Part shown: positions 1-64,000 of the stretch, piece after piece | How the letters are laid out: each line of letters opens with the position of its first letter | Position numbering within the stretch: position 1 is the stretch's first letter | Assembly (NCBI GenBank): GCA_964411255.1 | Contig: CAYPKD010000005.1 | Location: 5,547 to 69,546 of the forward strand | Source: an uncultured Gammaproteobacteria bacterium | GTDB lineage: Bacteria > Patescibacteriota > Patescibacteriia > UBA11705 > DATKZF01 | Direction of reading: 5' to 3' | Length of the DNA: 64,000 bases | Notes under the pieces: generated by a model | The model's input: the letters and a program-made list of their open reading frames with translations, nothing else | Told to the model about the DNA's origin: nothing | The model's database searches: none | Position numbers and translations under genes: made by a program

Positions 1-1
1 T

Positions 2-3000
2 AATAAATGGAAGGAAACTCAATTGGAGGAATTAGAAGAAAGTTTTAGCCAAGTTCAAAAAGAGCTAAAAGATTTAGAACCAATGCAGATTTTACCTGAA
101 AATGTTTACCAGGATTTATCACTTAAATACGGTCATGTTTTTGATGCTGGAATCGGTGCTGATGCTCTTAGGAAATTGTTGCAAAAAGTTGATTTAGAAG
201 CATTAATAAAAAAGCTTGAAGTAGAAATAAAGAAAGAGAAGGTAACAAAAAAGAAAAAAGCAATTAATAGAGTAAAACTATTAAAAAGTTTGAGAAGAAC
301 AGGCATTAAGCCTGAATGGATGGTATTGACCTCAGTCCCAGTCATTCCTCCTGATTTGCGGCCAATGGTGCCATTAGATGGCGGACGGTTTGCCACATCT
401 GATTTAAATGATTTATATAGAAGAGTTATCAGTAGAAATAACCGTCTTAAAAGATTGGTGGATTTGCGTGCCCCAGAAGTTATCTGCAGAAATGAGAAGA
501 GGATGCTTCAGGAAGCAGTGGACGCTTTGATAGATAATTCTGCCAGAAAGGCGAAGACGACTACGGCTTCAACAGGCCAAAAGAGAAATTTAAAATCAAT
601 TGCTGATTATCTTAAAGGTAAGCAGGGGCGTTTTAGACAAAATTTATTAGGAAAAAGAATTGATTATTCTGGACGAAGCGTGATTGTAGTAGGTCCTCAC
701 TTAAAATTACATCAGTGTGGTCTGCCAAAGAAAATGGCTTTAGAATTATTTAAACCATTTATTATTTCTAGACTGATTAAGGAAGAATATGTCCATAATA
801 TTCGAAGCGCAAATCGGTTTATTGAAGCGGACAGATCTGAGGTGTGGGATATTTTAGAAGATATCGTAAAGGGCGCTCATGTATTATTAAATCGTGCGCC
901 GACTCTTCATCGTTTGGGTATCCAGGCTTTTCAACCAGTTTTAATTGAAGGTAAAGCAATTAAATTGCATCCTTTGGTTTGTTCTGCATTTAATGCGGAT
1001 TTTGATGGCGACCAAATGGCTGTGCACGTCCCATTAACTGAAGAAGCAAAAGCGGAAGCAAAGGAGAGAATGCTATCAATTAGAAATTTGTTAAAACCAG
1101 CTACTGGCATGCCAGTTACTCAACCATCAATGGATATGGTATGGGGAAGCTATTATTTAACTGAAATGATTGATAAAGAAAAACCAAAATATTTTAGTGA
1201 TAGTAAAGAAGCAAAATTAGCTTATGACTTGCGAAAAATCACATTACAAGAAAAAATATTGGTTAAAGTTACAACCTCTTCAGATTTGAAAGCAAAAGTA
1301 AAAGATAATATTCTTGAAACAAGTATTGGAAGGATAATTTTTAATAAAATATTTCCAGAAAAAATGCCATTTTATAATGAATTAGTTGATAAGAAAAAGC
1401 TAGCCTCTATCGTAAGTTATGCAATAGAAAAATATGGATTTGATGGTACGTCGAAGATTTTAGATAATATTAAGGAATTAGGTTTTATGCAGCTAACCAA
1501 GTCAGGGTATTCATGGGGTATGGATGATTTACCAAAACTGCAGGGAAAAGAAGAATTAATTAAGGAAGGGAATAAAAGAGTAGATGAAGTTCAGATGCAA
1601 TATGAATCTGGATTATTAACTGAAGATGAGCGATATAGCAAAGTAATTGAAATTTGGACTGAAATAAAGGAGAAAGTAATACAATTAAGTCAGAAAAGCT
1701 TAATTGAAGATGGGCCAGTATATACAATGATAACCTCAAATGCCAGAGGCTCATGGGGTCAGCTTACACAGATGATGGGCATGAAGGGATTGGTGACAAA
1801 CCCAGCAGGTCAAATTATTGAATTACCGGTTAAAGCGAACTTTAAGGAAGGTTTTTCTGTGTTGGAATATTATATTTCTACCCATGGTGCCCGTAAAGGT
1901 TTGTCAGATACTGCGTTAAGAACTGCGAACGCAGGATACTTGACCAGAAGATTAGTTGATGTTTCCCAGGACGTAGTAATTATTAAAGAAGATTGCGGTG
2001 AAAAAGAAGGTAAGTTATATACAAAGGAAGAAAGTGATAATATTGGCCAAAGTTTGGTTTCCAGAATTATTGGCCGATATTTATTAGAAGATATAAAGCA
2101 TCCGAAAACTAAAAAAGTGATTGTCAAAAAAGGAGAAGTAATATCTTTGTCAATTGCTAGAGAATTGGAAAAAATTGATTTGCAAGAGGCCCGGGTGAGA
2201 ACTGTTTTAAACTGCAAACTCAATCGTGGCTTATGTCAAAAATGCTATGGCTATGATTTATCTTATAACAAGCCGGTTGATTTAGGGTCTGCTGTAGGTA
2301 TTATTGCTGCGCAGAGTATTGGTGAACCAGGAACCCAGCTTACTATGAGAACTTTCCATACTGGTGGTGTAGCTGGTCAAGATATTACCCAAGGTTTGCC
2401 GAGGGTTGAAGAAATATTTGAAGCTCGTCCACCAAAGAAGAAAGCATTGTTAAGTGAGGCCACTGGAAAAGTATCTATTATTGAAAAACCTAGAGTCATC
2501 CAAGGACCAAAAGGTGAAATTATAGCTCAAACTGCATTTGGAGAAAGGACTATAAAAATTAAATATAGAGAGGAAGAAGTTGATACATATAATTTTAAAG
2601 ATTCTAAAAAAGTTGAATTAGTGGTAAAGGATAATGCTAAGGTAAAACAAGGCGATTTACTCTTCACTGAAGGCCGTAAAAAAATAAAGGCTGTAAGAGA
2701 CGGTGTATTAAATATCGAAGAGAAAGGTGTAAAGATAGTAAATGATATAAATAAGGAAAAGGAATATATTATTCCAGCAGGTGTTACAGTTTGGGTAAAA
2801 GACGGTGACAAAGTGCAAAAAGGTGATCAGCTGACTGAAGGAAGTATAAATCTTGAGGAATTATATAACCTTAAAGGCAAAGATGCTGTCCAGCAGTATA
2901 TATCAAATGAAATTCAGTACATTTATTCATCTCAGGGACAGAAATTAAATGATAAGCATGTTGAGGTTATTTGCCGTCAAATGTTTTCTAGGGTTTATAT

Positions 3001-3298
3001 CAAAGAACCAGGTGATACCTATTTGCTCGAAGGTGAAATAGTAGAAAAGTCTGAATTAGAAGAAGCTAATGAACAAGTGAAAAAAGGTGGCAGGCTGGCA
3101 GCAGTTGAAGAAAAGTTTTTGGGTATTTCAAAAGTATCGCTCTCAACAAAGAGTTTCTTATCTGCAGCCTCATTCCAGGAAACAGCAAGGGTTTTGATAA
3201 ATGCTGCTGTTACTGGAAAAATTGATAGATTAGAAGGCTTAAAAGAAAATGTTATTATTGGTAAATTGATTCCAGCTGGAACAGGATTTAAAAAGTAA
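2..3298 (+). CDS. rpoC: DNA-directed RNA polymerase subunit beta-prime, 5'-truncated by window edge
   Basis: Frame is open from nt 2 (the track start at 23 is an artefact). Catalytic NADFDGDQMAVH, RAPTLHRLGIQAF and C-terminal GKLIPAGTGF motifs. Confidence 0.97.
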   Translation, partial: NKWKETQLEELEESFSQVQKELKDLEPMQILPENVYQDLSLKYGHVFDAGIGADALRKLLQKVDLEALIKKLEVEIKKEKVTKKKKAINRVKLLKSLRRTGIKPEWMVLTSVPVIPPDLRPMVPLDGGRFATSDLNDLYRRVISRNNRLKRLVDLRAPEVICRNEKRMLQEAVDALIDNSARKAKTTTASTGQKRNLKSIADYLKGKQGRFRQNLLGKRIDYSGRSVIVVGPHLKLHQCGLPKKMALELFKPFIISRLIKEEYVHNIRSANRFIEADRSEVWDILEDIVKGAHVLLNRAPTLHRLGIQAFQPVLIEGKAIKLHPLVCSAFNADFDGDQMAVHVPLTEEAKAEAKERMLSIRNLLKPATGMPVTQPSMDMVWGSYYLTEMIDKEKPKYFSDSKEAKLAYDLRKITLQEKILVKVTTSSDLKAKVKDNILETSIGRIIFNKIFPEKMPFYNELVDKKKLASIVSYAIEKYGFDGTSKILDNIKELGFMQLTKSGYSWGMDDLPKLQGKEELIKEGNKRVDEVQMQYESGLLTEDERYSKVIEIWTEIKEKVIQLSQKSLIEDGPVYTMITSNARGSWGQLTQMMGMKGLVTNPAGQIIELPVKANFKEGFSVLEYYISTHGARKGLSDTALRTANAGYLTRRLVDVSQDVVIIKEDCGEKEGKLYTKEESDNIGQSLVSRIIGRYLLEDIKHPKTKKVIVKKGEVISLSIARELEKIDLQEARVRTVLNCKLNRGLCQKCYGYDLSYNKPVDLGSAVGIIAAQSIGEPGTQLTMRTFHTGGVAGQDITQGLPRVEEIFEARPPKKKALLSEATGKVSIIEKPRVIQGPKGEIIAQTAFGERTIKIKYREEEVDTYNFKDSKKVELVVKDNAKVKQGDLLFTEGRKKIKAVRDGVLNIEEKGVKIVNDINKEKEYIIPAGVTVWVKDGDKVQKGDQLTEGSINLEELYNLKGKDAVQQYISNEIQYIYSSQGQKLNDKHVEVICRQMFSRVYIKEPGDTYLLEGEIVEKSELEEANEQVKKGGRLAAVEEKFLGISKVSLSTKSFLSAASFQETARVLINAAVTGKIDRLEGLKENVIIGKLIPAGTGFKK

Positions 3299-3415
3299 TA
3301 TTACGAATACCCCGAATTATTGATCCGAATATCTGAAATATTTTATAATTCGTAGAGTATTCAGATTATTTGGGGTATTAGGATAGGAAATTCGGGTCAT
3401 TAGGATCAATAATTT
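3299..3415. repeat. 8-nt-periodic degenerate word array, inverted halves (..CGAA words then TTCG.. words)
   Basis: Read in 8-nt register: ATTACGAA TACCCCGA ATTATTGA TCCGAATA.., then reverse-complement-type words ..ATAATTCG.. TTTGGGGT ATTAGGAT. Confidence 0.6.
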
Positions 3416-5275
3416 ATGAAGAAAAATTTAACAAAAAATGTAATTATATTCATTGTCATCTTTTTTGTGATTGCTGCAATTTTCAGTACGTATAACCTGT
3501 CCAACAAGGAAAAAGAAACTATTGATGTTCAAAAAATGATTCAGGAAATAGATGAAGAGAAAATTAAGTCAATTGAAGTGGCAGGCAGTGAAATATCATT
3601 AATTTTAAAAGATGATTCATTGCAAACACTAAAAAAAGAGCCAAATGAAAATTTCTCAGATTTGGTGAATAATTATAATATTGATAGGGAAAAACTATCT
3701 TTAATTTCAATTGAAGTAACAGAAGAGAGAGGGATGTCTTTTTGGTTAACCAGCGTTTTACCCTTTTTATTGCCGATTTTATTGATTGTAGCATTTATTT
3801 GGTTTATGATGCGACAAGTTCAGGGTGCAAATACAAAGGCAATGTCTTTTGGTCAGAGCCAGGCAAAGCAGTTTGACAGTAAGGGGAAAAATAAAACCAG
3901 TTTCAAAGATGTTGCAGGTGTGAGGGAAGCAAAAGAAGAATTAAAAGAAGTGGTTGAGTTTTTACGCTATCCAAAAAAGTTTTTAGATTTAGGAGCAAAG
4001 ATTCCTAAGGGTGTATTGCTGATGGGCCCTCCGGGTACAGGGAAAACATTGCTAGCAAAAGCTGTCGCCGGAGAGGCAAAGGTTCCATTCTTTACTATAT
4101 CAGGATCTGAATTTGTTGAGATGTTTGTTGGTGTGGGTGCGTCCCGGGTAAGAGATTTATTTAAGAAAGCAAAAAAGAATGCACCCTGTATTATATTTAT
4201 TGATGAAATTGATGCCGTTGGCAGACAAAGGGGAGCTGGTCTGGGTGGTTCGCATGATGAAAGAGAACAGACATTGAACCAAATTTTGGTTGAGTTAGAC
4301 GGATTTGATGTCAATACAAATGTGATCGTTATGGCAGCTACCAACAGGCCTGATGTTTTAGACCCGGCTTTACTTCGGCCAGGAAGATTTGACCGCAGAG
4401 TTATTTTAGATATGCCAGATATTCGAGATAGAGAAGAAATATTAAAAGTTCATGCTAAAGGCAAGCCATTAACGAAAAAAGTTAACATGAGAAGAGTTGC
4501 AGAAAGAACTCCGGGATTTTCTGGCGCTGACTTATCAAATTTACTAAACGAAGCGGCTATTTTAACAGCCAGAAAGGACAAGCATGAGATTGGTATGGAT
4601 GAAATACTTGATAGTATTGAAAAGGTTCTGCTTGGTCCGGAAAGAAAAAGTAAAGTACTTACTGTGGAAGAGAAAAAAGTAACAGCTTATCATGAAGCTG
4701 GCCATGCTTTAGTTGCCCATATTCAGCCAGGAGTTGATCCGGTGCAAAAAGTATCTATAGTTTCCAGAGGCCATGCAGCTGGGTATACATTGAAATTACC
4801 AACAAAAGACCGAAGCCTGCACAAGAAATCAGAATTTATAAGTGATTTGGCTGTGTTATTGGCAGGTCATACTGTAGAAAAGATAATTTTTGGCGAGGTG
4901 ACTACTGGCGCATCCAATGATTTGCAAAAGGCAACCGATCTCGCAAGAAATATCGTCACCCGATATGGTATGAGCGAGCATTTGGTGCCAAGAATATATG
5001 GGGAAAAAGAAGAATTAGTATTTTTAGGCAGGGATATACGGGAACAGAGAAACTATAGTGAGAAAGTAGCTGAAGTTATTGATAAGGAAATTGATTATCT
5101 AATAAGCGAAGCAGTAAAAACCTCTACTAATATTATTAATGATGAAAAAGATAAGCTTGAAAAGATAGTTAAACATCTTTTGGAACATGAAACGCTCGAA
5201 CAAGATGAGTTTATAAAGTTAATAGGCAAAAAAAAAGAATTAAACAAGAATGATAATATTGAAAAAAAAGAATAA
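3416..5275 (+). CDS. ftsH: ATP-dependent zinc metalloprotease FtsH
   Basis: N-terminal TM segments, Walker [12 protein letters not shown]+ core, HEAGHA zinc-binding motif. Confidence 0.97.
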
Positions 5276-5279
5276 AAGT

Positions 5280-5307
5280 AAAGCTGCTTTTCGCAGCTTT
5301 ATTTGTT
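5280..5307 (+). terminator. Rho-independent terminator after ftsH
   Basis: AAAGCTGC-TTTTC-GCAGCTTT stem-loop followed by a T-rich run. Confidence 0.7.
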
Positions 5308-5310
5308 TAT

Positions 5311-6105
5311 ATGAAAAAAATAATTATTCCCCTAATTTTTTTAATAATTCTCCTGTCAGGCTGTAGCGTGGAAGTCATAGAACAAGACGATCAGAATGTA
5401 GCGGAAACCACATTTGAATTGTCCAAAGTAGAGTTTACCAACTGGACTCAAATTGATATTGGATTAAACATAAAACAATTTATTGCTGATAATCAAAATA
5501 CAATCACAGTATTGAGGATAGATGAAGATAAATATGAATGGGCGCTAGCTCAGGATAGAAGCAATCCAAAAATTATCAGCCAATGGCAGCAGAAATTGAA
5601 AGCAGAAATTGTAATAAATGGAGGATATTTTGATGAGAATAATGAATCCACTGGATTTTTAAAGATTGAAGGAGAAAAATTTGGGAATTTATCGATTAAT
5701 GGTAAAAACGGATATACGGGAATGTTATTAATAAAAGACAATCAGCCTGAATTGAGATATTTACCTGCAGAAAATTATAAAAATGAAAAAGTCAATTTTG
5801 CATTGCAGACTTTTCCAACATTAATCTATAATAATAAAAGCTTAATAACCGAAGATAGTGGGAAAACTGCGAGAAGAACGGTTTTAGCCCAGACAAAAGA
5901 TAAAAAGACTTATATTATTATTTCAGAATCATTTATCAGTTTATACAAATTAGCTCAATGGCTGGAAAATTCAGAATTAGATATTTCAATTGCTATAAAC
6001 CTGGATGGCGGACCCTCAACAGGTTTGATTGTAAAAGATTATTATAAATCTGATTCGGCTTTAGTACCTAATGTTGTTTATTTAACGGCGGTCGGCAATA
6101 GGTAG
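5311..6105 (+). CDS. Lipoprotein, phosphodiester glycosidase (DUF2233/NAGPA-like) family
   Basis: Signal peptide with lipobox LLSGC. NGGYFDE and NLDGGPSTGL motifs remembered from the family. Confidence 0.75.
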   Translation: MKKIIIPLIFLIILLSGCSVEVIEQDDQNVAETTFELSKVEFTNWTQIDIGLNIKQFIADNQNTITVLRIDEDKYEWALAQDRSNPKIISQWQQKLKAEIVINGGYFDENNESTGFLKIEGEKFGNLSINGKNGYTGMLLIKDNQPELRYLPAENYKNEKVNFALQTFPTLIYNNKSLITEDSGKTARRTVLAQTKDKKTYIIISESFISLYKLAQWLENSELDISIAINLDGGPSTGLIVKDYYKSDSALVPNVVYLTAVGNR

Positions 6106-6158
6106 TAGGCCAGATGTTAATAAGTTTTCGCTATAAAATTAAACTTTTGATATAATAA

Positions 6159-6186
6159 AAGTAGCTTGATGTCAAGTTACTTTTTA
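6159..6186 (+). terminator. Rho-independent terminator
   Basis: AAGTAGCTTGA/TCAAGTTACTT stem (one G-U pair) followed by TTTTT. Confidence 0.6.
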
Positions 6187-6241
6187 ATTACCAATATACA
6201 AATTAATATAAAATATTACAAATAATAACAAATATACAAAT

Positions 6242-7327
6242 ATGCCATTGTACAGAATTATTTTAAAAAAAGCATGGAAGATTAGTTTGAAAAATAAATG
6301 GCTTTGGTTTTTAGGATTTTTTGCTGCCTTTTTAAGTAATGAAAGTATTTATGAATCTATCATTGGTGGATTTACAAATAAGTTTCAGGGTCAGGATTTT
6401 GTTTTCCTGACTAAAGACTTTTTAGGTGTTGGGTTATTAGATATTTTTCAATGGTCATTTTTAAAATCATGGTGGACTTCAGGAAGTATTACTTTTACTT
6501 TTTTGTTATTGGTTACAATAGCTTTTATTTGTTTATTATTATTCTTTGTCTTTGTTTCAATTATTTCCCAGGCAGGATTGATCAAGTCAGCAATTGCCAT
6601 TGATGTAAAAAAAACATACAGCCTAAAAAAAGCTTTGCAGGATGGTATTGAGAAGTTTTGGTCTGTATTGGCGCTGAATGTGATTACAAAAGTCGTTTTA
6701 TTTGGAGTATTGGTGATTGTTGCATATTTATTTTCTGCATTAATAAAATTAAATCCAGTTAATTTTATTGATTACGTTTTGTATGTGATCTTTATTGCAT
6801 TATTGGTTTTTGGCGCATTGATAATATATTATTTAACAATTTATGGCACTGCTTTTATAATGCTCAGAGGAAAAAAAGTTTTTGATAGCTTAAGACTTTC
6901 ATGGCACATTTTTGTAAAAAATATATTGATAAATTTAGAAATGGCTTTGATTTTATTTGTGTTCGTAATATTGTTAACCATAGTATATTTAATTGTTCTG
7001 TTTGTATTAGGAACCCCATTAGTTCTGCTATACATGCTTTTAGGCTTTGCTGCAGCAGAAAAAGGGGTGATTATTGTCGCTGCTTTAGCTGTATTACTGT
7101 TTATTATTGTTACAGTATTTTTCGGAGCCTGGTATTCTACATTTCAAATCACATGCTGGGCTTTGCTATTTGAAGAATTGGTGTTGAAAAAAGGACGATC
7201 AAAGTTTCTAAGAGTTTTAGATGCGATTTTTGGTAAAAGTAAAAGGAAAAAATTAAACAAAGGGAAAATAAAAAAAATTGCCCGAAAGACTGTAAAGAAG
7301 GGTAAGAAAAGTTTAAGAAGAAGATAA
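6242..7327 (+). CDS. Polytopic membrane protein with Lys/Arg-rich C-terminal tail
   Basis: Multiple hydrophobic helices. Tail is KSKRKKLNKGKIKKIARKTVKKGKKSLRRR. No recognisable family. Confidence 0.8.
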   Translation: MPLYRIILKKAWKISLKNKWLWFLGFFAAFLSNESIYESIIGGFTNKFQGQDFVFLTKDFLGVGLLDIFQWSFLKSWWTSGSITFTFLLLVTIAFICLLLFFVFVSIISQAGLIKSAIAIDVKKTYSLKKALQDGIEKFWSVLALNVITKVVLFGVLVIVAYLFSALIKLNPVNFIDYVLYVIFIALLVFGALIIYYLTIYGTAFIMLRGKKVFDSLRLSWHIFVKNILINLEMALILFVFVILLTIVYLIVLFVLGTPLVLLYMLLGFAAAEKGVIIVAALAVLLFIIVTVFFGAWYSTFQITCWALLFEELVLKKGRSKFLRVLDAIFGKSKRKKLNKGKIKKIARKTVKKGKKSLRRR

Positions 7328-7343
7328 ATTTATTTATATATAA

Positions 7344-7367
7344 AACAAGGCATAAAGCCTTGTTTTT
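7344..7367 (+). terminator. Rho-independent terminator
   Basis: ACAAGGC-ATAAA-GCCTTGT followed by TTTTT. Confidence 0.7.
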
Positions 7368-7371
7368 GTTT

Positions 7372-7418
7372 TCGTCAAAAGGTAAAAACGAATTCGAATT
7401 CGTTTTTACCTTTTGACG
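7372..7418. terminator. Near-perfect 23-bp-arm palindrome, probable bidirectional terminator
   Basis: CGTCAAAA(A)GGTAAAAACGAATTC|GAATTCGTTTTTACCTTTTGACG. It lies between convergent genes and overlaps the stop codon of the minus-strand methyltransferase. Confidence 0.6.
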
Positions 7419-8554
7419 GCTATTTTCCAAATTGTAATTCTTCGAACCAAATGTTGTCCTGGCCTTGAATAATCAAATTCATTGAGTAAATTATAGCCAA
7501 GCTGTTTTATATTTTCATCAATTGACGTATCGATTATTTGTTTTTTAGATTTTAATTTTGGAAAGATAAATACCACTATATGTTTAGATCCAAGCAATTT
7601 ACTAAATTTTTCAAAGGATTTTAAATATAAAAGCTGAAGTTCTTTTTTTATTTTATTTAAGTCTGCCTGATTTTCTTTACCAGTTAAGGGTTTGCCTAAA
7701 TATGGTTCAGTGACAATTGCTTGAGGTAAAAATTTTAAATCTTTTGCAGTTGCTTTGGTTATGTCTAGCGTTTTCATTTCAATATTTACAGTTAAATTAA
7801 AATTTTCAAGCAGCCAATCAATATTTTTTTGAGCTTTTAGAATAGTTGAAGCATTTATATCACTACCAAAGATGTTTTCATATCCTAATATTGCTGCTTG
7901 CTGCAAAATAGTGCCAAAACCGCAAAATGGATCCCAAATAGTTTTTGTTTTTTGTGGAATTAGATTAATCATCATTTGCGCCACTTTAGGCGGCAGCATA
8001 CCTATCTTGGGATCAAATTCTGGACGGCCATAGTCAAGCTTGTTCCAGAGCTCAAAGTCCTGAACGGCTAAGGTTTTACCAATTAAAAAAATTCCGCGTT
8101 GTTCAAAAATACAAAGCTCAATTCCCTGATCAATCAGCTTATTTTTTTTAACAACGACTGCGGTTAGGTTTTGCGTTTTCGGACTCACAAATCTACATGG
8201 CCGGCTTTGTTTAATAATTTTTTTTATTTCAATGCCCAGTTTGTTTATTTTAAGTTTTTGATTTGTATAGTCGCTTATTCCAAACTGGATCTTGTTTGTT
8301 TGTTTTAAATCAATCGTTTTGATGAGCTCGTTGGCATTGAGTCTCTGAATTTGGCCGATGATTTCACCGAATTTTATTTGACCGCCGAGTCTGTAAAAGA
8401 TTTTGTTATCTATTTTTTCTTTCGATTCAATAATAAAAAGCTCGTTTTGCTGCAAAATTTGCTTAAATTCAATTTTTGTTAAAAACAAAACGTTTTTTAT
8501 CTCAGCTAAAGATAATTGGGGTGTTTTTCCAAAAATAAAATAATATTTATGCAT
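7406..8554 (-). CDS. SAM-dependent RNA/DNA methyltransferase (UPF0020/Trm11-like)
   Basis: DPFCGFGTILQQAA (motif I) and VTEPYLG (motif IV-like). Start moved to ATG 8554 (MHKYYFIFGK..); the 50-aa upstream extension in the track looks non-coding. Confidence 0.8.
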   Translation of the reverse strand: MHKYYFIFGKTPQLSLAEIKNVLFLTKIEFKQILQQNELFIIESKEKIDNKIFYRLGGQIKFGEIIGQIQRLNANELIKTIDLKQTNKIQFGISDYTNQKLKINKLGIEIKKIIKQSRPCRFVSPKTQNLTAVVVKKNKLIDQGIELCIFEQRGIFLIGKTLAVQDFELWNKLDYGRPEFDPKIGMLPPKVAQMMINLIPQKTKTIWDPFCGFGTILQQAAILGYENIFGSDINASTILKAQKNIDWLLENFNLTVNIEMKTLDITKATAKDLKFLPQAIVTEPYLGKPLTGKENQADLNKIKKELQLLYLKSFEKFSKLLGSKHIVVFIFPKLKSKKQIIDTSIDENIKQLGYNLLNEFDYSRPGQHLVRRITIWKIAVKR

Positions 8555-8605
8555 ATATTTTATTGTATCATTTTTTTGATATTTTGATACTTTTATACAT
8601 ACAAA

Positions 8606-8737
8606 TAAAAGTCTGCGCCTATGCCATTTTACAGCAGAATGTTGAGGAGAGAGAGATTTGGTTTTGAATACGTTGTTACGTACCCTAGCCAAAAACATTC
8701 GCACTGTTATAAATTGGCAAAAAGACGCAGACTTTTA
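8606..8737. other. About 130-nt rod-like nested hairpin (four coaxial stems)
   Basis: Stems pair 8606-8617/8726-8737 (12 bp), 8637-8643/8694-8700, 8657-8663/8687-8693 and 8669-8673/8678-8682, with loop TGTT. Confidence 0.4.
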
Positions 8738-8806
8738 CAACCAATGTATTTATTATTGTAGCATATTTTTAAATTTTGTAAATACTTAAAAGTTAAATAC
8801 AGCAAA

Positions 8807-8835
8807 TTGACACTTTTCGAAAAAATTGCTAAACT
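8807..8835 (+). promoter_or_regulatory. Sigma70-type promoter upstream of infB
   Basis: TTGACA, 17-nt spacer, TAAACT. Confidence 0.5.
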
Positions 8836-8853
8836 AAAAGCAATCTTTTTATT

Positions 8854-8999
8854 TAAGAAGGCCTAAGAAGGCACCAGATGGCTTAATAGATAAAGAGGAA
8901 AAGAGGTTGAGAAGGCAAGTATTAAAATTGGAATAGCCTTCTTTTCCCATATGCCTCATTTTCCTATCAATCCCGCTTAAGCCCTATCAAGCCTTCTTT
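8854..8999. repeat. 8-nt-periodic word array, inverted halves (infB 5' leader)
   Basis: TAAGAAGG CCTAAGAA GGCACCAG .. AGAAGGCA, then ..GCCTTCTT-type reverse-complement words. Confidence 0.6.
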
Positions 9000-9022
9000 A
9001 ATAATGAAAGGAGAATATTACC

Positions 9023-11005
9023 ATGAATGTAACAGAATTAGCTAGAATATTAAAAGTTCCGACAAGCGAGCTTTTGGATAAACTGCCAAAGCTTGGTTTT
9101 AGTATTGGGAAAAAAGCGATAAAGGTAAATGATAAATTAGCTCAGCAGATTATGATCGCCTGGCGAGCGCAGGAAAAGCAAAAGGTACAAGAAGAAAAAT
9201 ATTTATCAACAAAAGATCAGGAAGAAGAAAAGGAAGTGATTGAAAAAGGTGAGGTAAATATCCCACCTGTTTTAACGGTAAGAGATTTTTCAAAAATATT
9301 AAATATGCCTGTTACTGAAGTGATTGCAGAATTAATGAAAAATGGAGTCATGGCATCAGTAAACCAGCGTATTGATTATGATACAGCTGCAATTATTGCA
9401 GAAGAATTGGGATTCCAACCAACAGAAGAGGATGTGGAAGCCAAGTTTGAAGTCGATAAATCAGTAAGAGTTAAGGAAGTTTTAGAAAAAGAAAAAAAAT
9501 TATTAGACCGGGCGCCTGTTATTGTAGTTCTTGGCCATGTTGATCATGGAAAGACAAAGCTTTTGGATGCAATAAGAAAAACAAATGTTGTTGAAGGCGA
9601 GGCCGGAGGAATTACCCAACACATTGGTGCTTATCAAGTGAAAAAACAAGGAAGAAAAATTACTTTTATTGATACTCCAGGACATGAGGCATTTACAGCT
9701 ATGCGTTCCCGCGGAGCAAAAATAGCAGACATTGCCATTTTAATAATTGCTGCTGATGATGGCATTAAGCCACAGACCGTTGAAGCGTTAAAAATTGCCC
9801 AGGAAGCGGGTTTGACAATTGTAGTTGCTATCAATAAAATTGACAAGCCCGCTGCAAATGTTGAAAAAGTGAAGCAAGAGCTAACAAAATATAATTTATT
9901 ATCAGAAGAATGGGGAGGCAAAACAATTTGTGTTCCAATATCAGCGAAACAAAATATTGGCATTGATGAATTATTAGAACAGATTTTATTAGTGGCAGAC
10001 ATGGAAGCTGAAAAAATCGTAGCCAATCCGGAAGGACAATTTATTGGAAGTACGATTGAATCGCATGTTGATAAGAACGTAGGACCGGTAGCCACTGTTT
10101 TAGTGAAAAATGGAACGTTAACAAAAGGAGATTTGTTATCTGGTGATGGCGAGTATTTTGGAAAAGTAAGAGCAATGAAAAATTATAGAGGTGAAGAATT
10201 AGACGAGGCCGGCCCATCAGTCCCTGTTCAAATCATCGGTTTTAAGGTGGCGCCAAAAGTAGGAGATGTTATTGAAGTTGGTGGAGATATGAAAAAAGCT
10301 CGAAGAAAAACAGATTATTATAAATTAACAAAAGAAGAGGAATTTGTTAAAACGTCGCATGACTCAGAAGATAATGAAGAAAAAGAAGGCATTACAAAGC
10401 TGGCTATTGTTTTACGAACCGATGTTTTAGGCTCCCAGGAGGCGATTATTGAATCTTTAGAAAAAATTGAAACTGATGATATAAAAATAGACATTGTATC
10501 AAAAGGACTGGGCAGTGTAAATGAATCAGATGTGTTGGCTGCAGAAGCCAGTAATGCAATGCTTTTGGGTTTTAATGTTATTCCTTCAAACGCAGCTGAA
10601 GCACTGGCCAGAGATAAGGGTATTGAAATAAAAACATTTAAAATAATTTATGAAATAATTGATGAGGTGAAGGCACGGCTGAATGAACTTATTAAGGCTG
10701 AATTAATCAGGGAAGATTTAGGTAAATTGGAGGTTTTAGCGTTATTTAAAAAAACAGATAAAGGGCATATCATCGGGGGCAAAGTAATTGAAGGAAAAAT
10801 AGAGGCAAACACCAGTGCGGCAGTAATAAGAAATAAGGCATTTATAGGACTGGGTAAAATTACAGAGCTACAATCGGGAAAACAGGAGGTAAAAGATGTT
10901 CAAAAGGGCCAGGAAGCCGGACTTTCATTTGAAGGACAGGCTGATATTGAAATTGGCGATATTTTAGATATTTATCGTGAGCGGGAACAGAAGAAAGTCA
11001 TTTGA
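9023..11005 (+). CDS. infB: Translation initiation factor IF-2
   Basis: GHVDHGKT, DTPGHEAF and NKID GTPase motifs. One of the few core genes with an SD (AAAGGAG). Confidence 0.97.
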   Translation: MNVTELARILKVPTSELLDKLPKLGFSIGKKAIKVNDKLAQQIMIAWRAQEKQKVQEEKYLSTKDQEEEKEVIEKGEVNIPPVLTVRDFSKILNMPVTEVIAELMKNGVMASVNQRIDYDTAAIIAEELGFQPTEEDVEAKFEVDKSVRVKEVLEKEKKLLDRAPVIVVLGHVDHGKTKLLDAIRKTNVVEGEAGGITQHIGAYQVKKQGRKITFIDTPGHEAFTAMRSRGAKIADIAILIIAADDGIKPQTVEALKIAQEAGLTIVVAINKIDKPAANVEKVKQELTKYNLLSEEWGGKTICVPISAKQNIGIDELLEQILLVADMEAEKIVANPEGQFIGSTIESHVDKNVGPVATVLVKNGTLTKGDLLSGDGEYFGKVRAMKNYRGEELDEAGPSVPVQIIGFKVAPKVGDVIEVGGDMKKARRKTDYYKLTKEEEFVKTSHDSEDNEEKEGITKLAIVLRTDVLGSQEAIIESLEKIETDDIKIDIVSKGLGSVNESDVLAAEASNAMLLGFNVIPSNAAEALARDKGIEIKTFKIIYEIIDEVKARLNELIKAELIREDLGKLEVLALFKKTDKGHIIGGKVIEGKIEANTSAAVIRNKAFIGLGKITELQSGKQEVKDVQKGQEAGLSFEGQADIEIGDILDIYREREQKKVI

Positions 11006-11006
11006 T

Positions 11007-11038
11007 TAAGGTGGTAGGCCGGTAGGATGGTAGTTTAA
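11007..11038 (+). repeat. TAGNNNGG-type 8-mer array
   Basis: TAAGGTGG TAGGCCGG TAGGATGG TAGTTTAA. Confidence 0.6.
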
Positions 11039-11134
11039 TTGAAGAAATATAAACTACTTGCTATTCTATTCTAACTTTTTTAATTTTCAATATTTTGATA
11101 TAATAAAATAGTCTCTAATAAATAAAATAAAAAT

Positions 11135-11458
11135 ATGGCAGAAATAATATTAACTGATGATAACTTCGAAGTTGAGGTTTTAAATTTTAATGGCCCAGTG
11201 TTGGTTGACTTTTATGCAGATTGGTGTGGACCATGCAAGATGCAAGGTCCGATTATTGATGATTTAGCTAAAGAGCTAGAAGGAAAAGAAGTAAAAGTTG
11301 GGAAACTGGATATTGATAAAAATCCAAGAACCGCGGAAAAGTATGAAGTGATGAGTATTCCTACCTTAGTTTTGTTCAAAGGCGGAGAAGTAAAAGAAAC
11401 TTTGCATGGAGTTCATAATAAAGATGATCTTAAAGCAAAATTAGAATCATTGATGTAA
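11135..11458 (+). CDS. trxA: Thioredoxin
   Basis: WCGPC active site, about 107 aa. Confidence 0.95.
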   Translation: MAEIILTDDNFEVEVLNFNGPVLVDFYADWCGPCKMQGPIIDDLAKELEGKEVKVGKLDIDKNPRTAEKYEVMSIPTLVLFKGGEVKETLHGVHNKDDLKAKLESLM

Positions 11459-11463
11459 TCCTG

Positions 11464-11486
11464 AGGGCTTGTATAGCCCTTTTTTG
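11464..11486 (+). terminator. Rho-independent terminator
   Basis: AGGGC-TTGTATA-GCCCT followed by TTTTTT. Confidence 0.6.
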
Positions 11487-11519
11487 TGTTGAAAATGTTT
11501 AATAATTCCCAATTTTCAT

Positions 11520-12509
11520 ATGACAGATAAAAATACAATTTATGATGTAATAATCATCGGTGCTGGCGCTGCAGGTTTGACAGCAGCCATTTATACTGGC
11601 CGAAGAGAATTGAAAACATTAATTTTGACAAAAGACATTGGCGGCCAGGCTGCGATGACTGATGAAATTGAAAATTGGCCTGGTGAAATTTCTATTTTAG
11701 GACCTGAACTAATGAATAAATTTAAAGCCCAAGCTGAAAAGTGGGGTGCAAAAATTGAATTTGCTGAAATAAAAGAGATTAAAAAAGAAAAAGATTATTT
11801 TGTACTACTTGCAGATGGAAAAGAATATAAAGCATTAACTATAATTTTAGGATTTGGACTTGAGCATAGGAAATTAGGAGTGAGCGGAGAGAAAGAATTT
11901 ACTGGAAAAGGAATATCATATTGCGCCACTTGTGATGGCCCATTATTTCGAGGGAAGACAATTGGTGTGGTTGGCGGAGGTAATTCAGCTTTGGATGCAG
12001 TTGAATATTTAGCAAAGCTGGCGGAAAAGGTTTATATGTTTATTAGAAAAGATACTTTTAGTCCAAATGCAGAGACAGTTCTTGTTGATACAATTCAGAA
12101 TTTGGAAAAACAAGGCAAAGTTGAAGTAATGTGGAACACAGAAGTAAAGGAAATAAAAGGAGAAAAATTAATGAATTCTGTGGAATTTGTTAATAATAAA
12201 ACGAATAAAACACAAGATTTAGAATTAAAGGGTTTATTTATTGAAATTGGCATGGTACCGCAGACAAAAGTGATTGAAGGCCTGGTTGATTTAGATGAAC
12301 GTGGACAAATAGTAATTGATCAGGGATGTAATACCAGCGTGCCTGGCATTTATGCTGCTGGTGATGTAACTATCAGTCCATATAAACAATTGGTCACTTC
12401 TGCTGGGGAAGGTGCAAAAGCAGCTTTATCAGCATATTCTCATATTCAGAAAACTCAGGGTAAAAAAGGCGGAGTTGGGAGTGATTTTACAAAAAAGAAA
12501 ATTATGTAA
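11520..12509 (+). CDS. trxB: Thioredoxin-disulfide reductase
   Basis: GxGxxG FAD motif (IIGAGAAG), CATCDG redox centre, GGGNSA NADPH motif. Confidence 0.93.
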   Translation: MTDKNTIYDVIIIGAGAAGLTAAIYTGRRELKTLILTKDIGGQAAMTDEIENWPGEISILGPELMNKFKAQAEKWGAKIEFAEIKEIKKEKDYFVLLADGKEYKALTIILGFGLEHRKLGVSGEKEFTGKGISYCATCDGPLFRGKTIGVVGGGNSALDAVEYLAKLAEKVYMFIRKDTFSPNAETVLVDTIQNLEKQGKVEVMWNTEVKEIKGEKLMNSVEFVNNKTNKTQDLELKGLFIEIGMVPQTKVIEGLVDLDERGQIVIDQGCNTSVPGIYAAGDVTISPYKQLVTSAGEGAKAALSAYSHIQKTQGKKGGVGSDFTKKKIM

Positions 12510-12620
12510 AAACAGATCAACGGATAGCAACAGATACAACGGAAATCAATTAATATCCGTTTCATCTGTTGTAGATCTGCCAGTCCTGAGCTTGTCGAAG
12601 GGTTGATCCGTTTGAATAAT
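12510..12620 (+). repeat. Shared intergenic hairpin element, copy 1 (abuts the gdh ATG)
   Basis: AACAGATC AACGGATA GCAACAGA TACAACGG.. words and inverted partners. The 3' end GTTGATCCGTTTGAATAAT runs into the ATG. Carries a 30-nt insertion ..GTCCTGAGCTTGTCGAAGG. Confidence 0.75.
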
Positions 12621-13844
12621 ATGAATGCATTTGAAAACGCAATGCAGCAACTTGATAATGCTGCGAAAATAATTAATTTAGATGAAAAAGTGCTTCAGTC
12701 ATTAAAAAGGCCTCAAAAGATAATTGAGGTTTCTTTGCCTGTGAAAATGGATGACGGCTCGTTAAAGTTTTTTGAAGGTTATCGCGTTCAATATAATAAT
12801 TGGCGAGGGCCATTCAAAGGCGGCATTCGGTTCTTTCCAGAAGTTGACAAGGACGAAGTAAAAGCTTTATCGTTTTGGATGACCATAAAGTGCGCTGTTT
12901 TAGATTTGCCGCTTGGAGGCGGAAAAGGCGGTGTTACTGTAAACCCGAAAGAACTTTCAGAAAAAGAGTTGGAAAATTTAAGCCGCGTTTATACCCGGGC
13001 TTTATATAATGACATTGGACCAGACAAAGATGTACCAGCGCCAGATGTTTATACCACTCCTCAAATTATGTCCTGGATGGCTGATGAGTATTCAAAAATT
13101 AAGAAAAAAAAGACACCAGGCGTGATTACCGGAAAACCGCTTGAAGCTGGAGGCTCTGAAGGCAGAAGTACAGCTACGGCTCAGGGAGGATTTTATTTGC
13201 TAAAGCACATTATGGAAATTGAGCAGAGAAAGCCTGAAAATCAAACAGTGGCTATTCAGGGATTTGGCAATGCAGGCTCAGTAATGGCGCAGCTTTGTCA
13301 TCAGGATGGATTAAAAGTAGTGGCAGTTTCAGATTCAAAAGGAGGAATTTATAAAAAAGATGGGTTAGACATTAAAAAAGTTATTGAACATAAAAAAGAA
13401 ACTGGATCAGTGCAAAATTTTGAAAATGCAGAAAATATTTCAAATGAAAAATTATTAGAGCTTGATGTGCAGTTTTTAGTGCCTGCAGCTTTAGAAAATC
13501 AAATAACGCGAAATAACGCAAATAAAATTGACGCCAACATTATTATTGAGCTGGCTAATGGACCGATTACGCCTGAAGCAGACATTATTTTATTTGAAAA
13601 AGGAATAAATGTTGTTCCAGATGTGCTGGCAAATGCAGGTGGGGTGACAGTTTCATATTTTGAATGGTATCAGAATGTAAATAATGAAAAATGGACAGAA
13701 AAAAAGGTTTTTGAAAAATTAAAACCCAAAATGATTGAAAATTACGATCAGGTTTTTGAAAAACGAAATGAATTTCAGGTTGATATGAGGCGGGCAGCGT
13801 TTGTGTTGGCCTTGGAAAGACTAAAGCAAACCTTTCCTTTTTGA
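12621..13844 (+). CDS. gdhA: Glutamate dehydrogenase (Glu/Leu/Phe/Val dehydrogenase family)
   Basis: KGGIRF and PLGGGKGG motifs. Start moved to ATG 12621 (MNAFENAM..); the track extension translates the repeat element. Confidence 0.9.
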   Translation: MNAFENAMQQLDNAAKIINLDEKVLQSLKRPQKIIEVSLPVKMDDGSLKFFEGYRVQYNNWRGPFKGGIRFFPEVDKDEVKALSFWMTIKCAVLDLPLGGGKGGVTVNPKELSEKELENLSRVYTRALYNDIGPDKDVPAPDVYTTPQIMSWMADEYSKIKKKKTPGVITGKPLEAGGSEGRSTATAQGGFYLLKHIMEIEQRKPENQTVAIQGFGNAGSVMAQLCHQDGLKVVAVSDSKGGIYKKDGLDIKKVIEHKKETGSVQNFENAENISNEKLLELDVQFLVPAALENQITRNNANKIDANIIIELANGPITPEADIILFEKGINVVPDVLANAGGVTVSYFEWYQNVNNEKWTEKKVFEKLKPKMIENYDQVFEKRNEFQVDMRRAAFVLALERLKQTFPF

Positions 13845-13871
13845 GTTTGGACACAATAATAACAATAAAAT

Positions 13872-14530
13872 ATGGATAATATAGCTAAAAAGAAAATTGA
13901 TGAGATTTACTCAACAGGTCAAGTTGTCTCAGAATTTGACAAGACCACACACACCATCTTTCCAGTTTCCATAGACCCAGTAGAAGGAAAAAGTTTACAA
14001 GAAGTTGTTAAGCAAGAGAATCCAAAGACAGTGATAGAAATAGGACTTGGTTATGGTTTCGCTGCGTTGAATGTTTTTGCAGGAATAAATATCTCAAAAG
14101 GAAAAGATTTTAGATACATAACCATTGATCCTAATCAAGAGAGTCGTTTTTCAAATATTGGACTTCAACTATTACAAGAAATTGAGGCATCTGATTGCGT
14201 TGAGTTTCATAACTCTCTATCTGAGCTTGTATTACCGCACCTTATTGAAGCAAATGAAAAAGCAGATTTCGCAATAGTGATGGTAATCACAGATTCGAAC
14301 ATGTTTTTGTAGATTTATTTTATCTGGATCGAATCTTAAAACCAGGTAGCATAATTTTTCTTGATGACTTTCAATTACCTGGAATTCAAAAAGTTGTTTC
14401 ATTTTTTGTAAATAATATTGAATGGAAAATTGAAGCAGAAGGAAGTATTTCAAAGGATCATCATTGGGTAACGTTACGAACTCGATCTGAAGTCTTGGAG
14501 CGAGATTATGATGCTTTTACTGATTTCTAA
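13872..14530 (+). pseudogene. Class I SAM-dependent O-methyltransferase (Methyltransf_24-like), frameshifted
   Basis: Motif I is VIEIGLGYGFAAL. The frame breaks near 14278-14283 (ATAGTGATGG). The +1 frame continues DGNHRFEHVFVDLFYLDRILKPGSIIFLDDF.. to the stop at 14530. Confidence 0.7.
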
Positions 14531-14541
14531 AACGAATAAAT

Positions 14542-15081
14542 ATGCTTGGATTGAATCGTAAAAATGTGAAATTATCAAAATATCATCCGGGCTGGAAAAA
14601 GGCTTTTGAGGATGAAAAGACAGCTATCCAAAAGAAATTAGGAGAATCCGTATTAGATATTGAACATATCGGCTCAACATCAATTCCAGGAATGAGTGCA
14701 AAGCCTGTTCTTGATTTTATGATTGCAGTAAAATCAGTTGATGACTATGAAAAATTTGTTGAGCCTCTAAAAAAACTTGGATACAAATTTCGAAGAGACA
14801 ACAGAGAAATTCAGGAACACATTTTATTTGTAAAAGGTCCTGAGGATTTAAGAACCCACTATCTCAAACTAACTGAAAAAGACTCTGAATTCTGGAAAGA
14901 ACATATTTTGTTCCGTGATTATTTAAGAAATCATCCTAAAACGGCTAGGGAATATCAAGAACTAAAAGAAAACCTGCAGGAATCTCTTGGGTCAAGCAGG
15001 GCTACTTACACTGAAGCTAAAGCAGAATTTATCCAAAAGATACTTAGACTGGTAAAAGCTGAGGAAAAGGCTAAACAGTAA
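14542..15081 (+). CDS. GrpB (UPF0157) family protein
   Basis: IEHIGSTSIPGMSAKPVLDFMIAV motif typical of GrpB. Confidence 0.85.
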   Translation: MLGLNRKNVKLSKYHPGWKKAFEDEKTAIQKKLGESVLDIEHIGSTSIPGMSAKPVLDFMIAVKSVDDYEKFVEPLKKLGYKFRRDNREIQEHILFVKGPEDLRTHYLKLTEKDSEFWKEHILFRDYLRNHPKTAREYQELKENLQESLGSSRATYTEAKAEFIQKILRLVKAEEKAKQ

Positions 15082-15118
15082 CCGCAAACGGCATTTGCTG
15101 AAATTTCCTATATTAATT

Positions 15119-15736
15119 ATGCACTACGAAAGAAAATTATTTAAAGAAGGATTTAATTATATCGCCGGCATAGATGAAGCCGGCCGCGGGGCCTGGGCAG
15201 GGCCTTTATTTGTTGGTGCTGTTATTTTACCAATAAAGAACTTATCTGAATTTGGTAATATAAAAGATTCAAAAAAACTAACAGCAAAAACAAGGGAAAT
15301 ACTCGAGGATAATATAAAGCAAAATTGTGTGAGCTGGGCAGTGGGAAAAGCTGAGAGTTATGAAATTGACGAGCTGGGATTACAAAATGCGCATTTGCTT
15401 GCGGTCGAGCGTGCATTTTTAACATTAAAGCAATATCCGGATTATGTATTGGTCGATCGAATTGCCAAAGTTAAATTCCCAATACCTTTTGAAAATATTA
15501 TTAAAGCTGATGATAAGTTTTTATGCGTAGGGGCAGCATCAATTATTGCTAAAGTTGGCAGAGATAGAGAAATGATTCGATTGGCTAAAGAGTTCCCTGA
15601 ATTTAAATTTGAAGATCATAAGGGTTATGGCACAAAGCTGCATCAGGATTTAATTGATCAATATGGATTATGCAAAATTCACCGTAGATTATTTTCACCA
15701 ATCCGGCAGCTTGACAAGGATTTACATTTGTTATAA
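15119..15736 (+). CDS. rnhB: Ribonuclease HII
   Basis: GIDEAGRGAWAGPLFVGAV, with ASIIAK later. Start moved to ATG 15119. Confidence 0.92.
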   Translation: MHYERKLFKEGFNYIAGIDEAGRGAWAGPLFVGAVILPIKNLSEFGNIKDSKKLTAKTREILEDNIKQNCVSWAVGKAESYEIDELGLQNAHLLAVERAFLTLKQYPDYVLVDRIAKVKFPIPFENIIKADDKFLCVGAASIIAKVGRDREMIRLAKEFPEFKFEDHKGYGTKLHQDLIDQYGLCKIHRRLFSPIRQLDKDLHLL

Positions 15737-15772
15737 TATTTTTTATTCATAATCAAAAAAGAGGGGGAGATC

Positions 15773-15892
15773 ATGGATTCACCATTTTGGCATCAAGTAA
15801 TTTGGATATTTGGTATTGTTGGAACATTATGTGTAGGTGCATTAATTTATTATTTAATTCGATGGTTAAAAGGGAAAAAAGAGATAAACTAA
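15773..15892 (+). CDS. 39-aa single-pass membrane peptide (below the track size cutoff)
   Basis: SD AGAGGGGGAG lies 4 nt before the ATG. Sequence MDSPFWHQVIWIFGIVGTLCVGALIYYLIRWLKGKKEIN. Own terminator follows. Confidence 0.55.
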   Translation: MDSPFWHQVIWIFGIVGTLCVGALIYYLIRWLKGKKEIN

Positions 15893-15903
15893 TATGAATA
15901 GTG

Positions 15904-15931
15904 ACAGAACTTCATAGAGTTCTGTTTTTTT
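15904..15931 (+). terminator. Rho-independent terminator
   Basis: ACAGAAC-TTCATAGA-GTTCTGT followed by TTTTTTT. Confidence 0.75.
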
Positions 15932-16059
15932 ATTATGAGATTACCACGATGTGGTCACTTCGTGACAAGATCCATAATACGAGATAATACAGATTACAGA
16001 TAGTACAAGATTAGCGGATTCCAAATAGTAATAAGCAATCAGCAATTAACAATCATTCC

Positions 16060-16088
16060 TTGACATAATTTTAAATAAATGATAACAT
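16060..16088 (+). promoter_or_regulatory. Sigma70-type promoter
   Basis: TTGACA, 17-nt spacer, TAACAT. Confidence 0.45.
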
Positions 16089-16133
16089 TGATAAATGTTG
16101 GGTGAGGTCAGACATCTAAAAAAGGAGGGGTAG

Positions 16134-16454
16134 ATGTCGAGAAGAAAAGACAGAGAAGAATCCAAACCAGGCGGTACGTATGATATTCCACTTGAAAAAG
16201 TGGTTGTCACAGCTCCTGGGCAAAAACCAGATGAAGTTGCTGCAAAAAAGCAGATTGCTCAAAAGGTTTTGAGTAGCCTGCCGCCTGCAGTGGACCGGGG
16301 TTTGCGAGTGGCGTTTGGTATTCCAGTGCCATCGAGTATGCCACTTTCTCAAAAAGAGGGCGCCAGCCCAGAAACAAAAGTTGAAATTGCAAAAATTGAA
16401 CGCAGGGCCTTGGAGCGGCTTCAAACGCAACAAGCAGTTGATTCATTAAAATAA
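16134..16454 (+). CDS. 106-aa hypothetical protein with a C-terminal IERRALERL helix reminiscent of sigma-70 region 4.2
   Basis: Strong SD AAGGAGGGG. G+C-richer than flanks. Antisense ORFs 16116..16433 and 16207..16446 lack an SD. Confidence 0.6.
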   Translation: MSRRKDREESKPGGTYDIPLEKVVVTAPGQKPDEVAAKKQIAQKVLSSLPPAVDRGLRVAFGIPVPSSMPLSQKEGASPETKVEIAKIERRALERLQTQQAVDSLK

Positions 16455-16469
16455 ATTCATTAATTTATT

Positions 16470-16494
16470 AAGGACTCTTTTGGGTCCTTTTTTA
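16470..16494 (+). terminator. Rho-independent terminator
   Basis: AAGGACTC-TTTT-GGGTCCTT followed by TTTT. Confidence 0.7.
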
Positions 16495-16495
16495 C

Positions 16496-16524
16496 TTGAT
16501 TTTTTGTAAAAATTCAGATAGAAT
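16496..16524 (+). promoter_or_regulatory. Sigma70-type promoter for leuS
   Basis: TTGATT, 17-nt spacer, TAGAAT. Confidence 0.45.
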
Positions 16525-16539
16525 AGTAATAGTTTTTAG

Positions 16540-16630
16540 AAAAACAGATCAACAGATCAGCAACGGATACAACGGAAATCATTTGACATCTGTTTCATCT
16601 GTTGAATATCCGTTGATCCGTTTGAACAAT
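16540..16630 (+). repeat. Shared intergenic hairpin element, copy 2 (forms the leuS 5' UTR)
   Basis: Same words as 12510-12620 and the same 3' end GTTGATCCGTTTGAACAAT before the ATG. Lacks the 30-nt insertion. Confidence 0.75.
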
Positions 16631-19036
16631 ATGAAGAAATATAATCACCAAAAATTAGAAAAAAAGTGGCAAGAGTATTGGGAAGAAAAAGAAATATACA
16701 AAGCTTTGGATTTTGATCAAACAGATAAGCCTAAATATTACAGTTTAATAGAATTCCCTTATCCATCTGGGGAAGGTCTTCATGTTGGCCATCCGCGAAG
16801 CTACACCGCCTTAGATGTTATTGCCAGAAAGAAAAGGATGCAAGGGTATAATGTTTTATTCCCAATTGGCTGGGATGCTTTTGGTTTACCCACGGAAAAT
16901 TATGCAATAAAAACCGGTATTCATCCAAAATTAGCTACTGCTCAAAATGTTAAAAGATTTACAAAGCAATTAAAGAGCCTGGGATTGAGTTTTGACTGGT
17001 CAAGGGAAATAAATACTACTGATCCTGAATATTATAAATGGACGCAATGGATATTTTTAAAATTGTATGAAAATGGTTTAGCATATAAAAAGAAAATGCC
17101 AATTAATTGGTGTCCTTCATGCAAAATTGGTTTAGCCAATGAAGAAGTGGTCAGTGGAGTTTGTGAGCGCTGCGGTCATGACGCAGAAAAAAGAGATATG
17201 AAACAATGGCTTTTAAAGATAACTGCATATGCAGATCGTTTGATTGAGGATTTGGAAACCGTTGATTATTCTGAGAATATTAAAACAGCGCAAATAAATT
17301 GGATTGGCCGGAGCGAAGGAGCTGATGTTGATTTTGAAATAAAAGGAACAGATAAAAAACTTAGTGTTTTTACCACCAGACCTGATACTTTATTTGGCGC
17401 AACGTACATGGCAATTGCTCCTGAACATGAATGGGTTGAAGAAATCACCACAAAAGACAATAAAGAAGCTGTTTTTAATTATCAAAAGCAGGCCAGGCAA
17501 AAATCAGATTTAGAAAGAACTGATTTGGCAAAAGAAAAGACCGGAGTGTTTACTGGCGCGTATGCAATTAATCCGGTCAATGGCCAGGAAATTCCAATTT
17601 GGGTTGCTGATTATGTTTTGTCAACTTATGGCAGTGGAGCAATTATGGCGGTACCAGCGCATGATGAGCGTGATTATGAATTTGCCAAAAAATATGATTT
17701 GCCAATTATTGAAGTTATTAAAGGCGGAGACATCGCAAAAGAAGCTTACACCGAAGATGGTGAGTTAATAAATTCAGAAATGCTTAATGGTTTAAATGTT
17801 AGTGATGCCATAAGTAAAATAAATAAATGGCTGGAGGAAAAAGAATTTGGTAAAGCAACTATTAATTATAAGCTTCGCGACTGGATTTTTTCCCGGCAAC
17901 ATTATTGGGGTGAGCCAATACCAATTGTTTTTTGTAAAAAATGCGGTACAGTACCTGTCCCATATGAAGAATTGCCACTGGAGTTGCCAAAAGTTGAAAA
18001 TTATAAGCCAACTGAAACGGGTGAATCACCTTTAGCAAATATTAAAAAGTGGGTTAATACAAAATGTCCAAAATGTAAGGGATCTGCAAAGAGAGAAACA
18101 GACACAATGCCAAACTGGGCTGGCAGTTCATGGTATTTCTTGCGATATTGCGATCCAAAGAACAGTGAAGAATTTGCAAATTCTGAGAAACTAAAATATT
18201 GGTTTCCAATAGATTTATACAATGGCGGAATGGAACACACAACATTGCATTTATTGTATTCCAGATTTTGGCATAAATTTTTATTTGATATAGATTTAGT
18301 GCCAACTTCAGAGCCTTACATGCAGCGGAGATCTCATGGCTTGATTATCGGAGAGGATGGACAGAAAATGTCAAAGTCTAGAGGTAATGTTATTAATCCG
18401 GACGATATTGTTAAGGAGCACGGAGCAGATGTTTTGAGAACATATGAGATGTTTATCGGTCCATATGATCAGTCTATCGCATGGTCAACAAACGGTATAA
18501 ATGGAATTCGGAGGTTTATTGATAGGATTTATAATTTTAAGGGTTTTAAAAATAATGGAACTAAGGATTCTGAGGAAGTTGAGATATTATTGCAAAAGAC
18601 AATAAAAAAAGTAACAGATGATATAGATAAAATGCATTTTAATACAGCTATTAGCGCTTTAATGATTTTATTGAACAAATTTGAAGAAGAAAAGATTATT
18701 TCAAAAGATACTTGGAAAATATTTTTAATAATGTTTTCTGTGTTCGCGCCACATATAACGGAAGAGCTTTGGCAGGCTCTGGGTGAAAAGACCAGCATAT
18801 GCCTAAAACCATGGCCCAAGTATGATGAGGGTAAAATTAAAGAAGAAAAAATTAAATTAGTAGTACAGGTTGATGGTAAGGTACGGGCAAATATCGAGGT
18901 AGAAAGCGGAATAATTGAAGACGAAGCAAAACAAATAGCATTGAAAGATGAAAAATTAAAAAAATCTATTGGGGATAAGGAAATTAAAAAAATTGTGTTT
19001 GTGAAGGATAAGCTGATTAATTTTGTGATAAAGTAA
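16631..19036 (+). CDS. leuS: Leucine--tRNA ligase
   Basis: HVGH and KMSKS class I signatures, CP1 editing domain. Start moved to ATG 16631 (MKKYNHQKLEKKWQ..). Confidence 0.96.
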   Translation: MKKYNHQKLEKKWQEYWEEKEIYKALDFDQTDKPKYYSLIEFPYPSGEGLHVGHPRSYTALDVIARKKRMQGYNVLFPIGWDAFGLPTENYAIKTGIHPKLATAQNVKRFTKQLKSLGLSFDWSREINTTDPEYYKWTQWIFLKLYENGLAYKKKMPINWCPSCKIGLANEEVVSGVCERCGHDAEKRDMKQWLLKITAYADRLIEDLETVDYSENIKTAQINWIGRSEGADVDFEIKGTDKKLSVFTTRPDTLFGATYMAIAPEHEWVEEITTKDNKEAVFNYQKQARQKSDLERTDLAKEKTGVFTGAYAINPVNGQEIPIWVADYVLSTYGSGAIMAVPAHDERDYEFAKKYDLPIIEVIKGGDIAKEAYTEDGELINSEMLNGLNVSDAISKINKWLEEKEFGKATINYKLRDWIFSRQHYWGEPIPIVFCKKCGTVPVPYEELPLELPKVENYKPTETGESPLANIKKWVNTKCPKCKGSAKRETDTMPNWAGSSWYFLRYCDPKNSEEFANSEKLKYWFPIDLYNGGMEHTTLHLLYSRFWHKFLFDIDLVPTSEPYMQRRSHGLIIGEDGQKMSKSRGNVINPDDIVKEHGADVLRTYEMFIGPYDQSIAWSTNGINGIRRFIDRIYNFKGFKNNGTKDSEEVEILLQKTIKKVTDDIDKMHFNTAISALMILLNKFEEEKIISKDTWKIFLIMFSVFAPHITEELWQALGEKTSICLKPWPKYDEGKIKEEKIKLVVQVDGKVRANIEVESGIIEDEAKQIALKDEKLKKSIGDKEIKKIVFVKDKLINFVIK

Positions 19037-19037
19037 A

Positions 19038-19166
19038 ACCAGCATTTCTGCTGTACGCCTGCCAGTTTCGTGGTCAGCGGCAGAGATGCCGCTTGATTCA
19101 GTGCAGGCGCTTACAAGCACCATTTCTGGTGCTACCCAAAATGACAGCAGAAATGCTGGTTTTTTG
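19038..19166 (+). other. Branched G+C-rich structured element closed by a 17-bp perfect stem plus T-run (complex terminator or small RNA)
   Basis: ACCAGCATTTCTGCTGT (19038-19054) pairs with ACAGCAGAAATGCTGGT (19144-19160), then TTTTTT. Inner hairpins are GCGGCA-GAGA-TGCCGC, AGCACCA-TTTC-TGGTGCT and CGCCTGC/GCAGGCG. Confidence 0.6.
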
Positions 19167-19215
19167 ATATTTCGATAAGGTGTGATAAGATAATATATGA
19201 TTATCTAGGATAAAT

Positions 19216-19974
19216 ATGCAACTTATTCACGATTTACAAGCAATAGGTTTAAATGACAAGGAGGCAAAAGTCTATATTTCCACTTTACAGCTGGGGTTTG
19301 CCAGTGTACAGGATATTGCTGAAAACTCTGAAATAAATAGAACAACGACCTATACTCATGTAAAGAATTTAATTGAACGCGGAATGATTTTAGCACAAGA
19401 AAAAGAGGGAAAGGTTTTTTATATTGCTGAAAAGCCTGAAAAAATTCAAATATTATTAGTTGCCAAAGAAGAGGAAATAAAAAGACAGCATCAGATATAT
19501 GAAGAGGTTTTGCCAGAGCTAAAAGCACTGTATAATGTTTCTATTGAAAAACCAAAAGTGAGATTTTTTGAAGGGAAAAGCGGACTTGAAGAAATGCAGG
19601 AAGACATGCTGTATAGCAGGGAGCCGATAATGTACGGATTTTACTGTTTGGATTTTGTCTATGATGTTTTTCCAAATATTTATAAAAATTATTCCCAACG
19701 CAGAGTAAAGACAGGAATAAGAACAAAAATTATCTACACCCGTAAATCAGGTCAAATGTATTTTGAAGATGATTCTGACAGGCTGAGAGAAAGAAGGTTT
19801 GTGCCTTATGATAATTTTCCCTTTCAGAGTGATGTCACAATTTATGGGAAAAAGGTGGCAATTGCTTCTTTGAAAGATTCTCTTTCGGGAATAATTATTT
19901 CAAACAAAAAAATCGCAGAGAGCTTTAAGCTATTATTTGAATTAGCTTGGCAGGGAGCGAAAAAATATAATTGA
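19216..19974 (+). CDS. TrmB-family HTH transcriptional regulator
   Basis: N-terminal LQAIGLNDKEAKVYISTLQLGFASVQDIAENSEINRTTTYTHVKNL winged-helix region. Confidence 0.8.
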   Translation: MQLIHDLQAIGLNDKEAKVYISTLQLGFASVQDIAENSEINRTTTYTHVKNLIERGMILAQEKEGKVFYIAEKPEKIQILLVAKEEEIKRQHQIYEEVLPELKALYNVSIEKPKVRFFEGKSGLEEMQEDMLYSREPIMYGFYCLDFVYDVFPNIYKNYSQRRVKTGIRTKIIYTRKSGQMYFEDDSDRLRERRFVPYDNFPFQSDVTIYGKKVAIASLKDSLSGIIISNKKIAESFKLLFELAWQGAKKYN

Positions 19975-20012
19975 AAATATGGGATGTGAATAAAAGTGCA
20001 AAGCCTAGAACT

Positions 20013-20774
20013 ATGGATAACGTAAAACAAAAACTTATTGATTTTGGTTTGTTTGAGCAAGAAGCTGAGGCATATATTGAGTTATTAAAAAAAGGAGAAG
20101 CAAAGGCTGACGATTTAATTTATGGAACAAAAGACCATAATGATTTAATAGTGGCTTTGGATTCCTTAGCTGACCGGAATTTAATTAAAAAAATTGTTGG
20201 CAATGGCTCAGTTTATTATAAAGCAGAAGATCCGGAAAAAATTTTTAAAAATTTGAGTATAAAAAAAGCTCAGGCAGCTTCAAGCAAAGAAAAAATTGAT
20301 CAAGTAGTGGTAAATCTGGATTGGATTTATAATCAGACAGAACGGCCGACAATGGCAAATTCATATAGGGGATATCAAGGTCTTTTGGAAGCTAGAAAAA
20401 AAATTCTCAGCCAAAAATACGATAAAATTTATAATATTACTGCATTAAACAAATATCTTCCGAGAAATCATGTACAATCTTTGCTGAGTCAGGTGAAAAA
20501 TGGATTTTATGCAATTATTCCAAAATCAGATATTGAATATTTAGAAAAGATTAAAGATTTGATTGACAATGAACCAAAATTAAAGATTAAAATTATTGAA
20601 GATGATTTGTGGCAGGAAAAAATGGAAATTTTGATATTTGGAGATTGCGTATCATTTGGTAATAATGAAGATGAACAGCTTTATACAATGATTGAGGATA
20701 AAATCGTTGCGGTGGCAATGAAAAATATGTTTTTTAGCATTTGGAATGGTATTGAAGATGAATTTAAAAAGTAA
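20013..20774 (+). CDS. TrmB-like regulator paralogue
   Basis: LIDFGLFEQEAEAYIELLKKGEAKADDL. Start placed at ATG 20013; the track uses an upstream TTG at 19971. Confidence 0.65.
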   Translation: MDNVKQKLIDFGLFEQEAEAYIELLKKGEAKADDLIYGTKDHNDLIVALDSLADRNLIKKIVGNGSVYYKAEDPEKIFKNLSIKKAQAASSKEKIDQVVVNLDWIYNQTERPTMANSYRGYQGLLEARKKILSQKYDKIYNITALNKYLPRNHVQSLLSQVKNGFYAIIPKSDIEYLEKIKDLIDNEPKLKIKIIEDDLWQEKMEILIFGDCVSFGNNEDEQLYTMIEDKIVAVAMKNMFFSIWNGIEDEFKK

Positions 20775-20789
20775 AAACCGGACATGAAG

Positions 20790-21130
20790 ATGCCCGGGTA
20801 ACCCTGCTAGTGGAAGTTTTTTAATCACAACCAATATTAGCGCGCAGAAGAGTATGTATTCATCCTGGCTGAGTCCGTTTCCTCCAGCTTTAAGCACAGT
20901 ACATCTGTACAGAGCCAATAGAAGCAGAATCTGCGTTTGGTAAATTATCTCTCTGCACACAGCTGGCTTTGACCGATTACTGCTCAGAAGGGAAATAACT
21001 TGCACAATACACTCTCCTTATGCTATTTTGTTCGCTTTGAAGTTTTACCCTCAAAGGTACTATCAAATAGATCATAAAGAAAAGCATACGCAGGGTAATA
21101 CTATTATATATCAAAGAAATAAAAATGGAA
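20790..21130. other. ORF-poor, G+C-richer segment of unknown nature
   Basis: No plus-strand ORF. The only candidate is minus ORF 20652..21005 (AAGGAG-N8-GTG), which would run 123 nt antisense into the neighbouring gene. Confidence 0.3.
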
Positions 21131-21138
21131 ATAGGTTA

Positions 21139-21167
21139 TTGACAAAACGGTAAAAATGTGATAGTAT
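21139..21167 (+). promoter_or_regulatory. Sigma70-type promoter
   Basis: TTGACA, 17-nt spacer, TAGTAT, with an upstream TG. Confidence 0.5.
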
Positions 21168-21203
21168 TAAATATAATATATTATTTTATAAGGAGGTGCT
21201 ATT

Positions 21204-21398
21204 ATGGCCAGAAAAAAGACAAAGATTACCATTAAAATGAAGGAAACTGAGCAAGAGAAAGCTAAAAGGCGGCGTCGATCTGCCAGACGGGCAGGAGAGA
21301 CAGTTCATAAGCCTACCAGAGCTCATGAACCAAAAACCCGCTATAAGCGATCTCGAGCCAAACAGCAGCTTCGCAATCGACTGCAAAAGGAGGGCTAA
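21204..21398 (+). CDS. 64-aa highly basic (Arg/Lys-rich) protein
   Basis: SD TAAGGAGGTG. Sequence MARKKTKITIKMKETEQEKAKRRRRSARRAGE... The antisense ORF 21186..21386 lacks signals. Confidence 0.6.
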   Translation: MARKKTKITIKMKETEQEKAKRRRRSARRAGETVHKPTRAHEPKTRYKRSRAKQQLRNRLQKEG

Positions 21399-21415
21399 GC
21401 ATGGCTTGCCAAACT

Positions 21416-21453
21416 AAAAAAACCCTGATTCAATTTCAGGGTCTTTCTTTTTT
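21416..21453. terminator. Bidirectional Rho-independent terminator
   Basis: A-run, ACCCTGA-TTCAATT-TCAGGGT, then CTTTCTTTTTT, between convergent genes. Confidence 0.7.
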
Positions 21454-21464
21454 AAAATATTAAT

Positions 21465-23537
21465 TTAATCTTCTACTTGCTGAGTAATTACGCCCTTTTC
21501 TTTTCCTTCTTCATCAAATTCTAAATTTGTAGAAATCGGATTTAAGGATATTATCAATGAATCACCGGTAATTGAGTCTTTTGCTTCTAAGCTGGTGTTT
21601 TCAGTTAGCTTCATTAGTTTGCCAATGTCATCGTTAGTTGGTTCCAGACTGAGCTCAAAGTTTGTATGAGCTTCATTTACTGACTGAGGAAGCCTGTTAA
21701 TTTCCCAGGTTATTTGATTTGTATCAGAATTATAATTAATTTGCCCAGTCGTTATTTGTTCATTTCCTGACCAGCTTACTTTATCAGCCAGAGTAGCTTT
21801 TATTTTTACATCTGTTATTTCATGCAGATTATTTGAAATATCCCAGAAAATTTTATAGGTTGTCTTTTCATTTGCTTGCGGTGGAAGAGGACCAGAGCCG
21901 ATTTCATTCCCATCCTGATCATAATATAATGCTTTTATACCTAAAGCAATGTCTGTATTTAATTTGATTTCAATTGTCGAACTGTCAATTGTCGGCTCTT
22001 CTTCATTAATGGTTAATTGCAAATATAATTTTATGTTTTGCTCAGCTAAGCTTTCGTTTGAAAAGTCCTGCAAGGCAGCCAGTTTTTTTATTGGAATTGA
22101 AAATTCAATAACATTTTCTGAATAGGCATTTAAATTGCTTATATTCCAGCTTATTTGAGAGCCTTCTTCTGTATCCTCCAAATCACCGCCGCTCAGATCA
22201 CTGTTTTTCCAATCTAACACCTCTAACGGCCATTCAGTAATATTGGCAATTAGCCCGGCATCTTCAACATCCTGATCGCTTGTGTTTTTTATCACTGCAG
22301 TACAATTTATATTTTCACCATAGCTGGTATTACTATTTTCAGTTTTTCCATTTATTATTAAGTAAGCCAAAAGTTCTTGATCAGAAAGCTCTATAGTAAA
22401 TTGTTCTGATTTTTGGACAAAATTTTGGTCAAATTCTCCAGGATATAAAATTTGGAATTCAAATGGCTGATTTTTTTCAATTGTCGCTAAGTCAATGTCT
22501 TCGGAAAATATGCCTTCAACAGTTATTTCCTGTTCATTATTATCTGCTTTAATATTTTCAATTACCCATTCATTATTTTCAGATTTTGGCTGGCTTTGAA
22601 TAATTGAAAAATCAGCAGGAGATACTAATTTGATGATTAATTTTTCATAATCGATTTCTGTCGGGTTGCTATATGATAATGTCAAATTGAATTTTTGTCC
22701 TGGTATGGCATTTTGAGGATTAGTAATCAGTGCTTCAAGCTCAAGCGGCAAAACCTGGGTTGAATGCGTCTCTATTTTACTGAACTCAGAATTAAAATTT
22801 TCCGGGTTATAGGAAATAGTGGCATTAATTTTTTGAGTTGTGTCAACCTGTGTTATTAATTTACCTTTTATTTTTATTTGTCCAGATTCATTGATTTTAA
22901 TTTTATCAAAATTCCAGGTGCTATTTTCTGTTTCCGGAACTTGTTCAGTTAAGGAAAATCCTTTTGGCATTCTTACAAATAATTTAACATCTTTTAACGC
23001 CACCTGACCTTCATTTTCATAATTTATCAGATATGTGACCTCCTCGCCAATTTGGGTCTCGTCAGGTCCGATTATGCTAATTTTAATTTTATCCTCAGCA
23101 AACTGTTTTCTTTTATTAAAAACAATAAATCCAAATATACTGGCAGCAGCGATAATAAAAAGAAAAATAAGGGCTGATATTATAATAGTGCGTTTCCTCC
23201 TTTTTTGTCTTTTATCCATGATATGAGCCAGTATAGTTTCTTCTTCTTTCGCCTCTTTTTCAACATCTGAATTTGTCTGAAATAACTCTGCGGCCTGCTT
23301 ATATATAGAAGCAATTGATTCAGTATTTTTTGTTTTCTTTTTAAATAAGCTGAATTTACTTTTTTTCTTTTTTTGGGGTTTGTTTTTCTTCTGCTCTTTC
23401 TTCTTACCAGGTTTTTTCTCAGTTTTTTTATTAGTTATGGTTGTCTCTTTTTTTGAATCAGAATTTTTCTTTTCTTGATCAGAAAGATTTTTTTGTTCTG
23501 TATTTTTTTCTTCTTGGTTTGTGTTTTTATTTGACAT
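21465..23537 (-). CDS. Membrane-anchored surface protein with Lys-rich N-terminal tail and DUF11/CARDB-like repeats
   Basis: One TM (IIISALIFLFIIAAASIFGFIVF) after about 110 polybasic residues. Repeated beta-sandwich-like segments (EEVTYLINYENEGQVALKDVKLFVRMPKGF). Confidence 0.75.
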   Translation of the reverse strand: MSNKNTNQEEKNTEQKNLSDQEKKNSDSKKETTITNKKTEKKPGKKKEQKKNKPQKKKKSKFSLFKKKTKNTESIASIYKQAAELFQTNSDVEKEAKEEETILAHIMDKRQKRRKRTIIISALIFLFIIAAASIFGFIVFNKRKQFAEDKIKISIIGPDETQIGEEVTYLINYENEGQVALKDVKLFVRMPKGFSLTEQVPETENSTWNFDKIKINESGQIKIKGKLITQVDTTQKINATISYNPENFNSEFSKIETHSTQVLPLELEALITNPQNAIPGQKFNLTLSYSNPTEIDYEKLIIKLVSPADFSIIQSQPKSENNEWVIENIKADNNEQEITVEGIFSEDIDLATIEKNQPFEFQILYPGEFDQNFVQKSEQFTIELSDQELLAYLIINGKTENSNTSYGENINCTAVIKNTSDQDVEDAGLIANITEWPLEVLDWKNSDLSGGDLEDTEEGSQISWNISNLNAYSENVIEFSIPIKKLAALQDFSNESLAEQNIKLYLQLTINEEEPTIDSSTIEIKLNTDIALGIKALYYDQDGNEIGSGPLPPQANEKTTYKIFWDISNNLHEITDVKIKATLADKVSWSGNEQITTGQINYNSDTNQITWEINRLPQSVNEAHTNFELSLEPTNDDIGKLMKLTENTSLEAKDSITGDSLIISLNPISTNLEFDEEGKEKGVITQQVED

Positions 23538-26070
23538 AATCTTTTAGTTCAAAAATTAATCCGATTAATTCATCAGTATTTAATACTGTTTGCCCCACAG
23601 CTTTATTTCTATCTTTAATTTTTGCATCTTCAGGATAGAGCCATTTTATTTTATAATTATCAGGCAGAATAATGTTTGTTTTCAAGTCAATATTTTGCAT
23701 TCCTGGCTGTTTTTGAATAAACAGAGAATAAAATTGTGAGGAATTATTATTGTCAAAAACTGAATCAATTAATTTTTCTAACCATGAATTATCTTCTGGC
23801 AAGCTCAATCGAAAAGGCAAGGCATATGAGAGTTCTATTGTGCTTTTTTCATTTATTGGTGTTTGTATCCAATTGGCAAAAACCGTTTTACCTGATTCAG
23901 TATAAATTTCTGTTTTTGAAAGAGGATGAACTGAAACTGGAGTGATTATTTTTGACAGGGTTTGATCAGGCATTGCATTATTTAAAGGTTGATAAAAATT
24001 TGCTTCCTTCATGCTAGAAAAACCAGTAGCCTTTATTAGCTGGCTGCCCTGTGGAACAAATATTTTTAAATATGAGGTATTGGTCATGTTTTCAAAAATA
24101 TCATCAGGATCGCCTTTGTGTTCTCTTTCTATTCGCAAATTATTTATAATAGTACCGTTTTCATCGATATTGGTTGTTAATTCAACTTTTTGATGCATCA
24201 CATGGCTGGTTTTTCCACCCATCATGTTTATATCAACAATTGCCAGATAATCTTTTGATGTTTGCTTGACCTCGCCAGCCCAATTATATTCAACCACCAT
24301 TTTTTGCAGTTCTGGGTCATTTAAATACATTAATATTTCTTTTTTGCTAAAGCTGGTATTTAAGGTTTTTAGGATATTCGTTAAAGTAGCATCCTTGGCA
24401 GAGAAAATTGATTCAAGAATTTGAGGCGTAATATCAGCAATGAACTGTTTTGGCTTATTTTCTTCCCGGTCATATTCCAATTCCACAGATTTTTGGGTTT
24501 CTTCAATAAAATTTTCTGCTGTAATAATTTTTCCATATTGAGCTGCTTCAATTGGCGGTATATGATCAAGCAGTTGCTCTATTAGGCTGGCATTTATTGC
24601 TATTATGCCATCAACAGTTGCACCGCCGGCTTTTTGAAAAAACCATTCTATTTTCTGGGCTGAAGTAGGGAAGTCAAAAAACCAGTTTGAATCCTGCATT
24701 TCCCATTTATTATTCACTAATAGCAAAGGCTGCGGCGGAATTAAGCTTTCATACAAAGTTCCCTGAAAATCATAAGTACCGCCGCCAGGAATTTCAATAT
24801 TTTTTATTTCTCCTTTGTAAAAATCAACTAAAGCGACACTGCCCATAAAACCGCCGGTTGGCCGAAGCTCCCGGTTGTTTTGGAAAATTATCAGATATCT
24901 TTTTTTCTTTTTATGACCCAATACTTCCATCATAAATTTAGTAAATGAATCCAGCGTGTGAAAATCAGAATTAAATTGATGGATTTGCGACTTGACCTGA
25001 ACGAATTGATCTGCAAATTCCTCTGGAATGGCATTGGGGCTTATTAGATTTATTTTTTCAGTTGATTGATCGACTAAAGGAAGCGCTTCCTGTATTTGTA
25101 TTTGAATGTATGAAATTTTGTCAGTAATTTTTGAATTATCATTATAAAAATAATTTAGGCTTTCACTGAATATTTGCCCTAAAAGTGAAATGTTTTCTCC
25201 GACTTCAAGCAAATTTTGGGCATCAGATAAAGTTTTTCCTTCATATGGAACTATTTTTAGTATTGGTTGAAGTAAACTGCTGATTTCATCCAGCTGATTT
25301 TTTGCATTGTCAAAATTTCTTTCTGCTTTATTAAAATGTTTTTGTGCTGATGAAGGATTTTTTTCTGAAATTGCAGAGCTGGCAATTTTTAAGTCGCTAT
25401 ATGCGTCTTTTGTCAAATCAAGGACCTTGTCTTTTGTTTGATTTAATTTATAAAAGTGGCTGAAAGCATGAATCGGCCCAGCTAATAGAAGACAAACAAT
25501 TATAAAAACCGTTAATGCCCTGGCCCAGCCAACGGGTAAGACAAAAAGTCTTGGTTTAGTATATTGGCATTTAATTTCTTCATCAGATAATTTTATTTTT
25601 TTAAAATATGTTTCATTAAATTCTGAATTTAAACTGTCTGATCCTTCATCTACAATCTCAGCCTTTTGGGAAAGATCGAGCAGGTGAGGTGATATTTTTG
25701 GTTTGGCCTTTTTATATGAGGATTTGTTGGCAGTGTTTTTATTTAATAAAAAAGCAATATCTGCTTCATCTGAAGCATTGCTTTTTAAAATATTATCTAA
25801 TTTATTTTTCGACTTAACACCTTTTTTTCTTTTTGGAACAGCTTTTACTTTCTTTCTGGCTTTTTTTGTTATTGAACTCTTTTTTTTAACAAATTTTTTC
25901 TTTGTCGTTTTGTTTTTTGATTTTGGTTTTGCTTTTTTTATAATTTTTTTCTTTGCAGCAACTCTAACAGCCTTCTTAGCTTTTTTGTTAGAAGTTTTTT
26001 TCCTCACCACCTTTTTTTTAATGGTTTTCTTTTTTGCAGGTTTTTTGATTTTTGTTTTCTTTATTGCCAT
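23527..26070 (-). CDS. DUF4012 domain membrane protein with about 95-aa poly-Lys N-terminal tail
   Basis: NNRELRPTGGFMGS motif remembered for DUF4012. One TM. Overlaps the downstream gene by 11 nt. Confidence 0.75.
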   Translation of the reverse strand: MAIKKTKIKKPAKKKTIKKKVVRKKTSNKKAKKAVRVAAKKKIIKKAKPKSKNKTTKKKFVKKKSSITKKARKKVKAVPKRKKGVKSKNKLDNILKSNASDEADIAFLLNKNTANKSSYKKAKPKISPHLLDLSQKAEIVDEGSDSLNSEFNETYFKKIKLSDEEIKCQYTKPRLFVLPVGWARALTVFIIVCLLLAGPIHAFSHFYKLNQTKDKVLDLTKDAYSDLKIASSAISEKNPSSAQKHFNKAERNFDNAKNQLDEISSLLQPILKIVPYEGKTLSDAQNLLEVGENISLLGQIFSESLNYFYNDNSKITDKISYIQIQIQEALPLVDQSTEKINLISPNAIPEEFADQFVQVKSQIHQFNSDFHTLDSFTKFMMEVLGHKKKKRYLIIFQNNRELRPTGGFMGSVALVDFYKGEIKNIEIPGGGTYDFQGTLYESLIPPQPLLLVNNKWEMQDSNWFFDFPTSAQKIEWFFQKAGGATVDGIIAINASLIEQLLDHIPPIEAAQYGKIITAENFIEETQKSVELEYDREENKPKQFIADITPQILESIFSAKDATLTNILKTLNTSFSKKEILMYLNDPELQKMVVEYNWAGEVKQTSKDYLAIVDINMMGGKTSHVMHQKVELTTNIDENGTIINNLRIEREHKGDPDDIFENMTNTSYLKIFVPQGSQLIKATGFSSMKEANFYQPLNNAMPDQTLSKIITPVSVHPLSKTEIYTESGKTVFANWIQTPINEKSTIELSYALPFRLSLPEDNSWLEKLIDSVFDNNNSSQFYSLFIQKQPGMQNIDLKTNIILPDNYKIKWLYPEDAKIKDRNKAVGQTVLNTDELIGLIFELKDYVK

Positions 26071-26094
26071 AATTTACTAGAAGATTGAAAATGG

Positions 26095-27213
26095 TTAATT
26101 CAGAAGAGAATTATATATTTGCAATGTCCTTTCCGCGCATTTTTGCCAGGAATATTTTTTTGTTTGCTCAAATCCTTTGTTAATCAGATTCTGTTTTTTA
26201 TTTTCATCTGAAATAACCTGATACATTTTATCAGCCATTTCATTTGGGTTTTTAGGATCAAAATATTCTGCTGCATTTCCTAATACTTCTGGCAGACTTG
26301 AGGTATTTGATGAAACTACTGGTGTGCCGCAAGCCATTGCTTCAATACCGATTAGGCCAAAGCCTTCAATAAAAGAAGGAATGACATAAATGTCTGCTGC
26401 ATTATAAAATACCGGTAAATCCTTATTAGAAATAAATCCTGGTCTAATAATATCTTTTTCTAAGCCAAGCTTTTCCCAGGTTTGGCGCACTTCAGGATAA
26501 TGAGGATCTTCATTGCCGCCAATAACCAGTTGATAGTCCAGATTATACTTGTTTTTCAAAACATGAAAAGCACGGATTAGGCCAGGTAGATTTTTATGAT
26601 TGCGCCAAACGCCAACATAAAAAATAAAAGGCTTGGATATCCCGTATTTTGCTTTTACTTTATTAATTATACCATAATCTTCTATAACCCGGAAGTCTGA
26701 TTTTACCCCCAAATAAGTCACAGTTATCTTTTTAGCTGGTACTTTAAAATACTTAATTACATCGTTTTTTGTACTTTCTGAAACAGTGATAACTTTTTTG
26801 GCCCGAGTGACTGAATTTTTAAAAACAAAACGAAATCCATGTCTTCTTACCCATGATGACATTCGATGACCTGGAAAATGATGTGGAGTGACATCATGAA
26901 TAGTGACAACTGATGGCTTAAAATAAAAAAATGGCGAATTAAAATGCGGATAATGAATAATATCAATTTCTTCCTTTAAAAATTGGAGTGGCAATAATAC
27001 TTGCTCAGCATAGCTATACCAGCGGGGAGTTACTTTTACTTTTGTTACATTTTCGTTAAAAACCTGAAATTCAGAAAATTGCGGTTCTCGCAAATACAAA
27101 ATATATTGATTATTCTTATCAATTTTAAAAAGATTGTCTGTTAGATTTTTAATATAATTGCCAATGCCAGTTTGGGCTGAGCCATACATTCTGGCATCGA
27201 TTCCTATTTTCAT
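26095..27213 (-). CDS. Glycosyltransferase family 4
   Basis: GT-B C-terminal EGFGLIGIEAMACGTPVV motif. Confidence 0.9.
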   Translation of the reverse strand: MKIGIDARMYGSAQTGIGNYIKNLTDNLFKIDKNNQYILYLREPQFSEFQVFNENVTKVKVTPRWYSYAEQVLLPLQFLKEEIDIIHYPHFNSPFFYFKPSVVTIHDVTPHHFPGHRMSSWVRRHGFRFVFKNSVTRAKKVITVSESTKNDVIKYFKVPAKKITVTYLGVKSDFRVIEDYGIINKVKAKYGISKPFIFYVGVWRNHKNLPGLIRAFHVLKNKYNLDYQLVIGGNEDPHYPEVRQTWEKLGLEKDIIRPGFISNKDLPVFYNAADIYVIPSFIEGFGLIGIEAMACGTPVVSSNTSSLPEVLGNAAEYFDPKNPNEMADKMYQVISDENKKQNLINKGFEQTKKYSWQKCAERTLQIYNSLLN

Positions 27214-27420
27214 AAAATTATGAATAATTATAAATGAAATGAATGCTTATTTATTACAAATAATTATGAATTATCTATTACGAAACTACAAATCAACTAC
27301 ATAAACTACGAAAGCCAGGGTTTGTAACTGCGAAAGATAAATTATAGATTGATTTGTAAATTTATTGCTAGTATGTTAATTTTACCAAAAAGAGGATCTT
27401 TATAAAAGGAGAGTAGGAAA

Positions 27421-27753
27421 ATGAGACAGATGCCCTGGGAAAAAGTGAAAGGAAATTTGTTTTTTTTATTAAAACCTGATACTGAACCAACCTATGTTAT
27501 GAGAAATGGTGTACCAACAGCTATTATAATGGGCATTAATTATTTTAAACGATTAGAAATAGCCGAGGTGACAAGATTATCTTTGATAGAGTTGAGAGAA
27601 TATTTTAGCAAATGGTCGCAAAGATCATCAAAGGCAGCGATTGTATCTGTAAATAAAAAGGAAATGATGGCTATTATGGGAATTAATTTTTACAGGATGA
27701 AAACAAGAGCTTTTAAGGTAATAGATGGTGGAAAAAATAAAACTTCTGGATAA
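27421..27753 (+). CDS. 110-aa protein with two tandem Phd/YefM-antitoxin-like half-domains
   Basis: SD AAAGGAGAG. Internal duplication PTAIIMGINYFKRLE / MMAIMGINFYRMK. Confidence 0.55.
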   Translation: MRQMPWEKVKGNLFFLLKPDTEPTYVMRNGVPTAIIMGINYFKRLEIAEVTRLSLIELREYFSKWSQRSSKAAIVSVNKKEMMAIMGINFYRMKTRAFKVIDGGKNKTSG

Positions 27754-27767
27754 AATCTGGGAGTTTT

Positions 27768-28907
27768 TTATTCATTGATTGTTTTAAAAAAATTTTCTGC
27801 TGTTTGTTGCCAATTGAATTTTTGCACCTGGACAGATCCTTTGCCAATCAGATTTGCCCGTAAATTATTGTCACCTAAAATTTCTTTAATTGCCCAAAAA
27901 ATTTCATTAATATTATACGGATCAATAAACAGAGCTGTATTTTCGCAAATTTCAGTCAGTGATGAAGTGTGGCTGGTAATTACCGGTGTTCTGCAAGCCA
28001 TTGCTTCAAGTGGTGGAAATCCAAATCCTTCATAATATGAGGGATAGATAAAAATATCTGACAAATTATAAATATAAGGCTTGTCTTCAATGTCAATATA
28101 GCCTGGGAAAAAGATTTCGTTTTCCAATTTTAATGTTTGAATTAAATTAAATATTTCATTATATTTCCAGCCTTTGGCACCGGCGATTACCAGTTTATGG
28201 GGGAAATTTGTTTTTTTCTTTAATAATGCAAATGCTTCAACTAGTGACTCAATGTTTTTTCTTGGCTCAAGCGTGCCCAGGCTTAGAATAAATTTGTCAG
28301 GTAAATTGTATTTTTGTTTTATTTCTCCTTTTTTATCTTTTGAAAAATTAATATTTACACCAGAATAGACAACTTCTATTTTATTTGGATTAATATTATA
28401 TAAATCTATTAAATCGCGTTTAGTATTTTCTGAAACAGCAATTATTTTATGTGCATTTTTAAAAATTTGCCTGCAATCAATTGATTTATGCCAGATTCTT
28501 CTTTTTAAAGAATAAAAATATGGAAATATTTCAAAAGACAGATCATGGGCGGTTATAATATACTTTCCAATGGGTGATATTGATAAAAAGTTAATGTTTG
28601 GGAAAAAAAACATATCAACTTTTTTATTATATTTGGACAGAATCAGAGAGTCTAAAAAAGGACGTTCAAAAATCTTAATACAAGCATTTAATATTTTATT
28701 TGGGTAAGTAAATTCACACAAAGTTATATTATCCTGGCAGAGGCCGTTAATATGTTTCAGATAAGGTTCTCTTTTATTATAAAATAAAAAATATTGATTT
28801 TGAGAATCAATATTAAAAAGATATTTTAATAAATTAAAAGTATATTCGCCAACTCCAGTCAGTTTTTTTTCCATTAATGATCGAACATCAATGGCAATGT
28901 TTTTCAT
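27768..28907 (-). CDS. Glycosyltransferase family 4
   Basis: EGFGFPPLEAMACRTPVI motif. Confidence 0.9.
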   Translation of the reverse strand: MKNIAIDVRSLMEKKLTGVGEYTFNLLKYLFNIDSQNQYFLFYNKREPYLKHINGLCQDNITLCEFTYPNKILNACIKIFERPFLDSLILSKYNKKVDMFFFPNINFLSISPIGKYIITAHDLSFEIFPYFYSLKRRIWHKSIDCRQIFKNAHKIIAVSENTKRDLIDLYNINPNKIEVVYSGVNINFSKDKKGEIKQKYNLPDKFILSLGTLEPRKNIESLVEAFALLKKKTNFPHKLVIAGAKGWKYNEIFNLIQTLKLENEIFFPGYIDIEDKPYIYNLSDIFIYPSYYEGFGFPPLEAMACRTPVITSHTSSLTEICENTALFIDPYNINEIFWAIKEILGDNNLRANLIGKGSVQVQKFNWQQTAENFFKTINE

Positions 28908-28911
28908 ACTT

Positions 28912-30015
28912 TTATCTGCTAGAAATAAAATAGTTATCCTGTTTTATGACTTCTTTTATTTTTTTCTTAAATTGCTCAGTATCAAACTGCAGGGCATGAT
29001 TTCGGATCTGCTCTGAATCAAAATGAAATTTTTTAAAATGCAAAATTTGATAAGCTAAATCTTCCCAATTTTGCTCTTTGAAAAAAAGTCCGGTCTGGGC
29101 ATCAATAATTGTATCTAAAGCGCCGCCAGCCTGATAAGCTATAACTGGCCGGCCAGAGGCCATTGCTTCAACAGCAGTGATGCCAAAGTCTTCTTCCTGC
29201 GGATTAATAAACGCCTGGCAGCTGGCATAGAGTTCAGCTTTTTTAGCATCAGTTACATTTCCTAAAAATTCAACATTTTTCTTTGCCATTTTTTTTAATC
29301 TGCTGTAATCAGGACCAGTACCAAAAATTTTTAAGGGCATATTTAATCGATTAAAAGCCGTAACAGTTAAATCAAATCGTTTATAAGGCACAAGTCTGCC
29401 GCCAGTTAAAAAATAATTTTTCGGAGTATTATTTATATAAAATTTTGAGGTTTCAACTGGTGGATATATCACCAGGCTATCCTGTCCATAGTATTTTTTA
29501 ATTCTTTTTCTGACTGTATTTGAATTTGCAATAAACAAATCAACCCGGTCAGCTGCCAGTTTATCCCACATGCGCAGTTTGCTTAAAGCTAATGGCAGGA
29601 ATTTTTTTATCAATCGGTTTTGTTTCAGGTTTTCAACATAAGTCTGGCTGTCAGTCCAGAGGTAGCGGGTGGGAGTATGGCAATAGCAAATATGTTTTGT
29701 GTTTGGTTTGGTGATAATCCCTTTAGCAAAGGCTGAGGAGCTGGAAATTACAGTATCAAAATTTGATAAATCATAATTTTCAGTAGCTGCTGGCATCCAC
29801 AAAAGAAACCATTGGTATTTTCTAATGCCTAAGGGCAGTTTTTGCAAAAATGACGGATTAACCTGCTTTTCTTTCATGTCATCATTCATTTTTTTCTTAT
29901 CATAAACCAGGGTATATATTGGACTTTGCGGAAAAACATCATGTAAAGTACGCAAAACTTTTTCAGCTCCGCCTTCTTGGGTCAGGTGATCATGTACTAA
30001 TGCAATTTTTGCCAT
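28912..30015 (-). CDS. Glycosyltransferase family 4
   Basis: EDFGITAVEAMASGRPVIA motif. Confidence 0.9.
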   Translation of the reverse strand: MAKIALVHDHLTQEGGAEKVLRTLHDVFPQSPIYTLVYDKKKMNDDMKEKQVNPSFLQKLPLGIRKYQWFLLWMPAATENYDLSNFDTVISSSSAFAKGIITKPNTKHICYCHTPTRYLWTDSQTYVENLKQNRLIKKFLPLALSKLRMWDKLAADRVDLFIANSNTVRKRIKKYYGQDSLVIYPPVETSKFYINNTPKNYFLTGGRLVPYKRFDLTVTAFNRLNMPLKIFGTGPDYSRLKKMAKKNVEFLGNVTDAKKAELYASCQAFINPQEEDFGITAVEAMASGRPVIAYQAGGALDTIIDAQTGLFFKEQNWEDLAYQILHFKKFHFDSEQIRNHALQFDTEQFKKKIKEVIKQDNYFISSR

Positions 30016-30087
30016 AAAAAGTCAAATTTTTGTGTAAAATAAGAGAATTTCTACTGATAGTATAGCTGAAAATTGATAATTTTGGAA

Positions 30088-30195
30088 GAAAACAGATATT
30101 AATTTGTTTCCGTTTTATATCTGTTGCTATCCGCTTGCCCCGAGCGACCTGTCCTGAGCGAAGTCGAAGGAAGTTGAGGCGTTGATCCGTTTCTA
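30088..30195 (+). repeat. Shared intergenic hairpin element, copy 3 (5' arm deleted, no downstream ORF)
   Basis: AAAACAGAT..TTCCGTTTTATATCTGTTGCTATCCGC.., insertion CGAGCGACCTGTCCTGAGCGAAGTCGAAGG, then GTTGATCCGTTT. Confidence 0.65.
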
Positions 30196-30230
30196 TTAAA
30201 AAACTCTGCATTATTGTAATACAGAGTTAA

Positions 30231-31943
30231 TTATCGGCGTTCACACATGATCCTTGCTTCTTCATAGACTGGTGAATCAGATGGCAATTGCTGTAAGATT
30301 TTTTCAATTTTGCCATCACCATAAGCAGACATTTCAGCTAATTCTCCTAGTGCCCAAATTCTATTATTATTATCTAATTTTTCATTTAATATTAACTGTT
30401 CAAAAGCTTGCTCATCATCAAATTGTCCAATTCTACTGAGAACATCAGTTAATAAATCATTGTCAAATCCACCTAATTCAACATTTTCATTTAGAATTTT
30501 ATCTAATAATATTAAGAATATTTTAACATTTGAGCAATGCTCAATCAATGAAAATTTATACTGATATTCTTCAGTAAGATCTATATCTTCATCATCATCA
30601 TGTAATTGTAGATCTAAGATATCTTTTAATAATTCAAGATCAGTAATATGTTCAGTAACAACCACAGGACGCAAATTACATTCTTCGGTTAAAGCTTTTT
30701 TTAACCATTTAAATAAAATATTTTGGTCTATAAATTGAGCCCTATCCAGCATTTGCTCAAAAAGCCAATCATCATTTTGATCTAATGAATGAGAACAAAG
30801 AGTATCTATATTTTTAGATTTTTTTATTCTTTTTATAGCTAATTGACGCAGATCCTGTTCTTCATCCTGATCTGCAGCAATATCGATAAGCAAATCTTCA
30901 TCTTTTACTTTAGCAATTATAAATCTTTTTGCTTTGATTACATCTTCGTTTTCTTCATCTCCACTTTCATTTTCAAATTTTTTGAAAAATTGATAGCAAT
31001 CAGCAAGTACTTCTGGATCTCTGATTTCTATTAAAGCACGATGTCTTACTTTTACGTGCAATTTCATTTTTGATACTAATTCAAATAATTCTTCATCATT
31101 CAAATCTAATCGAGTTATAGCTTCTATTTTGTGTACAATGTTAATACCCTGAGTAAAAATCATTCTTTTGACTAAATCTGGATCTTTAATCCGATACATA
31201 ACATCTCTGAATAAATATCCACTTTCTGCCCCAAAGTGTTCGAGGATTGTGAAAAGCAGTTCTTCATCTTGAATTTTGTTCATTGCTACGTTAACATACC
31301 CAGATTTAGTAAATGGAGGTTTTTGCTCTGTCACAAATCGAATAAGAAATAGTTCATCATTGATTTTTTCTATTGCTCTTTTTGTAATATCCTCATCAGT
31401 TGAGTTTTGTGCAATTTCTTTTAGAATATTTTCGTATTCATCATCAATAAAGTCCATTGCCTCACAATTTGCCTGTTCAATTGCCAAATATTTAAATAAA
31501 CCTTGAATTCCATGATAATCCAACATTGCAGTAATTTTTCTATCCCAGGGAATGAAAACAAAAGTTAATTTTCTGTCTTGCAATACTTGTAATTTTAATC
31601 CGCGAGAGGTTTCTCCTAATACCAGACCAATAGTGTAATCATCTTTTTCTGCTGTATCCTGAAAGGACACTATTGTATCAGGTGGAAATAAATAATCATC
31701 AAATCCCAGATCTTCCAGAGTTCTGCTACACATACTTTGAAAAAGTTTAATTGCCACCTTTTTTTGTCTGGGAGTCATTTGTTGATCTGCTTGCAGATCA
31801 ACTCTAACCTGAAGTCCAACATCTGTGTTTGAGATATCGCTTGGTCTATAGCGTTTAATAATTTTTCTGCCAGATTTAGCGACTACTACGGTTCGCCAGA
31901 TTGTATTATCTGAATCTGATGTCCAGAACTGTCGTTCGCTCAT
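30231..31943 (-). CDS. 570-aa alpha-helical repeat protein (HEAT/ARM-like I-x-D-x-x-L-L repeats)
   Basis: SD AAGGAG. Recurring IQDEELLFTILE, IKDPDLVKRMIF, VKDEDLLIDIAADQ..LRQLAIKRI, ITDLELLKDILD. Confidence 0.8.
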   Translation of the reverse strand: MSERQFWTSDSDNTIWRTVVVAKSGRKIIKRYRPSDISNTDVGLQVRVDLQADQQMTPRQKKVAIKLFQSMCSRTLEDLGFDDYLFPPDTIVSFQDTAEKDDYTIGLVLGETSRGLKLQVLQDRKLTFVFIPWDRKITAMLDYHGIQGLFKYLAIEQANCEAMDFIDDEYENILKEIAQNSTDEDITKRAIEKINDELFLIRFVTEQKPPFTKSGYVNVAMNKIQDEELLFTILEHFGAESGYLFRDVMYRIKDPDLVKRMIFTQGINIVHKIEAITRLDLNDEELFELVSKMKLHVKVRHRALIEIRDPEVLADCYQFFKKFENESGDEENEDVIKAKRFIIAKVKDEDLLIDIAADQDEEQDLRQLAIKRIKKSKNIDTLCSHSLDQNDDWLFEQMLDRAQFIDQNILFKWLKKALTEECNLRPVVVTEHITDLELLKDILDLQLHDDDEDIDLTEEYQYKFSLIEHCSNVKIFLILLDKILNENVELGGFDNDLLTDVLSRIGQFDDEQAFEQLILNEKLDNNNRIWALGELAEMSAYGDGKIEKILQQLPSDSPVYEEARIMCERR

Positions 31944-32191
31944 TAGCTTCTCCTTATGGCAGGTTTGTTATTAAGCAAGCGTCCTTGCAAAGCAGGGCTG
32001 TCCAGCAGAGATGACTGGATAGCAAAATACAGGTCCCAAAAGGGAAAATTGTAAATGTGCAGGCCTTCTTGACGTCTCAAGAAAAGGCAAAAATAAATGA
32101 AAAATCACTTGCTTTTGCCTTTTCTTGTTTGAGTAAAGTTAACATTTAATATTGCTAGTGTCAAGCATGTATATAAATAAAATAGCCTTTT

Positions 32192-32351
32192 AAAAAACAG
32201 GCCCGTTAGGCCTGATTTAATCTTTTTCAATTTCGGCTTGTGCCGACCTACTTTTTGCTGCCAAAAAGTAGGCAAAAAGCACTGGGGGGCTTCAAATGCG
32301 AAGCAACGATTAAGTTTGAGGATCGCCCCAAGGGCAATCAGCCCCCCAGAC
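32192..32351 (-). ncRNA. Candidate about 160-nt small RNA (unknown family)
   Basis: Weak promoter (TTGTAA, 15 nt, TAGAAT at 32357-32383). 10-bp closing stem 32282-32291/32340-32349 with two inner hairpins. 11-bp hairpin CCTACTTTTTG/CAAAAAGTAGG. TCGGC-ACAA-GCCGA. Terminator CAGGCC-TAACG-GGCCTG plus TTTTTT. Confidence 0.4.
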
Positions 32352-32385
32352 CCCCGATTCTATTGACGAATTATTTTTTACAAAA

Positions 32386-32412
32386 GACCACCAGTTTCCT
32401 GGTGGCTTTTAT
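32386..32412. terminator. Bidirectional Rho-independent terminator
   Basis: GACCACCAG-TTTC-CTGGTGGC, with T-runs on both strands, directly after the stop of 32409..32744. Confidence 0.7.
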
Positions 32413-32744
32413 TCTAATTCCTTTCTCAATTTTTTTATTTCTGCTTCAGTATCTTTTGATTTATCTTGTTTTTTTACATCTATTATTCTTTGAGTTAACA
32501 TTTGTTGTGATTTTGCCAGAGCTGCTTGACGATTTGTTTTTATTTGTTCATGCATTTTTTTAGCTTCTGCTACTTGTTTTTGAGCCAGTTCTTCAAGTTC
32601 TTGAGGAGTTTTTGTTTGCATTTCAATAATTAAGTTTAATTCATCTTCAGTCAGATCTTTAGCCATTGAAAGCAACTTGTCTTTTTTTGCTTTTGGCAAA
32701 TTTGATTTTTTTATTTGAGTAATTATTTTCTTTTTTTTATCCAT
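32409..32744 (-). CDS. 111-aa Lys/Glu-rich coiled-coil protein
   Basis: Start is 1 nt from the upstream stop (translational coupling). No family recognised. Confidence 0.65.
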   Translation of the reverse strand: MDKKKKIITQIKKSNLPKAKKDKLLSMAKDLTEDELNLIIEMQTKTPQELEELAQKQVAEAKKMHEQIKTNRQAALAKSQQMLTQRIIDVKKQDKSKDTEAEIKKLRKELE

Positions 32745-32745
32745 A

Positions 32746-33111
32746 TTAAATTGCTTGGGCTATTCTCATAAGCTGACCAGTAATATAAATTGCTTTTGAC
32801 AATCTTTTATGCTCTCGAACCCAGTTGTTAAATTTAGCTCTGTTGGCATTGGCTTCATCTCTTATGTTCTCTTCGGCTAACTGGGATATTTCCAAAACGC
32901 GCTCATCGTCTTCATCTACACCCAGATCTTCAGCCAGTTGAGCAGGATCTCCTTCCCATATGTTACTCTCTTCAAATTTTTTTAATTCTTCTTCTGATAA
33001 TTCTTCAAGCTCGCCGCTTTCCAGCATTTCAAAAAAATTCTGCTCTTCTTCAGGAGTAGATATTTGTTCTGGAGCTTCAAGCTCAGGTTGTAATTGTTCT
33101 ATATCAACCAT
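32746..33111 (-). CDS. 121-aa strongly acidic protein
   Basis: No SD. A -10-like TATACT ends 9 nt before the ATG (possible leaderless mRNA). No family recognised. Confidence 0.6.
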   Translation of the reverse strand: MVDIEQLQPELEAPEQISTPEEEQNFFEMLESGELEELSEEELKKFEESNIWEGDPAQLAEDLGVDEDDERVLEISQLAEENIRDEANANRAKFNNWVREHKRLSKAIYITGQLMRIAQAI

Positions 33112-33140
33112 ACGATATTAGTATAACATATTACATTTTA

Positions 33141-33350
33141 CAAACAAAAAACAGCCTGCCAAAGAGACTGTTTTTTGATATTATCATTGGGATTACTGAT
33201 TTGATATTACTCTAACATCACACTGTTGCCAAGAAAAGATAGTTGGAGAGAGGTTTAAAGAACATCTATCTCTTTTGGCAAGCAGTGTGATGCCAAAGTT
33301 TGTTTACAAACTCCAGAGGAATTAGGAGCAGATGAGTGCTCCTAAAGGAA
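33141..33350 (-). ncRNA. Hairpin-dense 3' UTR or candidate sRNA downstream of the DHH-like gene
   Basis: AGGAGCA-GATGA-GTGCTCCT, AGTTTG-TTTA-CAAACT, a long imperfect hairpin 33216-33242/33266-33292 (about 23 bp), then terminator 33146-33176 with T-run on the minus strand. Confidence 0.4.
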
Positions 33351-33353
33351 AGA

Positions 33354-34199
33354 TTAGGAAAAGAGAGAATTGGCAGTTTCTGCCAGTTTGACAGGATCTA
33401 CGTTGGAAGGACTGGTAGCCGGAGCCTTTCTGGTACCGCGACTGAAAAGAAATCCTGAAGAATGGGCAAACCATTGATCCAGTTCACCCTGCTGTTCAAC
33501 TATTTCTCGAAGCTGGGGATGATCCATGCGCAAAGTCTGTGATCCCTCGCGGAAAATACCCAGACTATGGCCGTCTACGTAGACAATGGCTTTTACACCA
33601 CGCTCAAACAAAACATATGAGGTGGCGCAGTGTCGCATGTTTCTGAGAATAGCCACATTGTCTCCAGGCAAAATTTCAGCCTCATTAGCTTCAATCTTAG
33701 CCATTTGACGGGATCGGCCAGCTTTCAGCATACCATCAAAGATTTCTGACATGCATTCGATAACAGTATCGTCCCGGCCAGGAAAAATAGACTGGAAAGC
33801 ACGAAGTACTGAATTGATGCCGGTCAGCGAGAAGATTTGCTGCGCTTCATCATTGATTTCAGGCGCCAGGAATTTGACAGCAGAGCCATGAGCATCCTGG
33901 GCATCAATGAATGTAACCAGCGGAGCAAGAGCTTCCTGGTCATTTTTTGAAGCCAGTTTTGAAATGATAGTGGCAAAACAGGAATGTACTGTGCCATCAT
34001 CATCTTTTTTGCCTTTTACTCCTTTGCCGCCAGCTTCAATGTCAACGGCAACAGCTTTATCCTCATTGAGTCCAGTCCCGTCCCAGTTAGCTGGGCGGAA
34101 ACAAACTTCAGCATCCATGTATGCTTCAGCAAAAGTACGGATAGCCCATACAGATGCCACCGCATCAAGGTCCACGTTCATGTGGGTAAAAATTTTCAT
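33354..34199 (-). CDS. DHH-superfamily-like phosphoesterase (divergent)
   Basis: SD AAAGAGAGG. Motif I-like THMNVDLDAVAS, AVAVDIEAGG, FIDAQDAHG (DHH appears as DAH), FAHSSGF near the C-terminus. Confidence 0.55.
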   Translation of the reverse strand: MKIFTHMNVDLDAVASVWAIRTFAEAYMDAEVCFRPANWDGTGLNEDKAVAVDIEAGGKGVKGKKDDDGTVHSCFATIISKLASKNDQEALAPLVTFIDAQDAHGSAVKFLAPEINDEAQQIFSLTGINSVLRAFQSIFPGRDDTVIECMSEIFDGMLKAGRSRQMAKIEANEAEILPGDNVAILRNMRHCATSYVLFERGVKAIVYVDGHSLGIFREGSQTLRMDHPQLREIVEQQGELDQWFAHSSGFLFSRGTRKAPATSPSNVDPVKLAETANSLFS

Positions 34200-34317
34200 T
34201 TTCGCCTCTCTTTGTTGTGAAAAATTTCCTCTGGAATTTGCAAATTTTTAATTAACACTCTTCGAAATTTATTAAAAGTTAATAAATTTTGGAGAGCGAA
34301 GGAATTTTGTAATTCCT

Positions 34318-34635
34318 TCAGATTTGAGGTAGCGGCCAAAGCTGACGAAGCTGTTTGTCAAAGAATTCGTAAGCTTCAAAATCAGCACCGCAAAGTGTGA
34401 GTTTTGCAATTACTGGTATGAGTTGATTGTGCTCTGCTTTATTGGTGATTACGACATATGAATGGTAAGCAGAGGGATTGAAGTCATTGATTATGACATA
34501 GTCCAGTTTATCTGGCGGGGTCATCCAGTGTGAATCAATGGTAATAACCTGATCAAACTGAAAGCCTTCTTGTCTGGCTAGATCAATGATTTCAGTTGTG
34601 ATTGAACCGAACCAGAACTGGATCAGTATTTTCAC
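34318..34635 (-). CDS. 105-aa hypothetical protein
   Basis: Start re-assigned to GTG 34635, with AAAGGAG 6 nt upstream. The track's ATG at 34698 has no SD. Confidence 0.6.
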   Translation of the reverse strand: MKILIQFWFGSITTEIIDLARQEGFQFDQVITIDSHWMTPPDKLDYVIINDFNPSAYHSYVVITNKAEHNQLIPVIAKLTLCGADFEAYEFFDKQLRQLWPLPQI

Positions 34636-34739
34636 TGAAAGCTCCTTTTTAAAAAAATTTGAAAAAAAACACTCGAATCTAACAAGAGATCCAAGCATTT
34701 TTTCGTACGAAAGTCCGCTTAAGACTCTCTTTCAAAATT

Positions 34740-35100
34740 TCCAAATAAGTTTTAGAAACTTTGAGAGATCGGAGAGTGCAGTGCTCACTCTCCGATGTCC
34801 GTTGCTTTAACCCGTAGGAGGCAGCTTTAGGTGCCTATGCGTTTTAAGGATGCAAGCGTTAAAGATCTCGGCTTGTTCATCCTGTTACCCATCCCCACTA
34901 GAGGATGTATTGGGTGGTTAGCAGAATTTTATACAGGCGCCTCTGCCAGGGCGCAGATGTAAACACATTGATGACAGATTATTATCTCTTGCCACCAAAT
35001 TAATGTTGTGAAGAGCCTTGTTGCTCTTCTCTGAATTCTGAAAATAAATTTCAGAACTCGGAGAAGCTGAGGATGGTTTGACGCATCCTCAGATATTTCC
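34740..35100. other. ORF-free G+C-rich segment with at least 8 stable hairpins (unknown structured RNA or element)
   Basis: Hairpins at 34768-34796 (11 bp perfect), 34813-34841, 34848-34882, 34888-34914, 34937-34954, 35010-35029, 35031-35061 and 35067-35092. Stops occur in all frames. Confidence 0.4.
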
Positions 35101-35126
35101 TTTCTTAAAATTTGGAGGTGAATAAC

Positions 35127-35567
35127 CTAGGCCTCTTTGTTTTGGCTCTGAGCTTCAGCTTCTGCCTGGGCCTTGGCCTGCTTGAGTGCAGCCTTGGCTT
35201 TGGCTTCAGCTTCGGCCTGCTTGCGCTTTTCAGCGTCAAGTTTGGCCAGACCACCGAGGCCTGTGTTGGGCGCACCACCAGCGCGGCTGGAGCCCTGCCG
35301 TCGGCGCTTGATTTCCAAGCGCTTGAAGCGGGGATCACCATGCTGATGCTTTGCCTGGCGGCGGCGCTGGTTGCGGCGCTGGCGGCGCAGATTACGCTTG
35401 GCGCGAAGTTCATCACGCTCAACCTTGACCTGCGCACGTCGCTCAGCATTCTCAGCTTTGCGAACCAGCTCCTGCCATTTCTTCAGGCCACCATGACGGC
35501 CGCAGAAACCGCGGCCAGCCAGGACATCAGCCGTACACCCGTCATGCTTACACTTTTCCACCTTCAT
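35127..35567 (-). CDS. 146-aa Zn-knuckle (C-x4-C-x10-C-x2-H) plus Arg-rich plus Ala/Lys/Glu-tail protein, probable nucleic-acid binder
   Basis: SD GGGAGG 5 nt before the ATG. Contains EKCKHDGCTADVLAGRGFCGRHGG and RRQRRNQRRRQAKH. Chosen over two overlapping ORFs that lack signals. Confidence 0.6.
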   Translation of the reverse strand: MKVEKCKHDGCTADVLAGRGFCGRHGGLKKWQELVRKAENAERRAQVKVERDELRAKRNLRRQRRNQRRRQAKHQHGDPRFKRLEIKRRRQGSSRAGGAPNTGLGGLAKLDAEKRKQAEAEAKAKAALKQAKAQAEAEAQSQNKEA

Positions 35568-35620
35568 GTGGGCCTCCCTATATAAAAAGATTAATAGACA
35601 TTTTTGTCAAAATTGCTGAA

Positions 35621-35766
35621 AGGACGATGTAGGTGAGATGCCAAAGAGATTTGAAGGGACTTAAATAGATTTATTTCCCTTATCTCAATATGGGCAAAAT
35701 ATGCTCAGCCAATCTAATCGCAAGCGAATAGATCAGCATGAACTTCTCTCTCCTCTACATCGTTCT
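35621..35766. other. About 145-nt three-way-junction-like element
   Basis: AGGACGATGTAGGTGAGA (35621-) pairs with TCTCTCCTCTACATCGTTCT (-35766). Inner hairpins are GAGAT..AAGGGA/TCCCTT..ATCTC and CTAATCG-CAAG-CGAATAG. Confidence 0.4.
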
Positions 35767-35780
35767 GTTCAGAAATTAGA

Positions 35781-35815
35781 CATATAAAAACAGACTGAGA
35801 GAACCATGTCTGTTT
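35781..35815 (-). terminator. Terminator-like hairpin inside the long leader (possible attenuator or sRNA 3' end)
   Basis: Minus strand reads AAACAGAC-ATGGTTCTCTCA-GTCTGTTT followed by TTATAT. Confidence 0.4.
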
Positions 35816-35891
35816 AAAATACAGCTTTATAATCTAGCTGACTCTCTCTCCATGAAATTTGTTAGATTTCAATTTTCGATTTTGATTTAGT

Positions 35892-35920
35892 ATTATAGCA
35901 TATTTTTTTAAAAAAGTCAA
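35892..35920 (-). promoter_or_regulatory. Near-consensus sigma70 promoter reading toward 35567
   Basis: Minus strand reads TTGACT, 17-nt spacer, TATAAT. Confidence 0.55.
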
Positions 35921-36045
35921 GACGAGAGCATAATTTAAGTCGTTTTTTGTCTAAATTTACGGAAATTACAAATTTGCTAAACTGGTAAATTAATTAAAAT
36001 TTTAGTAAAAATATTACGAATAATTACGAATTAGCAAGGCTGTTA

Positions 36046-36074
36046 TTGAAAAGCATATATTTAATTGGTAATAT
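36046..36074 (+). promoter_or_regulatory. Sigma70-type promoter
   Basis: TTGAAA, 17-nt spacer, TAATAT. Confidence 0.45.
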
Positions 36075-36110
36075 GATAGAGCCTGTTTTCATGCGGAAAA
36101 GGAGAAAACC

Positions 36111-36545
36111 ATGCAATCATCACCAGAGCTTGGTGTATATGTGGTATTAAAAGACGGTGTAGAAATTGCACGACATCAAAGTGTGGAAAGATTACATGAA
36201 CAATTTCCAGATTGGAATGATGATGAATCAATTAGCATTGTTTATAAGCCATCTGAGGCAGAAAAAGAAATATTACGTGAACTTAAATTATTTCGATCTG
36301 GTGGGAATGTATTAGCAGAGCATGTAGATCCTTTTATTTTACATAGACAATTATTGGAAAAGCATGGAGATAAATGGATAAAAGAATATGAAGGACAATG
36401 GCTGGCAGTTGATGTTGAAAGTGAGCTGGTTATTGATCATGATTGGATGTTGGCTGATTTAGCTGATCGAATTCATGCAAGCAATAAAGATAATAGTAGA
36501 CTAGTCTTATTGTTAGGGATTTCAGATAATGATTTTATAATTTAA
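36111..36545 (+). CDS. 144-aa hypothetical protein
   Basis: SD AAAAGGAGAA. The C-terminal half (YEGQWLAVDVESELVIDHD..) faintly recalls DUF5678-type domains (weak). Confidence 0.6.
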   Translation: MQSSPELGVYVVLKDGVEIARHQSVERLHEQFPDWNDDESISIVYKPSEAEKEILRELKLFRSGGNVLAEHVDPFILHRQLLEKHGDKWIKEYEGQWLAVDVESELVIDHDWMLADLADRIHASNKDNSRLVLLLGISDNDFII

Positions 36546-36580
36546 AAAGCACTAATATTCAAAATATAGTGCTTTTTTAT
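36546..36580. terminator. Bidirectional terminator between convergent genes
   Basis: AAAAAGCACTA..TAGTGCTTTTTT. Confidence 0.65.
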
Positions 36581-36595
36581 TTATTTTCAATTTAA

Positions 36596-38023
36596 TTAAA
36601 TAGCATTTTTACCTTTAATCACTGCCCATGGAGTTTTTAATAATATCCAAAAATCAAGTTTTAGCGACCAGTTTTCAATATAGAAAATATCCATTTTTGC
36701 TTCTTCATCAAATGGCAAATCGCTTCGACCACTGATTTGAGCAATACCAGTTATTCCAGGTTTTATATCTAAGGTTCGTAATTGCTCTGGCGTATATCTT
36801 TCAACTTCTCTTGGCTGGTGAGGCCGAGGGCCAACTATGCTCATATTTCCGATAAAGACATTGAAAAATTGAGGCAGCTCATCAATGCTGATTTTTCGGA
36901 TAAATCTGCCAACAGCAGTTACGCGGGGATCTTTTTTTATTTTATATAAAGCACCTCTGGACGCCCCTTGTTCTTTTATTAATTTTTTTTCAAGTTCCAA
37001 TGCTTGTTTACTTGATGGTGCATCTGGCCCTGTACTCATATCCCAATACATTGATCTGAATTTGTATACATTGAATTTTTTTCCATTTTGGCCAACTCTT
37101 TCATTCTTATATATAATTGGCCCTTTTGAATTAATTTTTATGGCAATAGCTGTAAATAGCATTATTGGTGAAGATAAGATTATAAAAATAATTGAACTAA
37201 ATAAATCAGAAAATCTTTTAATAATTTTTTTCCAGCCGTCCAGTGGTGTCTTTTTTATTTCAATTACTGGCAGACCAGCAATCATGTGCGTTTCAATGTT
37301 GGTAGCCCTGGCTTCAAAAGGACCGGCAACATATTTAAAAATAATATGATTATATTTGGCAAAATTGATCAATGAAATTGTATCTTTTCTTGAGATATTT
37401 GGATCAGTTTGAATGATTTCATCAATAAATGTTTTTTTATGAAGAGCTTGAATTTTCATTAATGTGTCTTGATTAAACTGTTCAAAATGTTTGAGAATTT
37501 TTAATCCTAATGAAGGTTGTTTTAAGATTGCATTTTTTACAGCATTAGTATTTGAATTTTTTCCAATAATTATAATTTTATGAGTTCCCCAGCCAGTTTT
37601 ATATAAACTATTTTGAACGATTCTAATTATCATTCTGCCAACAATTATGAAAAGGATGCTGAAAAGCCAGGCAAACAAAATAATAAATCTTGATTCAAAA
37701 AGTTCTCTGACAAAGAACATATATAGAATAATTGCAGTCATGCCAGTAGAGCAGGCTAATATAATCCTGGCCATTTCATCAGTGACTTTTGTTTTTTTAA
37801 ATTTATAAAGAGATGACCAAAAAAAGAAAATCAGCCATATTGCAGCCATTACAATTAGTACACCTAAATATTTATTAAATTCCAGATCAAATACAACCGG
37901 CCTTATTTCAGTAACTGATTCAATAAAACGCAGAGAATAAGCGGTAATACCAGCCAATATTAAAAGAAAGTAGTCAGTGACCAGTTTTATAAGTACAAAT
38001 ATTAATTCTGATTTTTTTATCAT
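36596..38023 (-). CDS. Polyprenyl-phosphate sugar phosphotransferase (WbaP/exopolysaccharide priming enzyme family)
   Basis: Multi-TM N-terminus. C-terminal DELPQFFNV..GNMSIVGPRP and KPGITG motifs (Bac_transf). Confidence 0.9.
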   Translation of the reverse strand: MIKKSELIFVLIKLVTDYFLLILAGITAYSLRFIESVTEIRPVVFDLEFNKYLGVLIVMAAIWLIFFFWSSLYKFKKTKVTDEMARIILACSTGMTAIILYMFFVRELFESRFIILFAWLFSILFIIVGRMIIRIVQNSLYKTGWGTHKIIIIGKNSNTNAVKNAILKQPSLGLKILKHFEQFNQDTLMKIQALHKKTFIDEIIQTDPNISRKDTISLINFAKYNHIIFKYVAGPFEARATNIETHMIAGLPVIEIKKTPLDGWKKIIKRFSDLFSSIIFIILSSPIMLFTAIAIKINSKGPIIYKNERVGQNGKKFNVYKFRSMYWDMSTGPDAPSSKQALELEKKLIKEQGASRGALYKIKKDPRVTAVGRFIRKISIDELPQFFNVFIGNMSIVGPRPHQPREVERYTPEQLRTLDIKPGITGIAQISGRSDLPFDEEAKMDIFYIENWSLKLDFWILLKTPWAVIKGKNAI

Positions 38024-38031
38024 AAATTTGT

Positions 38032-38071
38032 TAGGCTGGTAGATCGGTAGGTTAGTAGGTTGGTAGATTTA
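38032..38071 (+). repeat. TAGNNNGG-type 8-mer array
   Basis: TAGGCTGG TAGATCGG TAGGTTAG TAGGTTGG TAGATTTA. Confidence 0.65.
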
Positions 38072-38151
38072 AAAAAAATTGGAAGAAGGACGCTACTAAT
38101 ATTATTGCAATTTTTTGTAAAAATTTCAATAATAACATCCACCTTCCAATT

Positions 38152-38762
38152 GATCCAAACAGGTCTATAAGCCGAATTCTGTCCCACCAGAGGCGGGGAT
38201 GATCATCTATCTAGTCCCGAGATTACTCTCGGGATCAAGCGAGCTACCAAACTTGCTCTTGCACCAGATAAGGTTTACCACCACCTAATGTTACCATTAG
38301 GCAAGAGAAGTATAAATTAAATAGTCACGTGAACCATTTAACTTTTTTCCTTCTCACTTTTCACCTTTCACCACTGCTACGCAGTGGAATTTCTAAATCC
38401 TAATTTTTTAAACTCTGAACAATTTTCAAATTTTCGAAAGGTTTTAAACATTAGAACATTTGAATTTCGAATTTGTTTAGAATTTCGTATTTCGAATTTA
38501 GCGCTTCCATTGCGCAACAATGGCTAGTATAGTCTCTGTGGCACTGGCTGTCGTCTAGGTTTATTAATTATCCTAGAATCGCCTGGGAGTTACCCAGTAT
38601 CATACCGCAGATTACGCTGATTAGCCGATTACGCAGATTGCAGGACTTTTTTTTATCAGCGTAATCAGCGTAATCTACGGTCAGGTGTTCGGACTTTCCT
38701 CCGGCCTACGCTTTTCACTTTGTTCAAAGCTTCGGCTGGCGATCATCCAACCTATTTGGATC
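38152..38762 (-). ncRNA. rnpB: RNase P RNA (bacterial type A core) with large insertions, about 611 nt
   Basis: Minus strand has GGAGGAAAGTCCGAACAC (CR-I/P4 5'), GTGCCACAGAGAC, GGTAAACC and ACAGAATTCGGCTTATAG (CR-V/P4 3'). P1 pairs GATCCAAATAGGT with ACCTGTTTGGATC; P2 pairs GGATGATC with GATCATCC. Confidence 0.88.
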
Positions 38763-38808
38763 ATAACAATTATATCAAAAATATTGTAAATTGTCAATAG
38801 GTATGCAC

Positions 38809-38837
38809 TTGACAGATTTTCAAAAATAAGCTAAATT
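38809..38837 (+). promoter_or_regulatory. Sigma70-type promoter
   Basis: TTGACA, 17-nt spacer, TAAATT. Confidence 0.5.
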
Positions 38838-38886
38838 AGATTATCCAATGCTCGCACTCAATTGGCTAAAATAAGGAGGAAACGCA

Positions 38887-39660
38887 ATGAGACGAGTAAG
38901 GCAATTGACATATTTTGTTGTAATTTCGTTTATTCTCATGTATGTCAATGGATGTTCTTTATATTCTGAAAATGATCGTTCTTTTTTAGATGATCAGAAT
39001 AGACAGTCTGCTCGAAGAACAGTTCGTTCAGATGATTCTATAGATCAAAATCCTAATCAGCTAAAGCGGGAAAAGATTATTCAAGTAGCTCAGGCAAAAC
39101 TTTCTTTGGAAGAATTTGCTCAGGCTGAACCTTTGAAAAGATATTGTGATATTACTGGCACCAGCTTTGAAGTAGAAAAGATGCCAGTTACTATTTCTCA
39201 TGCTGGAAGAGAAGTATATGTGGAAACTGAATTAAAGGATTCAACTCTTTTTAAAGAAAATGCAACAAAAGTGCTGGGCTGGTGGAAGCGAAATTACCGG
39301 GTAAGAAAAGTAGAAGATAAGGGTCTGCGCTTGGTCACCATGCTGAAAATTCCAAGAGCAGCCAAATATGATGATGTTGCCAAGGCAATATTTGAATTCT
39401 ATCAAAAGAATTTTCAAAATATTGTTATTTCAGTTATTTGTCGGGAAATGAATAACTGGGCAGTTGATGAATATCCAAATGATTTTTCTGTGGTGATTGA
39501 AAAAAAACAGGAAAATCAGACCCAAAAAGAAGACAAGGCTGCTGCGAAAAAGGCAGCAAGGGCTGCTGCGAGAAGGGCGGCAAGGGCTGCTGCGAGAAAG
39601 GCAGCAAAGGCTGATGCAAAAGAACCAGCCAAACCTCCTGCAAAAAAAGCAGATGAATAA
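38887..39660 (+). CDS. Lipoprotein with Ala/Lys/Arg-rich (histone-H1-like) C-terminal tail
   Basis: SD TAAGGAGGAA. Lipobox YVNGC. Tail is AAAKKAARAAARRAARAAARKAAKADAKEPAKPPAKKADE. Confidence 0.75.
   Translation: MRRVRQLTYFVVISFILMYVNGCSLYSENDRSFLDDQNRQSARRTVRSDDSIDQNPNQLKREKIIQVAQAKLSLEEFAQAEPLKRYCDITGTSFEVEKMPVTISHAGREVYVETELKDSTLFKENATKVLGWWKRNYRVRKVEDKGLRLVTMLKIPRAAKYDDVAKAIFEFYQKNFQNIVISVICREMNNWAVDEYPNDFSVVIEKKQENQTQKEDKAAAKKAARAAARRAARAAARKAAKADAKEPAKPPAKKADE
39538..39633 (+). repeat. 24-nt tandem repeat, about 3.5 copies, in-frame
   Basis: GCTGCTGCGAAAAAGGCAGCAAGG / GCTGCTGCGAGAAGGGCGGCAAGG / GCTGCTGCGAGAAAGGCAGCAAAG, plus a degenerate copy. Confidence 0.85.
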
Positions 39661-39723
39661 TACTATATAAAGCTCTCAAAGAGGGCTTTTTTTTAATTAA
39701 AAACTGCTTTGTGTAAAAAGCAG

Positions 39724-41076
39724 TTAAACTCCGAGTTGCTTAAGTAAGGGCTTCATGGCAATCATTTGATCCAGTTTTTCACCAACGGTAACCATACCGA
39801 CTTTGGTTTGAAAGCATAATCTTTTCCATTCGTCTTCAATTCTATTTACATAATCCCGTGCATTTGTTGGCAGTTCGATAAATTCCCTACATTTGCCAGT
39901 TGGTTTGAACCAACCAGGAACAGTGAGATTTACTGGCTGGCATTCATACCATTTTTGAATATCAGCTGGCGGGAATTCTAAACTTTTTCCTTCATAATTC
40001 CAGTTATACGTGACTGGAATTTTTTCAAGACCTCCCAAGACATCCAGCTTAGTAAAAGCGACTAAGTCTGGTTGAGCCATTCTGAGCGCATGACGCAAAA
40101 GTACATGATCAAGAGGACCACATCGACGCGGTCTTCTAGTAGTTACACCAAATTCATCACCATTTTTTCTAACTTGCTTTCCGAAGAATTCCAAATCTTC
40201 ACCTGGAATTGGTCCGCTGCCCACTCTGGTTGTGTAAAGCTTGGCAATACCTAAGGTAAAAGCAATATCTTTTAATGACAGACCAGCGTGACCCAAAAGA
40301 CCGCCGGGTGTGGTTAAAGAAGAAGTGACAAATGGATAAGTTCCGACAATTCTATCCAGTAAAAGACCTTGGCCTGGTTCGATGATTCCTATTTCGCCGT
40401 TTTTCCTAATTTTCTCAAAAAGCTCAATAGTATCGCCAACATTATTTGAAAAACCATGTGCCATCTCCAGAATTAAATCAAGATCAAACTTTTCTTCAGG
40501 CAGATTGCAGCCTTTAAGGAAAGCATTGGCCAGTTTATAAGCCATTTCGATTTTTTGTTCAGCTCTTTTTCGACTATCAAGCAAATCACTGAAAGTCGGC
40601 CCGAACCGGAATGCTTGCATGGCATATGTTGGCCCAATGGCATTGGCTGTGGTACCAATGTTATCTTTGCCTTTTAATTCCTCAAGCGCTTTTTCAAGGG
40701 TTTTATATACTGGCAGAATGATTTGAGCCCGGCAGTCAATTACAGTTCGATTGACATCAACGTCTTGTTGGCTTAGAACATCCATTTCTAATTGTAATTT
40801 TTCAAGATCAATTACTGTGCCAGCACCAATGATAGCAGTGATGTCAGGATCAAAAACTGCCAGCGGCATATTATGACTTTTGCAAAAAATACCATTGTCG
40901 TCTCTATAGCTATGACCAGAATTTCCGCCGCCATTAGGCTTGATTGCCCACCTGATTTTTAGACCATTTTGTTTTAGGAATTTTGCCAGCCTAAGAGCAA
41001 TTGATCCCTTGGCATTATCTCCCCATAATAAATCAACTAGTTGTATAAATTTACCTGCCAGGTTATTTGGTGGCAT
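39724..41076 (-). CDS. Adenylosuccinate synthetase family protein (PurA-like, divergent)
   Basis: SD AAAGGAGGG. LWGDNAKGS (canonical QWGDEGKGK), GGGNSGHS, IGTTANAIGPTY, TTRVGSGPIPGE, GVTTRRPRRCGPLD, FTKLDVL. Confidence 0.8.
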   Translation of the reverse strand: MPPNNLAGKFIQLVDLLWGDNAKGSIALRLAKFLKQNGLKIRWAIKPNGGGNSGHSYRDDNGIFCKSHNMPLAVFDPDITAIIGAGTVIDLEKLQLEMDVLSQQDVDVNRTVIDCRAQIILPVYKTLEKALEELKGKDNIGTTANAIGPTYAMQAFRFGPTFSDLLDSRKRAEQKIEMAYKLANAFLKGCNLPEEKFDLDLILEMAHGFSNNVGDTIELFEKIRKNGEIGIIEPGQGLLLDRIVGTYPFVTSSLTTPGGLLGHAGLSLKDIAFTLGIAKLYTTRVGSGPIPGEDLEFFGKQVRKNGDEFGVTTRRPRRCGPLDHVLLRHALRMAQPDLVAFTKLDVLGGLEKIPVTYNWNYEGKSLEFPPADIQKWYECQPVNLTVPGWFKPTGKCREFIELPTNARDYVNRIEDEWKRLCFQTKVGMVTVGEKLDQMIAMKPLLKQLGV

Positions 41077-41121
41077 TAGATGCCCTCCTTTCCCTTTTTC
41101 AAGGAACTTGAGCCCCTGTAT

Positions 41122-41150
41122 ATCTTAGTCAAATAAGGGGATTTGGTCAA
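41122..41150 (-). promoter_or_regulatory. Sigma70-type promoter for the PurA-like gene
   Basis: Minus strand reads TTGACC, 17-nt spacer, TAAGAT. Confidence 0.5.
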
Positions 41151-41180
41151 GGGCTTTTCAGGTAACATGTAGCATGTATC

Positions 41181-41211
41181 AAAAAACCGACAGGCAAGCT
41201 GTTCGGTTTTT
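41181..41211 (-). terminator. Rho-independent terminator after trpS
   Basis: Minus strand reads AAAACCGAACAG-CTTGC-CTGTCGGTTTTTT. Confidence 0.7.
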
Positions 41212-41220
41212 AAATTCGTT

Positions 41221-42198
41221 TTATTTTACTAATCCGATTTGTTCTTTTACCCGTTCCAATGTTTGTGAAGCAACTTTTTGTGCGTTTTCTGCTCCTTTTT
41301 CTAAAATTTTTAAAACCTTTTTATCATCAAGTTCATTTATTTTATCTTGAATAGGATTTAGAAATTCAATAATTTTTTCAGCTAAGTCTTTTTTAAAATT
41401 ACCATAACCTTTGCCTGCATATTTTTTTTCAATTGATTTGATTTCTTCGCCAGTTACTAAGTGGTAAATGGTTAACAGATTGGAAACCGCAGGTTTATCA
41501 TCAGCATATTTTATTTCAGATCCAGAATCAGTGACTGCTTTCATTATTTTTTTGCGAATTAAATCTGGCTGATCTGTTATTGCAATATAATTATATTCTG
41601 AAGCGGCAGATTTGCTCATCTTTTGTGTTGGGTCATCGAGCCCCATCAAGCGGGCACCATGTTCTGGCACAAAAGTTTTCGGTACTTTTAGAGCATCCCC
41701 ATACAAATTATTAAACTTCTTGGCAACTGTTCTGGTTAATTCAACATGCTGCATCTGATCTTCACCTACTGGGACAACATCAGTGTCATAAAGCAAAATA
41801 TCTGCAGCCATTAGTACTGGATAGGTGAAAAGACCGGCATTGATATTTTCCTTATGTTTTTGTGCCTTGTCTTTAAATTGAGTCATCCGCTCTAATTCAG
41901 CAATCGGAGTAATAGTGCTTAGGATCCAGGACAGCTCAGTATGTTCAGATAAATGTGATTGAATAAATAACGTGCATTTTTTTGGATCAAGTCCAGCAGC
42001 AATAAATATTTTTGCCAGATTCAAAGTATTTTGTCTTAATATTTCAGGTTGCTGATAAACTGTTAAGGCATGGAGATCAACTATACAAAAATAAGAATCA
42101 TATTCATTTATGAAGTTAAGCCAGTTTTTTATTGCGCCAAAGTAATTTCCGAGATGAATTATACCGCTTGGCTGGATTCCACTTAAAATTCTTTTCAT
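41221..42198 (-). CDS. trpS: Tryptophan--tRNA ligase
   Basis: GIQPSGIIHLGNY (HIGH-type) and KMSKS signatures, 325 aa. Confidence 0.95.
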   Translation of the reverse strand: MKRILSGIQPSGIIHLGNYFGAIKNWLNFINEYDSYFCIVDLHALTVYQQPEILRQNTLNLAKIFIAAGLDPKKCTLFIQSHLSEHTELSWILSTITPIAELERMTQFKDKAQKHKENINAGLFTYPVLMAADILLYDTDVVPVGEDQMQHVELTRTVAKKFNNLYGDALKVPKTFVPEHGARLMGLDDPTQKMSKSAASEYNYIAITDQPDLIRKKIMKAVTDSGSEIKYADDKPAVSNLLTIYHLVTGEEIKSIEKKYAGKGYGNFKKDLAEKIIEFLNPIQDKINELDDKKVLKILEKGAENAQKVASQTLERVKEQIGLVK

Positions 42199-42205
42199 AT
42201 ATTTT

Positions 42206-42245
42206 TAGATTGGTAGATCGGTAGATTTGTAGATTGGTAGTTAGA
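42206..42245 (+). repeat. TAGNNNGG 8-mer array, left flank of the four-helix-bundle pseudogene
   Basis: TAGATTGG TAGATCGG TAGATTTG TAGATTGG TAGTTAGA. Confidence 0.8.
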
Positions 42246-42246
42246 A

Positions 42247-42629
42247 TTATTTATTATTTAATTCTTTAGTTTTTGAATTTGTCATTTTATTCAACATTCG
42301 CATGACTTCATTTAATAAATTATCAACTTTTAAAAAATTTAATTTTTTTCCAAATGGTAGACGATTGGCAATTTCTATTTGAGTTTCTAATTCTGCCCCG
42401 GAAGCATATGCTACTATTAAAAAGTGACGATATTCTTTTATTGTTAGTCGTTTTTTTCCTTCAGCGATATTCGAGGGGATAGATATAGCTGTTTTTCGTG
42501 TATGTTGAATTAATCCAAATGATTCAATTTTCGGATATTATTCTGTTAATTCATAGACCGCGACAACTAAATCCATTGCTTTTTGCCAAACAATTAATTT
42601 CCGGTAATCCCCAGGTTGATTAATTTCAT
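42247..42629 (-). pseudogene. Four-helix-bundle protein (23S rRNA intervening-sequence protein family), disrupted
   Basis: ..YRKLIVWQKAMDLVVAVYELTE*YPKIESFGLIQHTRKTAISIPSNIAEGKKR..YASGAELETQIEIA. In-frame TAA at 42538-42540, plus a frame offset between the ATG (42629) and the conserved frame. Confidence 0.75.
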
Positions 42630-42673
42630 TTTAAAATAATTTCCCATGTACTTTTATCCTATCATTTAAATCT

Positions 42674-42713
42674 CTACTGATCTACCAATCTACCGCCCTA
42701 CCGAACTAACTTA
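42674..42713 (+). repeat. Inverted partner array (CCNNNCTA words), right flank of the pseudogene
   Basis: CTACTGAT CTACCAAT CTACCGCC CTACCGAA CTAACTTA, the reverse complement of the TAGNNNGG family. Confidence 0.8.
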
Positions 42714-44444
42714 TTAAATTTCAATAACTACAGGCAAGACCATTGGTCTTCTTTTAGTTTTCTTAAATAAGAATGAGCCTACTTCATTTCGTAGCCTATT
42801 TTTTATGTTATTTGGATCTGACGGGCATTTTGGATTTTTATCTTTGATAATTTTTCGGACAAGGCTGCGGGCGTTTTCAACTAATTCCCGGCTTTCTTTC
42901 ATATATATAAATCCTCTGGAAATAATGTCCGGACTTCCGATTAATTCTCCGGTTTTTCGGCTAATAGTGGCAATGACCACAAACATGCCATCTTCTGACA
43001 TCTGCCTTCTGTCTCTTAACACAATATTACTGATATCGCCGACACCCAGTCCATCAACCATTACGTATTCGGTTGGTACTCGTTTTTTTGTCAAGGTACC
43101 TCTTGCTGTTTTGCCGCGCTTTGTAAATTCAATAATTTGTCCATTATCAGCAATAAAAATATTAGATGCAGGAATGCCCATACTTTCTGCTACCTCTGCA
43201 TTTCCGCGTAACATAAAATGATTGGCTTCAATCGGGATGTAGTATTGTGGTTTTAGCAATCTGATAAGCATTTTTACATCTTCTTGTTTGGCATGTCCGC
43301 CAGCATGAACGTCCATTAGCTTATTATGAAATAATTTTGCTCCCTGGCGGGTTAGCGTGTCTTTAAGGCTTTGAATTGTTCGTTCATTACCTGGAATTAC
43401 TGAAGACGAAAATATAACAGTGTCGCCTTTTGCAATACTTAAAAATCGATGATCATTATTTGCAATTCTCATTAGAACAGCATTATTTTCGCCTTGAGCA
43501 CCTGTTCCAATAACCACTTGTTTGTTTGCAGGCAGTCGCAAAAACGGTCCTTGTTCGACAATTGTACCAGGCTTAATTTTTAAATAACCTAATTTATGAG
43601 CAATTTCAACATTAGAAACCATACTCCGGCCATCTAAATAAACTTTTTTGCCATATCTTTCAGATATGCTGATTAATTGCTGCACTCGATTTAGTGACGA
43701 GGCAAATGTCCCGACAATAATTCTACCCGGAGCCACTTTGAAAATTTTATCAATATCTTCGCCAACTGTACTTTCAGATATTTGATAACCCGGCTGCATG
43801 GCGTTTGTACTGTCAGACATTAAAGCCAATACTCCGCTTGCTCCTATTTGTGCAATTCTGTTTAAATCAGCAGGTTTATCATTGACTGGATTAAAGTCGA
43901 TTTTAAAGTCACCTGTATGAACAATATTTCCGACAGGGGAGTTAATAACGACTCCAAAACTGTCCGGAATGTTATGATTAACCCTGAAAAAGTTGACTCG
44001 GAGTTTCCCAAGCTGGATATTGTCTTTTTCCGGATCAATAATCTGAATGTTTAGTTTTTGAGTTTTGAATTCCTCATGCCGTTTTTGGATCATTCCTGCC
44101 GTTAGTTTTGCAGTGTAAATTGGTGGGAAGCTAAGCTTTGGCATTAAGTATGAAATTGCACCAATATGGTCAAGGTGACCATGAGTGATAATTACACCTT
44201 TAATTTTTTTGAGCTTGTCTTCCAGGTAAGTGATGTCTGGGATAATAAAATCAATACCAGGCATGTGTTCTTCTGGAAATTGAAGTCCCATATCGATTAA
44301 GACAATGTCATTGCCATATTCGATCAGGGTCATGTTCCGGCCGACTTCTTCCAGTCCGCCTAAAACAATGATTTTTAGTTTGTTAGAAGATTCTCTGCTA
44401 GTCCATTTTCGTCTAACAGGTCTTTTTGTTTGTTTTCGAATCAT
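42714..44444 (-). CDS. rnj: Ribonuclease J
   Basis: Metallo-beta-lactamase HGHLDHIG, beta-CASP and C-terminal domain, 576 aa. Confidence 0.92.
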   Translation of the reverse strand: MIRKQTKRPVRRKWTSRESSNKLKIIVLGGLEEVGRNMTLIEYGNDIVLIDMGLQFPEEHMPGIDFIIPDITYLEDKLKKIKGVIITHGHLDHIGAISYLMPKLSFPPIYTAKLTAGMIQKRHEEFKTQKLNIQIIDPEKDNIQLGKLRVNFFRVNHNIPDSFGVVINSPVGNIVHTGDFKIDFNPVNDKPADLNRIAQIGASGVLALMSDSTNAMQPGYQISESTVGEDIDKIFKVAPGRIIVGTFASSLNRVQQLISISERYGKKVYLDGRSMVSNVEIAHKLGYLKIKPGTIVEQGPFLRLPANKQVVIGTGAQGENNAVLMRIANNDHRFLSIAKGDTVIFSSSVIPGNERTIQSLKDTLTRQGAKLFHNKLMDVHAGGHAKQEDVKMLIRLLKPQYYIPIEANHFMLRGNAEVAESMGIPASNIFIADNGQIIEFTKRGKTARGTLTKKRVPTEYVMVDGLGVGDISNIVLRDRRQMSEDGMFVVIATISRKTGELIGSPDIISRGFIYMKESRELVENARSLVRKIIKDKNPKCPSDPNNIKNRLRNEVGSFLFKKTKRRPMVLPVVIEI

Positions 44445-44550
44445 ATTCTAAAGTTTTTTTCGTGGCATGTTGATAAGGTTTTTTGAAAATAAAAAATATT
44501 ATTTGCCACCATTTGTTGATTAATTTATTAATATTGAAGCAAGTAAAGTT

Positions 44551-46395
44551 TTACTTAGACCAAGCTCTTTTTGTTTTAATATACCAATTTGAGATATTAG
44601 CAAAACGATGAGCAGGAGTAATTATTTGATGAGATCCTGAACCATTAATTTTTTTAGTAACAGGATATGTATAGGTAGGATTAAATAGAAAAATAGCTGG
44701 AATTTCTTCACTGATAATTTTTTGAAATTCAATATATTTTTTTCCTCTTTCTTCATTTGAAGTGGTGTTTCTGGCTTCTTCAAGCAATTTATCAGCTTTG
44801 GCATTTCTAAAACAAGACAGGTTCAAACCTGGATGTTGGCATTGGCTGGAATGCCAAAATGGATAGGGATCAGGGTCGTAACCCAGTATTTCTCCGTAAA
44901 GCAAAATTTCATAATTTCTTTCTTTTATTAAACTTCGCTGAATTTCATTAGCATCTAAAATATTTAGATTTGTTTTTACTCCGATCTGCTGCCAGAACTG
45001 CTGAATTCCTTTGGCTATTTTTTCAAATTCTGCCTGATTAGGGGCGGTAATTGTTAATTCTAAAAATTTATCATCTTTTTTTCTAACTTTAAAAGGATAT
45101 AGTTCGTCTGAATTTTCATTAGAATAGTCAGTCGATTTCCAGCCGGCTTCATCAAGTATTTTTTTTGCTTCTTCGACATTAAAATTATATTTTTTTATAT
45201 CATCAGAAAATCCGATGTAGCCTGGTAAAATAGGACTCTCAATAGTAGAAGCAGATTCCTCATAGACAGAATTTTTTATTTGCTCTTTATTAATGGCAAA
45301 AGCAAGGCTTTGTCTGACTGCTTTGTTTTTCAAAAGATCGTTTTTATTTTGATTTAAAAACAATGCAATGTATTGAGGCAGGGAGAACTGCTGGAAGTTA
45401 ACGCTTCTGTTATTAAATATTTTTTCTTTAAATTGCCCAGGCAGATAACTAATGCTTTCAATGTTCTTATTATTCAAAGCATCAATGGCGCTGTTAAAGT
45501 CTGGATAAAATTTAAAAGTCAATTGATCAATAAAAGGTTGGTCGCCATGATATAAATCATTTTTTACTAAGGTAATGCTTTTTATTGCACCATTTCTTTC
45601 TTTGGTAAGAGATTTTATCTTATATCGGCCGTTGCCAATTGGCTTTAAATTATATTCAGCCAAATTCATGTTTTCAGCGGGAATGTCTATCAGTATATGT
45701 TCTGGCAGAATGCCAAATGACAATGACTCAATGAACAGAGCAAAAGGTTTTTCCAAAGTGAATTTGACAGTATAATCATCCAGCTTTTCTGTTTGCACGC
45801 CACTGAAATTAAAAATTAAAGGACTTTTCGTATTTGGATCCTTAATTCTATCTATGGTGAATAAAATATCATCTGCATTTATTTTTTCATTATCATCCCA
45901 GAAAAGGTCTTCTCTTAGATGAAATGTATACACTTTCTGATCTTCACTAATATCGTATGACGCGGCCATATCATTGACCAGGCCCTTGTCTGGCTCAAAC
46001 TTTAATAAGCCAGAAAATAAAAGATAGCTTAAATCCAGATCAACATCATTTGTCTGCGCCAAAATAGGATTTATATATTGAGGCGATCCGATCAATCCTT
46101 CAGTATATTCTCCGCCGGAAGCTGCGATTACATTTGAATTTATCCAATAAAAATTTATCCCAATACTGACGATGCTTAAAATAATAACGGTAGAAAGAAT
46201 TTTAATTAATATTGATTCTTTTTTTGAAAAGAATTTTTTTAGGTATTTAAGTTGCTTAAAAGATGGTAATTTTTTTTGTTTACTTAAATCCTGAACCAAT
46301 CTTTGATCCATTTTCATTTGCATTTGAACCTTTTTTAATCTAGATTGTTTCTTAGTGTTTGTTCTACTTAAAAAATTGTGAAAAGGATTATTCAC
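44551..46395 (-). CDS. ABC transporter substrate-binding protein, family 5 (peptide/nickel type)
   Basis: N-terminal TM anchor, SBP_bac_5-like length and composition. GTG start. Confidence 0.75.
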   Translation of the reverse strand: MNNPFHNFLSRTNTKKQSRLKKVQMQMKMDQRLVQDLSKQKKLPSFKQLKYLKKFFSKKESILIKILSTVIILSIVSIGINFYWINSNVIAASGGEYTEGLIGSPQYINPILAQTNDVDLDLSYLLFSGLLKFEPDKGLVNDMAASYDISEDQKVYTFHLREDLFWDDNEKINADDILFTIDRIKDPNTKSPLIFNFSGVQTEKLDDYTVKFTLEKPFALFIESLSFGILPEHILIDIPAENMNLAEYNLKPIGNGRYKIKSLTKERNGAIKSITLVKNDLYHGDQPFIDQLTFKFYPDFNSAIDALNNKNIESISYLPGQFKEKIFNNRSVNFQQFSLPQYIALFLNQNKNDLLKNKAVRQSLAFAINKEQIKNSVYEESASTIESPILPGYIGFSDDIKKYNFNVEEAKKILDEAGWKSTDYSNENSDELYPFKVRKKDDKFLELTITAPNQAEFEKIAKGIQQFWQQIGVKTNLNILDANEIQRSLIKERNYEILLYGEILGYDPDPYPFWHSSQCQHPGLNLSCFRNAKADKLLEEARNTTSNEERGKKYIEFQKIISEEIPAIFLFNPTYTYPVTKKINGSGSHQIITPAHRFANISNWYIKTKRAWSK

Positions 46396-46413
46396 ACAGT
46401 TTATTATTAGATT

Positions 46414-46629
46414 TTAAATAATAATTTGAAGTAATGAAATACCTAAAAATAATATAGAGAGGATTATAGTTAGAGAAAATAATGTTTTTTCAATTCCTCG
46501 TTTTGTCCTATAAACAGCGCTTGTACCGCCAAAAACACCGCTTAATCCAGATCCGCGGTTTTGAAGCAAGATGGTTACTGACAGTAAAACAGCAATAGCC
46601 AACTGTACAATTGTAATTATATTTTTCAT
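46414..46629 (-). CDS. secG: Preprotein translocase subunit SecG
   Basis: 71 aa, two TM, LLQNRGSGLSGVFGG motif. Confidence 0.85.
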   Translation of the reverse strand: MKNIITIVQLAIAVLLSVTILLQNRGSGLSGVFGGTSAVYRTKRGIEKTLFSLTIILSILFLGISLLQIII

Positions 46630-46769
46630 AAGTTTTTTGTAAGAAACGTCAAATGATATTTACATTATAATTGATAAGGACATATTTGTCAATCCCTGTG
46701 TTGTTAGAAAATTTTTTTGTACTCAGTTTCATTTTTCTATGCAGTAAAAAAATGCTATAATATAAATCA

Positions 46770-47465
46770 ATGAAAGAAGCTAATAAATTGTATAAAAACT
46801 GGTGGTTTAAGCCAACAATAGTTATTATTGGCATTCTTTTGATTATAATAATGATAAACGTAAAAGTCAATAGGCCATTTGAGGATTTTATAAAAAAAAT
46901 AAAACAGGCAGCAGTGCCAATTGAAAGCACTTATAATATGGATGAGATACGAACTGACAATGATCCGTATTTGGGGATTAAAGAAGCACCTGTTCAGATT
47001 GTGGAATTCGGAGATTTTAATTGTCCGTATTGCAAGGCTTCTGTATCAATAATGAGAGAAGTACTGCTAGAGTATGAAGATGAAGTTTTTTATCAGTTCA
47101 GAGATTTTCCAGTAGTATCTGAACAATCAATATTTTTGGCAATGGCAGGCAGCTGCGCTCATGAGCAAAATAAATTTTGGGCATTACATGATTTGCTCTT
47201 TCAAAGACAGGGAGAAATTAATGAACTCAATATTAATCAGTATGCGCAAAGCGTGGGCTTGAACACCAATCAGTTTAGTGAATGTATAAGTAGTGAAAAA
47301 TTTAAAAATGAAGCAATGGAAGATTTTTTAGCTGGAGATAAATTGCAGGTCAAGGGCACGCCAACATTTTTCGTTAATGGGAACAAATTCCAGGGCGTAC
47401 CAACAAAGGAAAATTTAAAAAGAATAATTGATCAGCTTATTTTAATAGAAGAAAAAAAACAATAG
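46770..47465 (+). CDS. DsbA-family thiol:disulfide oxidoreductase, membrane-anchored
   Basis: N-terminal TM, CPYC active site. TGcTATAAT ends 8 nt before the ATG and there is no SD. Confidence 0.85.
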   Translation: MKEANKLYKNWWFKPTIVIIGILLIIIMINVKVNRPFEDFIKKIKQAAVPIESTYNMDEIRTDNDPYLGIKEAPVQIVEFGDFNCPYCKASVSIMREVLLEYEDEVFYQFRDFPVVSEQSIFLAMAGSCAHEQNKFWALHDLLFQRQGEINELNINQYAQSVGLNTNQFSECISSEKFKNEAMEDFLAGDKLQVKGTPTFFVNGNKFQGVPTKENLKRIIDQLILIEEKKQ

Positions 47466-47472
47466 TTTATAT

Positions 47473-48024
47473 ATGAAAGAAATAAGAATACATGGGCGAG
47501 GTGGTCAAGGCACAGTTACTGCAGCTGAACTTTTAGCAATGGCAATTTTTTTTGATGGCAAATATTCTCAAGCTTTTCCAAACTTTGGAGTAGAAAGAAG
47601 GGGTGCGCCTGTAGAATCATATGTTAGAATTGGCAAAAAGCCAATCAGGCTGCGTTCCCAGATTTATAAGCCAGACTTTTTAATCATTATGGATTTAAGT
47701 TTATTAGATTTGCAGCAGGTTTTAGCAGGTACAAATAAGGATACGATTGCGCTGGTTAATAGCGAGGTAAAACGAAAATTAAAGGGAATGAAATCGTATC
47801 ATATACCTGCCACTTCTGTTGCCCTAGAAGCGATTGGCAGTCCATTGCTTATCAATACGGCATTAATGGCAGCCTTTATTACAATAACTAAATTGGTTGA
47901 TTTTGATTCATTGATAAAGGCAGTACAAGAAAGATTTTTATATAAGGGAGAAGAAGTAGTTAAAAAAAATATTATTGCAATGAAAGTGGCGAAAAAATTT
48001 ATGGAAGAAGAATACAGCTTGTAA
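47473..48024 (+). CDS. porC: 2-oxoacid (pyruvate):ferredoxin oxidoreductase gamma subunit
   Basis: IRIHGRGGQG..AFPNFGVERRGAP motif. Confidence 0.9.
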   Translation: MKEIRIHGRGGQGTVTAAELLAMAIFFDGKYSQAFPNFGVERRGAPVESYVRIGKKPIRLRSQIYKPDFLIIMDLSLLDLQQVLAGTNKDTIALVNSEVKRKLKGMKSYHIPATSVALEAIGSPLLINTALMAAFITITKLVDFDSLIKAVQERFLYKGEEVVKKNIIAMKVAKKFMEEEYSL

Positions 48025-48034
48025 TAACAAAATT

Positions 48035-48313
48035 ATGAAAAAACCATTACATACCAAATCAGGTACAACCAAAGATAATAAAACAGGTTCATGGCGGACA
48101 TATGTGCCAGTTGTTGATCATGATAAATGCATTGCCTGCGGAATTTGCGCTCGCGTATGCCCTGAAGGATGTGTTTTTCCGGTGGGAGAAAGAGTGTTAC
48201 AGAAAAATGCTAAAATTTTTTATGAACATGACTTGGATTATTGCAAGGGCTGCGGAGTTTGCGTTGAAGAATGCCCGGTTAAGTGTATAAAAATGGTTAG
48301 AGAGGAAAAGTAA
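48035..48313 (+). CDS. porD: 2-oxoacid:ferredoxin oxidoreductase delta subunit (2x[4Fe-4S])
   Basis: CIACGICARVCPEG and CKGCGVCVEECP cluster motifs. Confidence 0.9.
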   Translation: MKKPLHTKSGTTKDNKTGSWRTYVPVVDHDKCIACGICARVCPEGCVFPVGERVLQKNAKIFYEHDLDYCKGCGVCVEECPVKCIKMVREEK

Positions 48314-48438
48314 TTTAAATTTGAGAATAGTTATTTAGAAATCAGTATTAGAAATAAGATAATAAAAATAGTTTTTAAATACTAATTTCAAATTTCCATT
48401 TTCCATTACCAATTTTGATTTTCTATAAACTAATTTCT

Positions 48439-49539
48439 ATGAGAAAAAACATTGAGGGATCAGAAGCAATAGCTGAGGTGGTTAAATTAATACAACCAGA
48501 AGTGGTAGCCACTTTTCCAATTACACCTCAGACTCATATAATAGAACATCTGGCTAAATATAAAGCAGATGGTGAGGTTGGTTTTGAATATATAAAAACT
48601 GAAAGTGAGTTTGCAGCAGCCTCAGTTGTTTTGGGTGCCAGCGCGATGGGGGTACGGGTATACACCGCTTCCAGCTCACAAGGATTGCTTTTAATGGGCG
48701 AGGTTTTATATGACATTGCTGGCATGAGATTGCCCGTGGTTATAACTGCAGCTAATAGGGCGATTTCCGCGCCATTAAATATTTGGAATGACCATCAGGA
48801 TGTAATGCCTTTTCGTGATGCTGGCTGGATAATGCTTTTTGCTGAGACTAATCAGGAGGCGATGGATCTGCATCTTTTGGCTTTCAAGTTGGCTGAAAAA
48901 TTATCGCTCCCAGCAATGGTTTGCATGGATGGTTTTGTCTTAACCCACACTTATGAGCCGGTTGACATTCCAAAGTTAAGCGAAGTTAAAAAGTTTTTAC
49001 CTAAATACAGGCCAAAGAAAAATACATATTTAGATGTGATTAATCCGGTTAGCCTGGGTTGTTTTGCCACCCCAGCTGATTATCAGGAAATAAGACTGGA
49101 ATTACATGAGGATTTATTAAAATCAAAAAATCTATTCATTCAGGAAGCAAAGAAATTTAAAAAGATTTTTAAACGGAATTTAAATATTATTGATTATTAC
49201 GGCCCAAAAAATGCAAAAACTGTAATTGTCGCGATGGGAGCAGCTTTAGGCACCATTAAAGAAGCTGCAGATCAGTTAAATGAAAAAGGATCAAAGGTGG
49301 GAGTATTAAAAATATCAATGCTGCGGCCTTTTCCAAAAATGGAAATAAAACATTTATTAAAAGATAAAAAAAACGTGATTGTTCTGGATCGGGCAATATC
49401 ACTGGGTTCTGGTGGTATATTATATAATGAGGTTAGAAATGCTTTATGCAATACCAATGCCAAGGTTAGCGGAGCAGTAAACGGCTTGGGTGGAAGGGAT
49501 ATTACAATTGATTTTATTAAAAAACTTATTGTAGCGTGA
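48439..49539 (+). CDS. porA: 2-oxoacid:ferredoxin oxidoreductase alpha subunit
   Basis: GSEAIAE..ATFPITPQT N-terminus. Start moved to ATG 48439. Confidence 0.9.
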   Translation: MRKNIEGSEAIAEVVKLIQPEVVATFPITPQTHIIEHLAKYKADGEVGFEYIKTESEFAAASVVLGASAMGVRVYTASSSQGLLLMGEVLYDIAGMRLPVVITAANRAISAPLNIWNDHQDVMPFRDAGWIMLFAETNQEAMDLHLLAFKLAEKLSLPAMVCMDGFVLTHTYEPVDIPKLSEVKKFLPKYRPKKNTYLDVINPVSLGCFATPADYQEIRLELHEDLLKSKNLFIQEAKKFKKIFKRNLNIIDYYGPKNAKTVIVAMGAALGTIKEAADQLNEKGSKVGVLKISMLRPFPKMEIKHLLKDKKNVIVLDRAISLGSGGILYNEVRNALCNTNAKVSGAVNGLGGRDITIDFIKKLIVA

Positions 49540-49556
49540 TAATTTTGAGAATTGGA

Positions 49557-49633
49557 GGTTACGGAATTACGGAAGGTTACTGATATTACGGATATCCGTA
49601 GTATCCGTAATAATCAGTAAATCCGTAATCCCT
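49557..49633. repeat. 8-nt-periodic array with central inversion (TTACGGA words, then TCCGTAA words)
   Basis: GTTACGGA ATTACGGA AGGTTACT GATATTAC GGAT|ATCC GTAGTATC CGTAATAA TCAGTAAA TCCGTAAT. Centre at 49593/49594. Confidence 0.8.
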
Positions 49634-49640
49634 AATAAAT

Positions 49641-52118
49641 ATGAAAAAAATAATATTACTTACAATTCTTCTGGCATTAATTTGCACGTCTTTTTTAGTT
49701 GCTGCCAAGGTTAGTGCGTTTGAGCCTTTGGAAGAATTAATTCCAAGAATGAAAATCCCGATCCCGCAGCTTGAACCATTTCAAAAGCCTACTTATGTGG
49801 AAGAAGGAGGCAAGGGCTATATTTTCATTCCATGGATAGCCCAATATGTAAGTGCAATGTATAAATATGCTTTGGCTATTGGATCAATCATTGCTGTGAT
49901 TGCAGTTATGGTAGGAGGAATTTTATATTTAACCTCTGGCGGTGCGCCTGGCAGAATAGATCAGGGTAAAAATATTATTATTGGTGCTATTACCGGACTT
50001 TTAATTATAATTTTTTCTTATATCTTTTTAAATACAATTAATCCTGAACTGGTGAATCTTAAGGCTATTAGAATTCAAGCTGTAAAACAAGAAGCATTAG
50101 TGGTTGGAAATAATTGTAAGGATTTGGGAGCTGGATTTATAGTCAGAACTCCAAGCGGAGAAAAAGAAGGAACAACAGGTAATGCCCAGTATTTTGCATG
50201 CGGCAGTTCATATCCAGTAAGGTCAGGGGCAGCAGATGTGATTGTTCCCGAAGGTCAGAATTGCGATGGGGCGTATTGCCAAAAGGGTGCTTGCGAGACT
50301 GTTGATGGTAAACCACAGTGTGTGAATGCTTTGTTTACAGGAGAAATTACAGGAACGATGTTGTCCGGAGGAAGATATATTGATGAAGAATTTGAGCTTT
50401 GGGGCATGCCGGGAAATGGTCTTCTCGCAGCATTTCCAGTTCCATCTAAAGGACGATATGTTATTCCTTTAACAGCTGAATTAGAAAACAAACTAAATCT
50501 TGTAGACAAAGTGTATTTTCATCTACAGATAAATACCACAGGTGCTTATCCTTATTGGGCCTATAAAATTGGAAAGGAAGGAGTTGTTGATGTGGATTTG
50601 ATAAAAGAAACGGTAAAAAGTTATTTTAAAACTACAATAGATAGTGAATTTTATGCAGTAAAAAGTTATAAGGATCCAGAAAAAGCAATATGGGGATTCC
50701 CATACTCTCTAGATCAGATGTCCCCACTCAATCCTAGTTATGGTAATACCCCTTGTGATCCATGTTTTGTGATGCCTAGGAACGCTGAATGGCGATTTGA
50801 ACAGAGATTGCCTTGGTGTCAATTTTGGGAACCGACTGATCTTTTAGTAGCAGCAAAAAGTGGATCTGGAACAGTTGTAAATTTTAATATTGATGATTTT
50901 CCAGAATATCCTCAGTGGCCTCCACCGGTTCTAGTAAAAGAACTTCTATTAGATAATATTTCTGGATTACCTACGCCTGAATTTTTAAAGGGTGTTAAAT
51001 ACGAAGATATAGATTGGAATAATTTGGCTACAATCAATCCAGATTTATATCCTTATATGACTGATCCTGCTGAATTTTGTGTGGCTTCGAGTCAGTTAAC
51101 ATCTGCCTCTCCATTTCCTGGGACTCCATGTACTAGTCCGTTTGAGACAGCATTTGTTGCAGCTGATGATGCGAATGCGCCAGATGATTTAAAGGGGAAA
51201 ACATTATATTGTCGGCCTGCTGGTTATCAAGTCGGTTCAGGCACAGCAGTAGCAAAGTTTGAATGGACATTGGAAGATGCTAGGAAAGGAGATACGTGTG
51301 ATAATTTAAGTGTTGCTCAGAGTTTTCCAGGACAATTTTCAGCTGGACAAACAGCAAAAAACGATGGACAGCCATTTGTTAATTGTGAATCTGGCGTTAG
51401 TTGCCAATGGGTTAGCGGTGATGTAGGAGAATGTATAAATGGTTTAACATATTGTTTTGGGTTTTGTGAAGATGATGAAGCAGTATTGTCTATGGGAATT
51501 GGAGATCCATGCAGAGATGGCACCTGCCTTCCATATAAAGGATCAATAGAATTAAAATGCGTTTTAAATGGAAATGCCAGGGAATGTTTATTAGGCACAT
51601 GGGGATCATTTTGCAATACTGATAACGACTGTAAAGACGGTTTTGAATGTATTAAGCATGACACTACAACTACTGATGAAGTTCAATTTTGTGCAAAAAA
51701 GAATGCAGGAAGATGGCAGGCATGTGGAGATAAAATTAGCGGTAGTGGTACGAATTGTTCTTCTGGATTGGATTGTGAGCAAGTAGAATACGGAGAAGAA
51801 GGTGATAGTGACGCACAGTGTGATACAGGCCATTGGTCTGGAGCAGATACTAATAATTTGAAATTTTGTCTTGAAAGTACTTATGATGATAATAATCATG
51901 GGATCTGCTCCTGTTCAAATAATAGTAATTGTGCCAATACTTATGGTTGGGATTCTGGTGCAAATTATTGTAATTTAGCAGGTTATGAATATTGTTCTCA
52001 AAAAGTTGAAGGCGCATGGTGTAAAGTAGAGGGAAAAACAACACCAGACAATTATTTTTGCCATGGTGTAGGAGGTGAGTATGGAGTTTTACATCAAAAG
52101 ATTTCAACTAGTCAATAA
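49641..52118 (+). CDS. 825-aa secreted/membrane protein: T4SS-pilin-like (TrbC/VirB2-type) N-terminal module plus large Cys-rich ectodomain
   Basis: Signal peptide. IPWIAQYV..GGILYLTSGGAPGRIDQGKNIIIGAITGLLIIIFSYIFLNTINP. About 40 Cys counted by eye in the C-terminal 680 aa. Confidence 0.8.
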   Translation: MKKIILLTILLALICTSFLVAAKVSAFEPLEELIPRMKIPIPQLEPFQKPTYVEEGGKGYIFIPWIAQYVSAMYKYALAIGSIIAVIAVMVGGILYLTSGGAPGRIDQGKNIIIGAITGLLIIIFSYIFLNTINPELVNLKAIRIQAVKQEALVVGNNCKDLGAGFIVRTPSGEKEGTTGNAQYFACGSSYPVRSGAADVIVPEGQNCDGAYCQKGACETVDGKPQCVNALFTGEITGTMLSGGRYIDEEFELWGMPGNGLLAAFPVPSKGRYVIPLTAELENKLNLVDKVYFHLQINTTGAYPYWAYKIGKEGVVDVDLIKETVKSYFKTTIDSEFYAVKSYKDPEKAIWGFPYSLDQMSPLNPSYGNTPCDPCFVMPRNAEWRFEQRLPWCQFWEPTDLLVAAKSGSGTVVNFNIDDFPEYPQWPPPVLVKELLLDNISGLPTPEFLKGVKYEDIDWNNLATINPDLYPYMTDPAEFCVASSQLTSASPFPGTPCTSPFETAFVAADDANAPDDLKGKTLYCRPAGYQVGSGTAVAKFEWTLEDARKGDTCDNLSVAQSFPGQFSAGQTAKNDGQPFVNCESGVSCQWVSGDVGECINGLTYCFGFCEDDEAVLSMGIGDPCRDGTCLPYKGSIELKCVLNGNARECLLGTWGSFCNTDNDCKDGFECIKHDTTTTDEVQFCAKKNAGRWQACGDKISGSGTNCSSGLDCEQVEYGEEGDSDAQCDTGHWSGADTNNLKFCLESTYDDNNHGICSCSNNSNCANTYGWDSGANYCNLAGYEYCSQKVEGAWCKVEGKTTPDNYFCHGVGGEYGVLHQKISTSQ

Positions 52119-52124
52119 ATTTCT

Positions 52125-53039
52125 ATGCCAATAAAAAATAAATACCACACACCATATCAGCATTTAATAAATCCAGGACACACAGCCTGCTCTGGGTGTG
52201 GTTTGATTGTGGCAATGATTAATATTTTAGATGCGCTAGGTCCGAACACGATTGTTGCCAATGCCACTGGCTGCAGCGAGGTGACGACCAGCAAATATCC
52301 TCAGACTGCTTTTAAGGTGCCGTGGATCCATTCTATTTTTGAAAATACAGTGGCAGTGGCTGCAGGTATTGAAGCTGTGCTCAGAAAACAAGGAAAGGAC
52401 GATAATATAAATGTATTAGCCTGGGGCGGAGATGGCGCTATGTTTGATATTGGCCTTGGGTTTATGTCAGCCTCCTGGGAAAGAGAAGAAAATATTTTAA
52501 CAGTTTGTCTGGACAATGAAGCTTATATGAATACTGGAATTCAATCTAGCAGTGCCACACCAATAGATGCATATACCATGACCACTCCATCTGGAAGGAA
52601 ATCATGCGGTAAAAAATTAACTAAAAAAGATATGATAAAAGTGGCATTGGCTCATGATGTTCCCTATGTGGCTACAGCAACAATTGGAGATTTAGTTGAT
52701 TTATCTAATAAAATTAAAAAAGCATCCAAGGTTAAGGGGCCGAAGTACATTCAGGTTTTGACTACTTGTATTCCCGGCTGGAATGTTGAATCACATCTGA
52801 CAATTAAATTAGCCAGGCTTGCTCAGCAGACTGGCATTTATCCGGTTTTAGAATATGAGAAGGGCAAATTGATTTCTGCTAAAAAAGTAACAAAGGACAG
52901 GCCAAAAGTTGAAGAATATTTGAAACCGCAGGGAAGGTATAAACATTTGTTTAGCAAAAGCGGCAAGTGCAGAGGAGGAGTTGATATTATTCAAAAGCTG
53001 GCTGATGAGAATATTGAGAAATTCGGACTTCTCAAATAA
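52125..53039 (+). CDS. porB: 2-oxoacid:ferredoxin oxidoreductase beta subunit (TPP-binding)
   Basis: CSGCG, GGDGAMFDIG TPP motif. Starts 6 nt after the Cys-rich gene's stop. Confidence 0.9.
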   Translation: MPIKNKYHTPYQHLINPGHTACSGCGLIVAMINILDALGPNTIVANATGCSEVTTSKYPQTAFKVPWIHSIFENTVAVAAGIEAVLRKQGKDDNINVLAWGGDGAMFDIGLGFMSASWEREENILTVCLDNEAYMNTGIQSSSATPIDAYTMTTPSGRKSCGKKLTKKDMIKVALAHDVPYVATATIGDLVDLSNKIKKASKVKGPKYIQVLTTCIPGWNVESHLTIKLARLAQQTGIYPVLEYEKGKLISAKKVTKDRPKVEEYLKPQGRYKHLFSKSGKCRGGVDIIQKLADENIEKFGLLK

Positions 53040-53314
53040 CAAATCATTTTTTTGGTGGTCGTTGGTTGTTAGGCATGGCAGCCAGTATGATTTTTTGTTG
53101 TTAGTCATTAGACTTTCTAACCAATGACCTAGGCCCATAGACCAAACTGGCAGTCAAGACTTAAAACTAATTACCTAAAATAAATTTTTTTAAATTTACT
53201 AATTTGGGGTTCATCCCCTTTTTTTATTTTTTCTTTTTGCTTTTTGATTTCTTACCTCTTGCCACTTCCCAAAAAGTGTGATAAACTCTTTAGCAAGGTG
53301 TTTAAAGAATATTT

Positions 53315-56191
53315 ATGAATAATAATATCAAAATAAAAGGAGCTCGGGTCAATAATTTAAAAAATATTGATGTAGAGATACCCCGTAATAAGCTTGTAGT
53401 TATAACAGGACTGTCTGGTTCTGGCAAATCTTCACTTGCCTTTGACACAATCTATGCTGAAGGCCAAAGGCGTTATGTGGAGAGCTTGTCATCTTATGCT
53501 AGGCAGTTTTTAGATGTCCAAGATAAGCCTGATGTTGATGGCATTGACGGTCTTTCTCCTGCAGTAGCCATTGACCAGCGGTCAACATCCAGAAACCCGC
53601 GTTCCACAGTTGGTACAGTGACAGAAACCTATGATTTACTTCGATTATTATATGCCAGAATAGGTGTCCCTCATTGTCCAAAGTGTGGCAAAGAAGTTAA
53701 GAGACAGACGGTCGAGCAGATTGTAGATAAGATTTGGGCAATTGATAATAATGTCAATGTTACAGTTTTAGCACCAGTGATAAAGGAACAAAAAGGCAGG
53801 CATCATAAAATTTTTGAAGAATTACAAAAAGCAAATTTTTATCAGGTTCGTTTTGATGGCATTGTTTATAATTTAGAGGAGGTTTTAGAAATGCCGATTG
53901 ATAAGCAAAAAAAACATATAATTGAGGTTGTCATTGACAGGGTAATGCTTGATGGAGATAAAGAAGTAAAAAATCAGCTGCTTGAATCGGTGAAGATAGC
54001 CTTGGATCTGGGTAATGGCCTGTCAATAATCCAAAGGTCTGACAAGGATGAAGACCAGCTTTTTAGCCAATATTACAATTGTCCTGATTGCGGTATAAGC
54101 TTGCCGGAAATTGATTTAAGGAGCTTTTCATTTAATTCTCCAAATGGCGCTTGCCCAGAATGCAGTGGCTTGGGAACAAAGCAGGAAGTTGATCCGGAAT
54201 TAGTGATTTCAAATCCAAGGCTGACTTTAGCTGAAGGGGCAATCAAGCCATGGACGAAAATTTTTTCAACCCAGACAACAAATTGGCAGCTGTTGGAGGC
54301 AGTGGCTAAAAAATATAAATTTTCTGTAAATATTGCTGCAGAAAAATTGTCAAAAAAAGCAAAAGAAATTATTTTATACGGCACTGATGGAGATCTCTAC
54401 CAAATAGGAAGCAAATCTTTGCCATTTGAGGGTGTCATTCCATTTTTAGAAAAAAAATATAAATCAACAGACTCTGATTATATTCGAAAAGAAATTGAAA
54501 AGTACATGCGCATGCATATTTGTCCTCTGTGCGAAGGAAGAAGATTAAAACCAGAATCTCTTGCTGTAACAGTGGGCGGTTTGTCTATTTCTGAATTATC
54601 GAGCCTGCCAATTGAAAAAATTAAAATATTTTGTGATGAGGCTGTTCGCAGCGTAAAGGAAAAAGCAAAAAGACTACCAAAGGGGTATTCAATAATAAAA
54701 GAATCAGTTAATGAAAAAGCATTAAATATTGGACGGCAGATTTTTACAGAACTTGAGAGAAGATTGTTATATATTGAGGATGTGGGTTTAAGCTATTTAA
54801 CTTTAGACCGGAGCTCTGTTACTTTATCAGGCGGTGAAGCTCAAAGAATACGATTAGCCACTCAGATGGGTTCAAAGCTGGCAGAAGTAATTTATGTTTT
54901 GGACGAGCCAACAATTGGTTTACATCAGGCTGATATAAATAAATTAATACAAGCACTAAAAAAATTAAAAGCACAAAATAATAGCGTAATTGTAGTTGAA
55001 CATGATGAGACTACAATGCTTGAAGCTGATCAAATTATTGATATAGGGCCAGGTGCTGGAATTTACGGCGGAGAAGTAATTGCTCAGGGGTCTCCTGAGC
55101 AGATAAAAAAAGACAGCAATTCTTTAACAGGTAAATATTTATCTGGTAAATATAAAATTGAAGTACCAAAGATTGACAGAAAAAAAAGAGGCAATGGCAA
55201 AAGCATATCAATCAAGGGCGCATCTGCTAACAATTTAAAAAACATTAATGTTGATATTCCTCTGGGAAATTTCGTTTGTATTACTGGGGTATCAGGATCT
55301 GGAAAGTCAACTTTGATGACTGATATTTTATCAAAGGCACTGGCTAGAAAATTTTATCGGTCAAAAGAAATTCCATCTGATCATAAAAGCATTAATGGTA
55401 TCCAGCATTTAGATAAAGTTATTTCAATAGATCAAACTCCAATTGGCAGAACTCCACGTTCAAACCCGGCTACCTATACTGGGATTTTTACATATATCAG
55501 GGATTTATTTACACAAGTGCCTGAATCAAAGATTAAAGGTTTTGATGCCGGCAAGTTTAGTTTTAATGTAAAAGGCGGCAGATGTGAAGAATGTGGTGGA
55601 GATGGTTTTGTGAAAATAGAAATGCAGTTTTTGCCTGATGTTTATGTGACTTGTGATGAATGCAAGGGGAAAAGATATAAAAAAGAAGTTTTGGAAATAC
55701 ATTATCGGGGAAAAAATATTGCTGATGTTTTAGAAATGACTGTATCAGAGGCGAGAGAATTTTTTAATGACACGCCAATACTAAAGGAAAAATTAACCAC
55801 CTTAGAAGAAGTGGGACTTGGATATTTACAGCTTGGCCAGCCAGCCACTACTTTATCTGGCGGTGAAGCTCAGAGGATTAAACTGGCCACAGAACTTTCA
55901 AGGTATTCAACCGGTAAAACTTTATATATTTTAGATGAACCGACAACTGGCTTGCATTTTGATGATATAAAAAGATTATTGATAATTTTGAATCGATTGG
56001 TTGATAAAGGTAATTCAGTTTTAATTATTGAGCATAATTTAGATGTAATAAAGCAGGCAGATTGGATAATTGACTTAGGCCCTGAGGGAGGAGAAAAAGG
56101 CGGATATTTAGTGGCTGAAGGCAGCCCTGAGCAGATAGTGAAAATAAAAAAGTCTGCGACCAGCCAATATTTGAAAAAAGTTTTGAAATAG
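53315..56191 (+). CDS. uvrA: Excinuclease ABC subunit A
   Basis: Two ABC ATPase modules ([20 protein letters not shown], two LSGGEAQR) and zinc-finger Cys pairs. Confidence 0.97.
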
Positions 56192-56227
56192 AACTATATT
56201 GACGAATATATAGATTTATAATATACT

Positions 56228-56254
56228 AAAAAATGCCTTTAATGGCATTTTTTG
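56228..56254 (+). terminator. Rho-independent terminator after uvrA
   Basis: AAAATGCC-TTTAAT-GGCATTTT followed by TT. Confidence 0.7.
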
Positions 56255-56310
56255 AATTTATTTAACCGCGCTTGCAGTAAACTTTGCTCTTTGAGGAGGG
56301 GAAAAAGAGC

Positions 56311-56622
56311 ATGACAATGACTGTTTCAACAGCAGAGGCCGAGCCTGGCAAGGCTCCATCAGAATTAATGGCTTGTCCGCATTGCGGAGCAATTGCCCAG
56401 AAAGGGGAAGATGGGCAATTAAAGCAGCCGTTAGATATGGATGAATTAGGTGATGAAGTTTTAAATCAACTTGATTTATTGTCTTTGGAAGATAAAGTAT
56501 ATATGCTGAATAATCGGCGAAATACCCGAATCTGGCAGGATTGGCTGGATAAGAATGGTTTTGACTATATTGCCTGCATTGCCTGCGGACATTTCTACCA
56601 GCCAGAGCAGGAGGAAAGCTGA
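56311..56622 (+). CDS. 103-aa zinc-ribbon protein (CPHC...CIAC)
   Basis: SD GAGGAGG. Start placed at ATG 56311. Antisense ORF 56258..56722 rejected. Confidence 0.6.
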   Translation: MTMTVSTAEAEPGKAPSELMACPHCGAIAQKGEDGQLKQPLDMDELGDEVLNQLDLLSLEDKVYMLNNRRNTRIWQDWLDKNGFDYIACIACGHFYQPEQEES

Positions 56623-56654
56623 AGGGTACTGAATATGAATCTAGGGAGTAGAAA

Positions 56655-56918
56655 ATGGTTGCCCGTGTCATTCCGTTAAACCGTGCTCCGCCTAAAGTGC
56701 AGCAAAAGCACTTGACGCACAAAATGAATCAGGCTTTGAGCAAATTGCCAACAAAAGTTGTAGATCAGCTTTTCAATGAGCAGGATGTTTCAAAGTTTAA
56801 TTCAATTGCCTTTGTTTGTGGCAGTTGGCGCTGCTCAAAATGCCACTTTTTTTCTGATATACATCGAATTGATTCGTCGTATTGCAGGAATTGTGGCAAA
56901 TATTTGTTTGGACTTTAA
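56655..56918 (+). CDS. 87-aa zinc-ribbon protein (C-x4-C-x2-C ... C-x2-C)
   Basis: SD AGGGAG. FVCGSWRCSKCHFF...YCRNCGKY. Confidence 0.6.
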   Translation: MVARVIPLNRAPPKVQQKHLTHKMNQALSKLPTKVVDQLFNEQDVSKFNSIAFVCGSWRCSKCHFFSDIHRIDSSYCRNCGKYLFGL

Positions 56919-56944
56919 CCGTCATCATTGTGGCGGTTTTTTTA
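56917..56944 (+). terminator. Rho-independent terminator
   Basis: AACCG..CGGTT followed by TTTTTTT. Confidence 0.55.
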
Positions 56945-57009
56945 TTGAAGTTAGAAAATAGAATTTAAAACCAATTTTTATTTTAAAAAACTGTCTAGGT
57001 TCAGACAGT

Positions 57010-57414
57010 TTATTTTTTATTTTCGAGAAGATGTTTCATTCTGTTAAATAATGCTTTTTTTTCTAATGGCTTATCCATATAATCATCCGCTCCATATAGC
57101 GGCGAAGTCATTTCGTTCAGCTGTGGTCCAATTCCGCTTACAATTAAAATTATTGATGGGGGAAATTTTGGATGAGTTTGTTCATAATATCTAATTCTCC
57201 GGCATGTTTCCCAACCATTTTGGACTGGCATCATTACATCCAGTATGACAAAATTTGGTTTTACTTTTTCAAAAACCTCAAAGGCCTCACATCCATCGTA
57301 TGCTTCAAAAATTTCTACTTCTTGCCCCTCTTCTGCAAATCTTTTACAAAGTTCTTTGTGCCAAAGATTACAGATTTCCATGTCATCATCAGCTATCAAA
57401 ATTCTTAATAGCAT
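57010..57414 (-). CDS. Stand-alone response-regulator receiver (CheY-like) protein
   Basis: SD AAGGAGGGG. ILIADDD, phospho-acceptor context FVILDVMMP, conserved K in YMDKP. Confidence 0.85.
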   Translation of the reverse strand: MLLRILIADDDMEICNLWHKELCKRFAEEGQEVEIFEAYDGCEAFEVFEKVKPNFVILDVMMPVQNGWETCRRIRYYEQTHPKFPPSIILIVSGIGPQLNEMTSPLYGADDYMDKPLEKKALFNRMKHLLENKK

Positions 57415-57503
57415 GACCCCTCCTTATGTTGCCTACAGGCATAAAAAAAATGGTACACTAAATGAGGAAAAAGATCAAGATTTTTTTAAAAAACCACCTA
57501 AAT

Positions 57504-57875
57504 TTAGGCGGTTTGATGTTGGGGGTCTTTCAGGATTATTTTTTTTAAATCAGATTCCTGAATTGGTTTGGGAATGGTGTAATCTGGTCCCCAACCTTTG
57601 ACCGGATTTTTTGAAAATTCTGTATCTGGTTTTACTCTGATTAAAGTAAATTTTAGAAAACGAGTAGCCTGCAATATTGGTTCTAATCTTTGCCTAGTAT
57701 TATCATCTACTAAAACAAATGATGGCTCTTGGGTTCTCAAAAACTCCATTGCTTTTTCTAAAACATCAGTGTTACACATTACTATGTTTCGAGGTTGATA
57801 GGTTGGATACAAAAATTTTTGCATGGCCTTAAAAATATCAAAGTCAGCTGAAATAATTAAAATTTTAAGTTTCAT
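57504..57875 (-). CDS. Receiver-like (pseudo-receiver?) domain protein
   Basis: SD GGAGGAGG. KILIISADFD replaces the acidic pair; FVLVDD retained. Confidence 0.6.
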   Translation of the reverse strand: MKLKILIISADFDIFKAMQKFLYPTYQPRNIVMCNTDVLEKAMEFLRTQEPSFVLVDDNTRQRLEPILQATRFLKFTLIRVKPDTEFSKNPVKGWGPDYTIPKPIQESDLKKIILKDPQHQTA

Positions 57876-57923
57876 GCCTCCTCCATTTATCCTCAGTTTA
57901 GATATTATCTTATATCAAAAATA

Positions 57924-57950
57924 AAAAATTGGCAATAGTAGCCAATTTTT
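57924..57950. terminator. Bidirectional terminator (after rplS)
   Basis: AAAAATTGGC-AATAGTA-GCCAATTTTT. Confidence 0.7.
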
Positions 57951-57958
57951 AGAAGAAT

Positions 57959-58285
57959 TTATTTTATCTCTTTTAATCTAGTATGAGATGTTCTTAAATA
58001 TCCCAATTTTGCCCGCCTGACTCTGTATGTTTTTGCTACTTCGATTTTTTCCAAAGTAGGCATGTGCAACGGAAATATTTTTTCAACTCCAACACCATCA
58101 GAAATTTTTCTGACTGTAATGGTCGCCCCGGGTTCTGATCCATGTCTTCTGGCTAAAACCATTCCTTCAAAAACCTGGATTCTTTCTTTTTCCTCGCCTT
58201 TTGGGTTTAGCTCCTTAATTTTTTGGTGAACACGAACAACCTTGCCTGGTTGAATTTCTGGATATAATTGTTTTTTTTCTGACAT
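57959..58285 (-). CDS. rplS: 50S ribosomal protein L19
   Basis: About 108 aa with conserved ERIQVFEG and TVRK segments. Confidence 0.93.
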   Translation of the reverse strand: MSEKKQLYPEIQPGKVVRVHQKIKELNPKGEEKERIQVFEGMVLARRHGSEPGATITVRKISDGVGVEKIFPLHMPTLEKIEVAKTYRVRRAKLGYLRTSHTRLKEIK

Positions 58286-58374
58286 AGAATTGTAGATTGA
58301 TAGTCTTTAGACTGTTTTTATTGTTTATGAGTAACACGCTAAAGTTTGTCATACTGGAAAAGAATTGTCAAGTT

Positions 58375-58923
58375 TTATGTAAATATGATTTTCTCACATT
58401 CTAACATTGTTTGATCTATTTTATTTTCTTTATTATATACACTGTAATCTGCCTGAGAAGCCAGTTTAAGCTCTTTTGGTATGAAGCTTTTTCTTTTTTC
58501 AAATATCTCTTTTGGCAGATTTCTTTTTTTAAGCCTTTTTTCAATATTTTCCGGCTTGGCAGTTAAAAATATTTTTGAAATGAAATCCTTTTTATATTCT
58601 TTTTTATTAATTGACAAAGGATCAATGGTGGTGATAGCAATTTTACCTTGCTGCCAGATTTTTTCAAGTTCAGGCATTGGTTTTCCATAATAATTTCCAT
58701 AAACTTGTTCCCATTCAATTAAATTGTGCTGCGCAATTAATTTTTTAAAATCTTTTTCAGTTAAAAAAATATATTCACCGCTTGTTTCATCTTTTTTTCT
58801 TGGTAGTCTGGTAGTGTAGGTGATTAGGCGCTTAATTTTATCAGAATGTTTTTCTAAAATTTTATTAACGATTGTAGTTTTTCCTACACCAGACGGTCCT
58901 GAAAAAATTATTAATTTATTCAT
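58375..58923 (-). CDS. gmk: Guanylate kinase
   Basis: P-loop GPSGVGKTT, TTRLPRKKDE..G..Y.F motif. Confidence 0.9.
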   Translation of the reverse strand: MNKLIIFSGPSGVGKTTIVNKILEKHSDKIKRLITYTTRLPRKKDETSGEYIFLTEKDFKKLIAQHNLIEWEQVYGNYYGKPMPELEKIWQQGKIAITTIDPLSINKKEYKKDFISKIFLTAKPENIEKRLKKRNLPKEIFEKRKSFIPKELKLASQADYSVYNKENKIDQTMLECEKIIFT

Positions 58924-58994
58924 ATATATAGAAAGCTTAATGGGCTTGATAAGGCTTAAGAAGGTAAAGAGGGCAATTTCATTGCTTCATTATT

Positions 58995-59034
58995 TAACAT
59001 ATAATAACATCATAACCTCGTAACTTCATAACTT
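58995..59034 (+). repeat. 8-nt-periodic word array (CATAACNN)
   Basis: TAACATAT AATAACAT CATAACCT CGTAACTT CATAACTT. Confidence 0.75.
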
Positions 59035-59036
59035 TT

Positions 59037-60635
59037 TTATCTCTTTTTACCTTTTTTCTTCTTTTTCCTAGATTCAATAATCTGTTTTTCTTGATCCAAA
59101 ATTTCTTGCTTATGATTTTGAAGATATTTCATTGCCTGTTTTTTTGAATTTATTTCTCCATTTAGCCAAGCATCCTGAACTGCTGTTAAAGCTAAGCCAA
59201 AATAAATTCCCCCACGTCTTTCAAAAAATATTTCATTAATATCATCACTTGAAAGAATGGTCTTTGGTAATTTTTGCTCTTGCCTTGCTTCAATTCTCTT
59301 CCTTACTTTTTCAATTTTGGTCATCAGCTCATCATAACGCTTAGTATTTGGCTGGCCATCAGATTTAATTGAGCTTAATGAATCTAAATAGGTAAGCATT
59401 AATAATTCATTGCCATGTTTTCCGAAAAAAGCATTTTCAATATCTTTAAAAGAAAATTGTCCTGGATCTTCCAGCAGATTTCTTATTAAAAAAGTGATTT
59501 CCTTAATTTGCTTATTGGAAAATTTTAAACGACGAGTGATTTTTTCAGACAGTTGAGCGCTTTGCTCGTTAGGATGTTTAAATTTGATTTTTTCATCTCC
59601 ATCTTCAATTACAATTTCCTGTGATTTTGGTTTCCCAATTTGCGAAAGCATAATAGCGACAGTAAATTCTGGAGATATTTTGGCATTTGGGAATTTTGAT
59701 TTGAATTCTGGAGAATTGATTTTTTCCAGCATTAATTTAGTATGCTGCCAGACATCTCCTTCCTGATGAGATTCAGCTGGTTGAGTGCAATTTTTGAGTT
59801 TATTTAATTCAGGAATAATCTGCTGCCAGAGACTTGCTTTATCATATAAATCAAAAGCGCGTTCTGAATTTTCTTTAAGGCTTTTTAATAATTCTTTTCT
59901 AATGGTGTCTTCTGGTACTTTTCTTTCTTTTTTACCTTTTTCACCCACCACAGTATCATTGATGTGCTGGGCATTTTCAATAATTGCTTTCCAGGTATTT
60001 TTTTCAATTTGAAAATCAAACCGGCAGGCAAAGCGGATAGCGCGCAGCATCCTGGAATAATCTTCTTTGAATCTGTCTTCAGGTTTGCCAACAGCACGGA
60101 TAAGCTTGTTTTCTAAATCTTTTTTTCCATCATAAGGATCAACCAATTTTCCTTCTCTGACATCATAGGCCATGGCATTTATAGTCAAATCCCTTCGGCC
60201 CAAATCTTCTTCGACCGGCATGTTTGGATCAGACTGAACTTCAAAATCTTTTTTGCCACCGCCGCCAGTTGAAAATTCTGTGCGTGGAAAAGCAATATCA
60301 ATTGGTTCATCTAAACTTTTGTCTTCTGGCATGAATTTATAAACGCCAAAATGCTTTCCAACCAGATCTAAGCTGCCCTTTTCTTCAGTTAAAGCCTTTT
60401 CAAGGTCCTGGCCAGATATTTTTCTAAATATAAAATCAAAATCTTTTGATTTAAGCTTGTCTAAAAGGGTATCGCGCACAATTCCACCGACCATGTACAT
60501 TTCCAAATTTTCAAGATTAGGGTTGGTAATAAAATCATCTAAAAATCGCTTGACAGCTGGTTCAGTTAATATTCTTTTTCGCAGCTTGTCTTCTGGAGCC
60601 TCTTCCTTTAGTAATATTTTTTCAAAAAATTTCAT
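59037..60635 (-). CDS. cca: CCA-adding enzyme / poly(A) polymerase-family tRNA nucleotidyltransferase
   Basis: MVGGIVRDTLLD..KDFDF head-domain motif, RDLTINAMA, C-terminal extension. Confidence 0.8.
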   Translation of the reverse strand: MKFFEKILLKEEAPEDKLRKRILTEPAVKRFLDDFITNPNLENLEMYMVGGIVRDTLLDKLKSKDFDFIFRKISGQDLEKALTEEKGSLDLVGKHFGVYKFMPEDKSLDEPIDIAFPRTEFSTGGGGKKDFEVQSDPNMPVEEDLGRRDLTINAMAYDVREGKLVDPYDGKKDLENKLIRAVGKPEDRFKEDYSRMLRAIRFACRFDFQIEKNTWKAIIENAQHINDTVVGEKGKKERKVPEDTIRKELLKSLKENSERAFDLYDKASLWQQIIPELNKLKNCTQPAESHQEGDVWQHTKLMLEKINSPEFKSKFPNAKISPEFTVAIMLSQIGKPKSQEIVIEDGDEKIKFKHPNEQSAQLSEKITRRLKFSNKQIKEITFLIRNLLEDPGQFSFKDIENAFFGKHGNELLMLTYLDSLSSIKSDGQPNTKRYDELMTKIEKVRKRIEARQEQKLPKTILSSDDINEIFFERRGGIYFGLALTAVQDAWLNGEINSKKQAMKYLQNHKQEILDQEKQIIESRKKKKKGKKR

Positions 60636-60647
60636 ATTACCAATTGA

Positions 60648-61544
60648 TTATTTGTAAAGGGATCTTTTATATTCATCTAAAACATCTTTTATAAGGCTAT
60701 GGATGATTGTTTTTACAACTTGCTCTTGTTCTCCTTTTTTCCCATAACCAATGAATTTTTTAATTTCAAATTTTTTTGTCCCACCTCCAGAGAATTTTTT
60801 TATATTTATTTTTAAAAATTGTTCAGCCAGAGTTTGTAGTTCTTCTCTTATTTGGGGAATTTTTTGGTCTGCCAATTCTCTTAATTTTGCTTCGAGTATT
60901 GCCTTTAGTCCGATTTTAGTCAGATTTCTGATAATTGCTGGATCCTGATATAAAAATAAGGATTGGTTATCAAAAAAAAGTTCAGCCTGCTCAAGATCCT
61001 GAAATTGAGATGCTTTGCTGAATAGTTTAGTATAGTGATTTTCTTCTAATTTTTGTGTAATGAATTCTGCGATTTGTTCATTATTTGTATAATCTAAATT
61101 TTCTAGGTCTTCTTCGTCATTAGGCTCTATTAATCTTCCAGTAAAATACATTGGATAAGCTCCTTTCATTGCAGTGTACCATCTTGTAGTATCATATGAA
61201 TTATCTTCTTTGAGGTGAATAAAAAACACAACTTCATCATCTGAACCTTTGAATCGTTTACCTTCTTTTTCCTCACTCGATTGGACAAACTCTGGGTTTA
61301 GTCTAATTGAAAAGCGAAGTACTTTGCTATGAGTTTTTTTCGTACTATATGGCAAATTTGCTTGATCAAGTTTTTTTTGGAGCAATTTATTTATTTCCTT
61401 ACTTCTTTCTGCCAGTTCTTTTATTCTTTTTTCATGTTTCGAACCATAATCAACAACAATCTGCTCATGTTTTCGCCATCGAAGTTTTTCAGTTGGCTTT
61501 AATGATTTTTGGCCGAGTGATTCTTCTATTGTTGGTTTTCTCAT
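60648..61544 (-). CDS. 298-aa hypothetical protein
   Basis: Long ORF in an operon-like arrangement with rluD and cca. No family recognised. Confidence 0.7.
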   Translation of the reverse strand: MRKPTIEESLGQKSLKPTEKLRWRKHEQIVVDYGSKHEKRIKELAERSKEINKLLQKKLDQANLPYSTKKTHSKVLRFSIRLNPEFVQSSEEKEGKRFKGSDDEVVFFIHLKEDNSYDTTRWYTAMKGAYPMYFTGRLIEPNDEEDLENLDYTNNEQIAEFITQKLEENHYTKLFSKASQFQDLEQAELFFDNQSLFLYQDPAIIRNLTKIGLKAILEAKLRELADQKIPQIREELQTLAEQFLKINIKKFSGGGTKKFEIKKFIGYGKKGEQEQVVKTIIHSLIKDVLDEYKRSLYK

Positions 61545-61549
61545 ATTAA

Positions 61550-62491
61550 TTATGTAAGATTTTTTATAAAATTATTTAAATTTTCCTTTAAATCAATTTC
61601 ATATTCCATTTCATTACTCTGCAAGTCTGTGAATTTTAAATAATATGCTTGTAAAAACATGTTTTCAATTTTAACTGGTTTGATTTTTTTTGATTTGTAT
61701 AAAGGATCGCCGACTACTGGATTGCCCAGAGCAAAAAAGTGAACTCTGATTTGATGAGTGCGGCCGGATTTTGGCATTACATCTACAAATGAAAATTTTT
61801 TAAATTCTTTAATAACATCATACTGGGTTAAAGCTTCTTTTCCCCGACGTGAATTAAACGGGTGAGCAGCCAGCGCACCAGTTTGCGAGCTTCTGCCAAT
61901 TCGAAATGATATTGAATCTTCTTTTGTGTCTAAGTGCCCGTAAACCAATGCATAGTATTTTTTTTCAATCAATCTTTTTTTAAATTGAGATTTGAGATGC
62001 TCAAACATGTCCTGAGTTTTTGGGATTATCATCAGGCCTGACGTTTCTTTATCTAATCGATGAACAATTGCTGGTCTTTGCGGATCTTCACCTATTTTTT
62101 TTAGTTCTGGATATTTTTTTATCAGCCAATGTACTAATGTATTTGGTTCATTTTTATCAGTTGGATGAACTAAAACATTTGCTGGCTTATTGATAATTAA
62201 ATACTTATCTTTATCATCAATTACTTTAATTTGTTTTAAAAGTTCTTTATTTTCATCTTTTTTAAATACTCGTTTTACTTTGGAGACTGCTTTTTTTATT
62301 TTTTCTTCTTTGACAATGACAATATCTCCGGTTTTTAAAAAGTGATGAACAGTCGGCACTTTTTCATTTATTAAAACCAAGCCAGATTGAATCTGTTTTT
62401 TAATTTGGCTTCTGGTGATTTCTGGCATCATTTGAGCCAGAAATTTATCAAGTCGTGATTTATCAAATTCTTTAATAACTTTATATTTCAT
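61550..62491 (-). CDS. rluD: RluA-family 23S rRNA pseudouridine synthase (RluD-like) with S4 domain
   Basis: N-terminal S4-like RLDKFLA, catalytic HRLDKETSGL, GRTHQIRVH. Confidence 0.9.
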   Translation of the reverse strand: MKYKVIKEFDKSRLDKFLAQMMPEITRSQIKKQIQSGLVLINEKVPTVHHFLKTGDIVIVKEEKIKKAVSKVKRVFKKDENKELLKQIKVIDDKDKYLIINKPANVLVHPTDKNEPNTLVHWLIKKYPELKKIGEDPQRPAIVHRLDKETSGLMIIPKTQDMFEHLKSQFKKRLIEKKYYALVYGHLDTKEDSISFRIGRSSQTGALAAHPFNSRRGKEALTQYDVIKEFKKFSFVDVMPKSGRTHQIRVHFFALGNPVVGDPLYKSKKIKPVKIENMFLQAYYLKFTDLQSNEMEYEIDLKENLNNFIKNLT

Positions 62492-62548
62492 GAGTTTATT
62501 CTATCATTTTTTACCTAAACAAACAATAAAAATAGAGGAAAGGAAATA

Positions 62549-62577
62549 TTTGACAAATTAAAGCAAATATGTTAAAT
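62549..62577 (+). promoter_or_regulatory. Sigma70-type promoter for the RT gene
   Basis: TTGACA, 17-nt spacer, TTAAAT. Confidence 0.5.
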
Positions 62578-62626
62578 TGAATTACCGTGTTCTTTGAATA
62601 AAACCTCTTTGGGAAAGGGAAAAATC

Positions 62627-64000
62627 ATGCTTGATCTGAAGCGAAAAAAGCGCCGTAAGCCAAGAACTGAATTTAAGTATGAAGATTTTCGTGTTGTGAC
62701 TGAGCTTGATGTTCATCTGGCTCAGTACCTGCGGACTTTTCTTCACATTGACATTAGTCAATGGAATTTTTGCATGGATATTATCCGCCAGGGCCGGGCT
62801 TATACAACTGAGCTGCGGTCAAAAGGCAAAGGCAAAGGTACTCGAAAAATCTATAAGCCGCACAATGCGCTTAAAGTAGTGCAGCGGGCAATTAAGAACC
62901 GGATTCTAAAGCAGATCCCTGTTCATTTTGCCAGACATGGCGGGCCAGACGGCACCAGTACGATGACCAATGTGGCTCAGCATGCTGGATTTGCCAAAGC
63001 AGTTTTTTCTGTTGATCTGGTCAATGCCTATCCGTCAGTAACCCGTTATCGGGTAAAAAGAAATTTGGAAAAGCCGATTTCTTTTCTGCTAAAGCAGTTT
63101 ATGGGAGTGGAATTTTCAAAAGACGATGTTGAAAAAATGATTGAAGCAATTTGCGATTTGACATGTTACCATGATCGGGTGCAGCAGGGATTGCCATCTT
63201 CAGCAAGAATGTTGGACATTTGTTGCATGAAGCTGGATATGGACATTTTCAAGCTTCTTCATGACCAATCTTCTGCATTGCAGAAGTATCGGTATACTGC
63301 TTTTGTAGATGATCTGACAATTTCATCAAATGATGAAATTACAATTGAACTGATGCAGCAAATCATCGATACGATTGAAGCCAATGGCTTTATTCCCCAC
63401 ATAAGAAAAGATAAGACAAAGTATTTCAGCCGAAAAAGTGGTGAAGTGCCAGAGGTAACTGGCTTGGTAGTTAATGATGATGGCCGTATCACTATGGCTA
63501 AGGGAAAAGTCAACCAGATCAGGGGTACGCTTTTCAATATTTGCAAGCAAGTCAAATGGACAGAAGAAGACTTGAATAGAGTTAGGGGCCTGATCGCCTA
63601 TGTTAATATGGTTTACCCTGACAAGTTGCCCAGCAAGCTGAAAAAGATTGTTGATGCAGCGCAATTGCGAGTCAAAGCTGAACAGCTTGCCAGATTTAGC
63701 AGTTCTAAACCTGTTGAATTTTCAGCAGCGCAGGACGATGATGAAAAAGAAGTTGTCTCAGGTATTCTGTACACTGACGGCGCTTCTAAAAAGGGAATCG
63801 GAACTGTCGGAGTGGTGCTGCAAAAAGAAGGCAGAGTGGTGCGTGAGATTTCCAGTGTGATTGGCGCTGCCACAAATAATCAGGCTGAATATCAAGCCTT
63901 GATTACTGGTATGGAAGCAGCGCTTGAAGAAAATGTTACTGCTCTTGATTGTTTTTTTGACAGCAAGCTGATCTATAATCAGTTGAGCAAGAGTAATAAA
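62627..64000 (+). CDS. Retron-type reverse transcriptase fused to RNase HI-like domain, 3'-truncated by window edge
   Basis: My own translation: 458 codons open from ATG 62627 to nt 64000. RT motifs RKIYKPHNALKVVQRAIKNRIL, TNVAQH, SVDLVNAYPSV, QGLPSSARML, YTAFVDDLTISS, EVTGLVVN. From about aa 378: ILYTDGAS..ATNNQAEYQALITGMEAA..FFDSKLIYNQL. Confidence 0.88.
   Translation, partial: MLDLKRKKRRKPRTEFKYEDFRVVTELDVHLAQYLRTFLHIDISQWNFCMDIIRQGRAYTTELRSKGKGKGTRKIYKPHNALKVVQRAIKNRILKQIPVHFARHGGPDGTSTMTNVAQHAGFAKAVFSVDLVNAYPSVTRYRVKRNLEKPISFLLKQFMGVEFSKDDVEKMIEAICDLTCYHDRVQQGLPSSARMLDICCMKLDMDIFKLLHDQSSALQKYRYTAFVDDLTISSNDEITIELMQQIIDTIEANGFIPHIRKDKTKYFSRKSGEVPEVTGLVVNDDGRITMAKGKVNQIRGTLFNICKQVKWTEEDLNRVRGLIAYVNMVYPDKLPSKLKKIVDAAQLRVKAEQLARFSSSKPVEFSAAQDDDEKEVVSGILYTDGASKKGIGTVGVVLQKEGRVVREISSVIGAATNNQAEYQALITGMEAALEENVTALDCFFDSKLIYNQLSKSNK

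Follow-up and report, generated by a model that had tools for sequence, protein, structure and literature searches.

A conserved, highly structured RNA domain behind a zinc-knuckle/arginine-rich protein gene in Patescibacteria

Large bacterial RNAs with complex folds and obscure functions are rare, and OLE, GOLLD/ROOL and HEARO/omega RNA have each given unexpected biology. OLE RNA of the Bacillota, whose function is unclear, is co-transcribed with the OapA gene in an otherwise housekeeping neighbourhood. The locus described here lies in a 64-kb stretch of a Patescibacteria genome that was analysed as a whole (the window), and it resembles OLE/OapA in that a large, intricately folded, lineage-restricted non-coding RNA adjoins the gene for a small dedicated protein, with which it is probably co-transcribed, among genes that are otherwise housekeeping. 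Here, however, the protein gene precedes the RNA and the length of the RNA varies 3.5-fold between species. OapA is a membrane protein, whereas the protein of the window is, as modelled, a soluble-looking zinc-knuckle protein with Arg-rich helices. The RNA matched no Rfam model, OLE included, and the protein could be placed in no family of Pfam or NCBIfam, OapA and OapB included (only Zf_WRKY19 in Pfam, below threshold); the resemblance to OLE is architectural only.

Two further systems invite comparison. Like RNAIII of Staphylococcus aureus, the locus appears to give rise to a long multi-hairpin transcript that ends in a terminator, encodes a small protein and has the more conserved sequence in its untranslated parts; there is no homology, however, the 146-aa ORF of the window is clearly under protein-level selection, and no target-pairing motifs were identified in it. 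The repeated hairpin modules, present in species-variable number, recall CsrB/RsmZ and would fit multiple sites for one protein, but there are no GGA loop motifs here, the repeats are stems (GGAUG/CAUCC, CUCUC/GAGAG) and whole modules, and the RNA does not stand as a small RNA gene of its own. In the order of the predicted transcript, the locus reads as follows.

35892..35920, minus strand, predicted promoter: TTGACT, 17-nt spacer, TG-extended TATAAT (11/12 consensus matches in the promoter scan)
35568..35885, minus strand, structured 5' UTR of ~318 nt with a terminator-like hairpin inside at 35814-35786
35127..35567, minus strand, 146-aa protein gene: N-terminal C-x4-C-x10-C-x2-H zinc knuckle followed by long Arg/Lys-rich helices
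34655..35126, minus strand, complete structured 3' RNA domain of about 470 nt, reaching from the stop codon of the ORF through the U-tract of the terminator
34318..34635, minus strand, 105-aa gene with a GTG start and an AAGGAG ribosome-binding site

The initial annotation had singled out positions 34740-35100 as a G+C-rich, ORF-free block with eight stable hairpins. All eight hairpins fold where they had been placed; that at 34768-34796 is a perfect 11-bp stem, and the other seven form stems of 5-12 pairs on at least one strand. The block is indeed G+C-rich (GC 0.44 versus 0.348 across the window), and its frames are closed, with 4-9 stops in each of the six, TAA, TAG and TGA mixed, and a longest open run of 56 codons. 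Minimum free energies for the interval 34700-35126 are -145.7 kcal/mol (z = -6.88) for the minus strand and -137.7 kcal/mol (z = -5.15) for the plus strand, and none of 100 dinucleotide shuffles folds as well. When the window was scanned in 638 windows of 200 nt (mean z -0.55, sd 1.57), the two covering the block (z -4.6 and -4.5, minus strand) were among the most negative; RNase P RNA reached z -7.1 in the same scan. Other intergenic regions of the genome are likewise strongly structured and conserved, and the locus is therefore not alone in being highly structured.

The same element was found in three other metagenomic relatives (L006:6997-7480, L015:5355-6185 and L018:109-1730). Its ends are conserved while its length varies, from ~480 nt in L006 to ~830 in L015 and ~1620 in L018, and its structure exceeds chance there too (z -8.1 in L015, -11.0 and -10.9 for the two halves in L018). 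The conserved core of the family consists of H1 and H2 at the 5' end and of H10, H11, a mini-hairpin and the terminator at the 3' end. The structured element proposed in the initial annotation thus stands, but its limits do not: it extends over about 35092..34655, so that three further hairpins and a terminator, missed before, belong to it; the 3' terminator module occupies 34662-34764. Its parts, from 5' to 3', are these.

35067..35092, minus strand, hairpin H1, CUGAGGAUG / CAUCCUCAG, conserved in 4/4 species
35026..35066, minus strand, hairpin H2, CUUCUCCGAGUUCUGAAA / UUUCAGAAUUCAGAGAAG, 17-18 bp, conserved in 4/4 species
35010..35029, minus strand, hairpin H3, GAAGAGC-AACAAG-GCUCUUC, in the window and L006 only
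34968..34998, minus strand, variable hairpin region H4, with indels and many substitutions in alignments with L006
34808..34954, minus strand, central domain with H5 (34954-34937), H6 (34915-34887), H7 (34883-34847) and H8 (34839-34813)
34768..34796, minus strand, H9, the 11-bp perfect hairpin
34732..34764, minus strand, hairpin H10 of the type UCUCAA...UUGAGA, one copy in the window and three to four in L018
34701..34729, minus strand, hairpin H11 and a UUUC-GUAC-GAAA mini-hairpin, with segment GACUUUCGUACGAAAAA invariant in 4/4 species
about 34662..34703, minus strand, intrinsic terminator, with invariant 5' arm GCUUGGAUCUC, then a run of 8 U

Comparison with the three other species strengthened the reading as a non-coding structured RNA. 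In the alignment of the window with L006, its closest relative, changes affect 10 of 247 paired columns (4%), with the pair kept in every case, against 41 of 182 unpaired columns (22.5%; Fisher p = 5e-9), and all 14 gap columns are unpaired. Four-fold degenerate sites in the flanking genes are just 46-71% identical between the two, and by this sequence comparison the stems are under purifying selection. Covariation, too, was borne out. H1, H2, H11 and the terminator together comprise 41 pairs; over four species pairing is kept at 98.2%, and 11 pairs change on both sides, a count that is biased toward pairing by the choice of helix arms by eye; none of 500 shuffles reached the observed pairing. 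The covariation statistics are weak because the RNA is carried by four species only, effectively three divergent lineages. H1 has 9 pairs, 3 of them with changes on both sides, and 100% of its cells are paired; H2 has 17 pairs, 6 changed on both sides, with 95.6% of cells paired and a loop free to vary. The last pair of H11 is U-G, C-G or U-A depending on the species, and the terminator retains all ten of its core pairs in each of the four species, with G-U, G-C and U-A replacing one another. Among the loci, stems and hairpin modules recur in differing copy number. Since no repeat family touches 34650-35130 and the position is syntenic in all relatives, a dispersed repeat of the REP or MITE type was rejected; elsewhere in the window the H10-type pattern occurs at chance level (4 found, 2.9 expected).

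That the block is instead a decayed protein-coding remnant, or codes under an alternative genetic code, is scarcely credible. It is as GC-rich as the neighbouring ORF, and gene callers place spurious ORFs of 58, 114 and 126 aa on some contigs (in the 126-aa version of the downstream ORF, the first 21 codons are spurious). Yet three types of stop codon close all six frames, the indels relative to L006 are of 1, 2 and 9 nt and all fall in loops, substitutions track stem and loop rather than codon position, and ORFs inside the RNAs of the window, L015 or L018 have no Pfam match. In-frame read-through of the ORF stop codon into the RNA was rejected, as a 2-nt indel in L006 breaks the frame.

The initial annotation correctly placed the block between the Zn-knuckle/Arg-rich gene and the 105-aa gene but left its strand unassigned; the sense strand is the minus strand. 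G-U pairs in the conserved helices give this away, with 3 mismatches in the minus sense and 22, all A-C, on the plus strand. The terminator has no mismatch in the sense orientation and 2-4 per species on the opposite strand. It is very improbable that the functional transcript is a plus-strand RNA antisense to the 3' UTR. The plus strand does fold well, its helix 34813-34841 is the better one (10 pairs, -11.0 kcal/mol, versus 5 pairs, -5.6, on the minus strand), and the hairpin at 35067-35092 resembles a terminator with a weak T-run. However, the terminator on the minus strand is stronger and is followed by a U-tract, and the region contains no plus-strand promoter-like site.

The middle of the RNA is a different matter. 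The four-way junction proposed earlier, closed by TTTAACCC/GGGTGGTTA, is possible in the window but is not the best fold (-45.1 versus -46.6 kcal/mol in constrained folds), and in L006 it is disfavoured (-43.2 versus -59.8 kcal/mol). RNAalifold and the constrained folds favour a three-way junction with a long-range closing helix, AGGCGCCUGU / AUAGGC(A/G)CCU. A candidate pseudoknot would pair GGCAGA of the H5 loop with UCUGCU at 34926-34920. The cloverleaf-like core that had been described is limited to the window and L006, lies outside the conserved family core and is absent from distant homologs; the central domain as a whole has no sequence match in L015 or L018 and is lineage-specific. Because the middle is not conserved in sequence, much of the 360-nt block, including the cloverleaf-like core, may be dispensable.

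Upstream, the evidence points to a single transcript. The -35 and -10 hexamers of the predicted promoter are unchanged in L006 and L015. The 5' UTR is 92% identical to that of L006 and 66% identical overall to that of L015, with the blocks GGAGAGAGAGTCAGCT, ACGATGTAGAGGAGAGAGAA, AGTCCCTTCAAATCTCTTT and CTACATCGT showing no change among the three species. Pairing between the 5' UTR and the 3' RNA (AAGUCC/GGACUU, UCUCUUU/AAAGAGA) was considered and dropped, being not conserved in L015 on inspection by eye. No promoter-like site was found between the 146-aa ORF and the RNA, which therefore probably makes up the 3' portion of a ~1.23-kb transcript started at the promoter 35920-35892. Judged by its codon pattern, the 146-aa ORF is a real coding gene under protein-level selection: relative to L006, third codon positions are 69% identical, and first and second positions about 90%. 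Its AF2 model is a beta-hairpin followed by helices (mean pLDDT 81). A Foldseek search with this model returned only insignificant A20/AN1 zinc-finger matches, and remote homologs of the protein share a GRG[YF]CGRHGG motif.

Linkage of the RNA to this ORF is constant. In the window the element starts 34 nt beyond the Arg-rich gene's stop codon; across the window, L006 and L015 this distance is 20-34 nt, and in L018 the RNA follows the end of a basic ORF, while the genes downstream differ from locus to locus. Distant homologs of the protein also lie within long ORF-poor structured stretches (z -7.9 in L020, -5.2 in L019). At other loci with Arg-rich-protein homologs (L014, L016, L019, L020) there was no sequence match to the RNA, and scans of genome contigs with the 281-aa neighbour and with the Arg-rich protein alignment yielded no confirmed further homolog. 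The 281-aa protein has more than 140 homologs, and the two loci examined (L011, L012/L013) differ in context and have no RNA match; the RNA is therefore not linked to the 281-aa gene. Neither the 281-aa nor the 105-aa protein has a match in PDB sequence searches.

The likeliest reading, to which we give about an even chance, makes the block the 3' domain of a ~1.23-kb minus-strand transcript that is conserved and extensively folded, with a role as RNA partner or scaffold of the upstream basic protein. The transcript would run from the promoter at 35920-35892 through a 318-nt structured 5' UTR, the 146-aa ORF and a ~470-nt multi-hairpin RNA to the intrinsic terminator. The RNA family combines conserved modules at the 5' end (H1, H2) and the 3' end with a modular middle, which has expanded through internal duplication to ~830 and ~1620 nt in the relatives. 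Made in cis with a very basic protein encoded upstream, the RNA could be its binding partner or scaffold, and the two may form an RNP or an autoregulatory complex. The terminal terminator may in turn set the extent of transcription into downstream genes that lack promoters.

A quite unlikely alternative takes the RNA as a passive 3' UTR, in which stabilising hairpins and a terminator keep 3' exonucleases from degrading the message of an abundant basic protein, the sequences have no specific function and size differences reflect neutral duplication. It accommodates the predicted position of the RNA in the ORF transcript with the terminator at its end, the unconserved middle, the 3.5-fold variation in length through duplications and the many structured intergenic regions of the genome. 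It accords poorly with 0.5-1.6 kb of GC-rich non-coding sequence being kept in a reduced genome of ~35% GC, with invariance of sequence over ~120 nt (H1-H3) and the 3' module, well beyond structural need, and with the loops of H1 and H3 also being conserved in sequence in both the window and L006.

The 3' end is a Rho-independent terminator, a stable minus-strand stem-loop with a T-run in the terminator scan and a U-tract in 4/4 species. The element ends 20 nt before the 105-aa gene, which starts 20 nt past the U-tract with no promoter-like site in between, and in L018 a 105-aa homolog lies directly behind the RNA. This arrangement bears on the idea, which is unlikely but has a modest chance, that the RNA is a cis-regulatory leader or attenuator of the downstream genes (105-aa, 281-aa and others), with a ligand or protein switching the terminator on or off in the manner of a riboswitch, T-box or protein-dependent attenuator. 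In the window, L006 and L018 the distance from the terminator to the next co-directional gene is indeed 20-58 nt, and no promoter-like site lies in it, but the arrangement holds at 3/4 loci and is lacking in L015, where the RNA is kept although the ~390 nt that follow hold no co-oriented gene and include a second hairpin/terminator. In four species the terminator's 5' arm does not change, nor do the ~17 nt preceding it, and the 3' arm drifts in sequence with its pairing maintained, as would be expected were the 5' arm also to pair elsewhere or to bind a factor. H3 overlaps the base of H2, and the two are therefore mutually exclusive, a feature that would suit a switch. Against this, no conserved antiterminator partner was found: an arm of H7 gives 5+4 bp only, and the loop sequence complementary to the terminator arm is not kept in L006. 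Moreover, the central domain that would have to carry an aptamer has no detectable similarity among the window, L015 and L018, where only the terminal modules are conserved; lengths of 470-1620 nt far exceed those of known leaders, and no riboswitch or T-box model matches.

The surrounding co-directional cluster includes a Bac_transf priming transferase, three GT4 genes and a DUF4012 gene. EAR RNA and the RfaH/LoaP systems operate in polysaccharide operons, and EAR RNA, from the eps operons of Bacillales, is about 120 nt long without a linked protein gene. There is a slim chance that the locus is a processive antitermination module of the lambda N/nut or EAR/put kind for this glycosyltransferase/cell-envelope cluster, in which the Arg-rich protein, or the RNA alone, would be loaded onto RNA polymerase via the hairpins and cause read-through of this terminator and later ones. 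As in lambda N/nut, a small arginine-rich protein, hairpins directly behind its gene on the same (predicted) transcript and terminators ahead of later genes occur together, several of them internal terminators in the downstream intergenic regions of the glycosyltransferase cluster. Unlike that system, the protein has a zinc knuckle, the RNA is 10-30 times the size of a nut site, and the context is chromosomal and syntenic, not phage. Nor was there a conserved boxA, or an N-protein or NusG-family match of the protein in Pfam or NCBIfam: the boxA-like CUUUAAC occurs in the H7 loop of the window only and is absent from L006, L015 and L018. The likeness to EAR is that of a structured RNA among polysaccharide and glycosyltransferase genes tied to terminator read-through, but neither the EAR covariance model nor any other in Rfam matches. 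The downstream intergenic regions and later sub-operons have promoter-like sites of their own past their terminators, so read-through is not required.

The earlier failure to match the block to known RNA classes was confirmed against Rfam 15, whose 4227 covariance models include OLE, EAR, GOLLD, ROOL, HEARO, raiA, 6S and SRP as well as tmRNA, T-box, riboswitches and ribozymes: no family reached its gathering threshold at the locus. At that threshold the only match in the window is RNase P at 38152-38758. In a permissive scan of 34500-35300 the best matches were Ocean-VII (16.8 bits, gathering threshold 53.5) and microRNA models, and scans of L006, L015 and L018 gave RNase P and microRNA noise only. 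We discarded the Ocean-VII match, on H3 (E = 0.036), since L015 and L018 lack H3, part of the matched sequence belongs to the H2 stem, and a literature search turned up nothing. ARAGORN found no tRNA or tmRNA in the window, phage and plasmid collections held no blastn match to the RNA, and viral-contig pattern scans gave none either. We thus describe a lineage-restricted structured RNA family outside Rfam, a candidate for a new large structured RNA class known from four species only. The stronger proposal, a new modular Patescibacteria RNA class of 0.47-1.6 kb that is co-transcribed with, and bound by, its own zinc-knuckle/Arg-rich protein, is possible but doubtful.

Patescibacteria have tiny genomes with little non-coding DNA to spare. 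That such genomes keep 0.5-1.6 kb of selected GC-rich sequence beside the gene for a dedicated basic protein suggests that the RNA is likely important to these organisms. The locus is a concrete RNA-protein pair open to testing, and H1/H2 and GACUUUCGUACGAAAAA-N-GCUUGGAUCUC provide sequence anchors for finding more members. If the proposed reading is true, the pattern at L019 and L020 would point to a general architecture rather than a local oddity, and the pair would constitute a new bacterial ribonucleoprotein of a rank comparable to OLE/OapA, possibly affecting read-through in a cell-envelope cluster.

The initial annotation had described 34740-35100 as a G+C-rich, ORF-free block of eight hairpins between two minus-strand genes, and this description is borne out. 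All six frames are closed by mixed TAA, TAG and TGA stops, and the longest open run is 56 codons. The G+C content is 0.44 compared with 0.348 for the whole window, and each of the eight hairpins forms as reported, among them the perfect 11-bp stem at 34768-34796. For 34700-35126, the minimum free energy (MFE) is -145.7 kcal/mol on the minus strand (z = -6.88) and -137.7 kcal/mol on the plus strand (z = -5.15). None of 100 shuffles equals either value, and the folding far exceeds chance. When the whole window was scanned in 200-nt segments on both strands (638 segments; mean z -0.55, sd 1.57), two minus-strand segments over the block fell in the extreme tail (z = -4.6 and -4.5). Such scores are not unique in the window: the RNase P RNA reaches -7.1 and several other intergenic regions -6 to -7.6.

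On the minus strand the hairpin series (numbered 5' to 3', H1-H11) runs beyond the left boundary originally drawn, through H10, H11 and a mini-hairpin to a terminator-like stem. The features of the unit are as follows.

Features of the putative transcript unit
35920-35892, minus strand: near-consensus promoter (TTGACT, 17 nt, TG-TATAAT; 11/12 matches), upstream of a 318-nt 5' UTR
35567-35127, minus strand: 146-aa Arg-rich gene, upstream of the RNA
From 34 nt past the Arg-rich stop codon, minus strand: H1, first hairpin of the RNA
34764-34732, minus strand: H10, in the part that runs past the original left boundary
34729-34709, minus strand: H11, then the mini-hairpin
34703-34662, minus strand: terminator-like stem and 8-U tract, 3' end of the RNA
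34635 (GTG start), minus strand: 105-aa gene, downstream of the RNA; true start of a 126-aa ORF

In the related locus L006 the opening 21 codons of the 126-aa ORF are unconserved, and another gene is inserted at that position. On the minus strand, a promoter scan detected no promoter-like site in the gap from the Arg-rich ORF to the RNA or in that from the terminator to the 105-aa gene. The unit is most simply read as one transcript of ~1.23 kb in which 5' UTR, ORF, structured 3' domain and terminator would be co-transcribed.

No known RNA family was matched, in agreement with the initial annotation. A scan of the window at Rfam 15 gathering scores returned nothing but the RNase P RNA, and a permissive scan of 34500-35300 gave only noise (the top match, Ocean-VII, had 16.8 bits where its gathering score is 53.5; microRNA models came next). 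ARAGORN found no tRNA or tmRNA, blastn against phage and plasmid collections and viral contig scans gave no match, and Pfam had none for ORFs within the RNA region or its homologs.

The window is part of a 389-kb metagenomic contig, and homologs of a neighbouring 281-aa protein carry the source labels Patescibacteria or Moranbacteria. The Arg-rich protein is rare: 2 clusters were found among 5.8 billion proteins, and HMMER, run exhaustively on 1.84 billion representatives, gave 8 proteins at E <= 0.001, one being the same close relative and the others remote. Most of these matches have the motif C-x3-GC...GRG[YF]CGRHGG in common, and some a second, GAPxGTGLxxLAKLD. Four loci carry the RNA.

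Loci carrying the RNA
Window (ENA k141_1433182), the reference: RNA ~470 nt, identical on five contigs (L001-L005)
L006 (JGI Ga0180438_10013499): RNA ~480 nt, 84.9% identity, gaps included; flanking proteins 71-92% identical to the window's
L015 (JGI Ga0117909_1033632): RNA ~830 nt, L015:5355-6185; syntenic with the window (AdSS, RNase P RNA, Bac_transf); Arg-rich homolog 29-34% identical
L018 (JABAHP010001172.1): RNA ~1620 nt, GC 0.53, located by its 3'-end DNA pattern; flanked by the end of a basic ORF on one side and a 105-aa homolog on the other

Across lineages the RNA is alignable at its two ends only: H1-H2 at the 5' end, and at the 3' end the 3' half of H10, H11, the invariant GACUUUCGUACGAAAAA, the invariant terminator 5' arm GCUUGGAUCUC and the U-tract. 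No similarity between lineages is detectable in the middle, which in L015 and L018 holds internal duplications, with three to four copies of the H10-type hairpin in L018. Both RNAs are more structured than that of the window (L015, z = -8.1 sense and -6.8 antisense; L018 halves, z = -11.0 and -10.9).

Comparison of these loci points to selection on RNA structure, with pairs kept in L006 and compensatory changes across the four species, albeit from few sequences and arms chosen by eye. In the RNAalifold consensus of the window and L006, all 128 pairs are retained in both. Only 10 of 247 paired columns have changed, each with pairing preserved, against 41 of 182 unpaired columns (Fisher p = 5e-9), and all 14 gap columns are unpaired. 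By comparison, identity at four-fold degenerate sites in the genes on either side is only 46-71%, so the rate of change in the RNA is far below the neutral one. For the four species, 41 pairs of H1, H2, H11 and the terminator were compared at homologous positions; 98.2% of cells are paired and both sides change in 11 pairs, a count that leans toward pairing because the arms were picked by eye. These values are matched by 0 of 500 shuffles, and pairing falls to 25-49% once the partner is shifted by 1-3 columns; with four sequences, covariation has little statistical power. The minus strand is taken as sense because the conserved helices have fewer mismatches there (3 versus 22 in the plus sense, the excess being due to 21 G-U cells) and the stronger terminator is there as well. 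The helix at 34813-34841 pairs better on the plus strand and lies in the non-conserved central domain. We conclude that this is very probably a real, selected, minus-strand structured RNA belonging to the unit; a decayed gene and an RNA on the plus strand are both effectively excluded.

The cloverleaf originally proposed for the central domain is not the favoured fold. A four-way junction closed by UAACC/GGUUA is possible, and a single C-to-U change in L006 would leave the closure intact as a G-U pair, but unconstrained folding prefers a three-way junction closed by the long-range helix AGGCGCCUGU / AUAGGC(A/G)CCU. The three-way junction has an unconstrained MFE of -46.6 kcal/mol in the window and -59.8 in L006, compared with -45.1 and -43.2 for the enforced four-way junction, and an A-to-G change in L006 mends a C-A mismatch of the long-range helix. 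The domain is absent from L015 and L018, so that the comparison covers the window and L006. A candidate pseudoknot, read from the sequences, joins the H5 loop GGCAGA (AGCAGA in L006) to UCUGCU at 34926-34920; the single H5-loop substitution seen is compatible with it, and the duplicated module of L015 offers a comparable pairing of a loop with sequence downstream. The pseudoknot is no more than a lead and competes with the long-range helix.

Upstream, the promoter hexamers and the 5' UTR blocks GGAGAGAGAGUCAGCU, ACGAUGUAGAGGAGAGAGAA, AGUCCCUUCAAAUCUCUUU and CUACAUCGU are invariant in the window, L006 and L015. Compared with L015, the 5' UTR is 66% identical overall, and the ORF 56% in nucleotides and about 30% as protein. 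The 5' UTR has a terminator-like hairpin at 35814-35786 (minus sense; ACAGAC-loop-GUCUGU, then U5), whose conserved loop UUCUCU complements the invariant GAGAGAGAG upstream and whose fifth stem pair changes from A-U to G-C in L015. It could be a pseudoknot or an attenuator.

The substitution pattern marks the Arg-rich ORF as a real gene, with identity to L006 of 69% at third codon positions and about 90% at positions 1+2. In the AlphaFold model (mean pLDDT 81), a small beta-hairpin zinc knuckle leads into long basic helices. Foldseek against the PDB returned only insignificant A20/AN1 zinc-finger matches; in Pfam the protein falls below every threshold, with a consistent sub-threshold match to Zf_WRKY19. 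The zinc-knuckle motif resembles the DUF3761 repeat unit (C-DG-S-S...G-C-RHGGV-W), and one remote match, P0124, has four DUF3761-type repeats (PF12587, E = 4e-47). Distant homologs on short contigs also lie within long ORF-poor structured stretches that have no sequence in common with the window RNA: in L020 the 900 nt from a consensus promoter to the ORF (z = -7.9), and in L019 730 nt 3' of the ORF (z = -5.2).

The window contains several further elements. A second conserved non-coding element (33112-33353, minus sense; L006:9007-9267; L015:6300-6385) consists of a ~90-nt long hairpin with the core CUUGCCAAAAG-GAUAGAUGUUCUUUAAACCUCUCUCCAACUAUC-UUUUCUUGGCAAC, then a terminator and promoter-like TGTTATACT (z = -7.3). 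Identity in L006 is about 95%; in L015, where the element directly follows the RNA unit, the core is about 90% identical. Its loop CCUCUCUCC complements the GGAGAGAG blocks of the unit's 5' UTR. The 465 nt separating the 111-aa and 570-aa genes (31944-32408, minus sense) are strongly structured (z = -7.7); they include a TTGACA promoter-like site, two hairpins of terminator type and a further, GC-rich one (GGGGGUCUGGGGGGC...GCCCCCCAG), and have no Rfam match at gathering score. Between the Bac_transf gene and the unit's promoter, a 144-aa ORF (36111-36545, plus strand) is 87.6% identical to L006 at third positions, about 90% at positions 1+2 and only 83% in amino acids, a substitution pattern unlike that of a coding gene; it has no Pfam or NCBIfam match and is absent from L015. 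The class A RNase P RNA (38152-38758, minus strand) carries large insertions, as it spans 607 nt for a 367-position model; its orthologs measure 480 nt in L015, where a 70-aa ORF called within it is probably spurious, and 469 nt in L006. Gene ends at 38020-38074, 42194-42248 and 11003-11041 carry short periodic repeats of 8 nt (GGTAGATC / GGTAGGTT / GGTAGATT; repeat families D1, I7 and I23), with an inverted copy at 42664-42708; L015 has analogous 8-nt repeats of different sequence around genes (GCTGATTG / CAATCAA, TAGGCAGT). A perfect 23+23-nt palindrome without spacer at 7373-7418 (CGTCAAAAGGTAAAAACGAATTC / GAATTCGTTTTTACCTTTTGACG) has the most negative fold score in the window (z = -7.6).

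The RNA always lies directly 3' of the Arg-rich gene, whereas what follows it varies by locus: the window and L018 have the 105-aa gene, L006 has an additional 61-aa gene, and L015 lacks any adjacent gene in that orientation. The L015 arrangement and the RNA's size argue against a leader or attenuator of the downstream genes, as does the fact that neither a core nor an antiterminator is conserved; this reading is disfavoured even though the terminator-to-gene geometry and the invariant terminator 5' arm fit it. A rival reading, in which the unit would be an antitermination module of N/nut or EAR type within the glycosyltransferase cluster around it, is countered by an unconserved boxA, the lack of homology to known systems and the promoter-like sites that later sub-operons have of their own. 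The RNA might otherwise be a passive stabilising 3' UTR. The most plausible mechanism, which we advance tentatively, is that the RNA, produced in cis with a very basic zinc-knuckle protein, would be the partner or scaffold of that protein. Its repeated modules and recurrent stems (GGAUG/CAUCC, CUCUC/GAGAG) may offer multiple binding sites, and the terminator would hold back transcription of the genes that follow, which have no promoter of their own.

The nearest architectural parallel is OLE RNA, which has its partner gene next to it; the RNA also resembles dual-function RNAs such as RNAIII, and shares a variable hairpin number with sponge RNAs. Covariance models and protein profiles placed it in none of the OLE, RNAIII-type or sponge families. 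Because it comes from only four species so far and its role is putative, it is not yet regarded as a new category, and we place it among large structured bacterial RNAs that are each linked to a small protein of their own.

Follow-up and report, generated by a model that had tools for sequence, protein, structure and literature searches.

Which role does the non-coding stretch in front of a small zinc-knuckle gene play? The stretch lies on the minus strand of the DNA that we analysed, a piece of 64,000 nucleotides that we call the window. The first-pass annotation of this DNA proposed either a short sRNA or a riboswitch/attenuator-type leader. Most of the features it named are present in the sequence, though several need correction. 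A comparison with two related lineages, a sister species and a more distant one (L021), narrows this choice: an attenuator-type architecture is supported, a small-molecule riboswitch is not. Judging from its sequence and conservation, the stretch is a real, promoter-driven structured RNA, an untranslated leader of about 320 bases. The reading we favour, with about even confidence, is a 5' leader acting in cis, in which an intrinsic-terminator attenuator and a sequence-constrained hairpin platform would control the zinc-knuckle gene. The features of the locus are collected in Table 1.

Table 1. Features of the leader, the gene behind it and the distal hairpin E3, with the basis of each assignment or a remark on it.
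Feature	Coordinates	Strand	Basis or remark
Sigma-70-type promoter, TTGACT-17-TGcTATAAT	35892..35920	(-)	11/12 with TG; kept in sister species
-35 box; extended -10	35920..35915; 35900..35892	(-)	
A-rich, weakly structured 5' segment	35852..35886	(-)	Sister-species identity; folding
GA-box 1, GGAGAGAGAG	35842..35851	(-)	Invariant core GAGAGAGAG in all three lineages
Hairpin H1, CAGCU/AGCUG stem	35821..35841	(-)	Stem sequence invariant
Hairpin H2, intrinsic-terminator-like putative attenuator	35782..35815	(-)	Fold conserved in L021
P3 5' strand: outer CUGAA.AG, core ACGAUGUAG, inner GAGA	35749..35772	(-)	Folding
GA-box 2, GAGGAGAGAGAAG	35743..35755	(-)	Partly paired in P3, partly in junction
Inserted hairpin (first inner hairpin)	35703..35743	(-)	Lineage-specific, absent in L021
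Apical hairpin H4	35646..35686	(-)	Predicted in every fold
P3 3' strand: UCUC, AC, CUACAUCGU, CU, UUCAG	35616..35645	(-)	Folding
SD GGGAGG (35578..35573) and ATG (35567..35565)	35565..35578	(-)	Zinc-knuckle gene start
Zinc-knuckle, Arg-rich protein gene, 146 aa	35127..35567	(-)	dN/dS; family motif
Hairpin E3	33292..33216	Same as leader	z = -8.15

The first-pass annotation placed a TTGACT-17-TATAAT promoter at 35920..35892 on the minus strand. The promoter is present, matches at 11 of 12 positions and has a TG in front of its second hexamer. It is not the best match in the window, as had been claimed, since two other sites score 12/12, one at 38797 upstream of the RNase P RNA and one at 46692. 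The hexamers alone do not go beyond chance because the window contains seven sites with a score of at least 11/12, against a mean of 4.8 in shuffled sequences. In our sequence comparison it is conservation, not the hexamer score, that validates the promoter. It is identical in the sister species and conservation starts exactly at the -35 box; the upstream DNA beyond this box falls to 30-70% identity. L021 has TTGACA-17-TGtTATAAT (12/12 with TG) in the corresponding place; its spacer has diverged. Only one other promoter of this consensus type with TG occurs in the window, that of the RNase P RNA. Transcription would start near 35885, at about 35886..35883.

How strongly is the leader itself conserved? 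From 35920 to 35743, about 175 nt, there is one indel and not a single substitution relative to the sister species. Synonymous sites of the neighbouring genes differ by 40-64% in the same comparison. L021 is related by 78% amino acid identity in a syntenic sugar transferase and by 34-37% in the downstream protein. It retains the promoter, GA-box 1, H1, H2, the P3 core with GA-box 2, H4 and the P3 3' strand, all as identical blocks of 15-20 nt (nhmmer E = 3e-52). The leader sits at the orthologous position in the three lineages, always directly upstream of the same ORF. By these comparisons the leader is conserved far beyond neutral DNA in its three related metagenomic lineages. It is also more conserved than the protein it precedes (37% amino acid identity versus identical RNA blocks of 15-20 nt).

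Covariation of homologues, named in the first-pass annotation as a check, gives a mixed result. There is a compensatory pair in the H2 stem, but the signal is thin overall: according to RNAalifold 3 of 61 pairs are changed on both sides (covariation term +1.6). With only two independent lineages, this is too thin to prove the fold.

The leader opens with the A-rich segment, identical to the sister species at 35 of 35 positions. Aligned to L021, the segment yields 22 matches, 11 mismatches and 10 gap positions. Folding predicts no robust helix in the segment, and the 5' part of the leader, taken alone, shows no unusual stability (z = -0.9). GA-box 1 follows. Its 10-mer GGAGAGAGAG has two copies in the 64 kb window, where 0.01 are expected, and its 3' part plus UCA (35848..35839) is a candidate antiterminator strand. 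The loop of H1 varies in length and sequence (9 nt in the window, 5 nt in L021). Across the lineages the only conserved elements upstream of H2 are the GA run GAGAGAGAG and the 5-bp stem of H1.

No small ORF in the leader is conserved across lineages. An AUG at 35854 opens 8 codons in the window and is AUU in L021. A second AUG lies inside H2 and opens a frame of 12 codons in the window and of 55 codons in L021; the two frames part by a shift after codon 4. Both lack an SD. We reject a leader peptide, and thus a ribosome-mediated attenuator, because neither the frames nor the lengths of the leader ORFs agree between lineages.

Is there a terminator between the promoter and the ORF? The first-pass annotation described a terminator-like hairpin, AAACAGAC...GTCTGTTT and then a T-run, which we recover at 35815..35782. 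The described geometry of 8 bp with a 12-nt loop does not hold. Refolding gives 11 bp with one bulged A, where the 5' strand (35815..35804) and the 3' strand (35798..35788) enclose the invariant 5-nt loop UUCUC (35803..35799), and a U-run extends to 35782. After the last G-C pair comes UUUUUAUAU. In L021 the arrangement is the same, with 14 bp and then UUUUUGUUU, and a U5 run follows H2 in both. Between the window and L021 the stem shows one compensatory A-U to G-C change and two wobble-compatible one-sided changes, and the bulge is converted to a pair. The fold energy is -8.8 kcal/mol in the window and -12.5 kcal/mol in L021. Thermodynamically, H2 is a weak terminator in the window, with 3-4 G-C pairs. 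A simple terminator scan misses H2 because its stem is weak and bulged. Nevertheless, a stem-loop with a U-run stands between promoter and ORF, as in an attenuator.

A GA tract around 35850 had been noted as complementary to the terminator hairpin. This complementarity is real: GAGAGAGUCA (35848..35839) pairs with UGGUUCUCUC (35806..35797) over 10 bp, at -9.7 kcal/mol in the window and -11.7 kcal/mol in L021. Both substitutions in this segment fit either structure. H1 plus H2 are more stable than the predicted antiterminator fold by 4.3-6.5 kcal/mol, and the alternative helix leaves the base of the H2 terminator stem uncovered.

Downstream of H2 the leader folds into a large hairpin domain, described in the first-pass annotation as a three-way-junction element. 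A closing stem and two inner hairpins are indeed predicted, but the junction is not conserved. The closing stem P3 (35772..35749 with 35638..35616) comprises about 20 bp with interruptions and encloses both inner hairpins. L021 lacks the first of these, hence the three-way junction is lineage-specific; the domain of L021 is a 110-nt rod. The domain reaches a minimum free energy of -59.9 kcal/mol in the window (z = -6.35, none of 200 shuffles as good) and z = -6.1 in L021. Strong folding alone is not rare in the window, because 6 of 21 intergenic regions have a 120-nt stretch with z <= -5.

Conservation within the domain is uneven. The P3 core ACGATGTAGAGGAGAGAG is identical in all three lineages. 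The outer part of P3 can pair in both lineages without true covariation; chimeras of the two lineages pair equally well, and for this reason we reject covariation here. GA-box 2 is invariant except for a 1-nt deletion in the sister species; it contains a GGAGAGAG 8-mer, of which the window has just four. Of the 11 substitutions relative to the sister species, 9 fall in the inserted hairpin and the adjacent junction; one compensatory A-U to G-C change is among them. H4 consists of GAGA-U-AAGGGA, a 16-nt loop beginning with AAUAA, and UCCCUU-CAAA-UCUC. It is identical to the sister species at 41 of 41 positions, and in L021 both strands are identical and only the loop centre varies. GGCA in front of the P3 3' strand pairs with UGCC at 35696..35693, and ATCTCAyCTACATCGT in the P3 3' strand is kept in L021. 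The SD is not sequestered by the 3' domain in the predicted folds.

The gene behind the leader is, by its mode of evolution, a real gene (dN/dS = 0.18 relative to the sister species). The same value, together with fold z-scores of only -2.7 and -1.1, rules out that the ORF is itself a structured RNA. Its SD had been recognised correctly, as GGGAGG; L021 has AGGAGA at the same spacing. The gene looks compositionally foreign, with a GC3 of 0.62 versus 0.17-0.28 in neighbouring genes. Its protein family consists of eight clusters only, with the common motif CxHxGC...GRGYCGRHGG. The protein has no PDB sequence, Pfam or fold match: Pfam gives only a sub-threshold match to Zf_WRKY19, and an AlphaFold model searched with Foldseek against the PDB returns nothing usable. 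These searches recognise no RNA-binding or ribosomal-protein domain. The two flanking proteins are orphans in searches of large protein databases.

Other members of the protein family have other leaders. L020 has an unrelated, strongly structured one (z = -5.85) that opens with a hairpin plus U-run, and L019, L022 and L060 have short or unstructured spacers. Where distant homologues of the protein are encoded (L019, L020, L022, L060 and L061), nhmmer --max does not find our leader. An anti-SD box, CACCUCC, just past the stop codon was also considered and rejected; it is absent in the sister species.

Does the gene need the leader promoter? A second promoter-like TTGACA had been proposed close to the gene. 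The sequence is there, at 35610..35605, but lacks a conserved -10 that it could use; in the sister species the hexamer is decaying, and in L021 it is missing. We reject a functional second promoter at 35610 since the sequence is not conserved. The window, compared with the sister species and L021, offers no other conserved promoter for the zinc-knuckle ORF. The upstream gene is divergently oriented and the second TTGACA is not kept, which leaves the ORF dependent on the promoter at 35920..35892.

If the leader is an attenuator, it could work as follows. The strong extended -10 promoter would start transcription near 35885. The polymerase would pass the A-rich stretch, GA-box 1 and H1, and then meet H2 (35815..35788) and its U-run. 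H2 would terminate part of the transcripts after about 100 nt. Read-through would be favoured when GA-box 1 and the 5' strand of H1 pair with the upper stem and loop of H2. Read-through transcripts would bear the long hairpin domain (35772..35616), and then the SD and the ORF. The base-for-base conservation of both strands suggests that a protein recognises the sequence of this domain specifically, or that the domain is a processing or stability site of RNase III type. Most economically, the recognising protein may be the basic protein encoded downstream, in which case the gene would regulate itself. The stems, invariant on both strands, could instead reflect pairing in trans or some other constraint.

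Leaders of this kind are known. In the Bacillus trp leader with TRAP and in the pyr leaders with PyrR, a bound factor decides which structure forms. They share with our leader a promoter, an intrinsic terminator (putative in the case of H2) and an upstream purine-rich segment that could pair with part of the terminator, and they too precede a single downstream gene. However, TRAP needs 9-11 GAG/UAG triplets spaced 2-3 nt apart, whereas our leader has contiguous GA runs of 9-10 nt and 12-13 nt. Without a spaced triplet array, a TRAP-type leader is ruled out. Our leader also has no match to the PyrR binding loop of Rfam. Furthermore, it differs from the Bacillus attenuators in that the alternative helix omits the base of the terminator stem and a second large conserved hairpin follows the terminator.

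The large hairpin has parallels elsewhere. Leaders of ribosomal-protein genes, rnc and pnp likewise carry a long, irregular, sequence-conserved 5' UTR hairpin in front of the gene for a small basic protein that may bind nucleic acid. These known leaders are autoregulatory and are bound or cleaved at the hairpin; those of rnc and pnp are cut by RNase III. In contrast to ribosomal-protein leaders, we find no rRNA mimicry in our leader, and the encoded protein has no recognised RNA-binding domain.

The leader matches no catalogued RNA family. An Rfam scan, also named in the first-pass annotation, finds only RNase P RNA (38758..38152) in the 64 kb window at the gathering threshold of Rfam 15. At E <= 10 there are only two chance matches over 35400..36150 (17.7 and 16.3 bits). 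The L021 locus gives RNase P only, and the downstream region likewise no other family. 6S RNA measures about 180 nt and folds into a rod in which the two ends form the closing stem and a large bubble occupies the centre. We reject it for our leader, which has neither an Rfam match nor a large two-sided bubble.

Further copies were sought in several collections. A three-lineage profile (nhmmer --max) detects no extra copies in the window and 101 loci. The three-box pattern GA-box/TTCTCTC/GA-box has nine matches in genome contigs, a collection without the window's genome, and all are chance matches that show no similarity beyond the pattern. A scan of metagenome contigs with GTCCCTTCAAATCTCTTT returns 40 matches, of which the sister-species contig alone is real; this collection is incomplete, as the contigs of the window and of L021 are not returned either, and absence elsewhere is not proven. 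Scans of viral contigs yield only chance matches, and distant blastn searches of phages and plasmids only a 40-nt promoter look-alike in a Lactococcus phage. The leader is thus present once in the window and once at each other locus that has it, unlike a miniature mobile element or repeat, which should show several dispersed copies with terminal inverted repeats.

Could the 5' part of the leader be an independent RNA? A stand-alone sRNA of 100-105 nt might run from the promoter to H2 and act in trans, with the conserved single-stranded GA-box as its seed. The ORF would then be expressed by incidental read-through only, and the long hairpin would be a separate element. We regard this as a possible though clearly less probable reading than an attenuator. 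The consensus-type promoter with TG, seen otherwise only at the RNase P RNA, would suit an sRNA gene. The 5' module is the most conserved part of the leader, without any change relative to the sister species, and it ends in a conserved hairpin plus U-run. A potential target exists as well: the same-strand hairpin E3 displays a complementary CUCUCUCC loop (33253..33245), conserved in both lineages. Yet shuffled loops equal the duplex of GA-box and E3 in 2-5% of cases, and in L021 conservation is poor over the A-rich 5' part. A pure sRNA model also gives no reason why the 3' domain should be conserved to the same degree as the 5' module. The promoter and the terminator-like H2 are both conserved; however, the RNA always lies directly upstream of the same ORF. 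This ORF has no conserved promoter of its own, and thus read-through is needed; the roles of sRNA and leader are not exclusive.

SreA and SreB of Listeria combine both roles. They are terminated riboswitch transcripts that double as trans-acting sRNAs. As in our leader, a strong promoter would give a short terminated 5' product and a read-through mRNA from one start, and the GA-box is a conserved single-stranded motif that could pair in trans. Unlike SreA and SreB, our leader has no ligand-binding aptamer, and its sole candidate partner, the CU loop of E3, lies at the same locus.

Another reading does without a switch. The long hairpin domain would be an RNase III-type processing site or an element that stabilises the mRNA, and H2 would do no more than pause the polymerase or serve as a structural hairpin. 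Nucleases specific for double strands would find a suitable substrate in a helix of about 20 bp that is interrupted by small internal loops, and the transcription unit is unusually hairpin-rich (z = -8.06 for the 3' UTR, -8.15 for E3). But processing sites rarely require base-for-base conservation of both strands, loops and flanks. The conservation of GA-box 1, of H1 and of the U-run after H2 would also be left unexplained. Hence we consider this reading doubtful.

A riboswitch that senses a metabolite or an ion, and controls termination at H2 or translation of the ORF, is unlikely. In general appearance the leader does recall a riboswitch: it is long, highly conserved and stably folded, and it has a terminator-like hairpin. 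But it resembles no Rfam 15 family even at E <= 10. What is conserved ahead of the terminator, a GA run and a 5-bp hairpin whose loop varies, is too little for a binding pocket. The large domain comes after the terminator and does not occlude the SD in the predicted folds. Instead of covarying, its stems are invariant, and L021 does without one of its branches. Finally, the downstream gene encodes a fast-evolving basic protein, neither an enzyme nor a transporter.

A further reading is a DNA-level or chance feature: an inverted repeat of operator type, a miniature mobile element, or a random AT-rich sequence that happens to resemble a promoter and to form hairpins. It is strongly disfavoured and highly improbable. 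Near-consensus hexamer pairs are expected in an AT-rich window (4.8 against the seven found), and strong hairpins are common in its intergenic regions. But the stretch has a single copy, in the window as at every locus examined, holds its orthologous position in three lineages and has about 175 nt free of substitutions, compared with differences of 40-64% at neutral sites. It also bears marks of one strand (G-U pairs and the U-run that follows the hairpin) and resembles nothing in phages or plasmids.

If the attenuator reading is correct, an uncatalogued structured leader RNA from an uncultivated low-GC lineage would control a small basic zinc-knuckle protein. The known attenuator leaders would gain one more family: a new instance, with a narrow known distribution of three lineages, of an ordinary type of bacterial regulation. 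The candidate protein-binding hairpins would provide a handle on the function of an orphan protein family. The leader has no bearing on a long-standing open question; its value is mainly that of a clean candidate for follow-up by experiment or metatranscriptomics.

E3 raises one more question, whether the leader is half of a lineage-specific RNA-RNA circuit. On sequence grounds we think this rather improbable. E3 marks the end of the same gene block in both lineages and is followed by its own terminator (33176..33141). Its pyrimidine-rich, anti-SD-like loop CCUCUCUCC (33253..33245) is complementary to the SD-like GGAGAGAG in the GA-boxes, at 35851 and 35753, and both motifs are conserved in L021. 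The predicted duplex of E3 with a GA-box is only marginally better than that of shuffled loops. In such a circuit the E3 loop would pair, in cis or in trans, with GA-box 1 and set termination at H2, or with GA-box 2 and open the hairpin platform. An RNA-only switch would then keep a gene of foreign composition (GC3 0.6 in a genome of GC3 0.2) under tight control.

In the icaR mRNA of Staphylococcus aureus the 5' UTR pairs with the 3' UTR (PMC3868564). There, too, a distal pyrimidine-rich, anti-SD-like hairpin motif is complementary to purine-rich, SD-like leader boxes. In contrast to icaR, the E3 box lies 2.4 kb away in the window, past the terminator E2 and two genes (1.4 kb in L021), and its motif pairs with the GA-boxes, not clearly with the real SD. 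Across the non-coding RNA of the transcription unit, GAGAG/CUCUC motifs are ten-fold enriched.

The leader lies on the minus strand between a 144-aa orphan gene and a 146-aa ORF. The surrounding DNA is chromosomal, comes from a bacterium of low GC (35%) and carries rpoC, ftsH, infB, leuS, purA and uvrA. The element, a new structured leader or attenuator RNA whose known distribution is very narrow, is real and functional, though of an ordinary kind.

Features of the leader locus in the window and their counterparts in the more distant lineage L021
Feature	Window	L021	Strand	Remark
RNase P RNA	38758..38152		-	sole Rfam hit in window
Sugar transferase gene	38023..36596		-	farther upstream of leader
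144-aa orphan gene	36111..36545		+	divergent from leader
H1 (5' hairpin)	35821..35841		-	
P3 (closing stem)	35749..35772 with 35616..35645		-	
H4 (apical hairpin)	35646..35686		-	
146-aa ORF	35567..35127		-	downstream of leader; zinc knuckle and Arg-rich tail
E2	34696..34662	4130..4200	-	conserved intrinsic terminator GCUUGGAUCUC...GAUUCGAGUG plus U8; palindrome UUUCGUACGAAA precedes
E3	33292..33216	4300..4441	-	conserved 77-nt hairpin, z = -8.15; own terminator 33176..33141; L021 range corresponds to 33141..33292

The two flanking proteins are orphans: among 5.8 billion proteins each has a single other cluster. The contigs of those clusters lead to a sister species (L001-L005) of about 85% overall nucleotide identity. 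For the 146-aa protein, a profile-free search of 1.8 billion representatives turned up a few distant relatives, among them P0008. It is encoded in L021, where its gene adjoins a syntenic RNase P RNA and sugar transferase gene (the latter 78% identical in amino acids, 76.6% in nucleotides). The leader there is recognisably homologous (nhmmer E = 3e-52), and the 144-aa gene is missing.

In GTDB representative genomes, a pattern scan for further leader copies gave nothing but chance matches. In the metagenome collection, which is evidently incomplete, the sister contig alone was real, and viral contigs, phages, plasmids and the loci of other protein-family members held none. With no further copies in the window and the other loci examined, a repeat or mobile element is rejected.

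Neighbouring genes have diverged from the sister species at 40-64% of their synonymous sites (pS 0.40-0.64), and identity drops to 30-70% in the intergenic DNA that precedes the -35 box. The stretch between the -35 box and 35743 has 0 substitutions and one 1-nt indel. The RNA as a whole is identical at 258 of 271 positions; of its 11 substitutions, 9 sit in 35742..35687, the segment of the first inner hairpin with its junction. The blocks conserved in L021 are the promoter hexamers (their spacer has diverged), GAGAGAGAGTCAGCTA, AGCTG, AAACAG..CATG.TTCTCT..CTGTTTTT, ACGATGTAGAGGAGAGAGAA, GAGAyAAGGGAAATAA, AGTCCCTTCAAATCTCTTT and ATCTCAyCTACATCGT.

The promoter TTGACT-17-TATAAT (35920..35892) is present, matching at 11 of 12 positions with an extended -10 TG. 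The first-pass annotation ranked it best in the window, but others score higher. Perfect 12/12 sites stand at 38797, before the RNase P RNA, and at 46692. Seven sites reach the 11/12 level against a mean of 4.8 in block shuffles, so the hexamers by themselves are no evidence. A second promoter proposed at TTGACA (35610) has to be dropped: L021 lacks it, and the sister species shows decay of its -10.

The terminator-like hairpin H2 (35815..35788) exists; when fully paired, its stem of 11 bp with one bulged A carries a 5-nt UUCUC loop, and UUUUUAUAU comes next. Further downstream, 35772..35615 (158 nt) forms a three-way junction whose closing stem has about 20 bp with interruptions (-59.9 kcal/mol, z = -6.35). 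The entire leader has z = -4.9 and its 5' 112 nt by itself z = -0.9. Strong local folds are not exceptional in this genome, since 6 of the 21 intergenic regions in the window reach z <= -5. L021 wholly lacks the first inner hairpin, and its 3' domain folds as a simple rod (z = -6.1). Hence the three-way junction described earlier folds in the window but is not conserved, and comparison of the two lineages indicates that it is a lineage-specific elaboration.

Comparison of H2 between the window and L021 shows a single compensatory change, from A-U to G-C, two wobble-compatible changes that are one-sided, and a bulge turned into a pair; the loop is invariant and there is a U5 run. A hairpin specific to the window lineage has one compensatory change relative to the sister species. 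The short helix at the base of H4 (UGCC/GGCA in the window, UUU/AAA in L021) may covary, in a region where the alignment is ambiguous. Neither strand of H1, the P3 core or H4 varies, so these helices are uninformative on pairing. The outer closing stem pairs in both lineages, and chimeric flanks pair equally. Of 61 RNAalifold pairs 3 have double changes (covariation term +1.6). The covariation proposed as a check thus amounts to a few compensatory changes and is not statistically meaningful; the fold rests on thermodynamics and on conservation in two lineages.

What kind of leader is it? A leader peptide is rejected, since frames and lengths differ between the lineages. The Rfam scan found no family match for the leader in the window or in L021. 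A small-molecule aptamer as sensor is unlikely because too little is conserved upstream of H2. Of the riboswitch or attenuator originally suggested, the predicted attenuator, H2 with its U-run before the ORF, is what survives.

The mechanism that we infer for this attenuator is unproven. Because the upstream gene is divergent and there is no other conserved promoter, the ORF would have to be transcribed through H2, which with its U-run resembles an intrinsic terminator and could therefore attenuate. The alternative pairing suggested for the GA tract is feasible: GGAGAGAGAG (GA-box 1, 35851..35842), with just two occurrences in 64 kb, offers 10 bp of pairing to the upper part of H2. In both lineages this box plus the 5' strand of H1 could engage the loop and upper stem of H2, and both substitutions in this segment fit either structure. 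H1 plus H2 is more stable than this alternative by 4.3-6.5 kcal/mol, so that termination would be the default and a factor would be needed for the shift. Both strands of P3 and H4 are conserved base-for-base, which suggests sequence-specific recognition of the read-through leader. We infer the most economical candidate for the recogniser to be the encoded basic protein.

A distant zinc-knuckle family member (P0007, L020) has an unrelated 200-nt leader (650..850, z = -5.85) with the same general layout: a TTGACA-17-TAGGAT promoter, a long hairpin with UUUUGUU, then more hairpins. The leaders of three other distant relatives (L019, L022, L060) do not share it.

The downstream ORF is a genuine gene, because dN/dS is 0.18, the protein has family motifs (a CxHxGC...GRGYCGRHGG knuckle and a second, AGxPxTGxxxLAKLD) and the mRNA is not specially structured. 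The protein has no relative by PDB, Pfam or fold; a Zf_WRKY19 match stayed below threshold, and there is some resemblance to DUF3761 repeats. By its composition the gene looks like a horizontal acquisition, yet over a long divergence its synonymous sites have stayed GC-rich. Its GC is 0.61 and its GC3 0.62 (sister species 0.60, L021 0.67); GC3 of neighbouring genes is 0.17-0.28, leader GC is 31-35%, and other family members lie on contigs of 54-66% GC.

Structured RNA is unusually abundant in the transcription unit. After the ORF, 472 non-coding nt (34655..35126, minus strand) form a chain of about 8 stable hairpins (z = -8.06) and are 87-95% identical to the sister species. Counterparts of the first two hairpins stand behind the ORF in L021, where CUUCUC/GAGAAG becomes CCUCUC/GAGAGG. 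The terminator E2 probably ends the unit. It overlaps the start of a listed 126-aa ORF (34698..34318), making the first 21 codons doubtful; one public gene call is 105 aa. In the window, 281-aa and 105/126-aa orphan genes (33354..34635, minus strand, GC 0.45-0.47) separate E2 from E3. The two elements are about 100 nt apart in L021, which points to insertion in the window lineage or loss in L021.

The hairpin E3 had no Rfam match; its outer stem carries a compensatory C-G to U-A change in L021, and the terminator behind it looks bidirectional. Its apical loop, CCUCUCUCC (33253..33245), is complementary to the leader GA-boxes (box 2 at 35743..35755). The GGAGAGAG 8-mers number 4 on both strands of the window, 3 of them in the zinc-knuckle unit, and L021 has exactly one GA and one CU copy. 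GAGAG/CTCTC pentamers reach 11.2 per kb in the non-coding parts of the unit versus 1.05 per kb in other intergenic DNA. The predicted loop-leader duplexes (-19 and -20.8 kcal/mol) are equalled by 2-5% of shuffled loops, and the pairing is a lead, not a result. On it rests a bolder and improbable reading, in which the leader would be half of a lineage-specific RNA-RNA circuit.

The RNase P RNA (38152..38797 region, minus strand), behind a perfect 12/12 promoter with TG (38797..38769), spans 607 nt against a 367-position model, and by this comparison must contain large insertions. No alignment to the sister species is obtained for 38524..38368, and the L021 RNase P RNA is 480 nt long.

Other regions of the window are structured too. 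Directly after leuS, 19037..19161 (plus strand) forms a 125-nt three-way junction with an 18-bp closing stem and a U-run (z = -7.25), like the leader element in general shape and unrelated in sequence. The infB leader (8809..9022, plus strand; about 190 nt behind TTGACA-17-TAAACT, local z = -4.6) has repeated AAGAAGGC and complementary GCCUUCUUU boxes and may regulate the IF-2 gene. The 465-nt intergenic region 31944..32408 (minus strand, z = -7.74), with several perfect hairpins and terminators, adjoins the same orphan-gene block. At 46657..46870 (minus strand), near-consensus promoters (12/12 at 46692, 11/12 at 46870) lie about 260-470 nt upstream of an oligopeptide-binding protein gene (46395..44551), implying another long leader.

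Follow-up and report, generated by a model that had tools for sequence, protein, structure and literature searches.

The gene for RNase P RNA (rnpB), the ribozyme that trims precursor tRNAs, is oversized in the stretch of DNA analysed here (64 kb, hereafter the window), and the locus raises the question of what the additional sequence is, where in the ribozyme it lies and whether it would be part of the mature RNA. The first-pass annotation had put the excess at about 200 nt; the gene is indeed too long, by ~240 nt relative both to the 367-position consensus and to the smallest relative (360 nt). A search with the covariance model RF00010 gave a full-length match, from 38758 to 38152 on the minus strand (607 nt, 139.6 bits, E 8e-43; gathering score, 100 bits), that covered the model end to end (positions 1-367). 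This match confirmed the type-A core recognized earlier and fixed the boundaries of the gene. The end coordinate proposed previously, 38762, approximates the transcription start that is predicted from the position of an upstream sigma-70 promoter, which has an extended -10 TG; a matching promoter lies 5′ of rnpB in the relatives L005, L008, L012, L016 and L044. Directly 3′ of the gene, a long hairpin followed by a T run is the probable terminator of the rnpB precursor. The hairpin is conserved in L005, L016 and L044, and a simple terminator scan made no call for it because its loop is too long.

The genomic setting is that of a housekeeping chromosomal region, with rpoC, ftsH, infB and the genes for RNase J, uvrA and the CCA-adding enzyme among the surrounding genes. 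The gene order purA - rnpB - sugar transferase is conserved, and rnpB is present in every relative that spans the gap. The best named matches of RpoC are all Patescibacteria or Parcubacteria-type, and on this sequence evidence the host is an uncultivated bacterium of the Patescibacteria (CPR). The NCBI labels of relatives disagree: GCA_035528115.1 is filed as 'Ca. Bipolaricaulota' and JBMORT01 as 'Patescibacteria group'. The RpoC matches settle the affiliation as Patescibacteria.

The alignment accounts for P1-P5, P7-P11, J11/12, J12/13, P13/P14, P15 with its GGU, P18 and both P4 strands, and the catalytic and substrate-binding type-A core is, as read from these elements, intact (Table 1). The P4 strands, J11/12 and J12/13 (GGAGGAAAGUCCG, ACAGAAUUCGGCUUAUAG, GUGCCACAGAGAC, GGUGAAAAG) aligned with high posterior probability, the P8/P9 hairpins are conserved in L005, L008, L016 and L044, and the GGU that base-pairs with the 3′ CCA of tRNA lies in a P15 hairpin motif common to 32 metagenome contigs. 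Since a constrained ViennaRNA fold dropped some of the short helices that were forced, the placement of P7, P10 and P11 is taken from the Rfam alignment and from direct complementarity. P16, P17 and P6 are absent, with 0 nt where RF00010 has 34 model positions, and P15 forms a closed hairpin. This loss does not exclude a type-A assignment, because loss of the P16/P17 type is described as 'not unusual' in CPR in the available text of PMC8172020. The type-A helices P13 and P14, plus P18, are all present.

Table 1. Features of the rnpB locus in the window.
Feature	Position	Strand	Basis
rnpB promoter (TTGACA, 17 nt spacer, TG-n-TATAAT)	38769..38797	-	12/12 consensus matches
rnpB (607 nt), RNase P RNA with a type A core	38152..38758	-	RF00010 full model; identical in L001, L002, L003
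P3, about 40 nt, moderately extended (~+15-16 nt, in loop, vs model)	38701..38740	-	alignment; weak fold z -2.1
P4 pseudoknot, conserved 5′ strand, GGAGGAAAGUCCG	38690..38702	-	RF00010 alignment, posterior probability '*'
Hairpin between P5 and P7 (type-B P5.1 position), 76 nt	38605-38681	-	dG -37.3, z -9.5
P8 (38583-38597) and P9 (38553-38577), cruciform hairpins	38553..38597	-	constrained and local folds
J11/12 conserved strand, ACAGAGACUAUA	38528..38539	-	RF00010 alignment; invariant in clade
P12, about 155 nt	38370..38524	-	dG -50.6, z -7.4
J12/13 conserved strand, AAAGGUGAAAAGU, no insert	38356..38369	-	RF00010 alignment and clade comparison
P13, 51 nt, clade-specific extended helix, conserved GGUUCACGUGAC tip	38305..38355	-	fold z -4.7
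P14 hairpin, GGUAA loop	38281..38304	-	RF00010 alignment and fold
P15 as closed hairpin (GAGC AAGUUUGGUA GCUC)	38241..38258	-	RF00010 alignment
P18, GUAA loop	38215..38234	-	RF00010 alignment and fold
Small hairpin between P2 and P4 (P19 position)	38183..38197	-	fold and comparison of relatives
P4 conserved 3′ strand, ACAGAAUUCGGCUUAUAG	38165..38182	-	RF00010 alignment
Long hairpin, then T run, directly 3′ of rnpB	38068..38151	-	inverted repeat 38077-38098 / 38130-38151

The additional ~240 nt are distributed over distal extensions: ~+16 nt in P3, +79 nt in the hairpin between P5 and P7, +125 nt in P12 and +32 nt in P13. They occupy the helix tips of P3, P12 and P13, together with the P5/P7 helix that is short in most relatives, and the hairpins at P5/P7, P12 and P13 are far more stable than shuffled sequences (z scores in Table 1). 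The extra sequence had first been placed at 38290-38501. That assignment is right for the P12 extension (38370-38524), and wrong for 38281-38369, which holds the conserved J12/13, P13 and P14. The words GAAAGGTG AAAAGTGA GAAGGAAA, previously taken for units of an octamer insert, belong in fact to the conserved core of J12/13 and to the P13 5′ strand; P13 is 95% identical across the clade. Likewise, the proposed 8-nt periodicity over 38290-38501 is present (lag 8, z 3.8) and is secondary to a period of 7 (lag 7, z 5.7). An Rfam scan of the locus returned no other family, the inserts giving only sub-threshold miRNA-hairpin noise; group I and group II introns and known RNA motifs were considered as the content of the inserts and rejected, as neither the inserts nor the phage copies described below had an Rfam match.

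The hairpin between P5 and P7 forms about 25 near-perfect base pairs. Its 5′ arm carries 2.3 copies of GATTACGCT, and on its 3′ side the complement is repeated about four times in units of 8-9 nt; lag analysis of this GATTACGC helix gave a period of 9 (z 5.3). The extended helix of GATTACGCT words that the first-pass annotation had seen at 38600-38680 is thus real, with limits of 38605-38681. Homologous hairpins occur in L005, with one compensatory G-C to A-U change, and in L008; L016 has the short version CCGCGACUUGUCGCGG, and the hairpin is missing in L044 and L012. Across the family its length is 0 (absent) or 16 to about 170 nt. Because most relatives keep a short hairpin at this site, the P5/P7 hairpin is best read as an elongated ancestral helix rather than a new insertion.

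P12 has a different repeat unit. A GC-containing duplex at its base (CCAUUGUUGCGCAAUGG / CCACUGCGUAGCAGUGG) bears a long AT-rich helix with a 5′ arm of the form (AAAUUCN)n and a 3′ arm of the form (NGAAUUU / AGGAUUU)n; the arms are 7-periodic, with some units of 8. TRF reported a period of 7 for ATTTCGA (6.6 copies, 38458-38499), as an irregular array with 74% matches and 17% indels. When the basal pairs were compared between the window and L016, 37 were shared, one was compensatory, four were changed on one side and none was broken. Although the sugar transferases share only ~69% identity, the 5′ arm of the window, at 34% GC, and that of the L016 locus, at 51% GC, are 92% identical, and the arm sequence is also conserved in phages of 43-54% GC. 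Such conservation exceeds the prediction of neutral expansion and suggests either selection on the sequence or recent transfer. In L005 and L044, P12 is 17 nt long (GUCCGCCUCUGGCGGAC in L005), and the difference between the window and L005 involves the whole module, not the loop alone.

P13 behaves differently from these repeat-built helices. Over five species it shows 95% column identity, 94.7% of cells paired and one compensatory pair, variation too small for a statistical test of covariation, and a pattern scan of species-representative genomes matched one genome only. By this comparison P13 is a conserved clade-specific helix rather than an insert.

Comparison across relatives, one of the checks proposed at the outset, revealed rnpB genes of 360 to 1021 nt at conserved synteny, with segment lengths that vary independently. 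The length of P3 lies between about 20 and about 115 nt, the P19-position hairpin has grown to 65-115 nt in L012, L016, L039 and L045, and repeat arrays in relatives also occupy P3 and P19. In the closest relative, L005 (PurA 85%, sugar transferase 92%), the length of rnpB differs mainly by the absence of the long P12. P3 and P12 modules are mosaically distributed, and the P12 types cut across the protein tree: the window groups with L016, L005 with L044, and L008 with L012, L018 and L034.

Based on these data, the favoured model, to which we assign a probability of about 0.65, is that the window carries a functional CPR rnpB of the single-copy type, whose peripheral repeat hairpins are retained as tolerated expansion segments that grew by slippage and exchange. 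A second, canonical rnpB could lie outside the 64 kb of the genome that is covered. Two of the extensions are made of short tandem repeats, GATTACGCT nonamers at P5/P7 and AAATTCN heptamers in P12, each helix carrying the unit on its 5′ arm and the complement on its 3′ arm. Most probably, the arrays expand by slippage while intrastrand templated correction keeps the second arm complementary, and recombination between related lineages also exchanges whole helix modules. Because the peripheral hairpins point away from the core, the extensions would stay in the mature RNA as neutral additions.

The annotation that preceded this work had also suggested that the process filling the intergenic spacers acts on rnpB. 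Short tandem arrays with periods of 7-10 are about 3-fold enriched in the window over Markov-1 simulations (40 versus 14 +/- 3.5), non-coding DNA, roughly 15% of the sequence, holds 15 of the 22 arrays that reach about 2.5 copies, and four short arrays lie inside rnpB. With repeat families that are also dispersed, the suggestion stands to this extent. It does not extend to the words themselves: octamer arrays in the spacers of the window are built on a GGTAG core, their words differ from the rnpB words, and words of P12 and P5/P7 were not found above chance elsewhere in the 64 kb window (blastn, word size 7; patterns with 2-3 mismatches). Copying of the window's own spacer arrays into rnpB was rejected for this reason. 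A cluster of GAATTT-type words at 10943-10972 was rejected as a repeat copy, being infB coding sequence.

Beyond the window, the repeat families are dispersed through CPR genomes and their phages. Arrays of GATTACGCT recur in viral contigs. The heptamer hairpin forms P12 in the window and in another species (L016) and the P5/P7 hairpin in a third (L039), and its words recur in intergenic DNA of the CPR contigs L025 and L045. Phage contigs that encode portal, head, terminase and tail proteins contain further copies, which are intergenic and lie upstream of structural genes (portal, tail). Copies from different genomes and helices show 80-90% similarity over stretches of 30-50 nt, and no genome's sampled DNA contains two. 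The hairpin has a 5′ arm AAGCRCTAAAT.CGAAATTC..AAACAA and a 3′ arm TTGTTTAGRATTTAGAAATTAGRATTT.

This distribution bears on the strongest alternative, a possible but less probable reading in which the heptamer hairpin is a mobile module that is carried by CPR phages and genomes and enters hairpin tips, those of rnpB among them, by insertion or recombination. The P12 5′ arm of the window and L016 matches the 5′ arm of the L039 P5/P7 insert with a score of 37, compared with 16 +/- 2.4 and a maximum of 27 for shuffles. The family alignment has 69% column identity, a 13-bp core helix and three compensatory pairs. The AT-rich composition of the hairpin is foreign to L016, L039, L052 and L054 (48-54% GC). 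The phage and intergenic copies and the mosaic of P12 types also fit a moving element. However, no terminal inverted repeats apart from the hairpin itself, target-site duplication or associated transposase were seen: comparison of the P12 borders of the window, L005 and L016 yielded neither a target-site duplication nor defined termini, the shared 5′ word AAGCRCTAAAT being the sole candidate terminus. The 64 kb window contains no second copy, similar arms could arise by convergence where one repeat unit is favoured, and recombination of a segment fits the whole-P12 difference from L005 as well as insertion does. This alternative overlaps with the expansion-segment model and differs from it in origin only, P12 being acquired in the one and grown in place in the other. 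A broader proposition, that undescribed, sequence-conserved heptamer and GATTACGCT families move between Patescibacteria and their phages and colonize hairpin tips of an essential ribozyme, creating bacterial 'expansion segments' and RNase P RNAs of up to ~1 kb, is put forward tentatively. The families may act at the RNA level, for instance as RNase III or protein-binding sites in phage leaders.

Selection for a gain of function, for example with the P5/P7 hairpin replacing the P6/P16/P17 tertiary brace or P12 or P13 docking a protein, appears unlikely. It draws on the joint occurrence, in most family members, of a P5/P7 hairpin and a lack of P16/P17, on the description of the type-B P5.1 as replacing P6, P16 and P17 (PMC2858038), on the near invariance of P13 over five species and on the conservation of the P12 arms beyond neutral expectation. 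Yet the absence of the P5/P7 hairpin from L044 and L012 and the 17-nt P12 of L005 and L044 argue that the long forms of both are dispensable within the clade. The range of hairpin lengths (16 to about 170 nt) and the lack of a P15.1 partner helix also speak against it.

Somewhat less probable still is the earlier idea of an IVS-like fate, in which the P12 and P5/P7 duplexes would be cut out, for example by RNase III, and the active RNA would consist of two or three pieces joined through the remaining helices, as in fragmented 23S rRNA. At about 25 bp and at 37 or more bp, both duplexes have the length and near-perfect pairing of substrates that RNase III cuts, and fragmentation is accordingly conceivable. 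Moreover, the modules take the place of helix tips and turn up sporadically in close relatives, L005 having no long P12, a distribution typical of rRNA intervening sequences. Members of this hairpin family also occupy phage spacers immediately 5′ of portal and tail genes, and phage T7 uses RNase III sites at comparable intergenic positions. Against excision stands the cyanobacterial precedent, in which short tandem repeats (STRR) are reportedly part of the RNase P RNA. The conserved pairing at the base of P12 does not discriminate between retention and excision, as both models predict it. An assembly chimera or a decaying, repeat-filled copy is very improbable: although repeats can cause misassembly and only 64 kb of the genome is covered, a 790-nt region containing rnpB is identical in three assemblies made from different samples with different assemblers, the core is intact, the promoter perfect and the synteny conserved, and other species carry homologous inserts.

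Among known systems, the closest to the expansion-segment model is the rnpB of heterocyst-forming cyanobacteria, in which STRR sequences have been described (Vioque 1997, Nucleic Acids Res 25:3471). In both cases, tandem repeats of roughly 7 nt lengthen a peripheral helix of a type-A RNA, here P12, and the repeat families are also intergenic, here in related CPR contigs, with a presence that varies between species. The cyanobacterial repeats, too, are said to lie in P12. The present host, however, is a member of the Patescibacteria and not a heterocyst-forming cyanobacterium, the repeat units differ, and a second repeat-built helix with a 9-nt period is found at the P5/P7 junction. In relatives, arrays also occur in P3 and P19, a single module turns up both in phage genomes and in two different helices, and the rnpB words are absent from the window's intergenic DNA. 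By analogy, the window rnpB works like an STRR-containing rnpB without being a member of that group. P12 itself is 'sometimes dispensable (e.g. in cyanobacteria)' (PMC2858038).

CPR RNase P RNAs have been described, in the part of the study available, as having 'large extensions of helices' and scores below Rfam cut-offs (Lui et al. 2021, PMC8172020). The window RNA shares with them the CPR host, the large helix extensions, the missing P16/P17 and relatives near or below Rfam cut-offs; unlike many of them, it keeps P12, P13, P14 and the GGU motif. The same portion of the paper reports extended or missing helices, such as an extended P15, and within it tandem-repeat composition, shared modules and phage copies go unmentioned. 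The position of the P5/P7 hairpin, in an RNA without P6, P16 and P17, is that of the type-B P5.1, which replaces these three helices (PMC2858038). The likeness is positional: the length here varies widely, from 0 to about 170 nt, and unlike type B the RNA is otherwise type A (P13, P14 and P18 present), with no P15.1 or P10.1. By alignment and folding, the window RNA has no helix after P15 other than P18.

Two further comparisons concern expansion of structural RNAs in general. In the intervening sequences of bacterial 23S and 16S rRNA, as here, the hairpin tips of an essential structural RNA give way to extended helices that are sporadic among relatives; those sequences are defined by an excision that leaves a fragmented mature RNA, and to our knowledge a tandem-repeat build is not typical of them. 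A conserved core with large peripheral insertions and a length that differs greatly between relatives is also a property of eukaryotic rRNA expansion segments and of the Candida glabrata RNase P RNA, reportedly 1149 nt long (Kachouri et al. 2005). We know of no link between these RNAs and dispersed repeat families or phages.

These extensions have a practical consequence. Scores with RF00010 fall to 95 bits in L016, 93 in L028, 58 in L045 and 47 in L039, and because the rnpB genes of 710 and 1021 nt score 95 and 47 bits, below the Rfam cut-off, standard pipelines would miss them and their genomes would appear to lack RNase P RNA. The same annotation problem in CPR genomes is noted in the accessible text of Lui et al. 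(PMC8172020). More generally, the clade displays the peripheral growth of a ribozyme at short evolutionary distances, with P3, the P5/P7 hairpin, P9, P12, P13 and P19 expanding independently, often by short tandem repeats, and modules shared mosaically. That the same repeat families occur both in an essential RNA of the host and in intergenic leaders of phages provides a tractable case for the origin of STRR-like repeats, and lets one ask whether such repeats act as DNA or as RNA. When folding energies of the sense and antisense strands were compared as a test for selection on the RNA, nine of 12 hairpins favoured sense, by margins too small to be decisive. An intergenic hairpin at 49551-49636, made of TTACGGA repeats, follows the same plan as the P5/P7 hairpin of rnpB.

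The identity and boundaries of the gene are established by an end-to-end match to the bacterial type-A RNase P model RF00010 (38758..38152, minus strand, 607 nt), with a score of 139.6 bits (gathering score 100; E 8e-43); Rfam gave no other match in the 64-kb window. This single full-length alignment confirms the rnpB core, and the core motifs, gene length, and GATTACGC helix described in a first-pass annotation of the sequence are all borne out. A perfect sigma-70 promoter places the transcription start near 38762, in agreement with the end coordinate of that annotation. At the 3′ end, a long hairpin adjoins the gene and is followed by a T run. Three contigs from independent assemblies of other samples contain the same 790-nt region, spanning promoter and terminator, without a difference, which rules out an assembly artefact. 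The neighbors are ordinary chromosomal genes: rpoC, ftsH, infB, RNase J, a TrpRS/TyrRS-type synthetase, purA, uvrA, and the CCA-adding enzyme. Among named relatives, the closest RpoC matches all come from "Patescibacteria group", Parcubacteria-group, Kuenen-, Falkow-, Buchanan-, Uhr-, or Magasanikbacteria, which identifies the host (GC ~34%) as a CPR bacterium. The best-supported reading is that rnpB encodes a functional type-A RNase P RNA with lengthened peripheral helices, two of which owe their extra length to repeats whose families are scattered across genomes of CPR bacteria and of their phages.

Helices were placed by Rfam alignment, anchor-based dissection of the relatives, and folding. 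P16 and P17 are absent from the window rnpB (0 nt for 34 model positions in the Rfam alignment), and P6 is therefore missing as well. Compared with the 360-nt rnpB of loci L019, L035, and L036, the smallest relative recovered, the window gene has a surplus of 247 nt, apportioned as +16 nt in P1–P3, +79 nt between P4 and J11/12, +125 nt in P12, +32 nt in P13, and −5 nt after P15. The +79 nt represent an extra hairpin between P5 and P7.

Coordinates of the rnpB promoter, the helices of the RNase P RNA, and complete heptamer-family hairpins in IMG/VR contigs
Feature	RNA position	Window or contig position	Strand	Remarks
rnpB promoter, sigma-70		38797..38769	minus	TTGACA, 17 nt, TG-n-TATAAT; perfect
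P1	1-9 / 595-603			
P2	12-18 / 555-561			
P3	19-58			
P4 5′ strand	57-69			
P5	72-75 / 494-497			
Extra hairpin (P5/P7)	78-154	38681..38605		
P7	158-161 / 489-492			
P8	162-176			
P9	182-206			
P10/P11				
J11/12	220-231			
P12	235-389	38524..38370		
J12/13	390-403			
P13	404-454	38355..38305		
P14	455-478			
P15	501-518			closed hairpin with GGU
P18	525-544			
Small hairpin	562-576			P19 position
P4 3′ strand	577-594			
Hairpin, L052		11398-11535	-	immediately upstream of portal gene
Hairpin, L059		8765-8900	-	directly upstream of ORF
Hairpin, L053		5317-5416		immediately upstream of tail assembly gene
Hairpin, L054		1839-1979	-	directly upstream of ORF

P12 folds into a single long irregular helix (dG −50.6, z −7.4). 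The inserted sequence had been described as 8-nt periodic; the main period of 38290-38501 is 7 (autocorrelation is highest at lag 7, z 5.7, and next highest at lag 8, z 3.8). TRF assigns period 7 to the P12 5′ arm (38458-38499, ATTTCGA x6.6, 74% matches) and period 9 to the extra hairpin (38606-38639 x3.9 and 38655-38675 x2.3, 100% matches), where the autocorrelation also peaks at lag 9 (z 5.3). The words GAAAGGTG AAAAGTGA GAAGGAAA, previously read as insert, belong to the conserved J12/13 strand and to the 5′ strand of P13, neither of which is inserted sequence, and the proposed boundaries need correcting. P13 is a conserved clade-specific helix and no repeat insert: in its 51-nt form, five species show 95% identity, and 94.7% of it is paired, with one compensatory pair.

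Most family members carry a 16–45-nt hairpin of unrelated sequence at the P5/P7 junction (L016, L018, L020, L022, L029, L031, L033, L034, L038, and L043), and there is none at this junction in L044 and L012, which indicates that the helix is ancestral and variable. The window and L005 have versions of 74–76 nt with near-perfect pairing over ~25 bp (z −9.5 and −10.5), and one pair differs between them by a compensatory change, G-C to A-U. The L008 hairpin is 94 nt long and built from another 9–10-nt unit (GCGGACUUC-type), and that of L039 reaches ~170 nt. The position is that of P5.1, which takes over from P6/P16/P17 in type B (PMC2858038); unlike in type B, the remainder of the window RNA is type A.

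Comparison across related genomes, proposed in the first-pass annotation, located rnpB at a syntenic site with differing lengths. The order purA – (small ORF) – rnpB – sugar transferase is kept in metagenome relatives, with rnpB present in every relative whose contig covers that gap. The gene measures 469 nt in L004/L005/L024 (PurA 85%, transferase 92% identity to the window), 599 nt in L008 (72% and 78%), and 686 nt in L012-14/L023 (53% and 69%). A P13-pattern scan of species-representative genomes recovered one MAG, "Patescibacteria group bacterium Betzabe_MAG187" (L016; RpoC 81%), whose rnpB lies at 583-1292 (- strand; 710 nt, 95 bits), and a P15-hairpin motif scan of metagenomes recovered 32 contigs whose rnpB genes measure from about 320 to 1021 nt. 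L039 has the longest (9396-10416, ~1021 nt, 47 bits); L045 (6571-7191, ~620 nt, 58 bits) and L028 (8425-8920, ~500 nt, 93 bits) likewise score below the gathering threshold of 100, as does L016, and routine annotation would therefore miss all four. Size range and low scores agree with Lui et al. 2021 (PMC8172020), in whose survey CPR RNase P RNAs have "large extensions of helices" or lack helices altogether, and 10/35 fall below Rfam thresholds. The adjacency of rnpB and a downstream Bac_transf (PF02397) sugar transferase (window 36596-38758; loci L004-L048) persists even in very distant relatives, with transferase identities down to 35–45%.

The distribution of P12 types does not follow the grouping by protein identity. 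By protein identity, the window groups with L005 and L008 with L044, leaving L016 and L012 outside. The window P12 is homologous to that of L016 (92% identity along 50 nt of the 5′ arm; of the basal pairs, 37 common, 1 compensatory, 4 one-sided, 0 broken), L005 and L044 have an identical 17-nt hairpin (GTCCGCCTCTGGCGGAC) in place of the long form, and L008, L012, L018, and L034 have in common another type, GC-rich and ~100 nt long. P12 is therefore mosaic, and so is P3, since P3 of L005 resembles that of L044, not that of the window. This pattern points to putative gene-segment exchange or repeated replacement. The P12 basal strands (window 38370-38524; L008, L012, L016, L018) are each palindromic and also mutually complementary, loops included, so that two drawings of P12 are possible, an extended duplex or a cruciform bearing a pair of side hairpins. 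Comparison of the window with L016, with 2 broken pairs in the manually paired cruciform versus 0 in the duplex, favors the predicted duplex. Within L039, the P3 (9422-9534) and P19 (10267-10381) extensions are identical at 86/125 aligned positions (score 80 vs shuffles −18.5 +/- 9.3) and thus paralogous, indicating duplication of a helix module within one RNA. P19 of L045 (6662-6699, - strand) contains an exact octamer array, ACAAAAGA x4, and P3 of L028 (8823-8856, - strand) contains AAATTNC-type words.

Both repeat families occur beyond the rnpB of the window. In L039, whose contig has a GC content of 48%, the P5/P7 insert has a 5′ arm that matches the P12 5′ arm of the window and L016 (GGAAGCRCTAAATTCGAAAYACGAAATTCTAAACAA; local score 37 vs shuffles 16 +/- 2.4, maximum 27). 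Intergenic DNA of L025 (584-645, 4270-4340) contains arrays of P12 heptamer words, and L045 has a full hairpin of the heptamer family at 3580-3687. Scans of IMG/VR identified six contigs by a 22-nt 3′-arm pattern and two more by a 5′-arm pattern; genes for terminase, portal, major head, and tail proteins are present on L050, L052, L053, and L054. The hairpins of L052, L059, L053, and L054 are complete, and in all four the A-rich arm precedes the other on the displayed strand; in L052 and L053 the gene downstream is encoded on that strand. Alignment of seven copies gave 69% column identity and a common 13-bp core helix (AAAUUCUAAACAA / UUGUUUAGGAUUU), three pairs of which are substituted on both strands; an Rfam scan of the copies found no matching family. 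Nonamer arrays of the GATTACGCT type, the unit of the P5/P7 hairpin, occur in the IMG/VR contigs, putatively of phages, L055 (~620-660), L056 (~13350-13700), and L057 (2610-2691; ~eight tandem units, contig GC 57%), with GC contents of 45–57%.

On the best-supported reading, the added segments would stay in the mature RNA as tolerated, presumably neutral expansion segments. Repeats would arise by slippage, intrastrand templated correction would keep the arms complementary, and helix modules may recombine between lineages. Two observations argue against simple neutrality of the inserts: conservation of the P12 arms is too high for two genomes with 34% and 51% GC, and the same sequence is kept in phage leaders. 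Together they leave room for P12 as a transferable hairpin module, or for a function exerted by the RNA, for instance as an RNase III site. If the latter holds, the earlier "IVS-like" interpretation of the insert could be right.

RNase P RNA genes, CPR helix extensions, and tandem repeats in cyanobacterial rnpB are known in kind. Vioque reported, in 1997, STRR repeats inside rnpB of heterocyst-forming cyanobacteria, of which the window rnpB is the CPR counterpart. As far as the literature searched shows, helices built from repeats at two sites of a CPR RNase P RNA, the occurrence of one module in a different helix depending on the species, the mosaic module distribution, and the link to phage intergenic hairpins appear to be new.

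The first-pass proposal that one process fills both intergenic spacers and structural RNA fares unevenly. Tandem arrays of period 7–10 are in excess in the window (40 vs 14 +/- 3.5 in Markov-1 simulations), mainly in non-coding DNA, and a nearly palindromic hairpin at 49551-49636, between porA (48415-49539) and an 825-aa ORF (49641-52118), is constructed like the P5/P7 hairpin, with TTACGGA(A/T) 8-9-mers on one arm and the complement on the other (45-nt arms, 78% complementary); the rnpB repeat words, however, occur nowhere else within the 64-kb window. Intergenic octamer arrays, presumably those of the first-pass annotation, have a GGTAG core on the + strand in any flanking-gene orientation (11008-11033, GGTGGTAG GCCGGTAG GATGGTAG; 38040-38070, GGTAGATC GGTAGGTT AGTAGGTT GGTAGAT; 42199-42252, TTGGTAGA x4). 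Two of the three lie directly upstream of minus-strand start codons (sugar transferase, TrpRS/TyrRS-type). In L025, a TTCGTAA heptamer array (690-720) adjoins the sugar transferase start codon upstream, the same location at which the window has CTACC-type octamers, with a different unit. Divergent from rnpB, a 257-aa ORF without a Pfam match (38887-39660) contains a 24-nt tandem repeat x5.4 (AAAAAGCAGACAAGGCTGCTGCGA; 39524-39653) that would encode an 8-residue protein repeat. Finally, 32001-36000 has a GC content of 41% (32–37% elsewhere in the window) and contains inverted repeats (33209-33299; 35605-35782) as well as several ORFs, on either strand, that overlap one another (35105-35585); it might be the site of another non-coding RNA or of foreign DNA.
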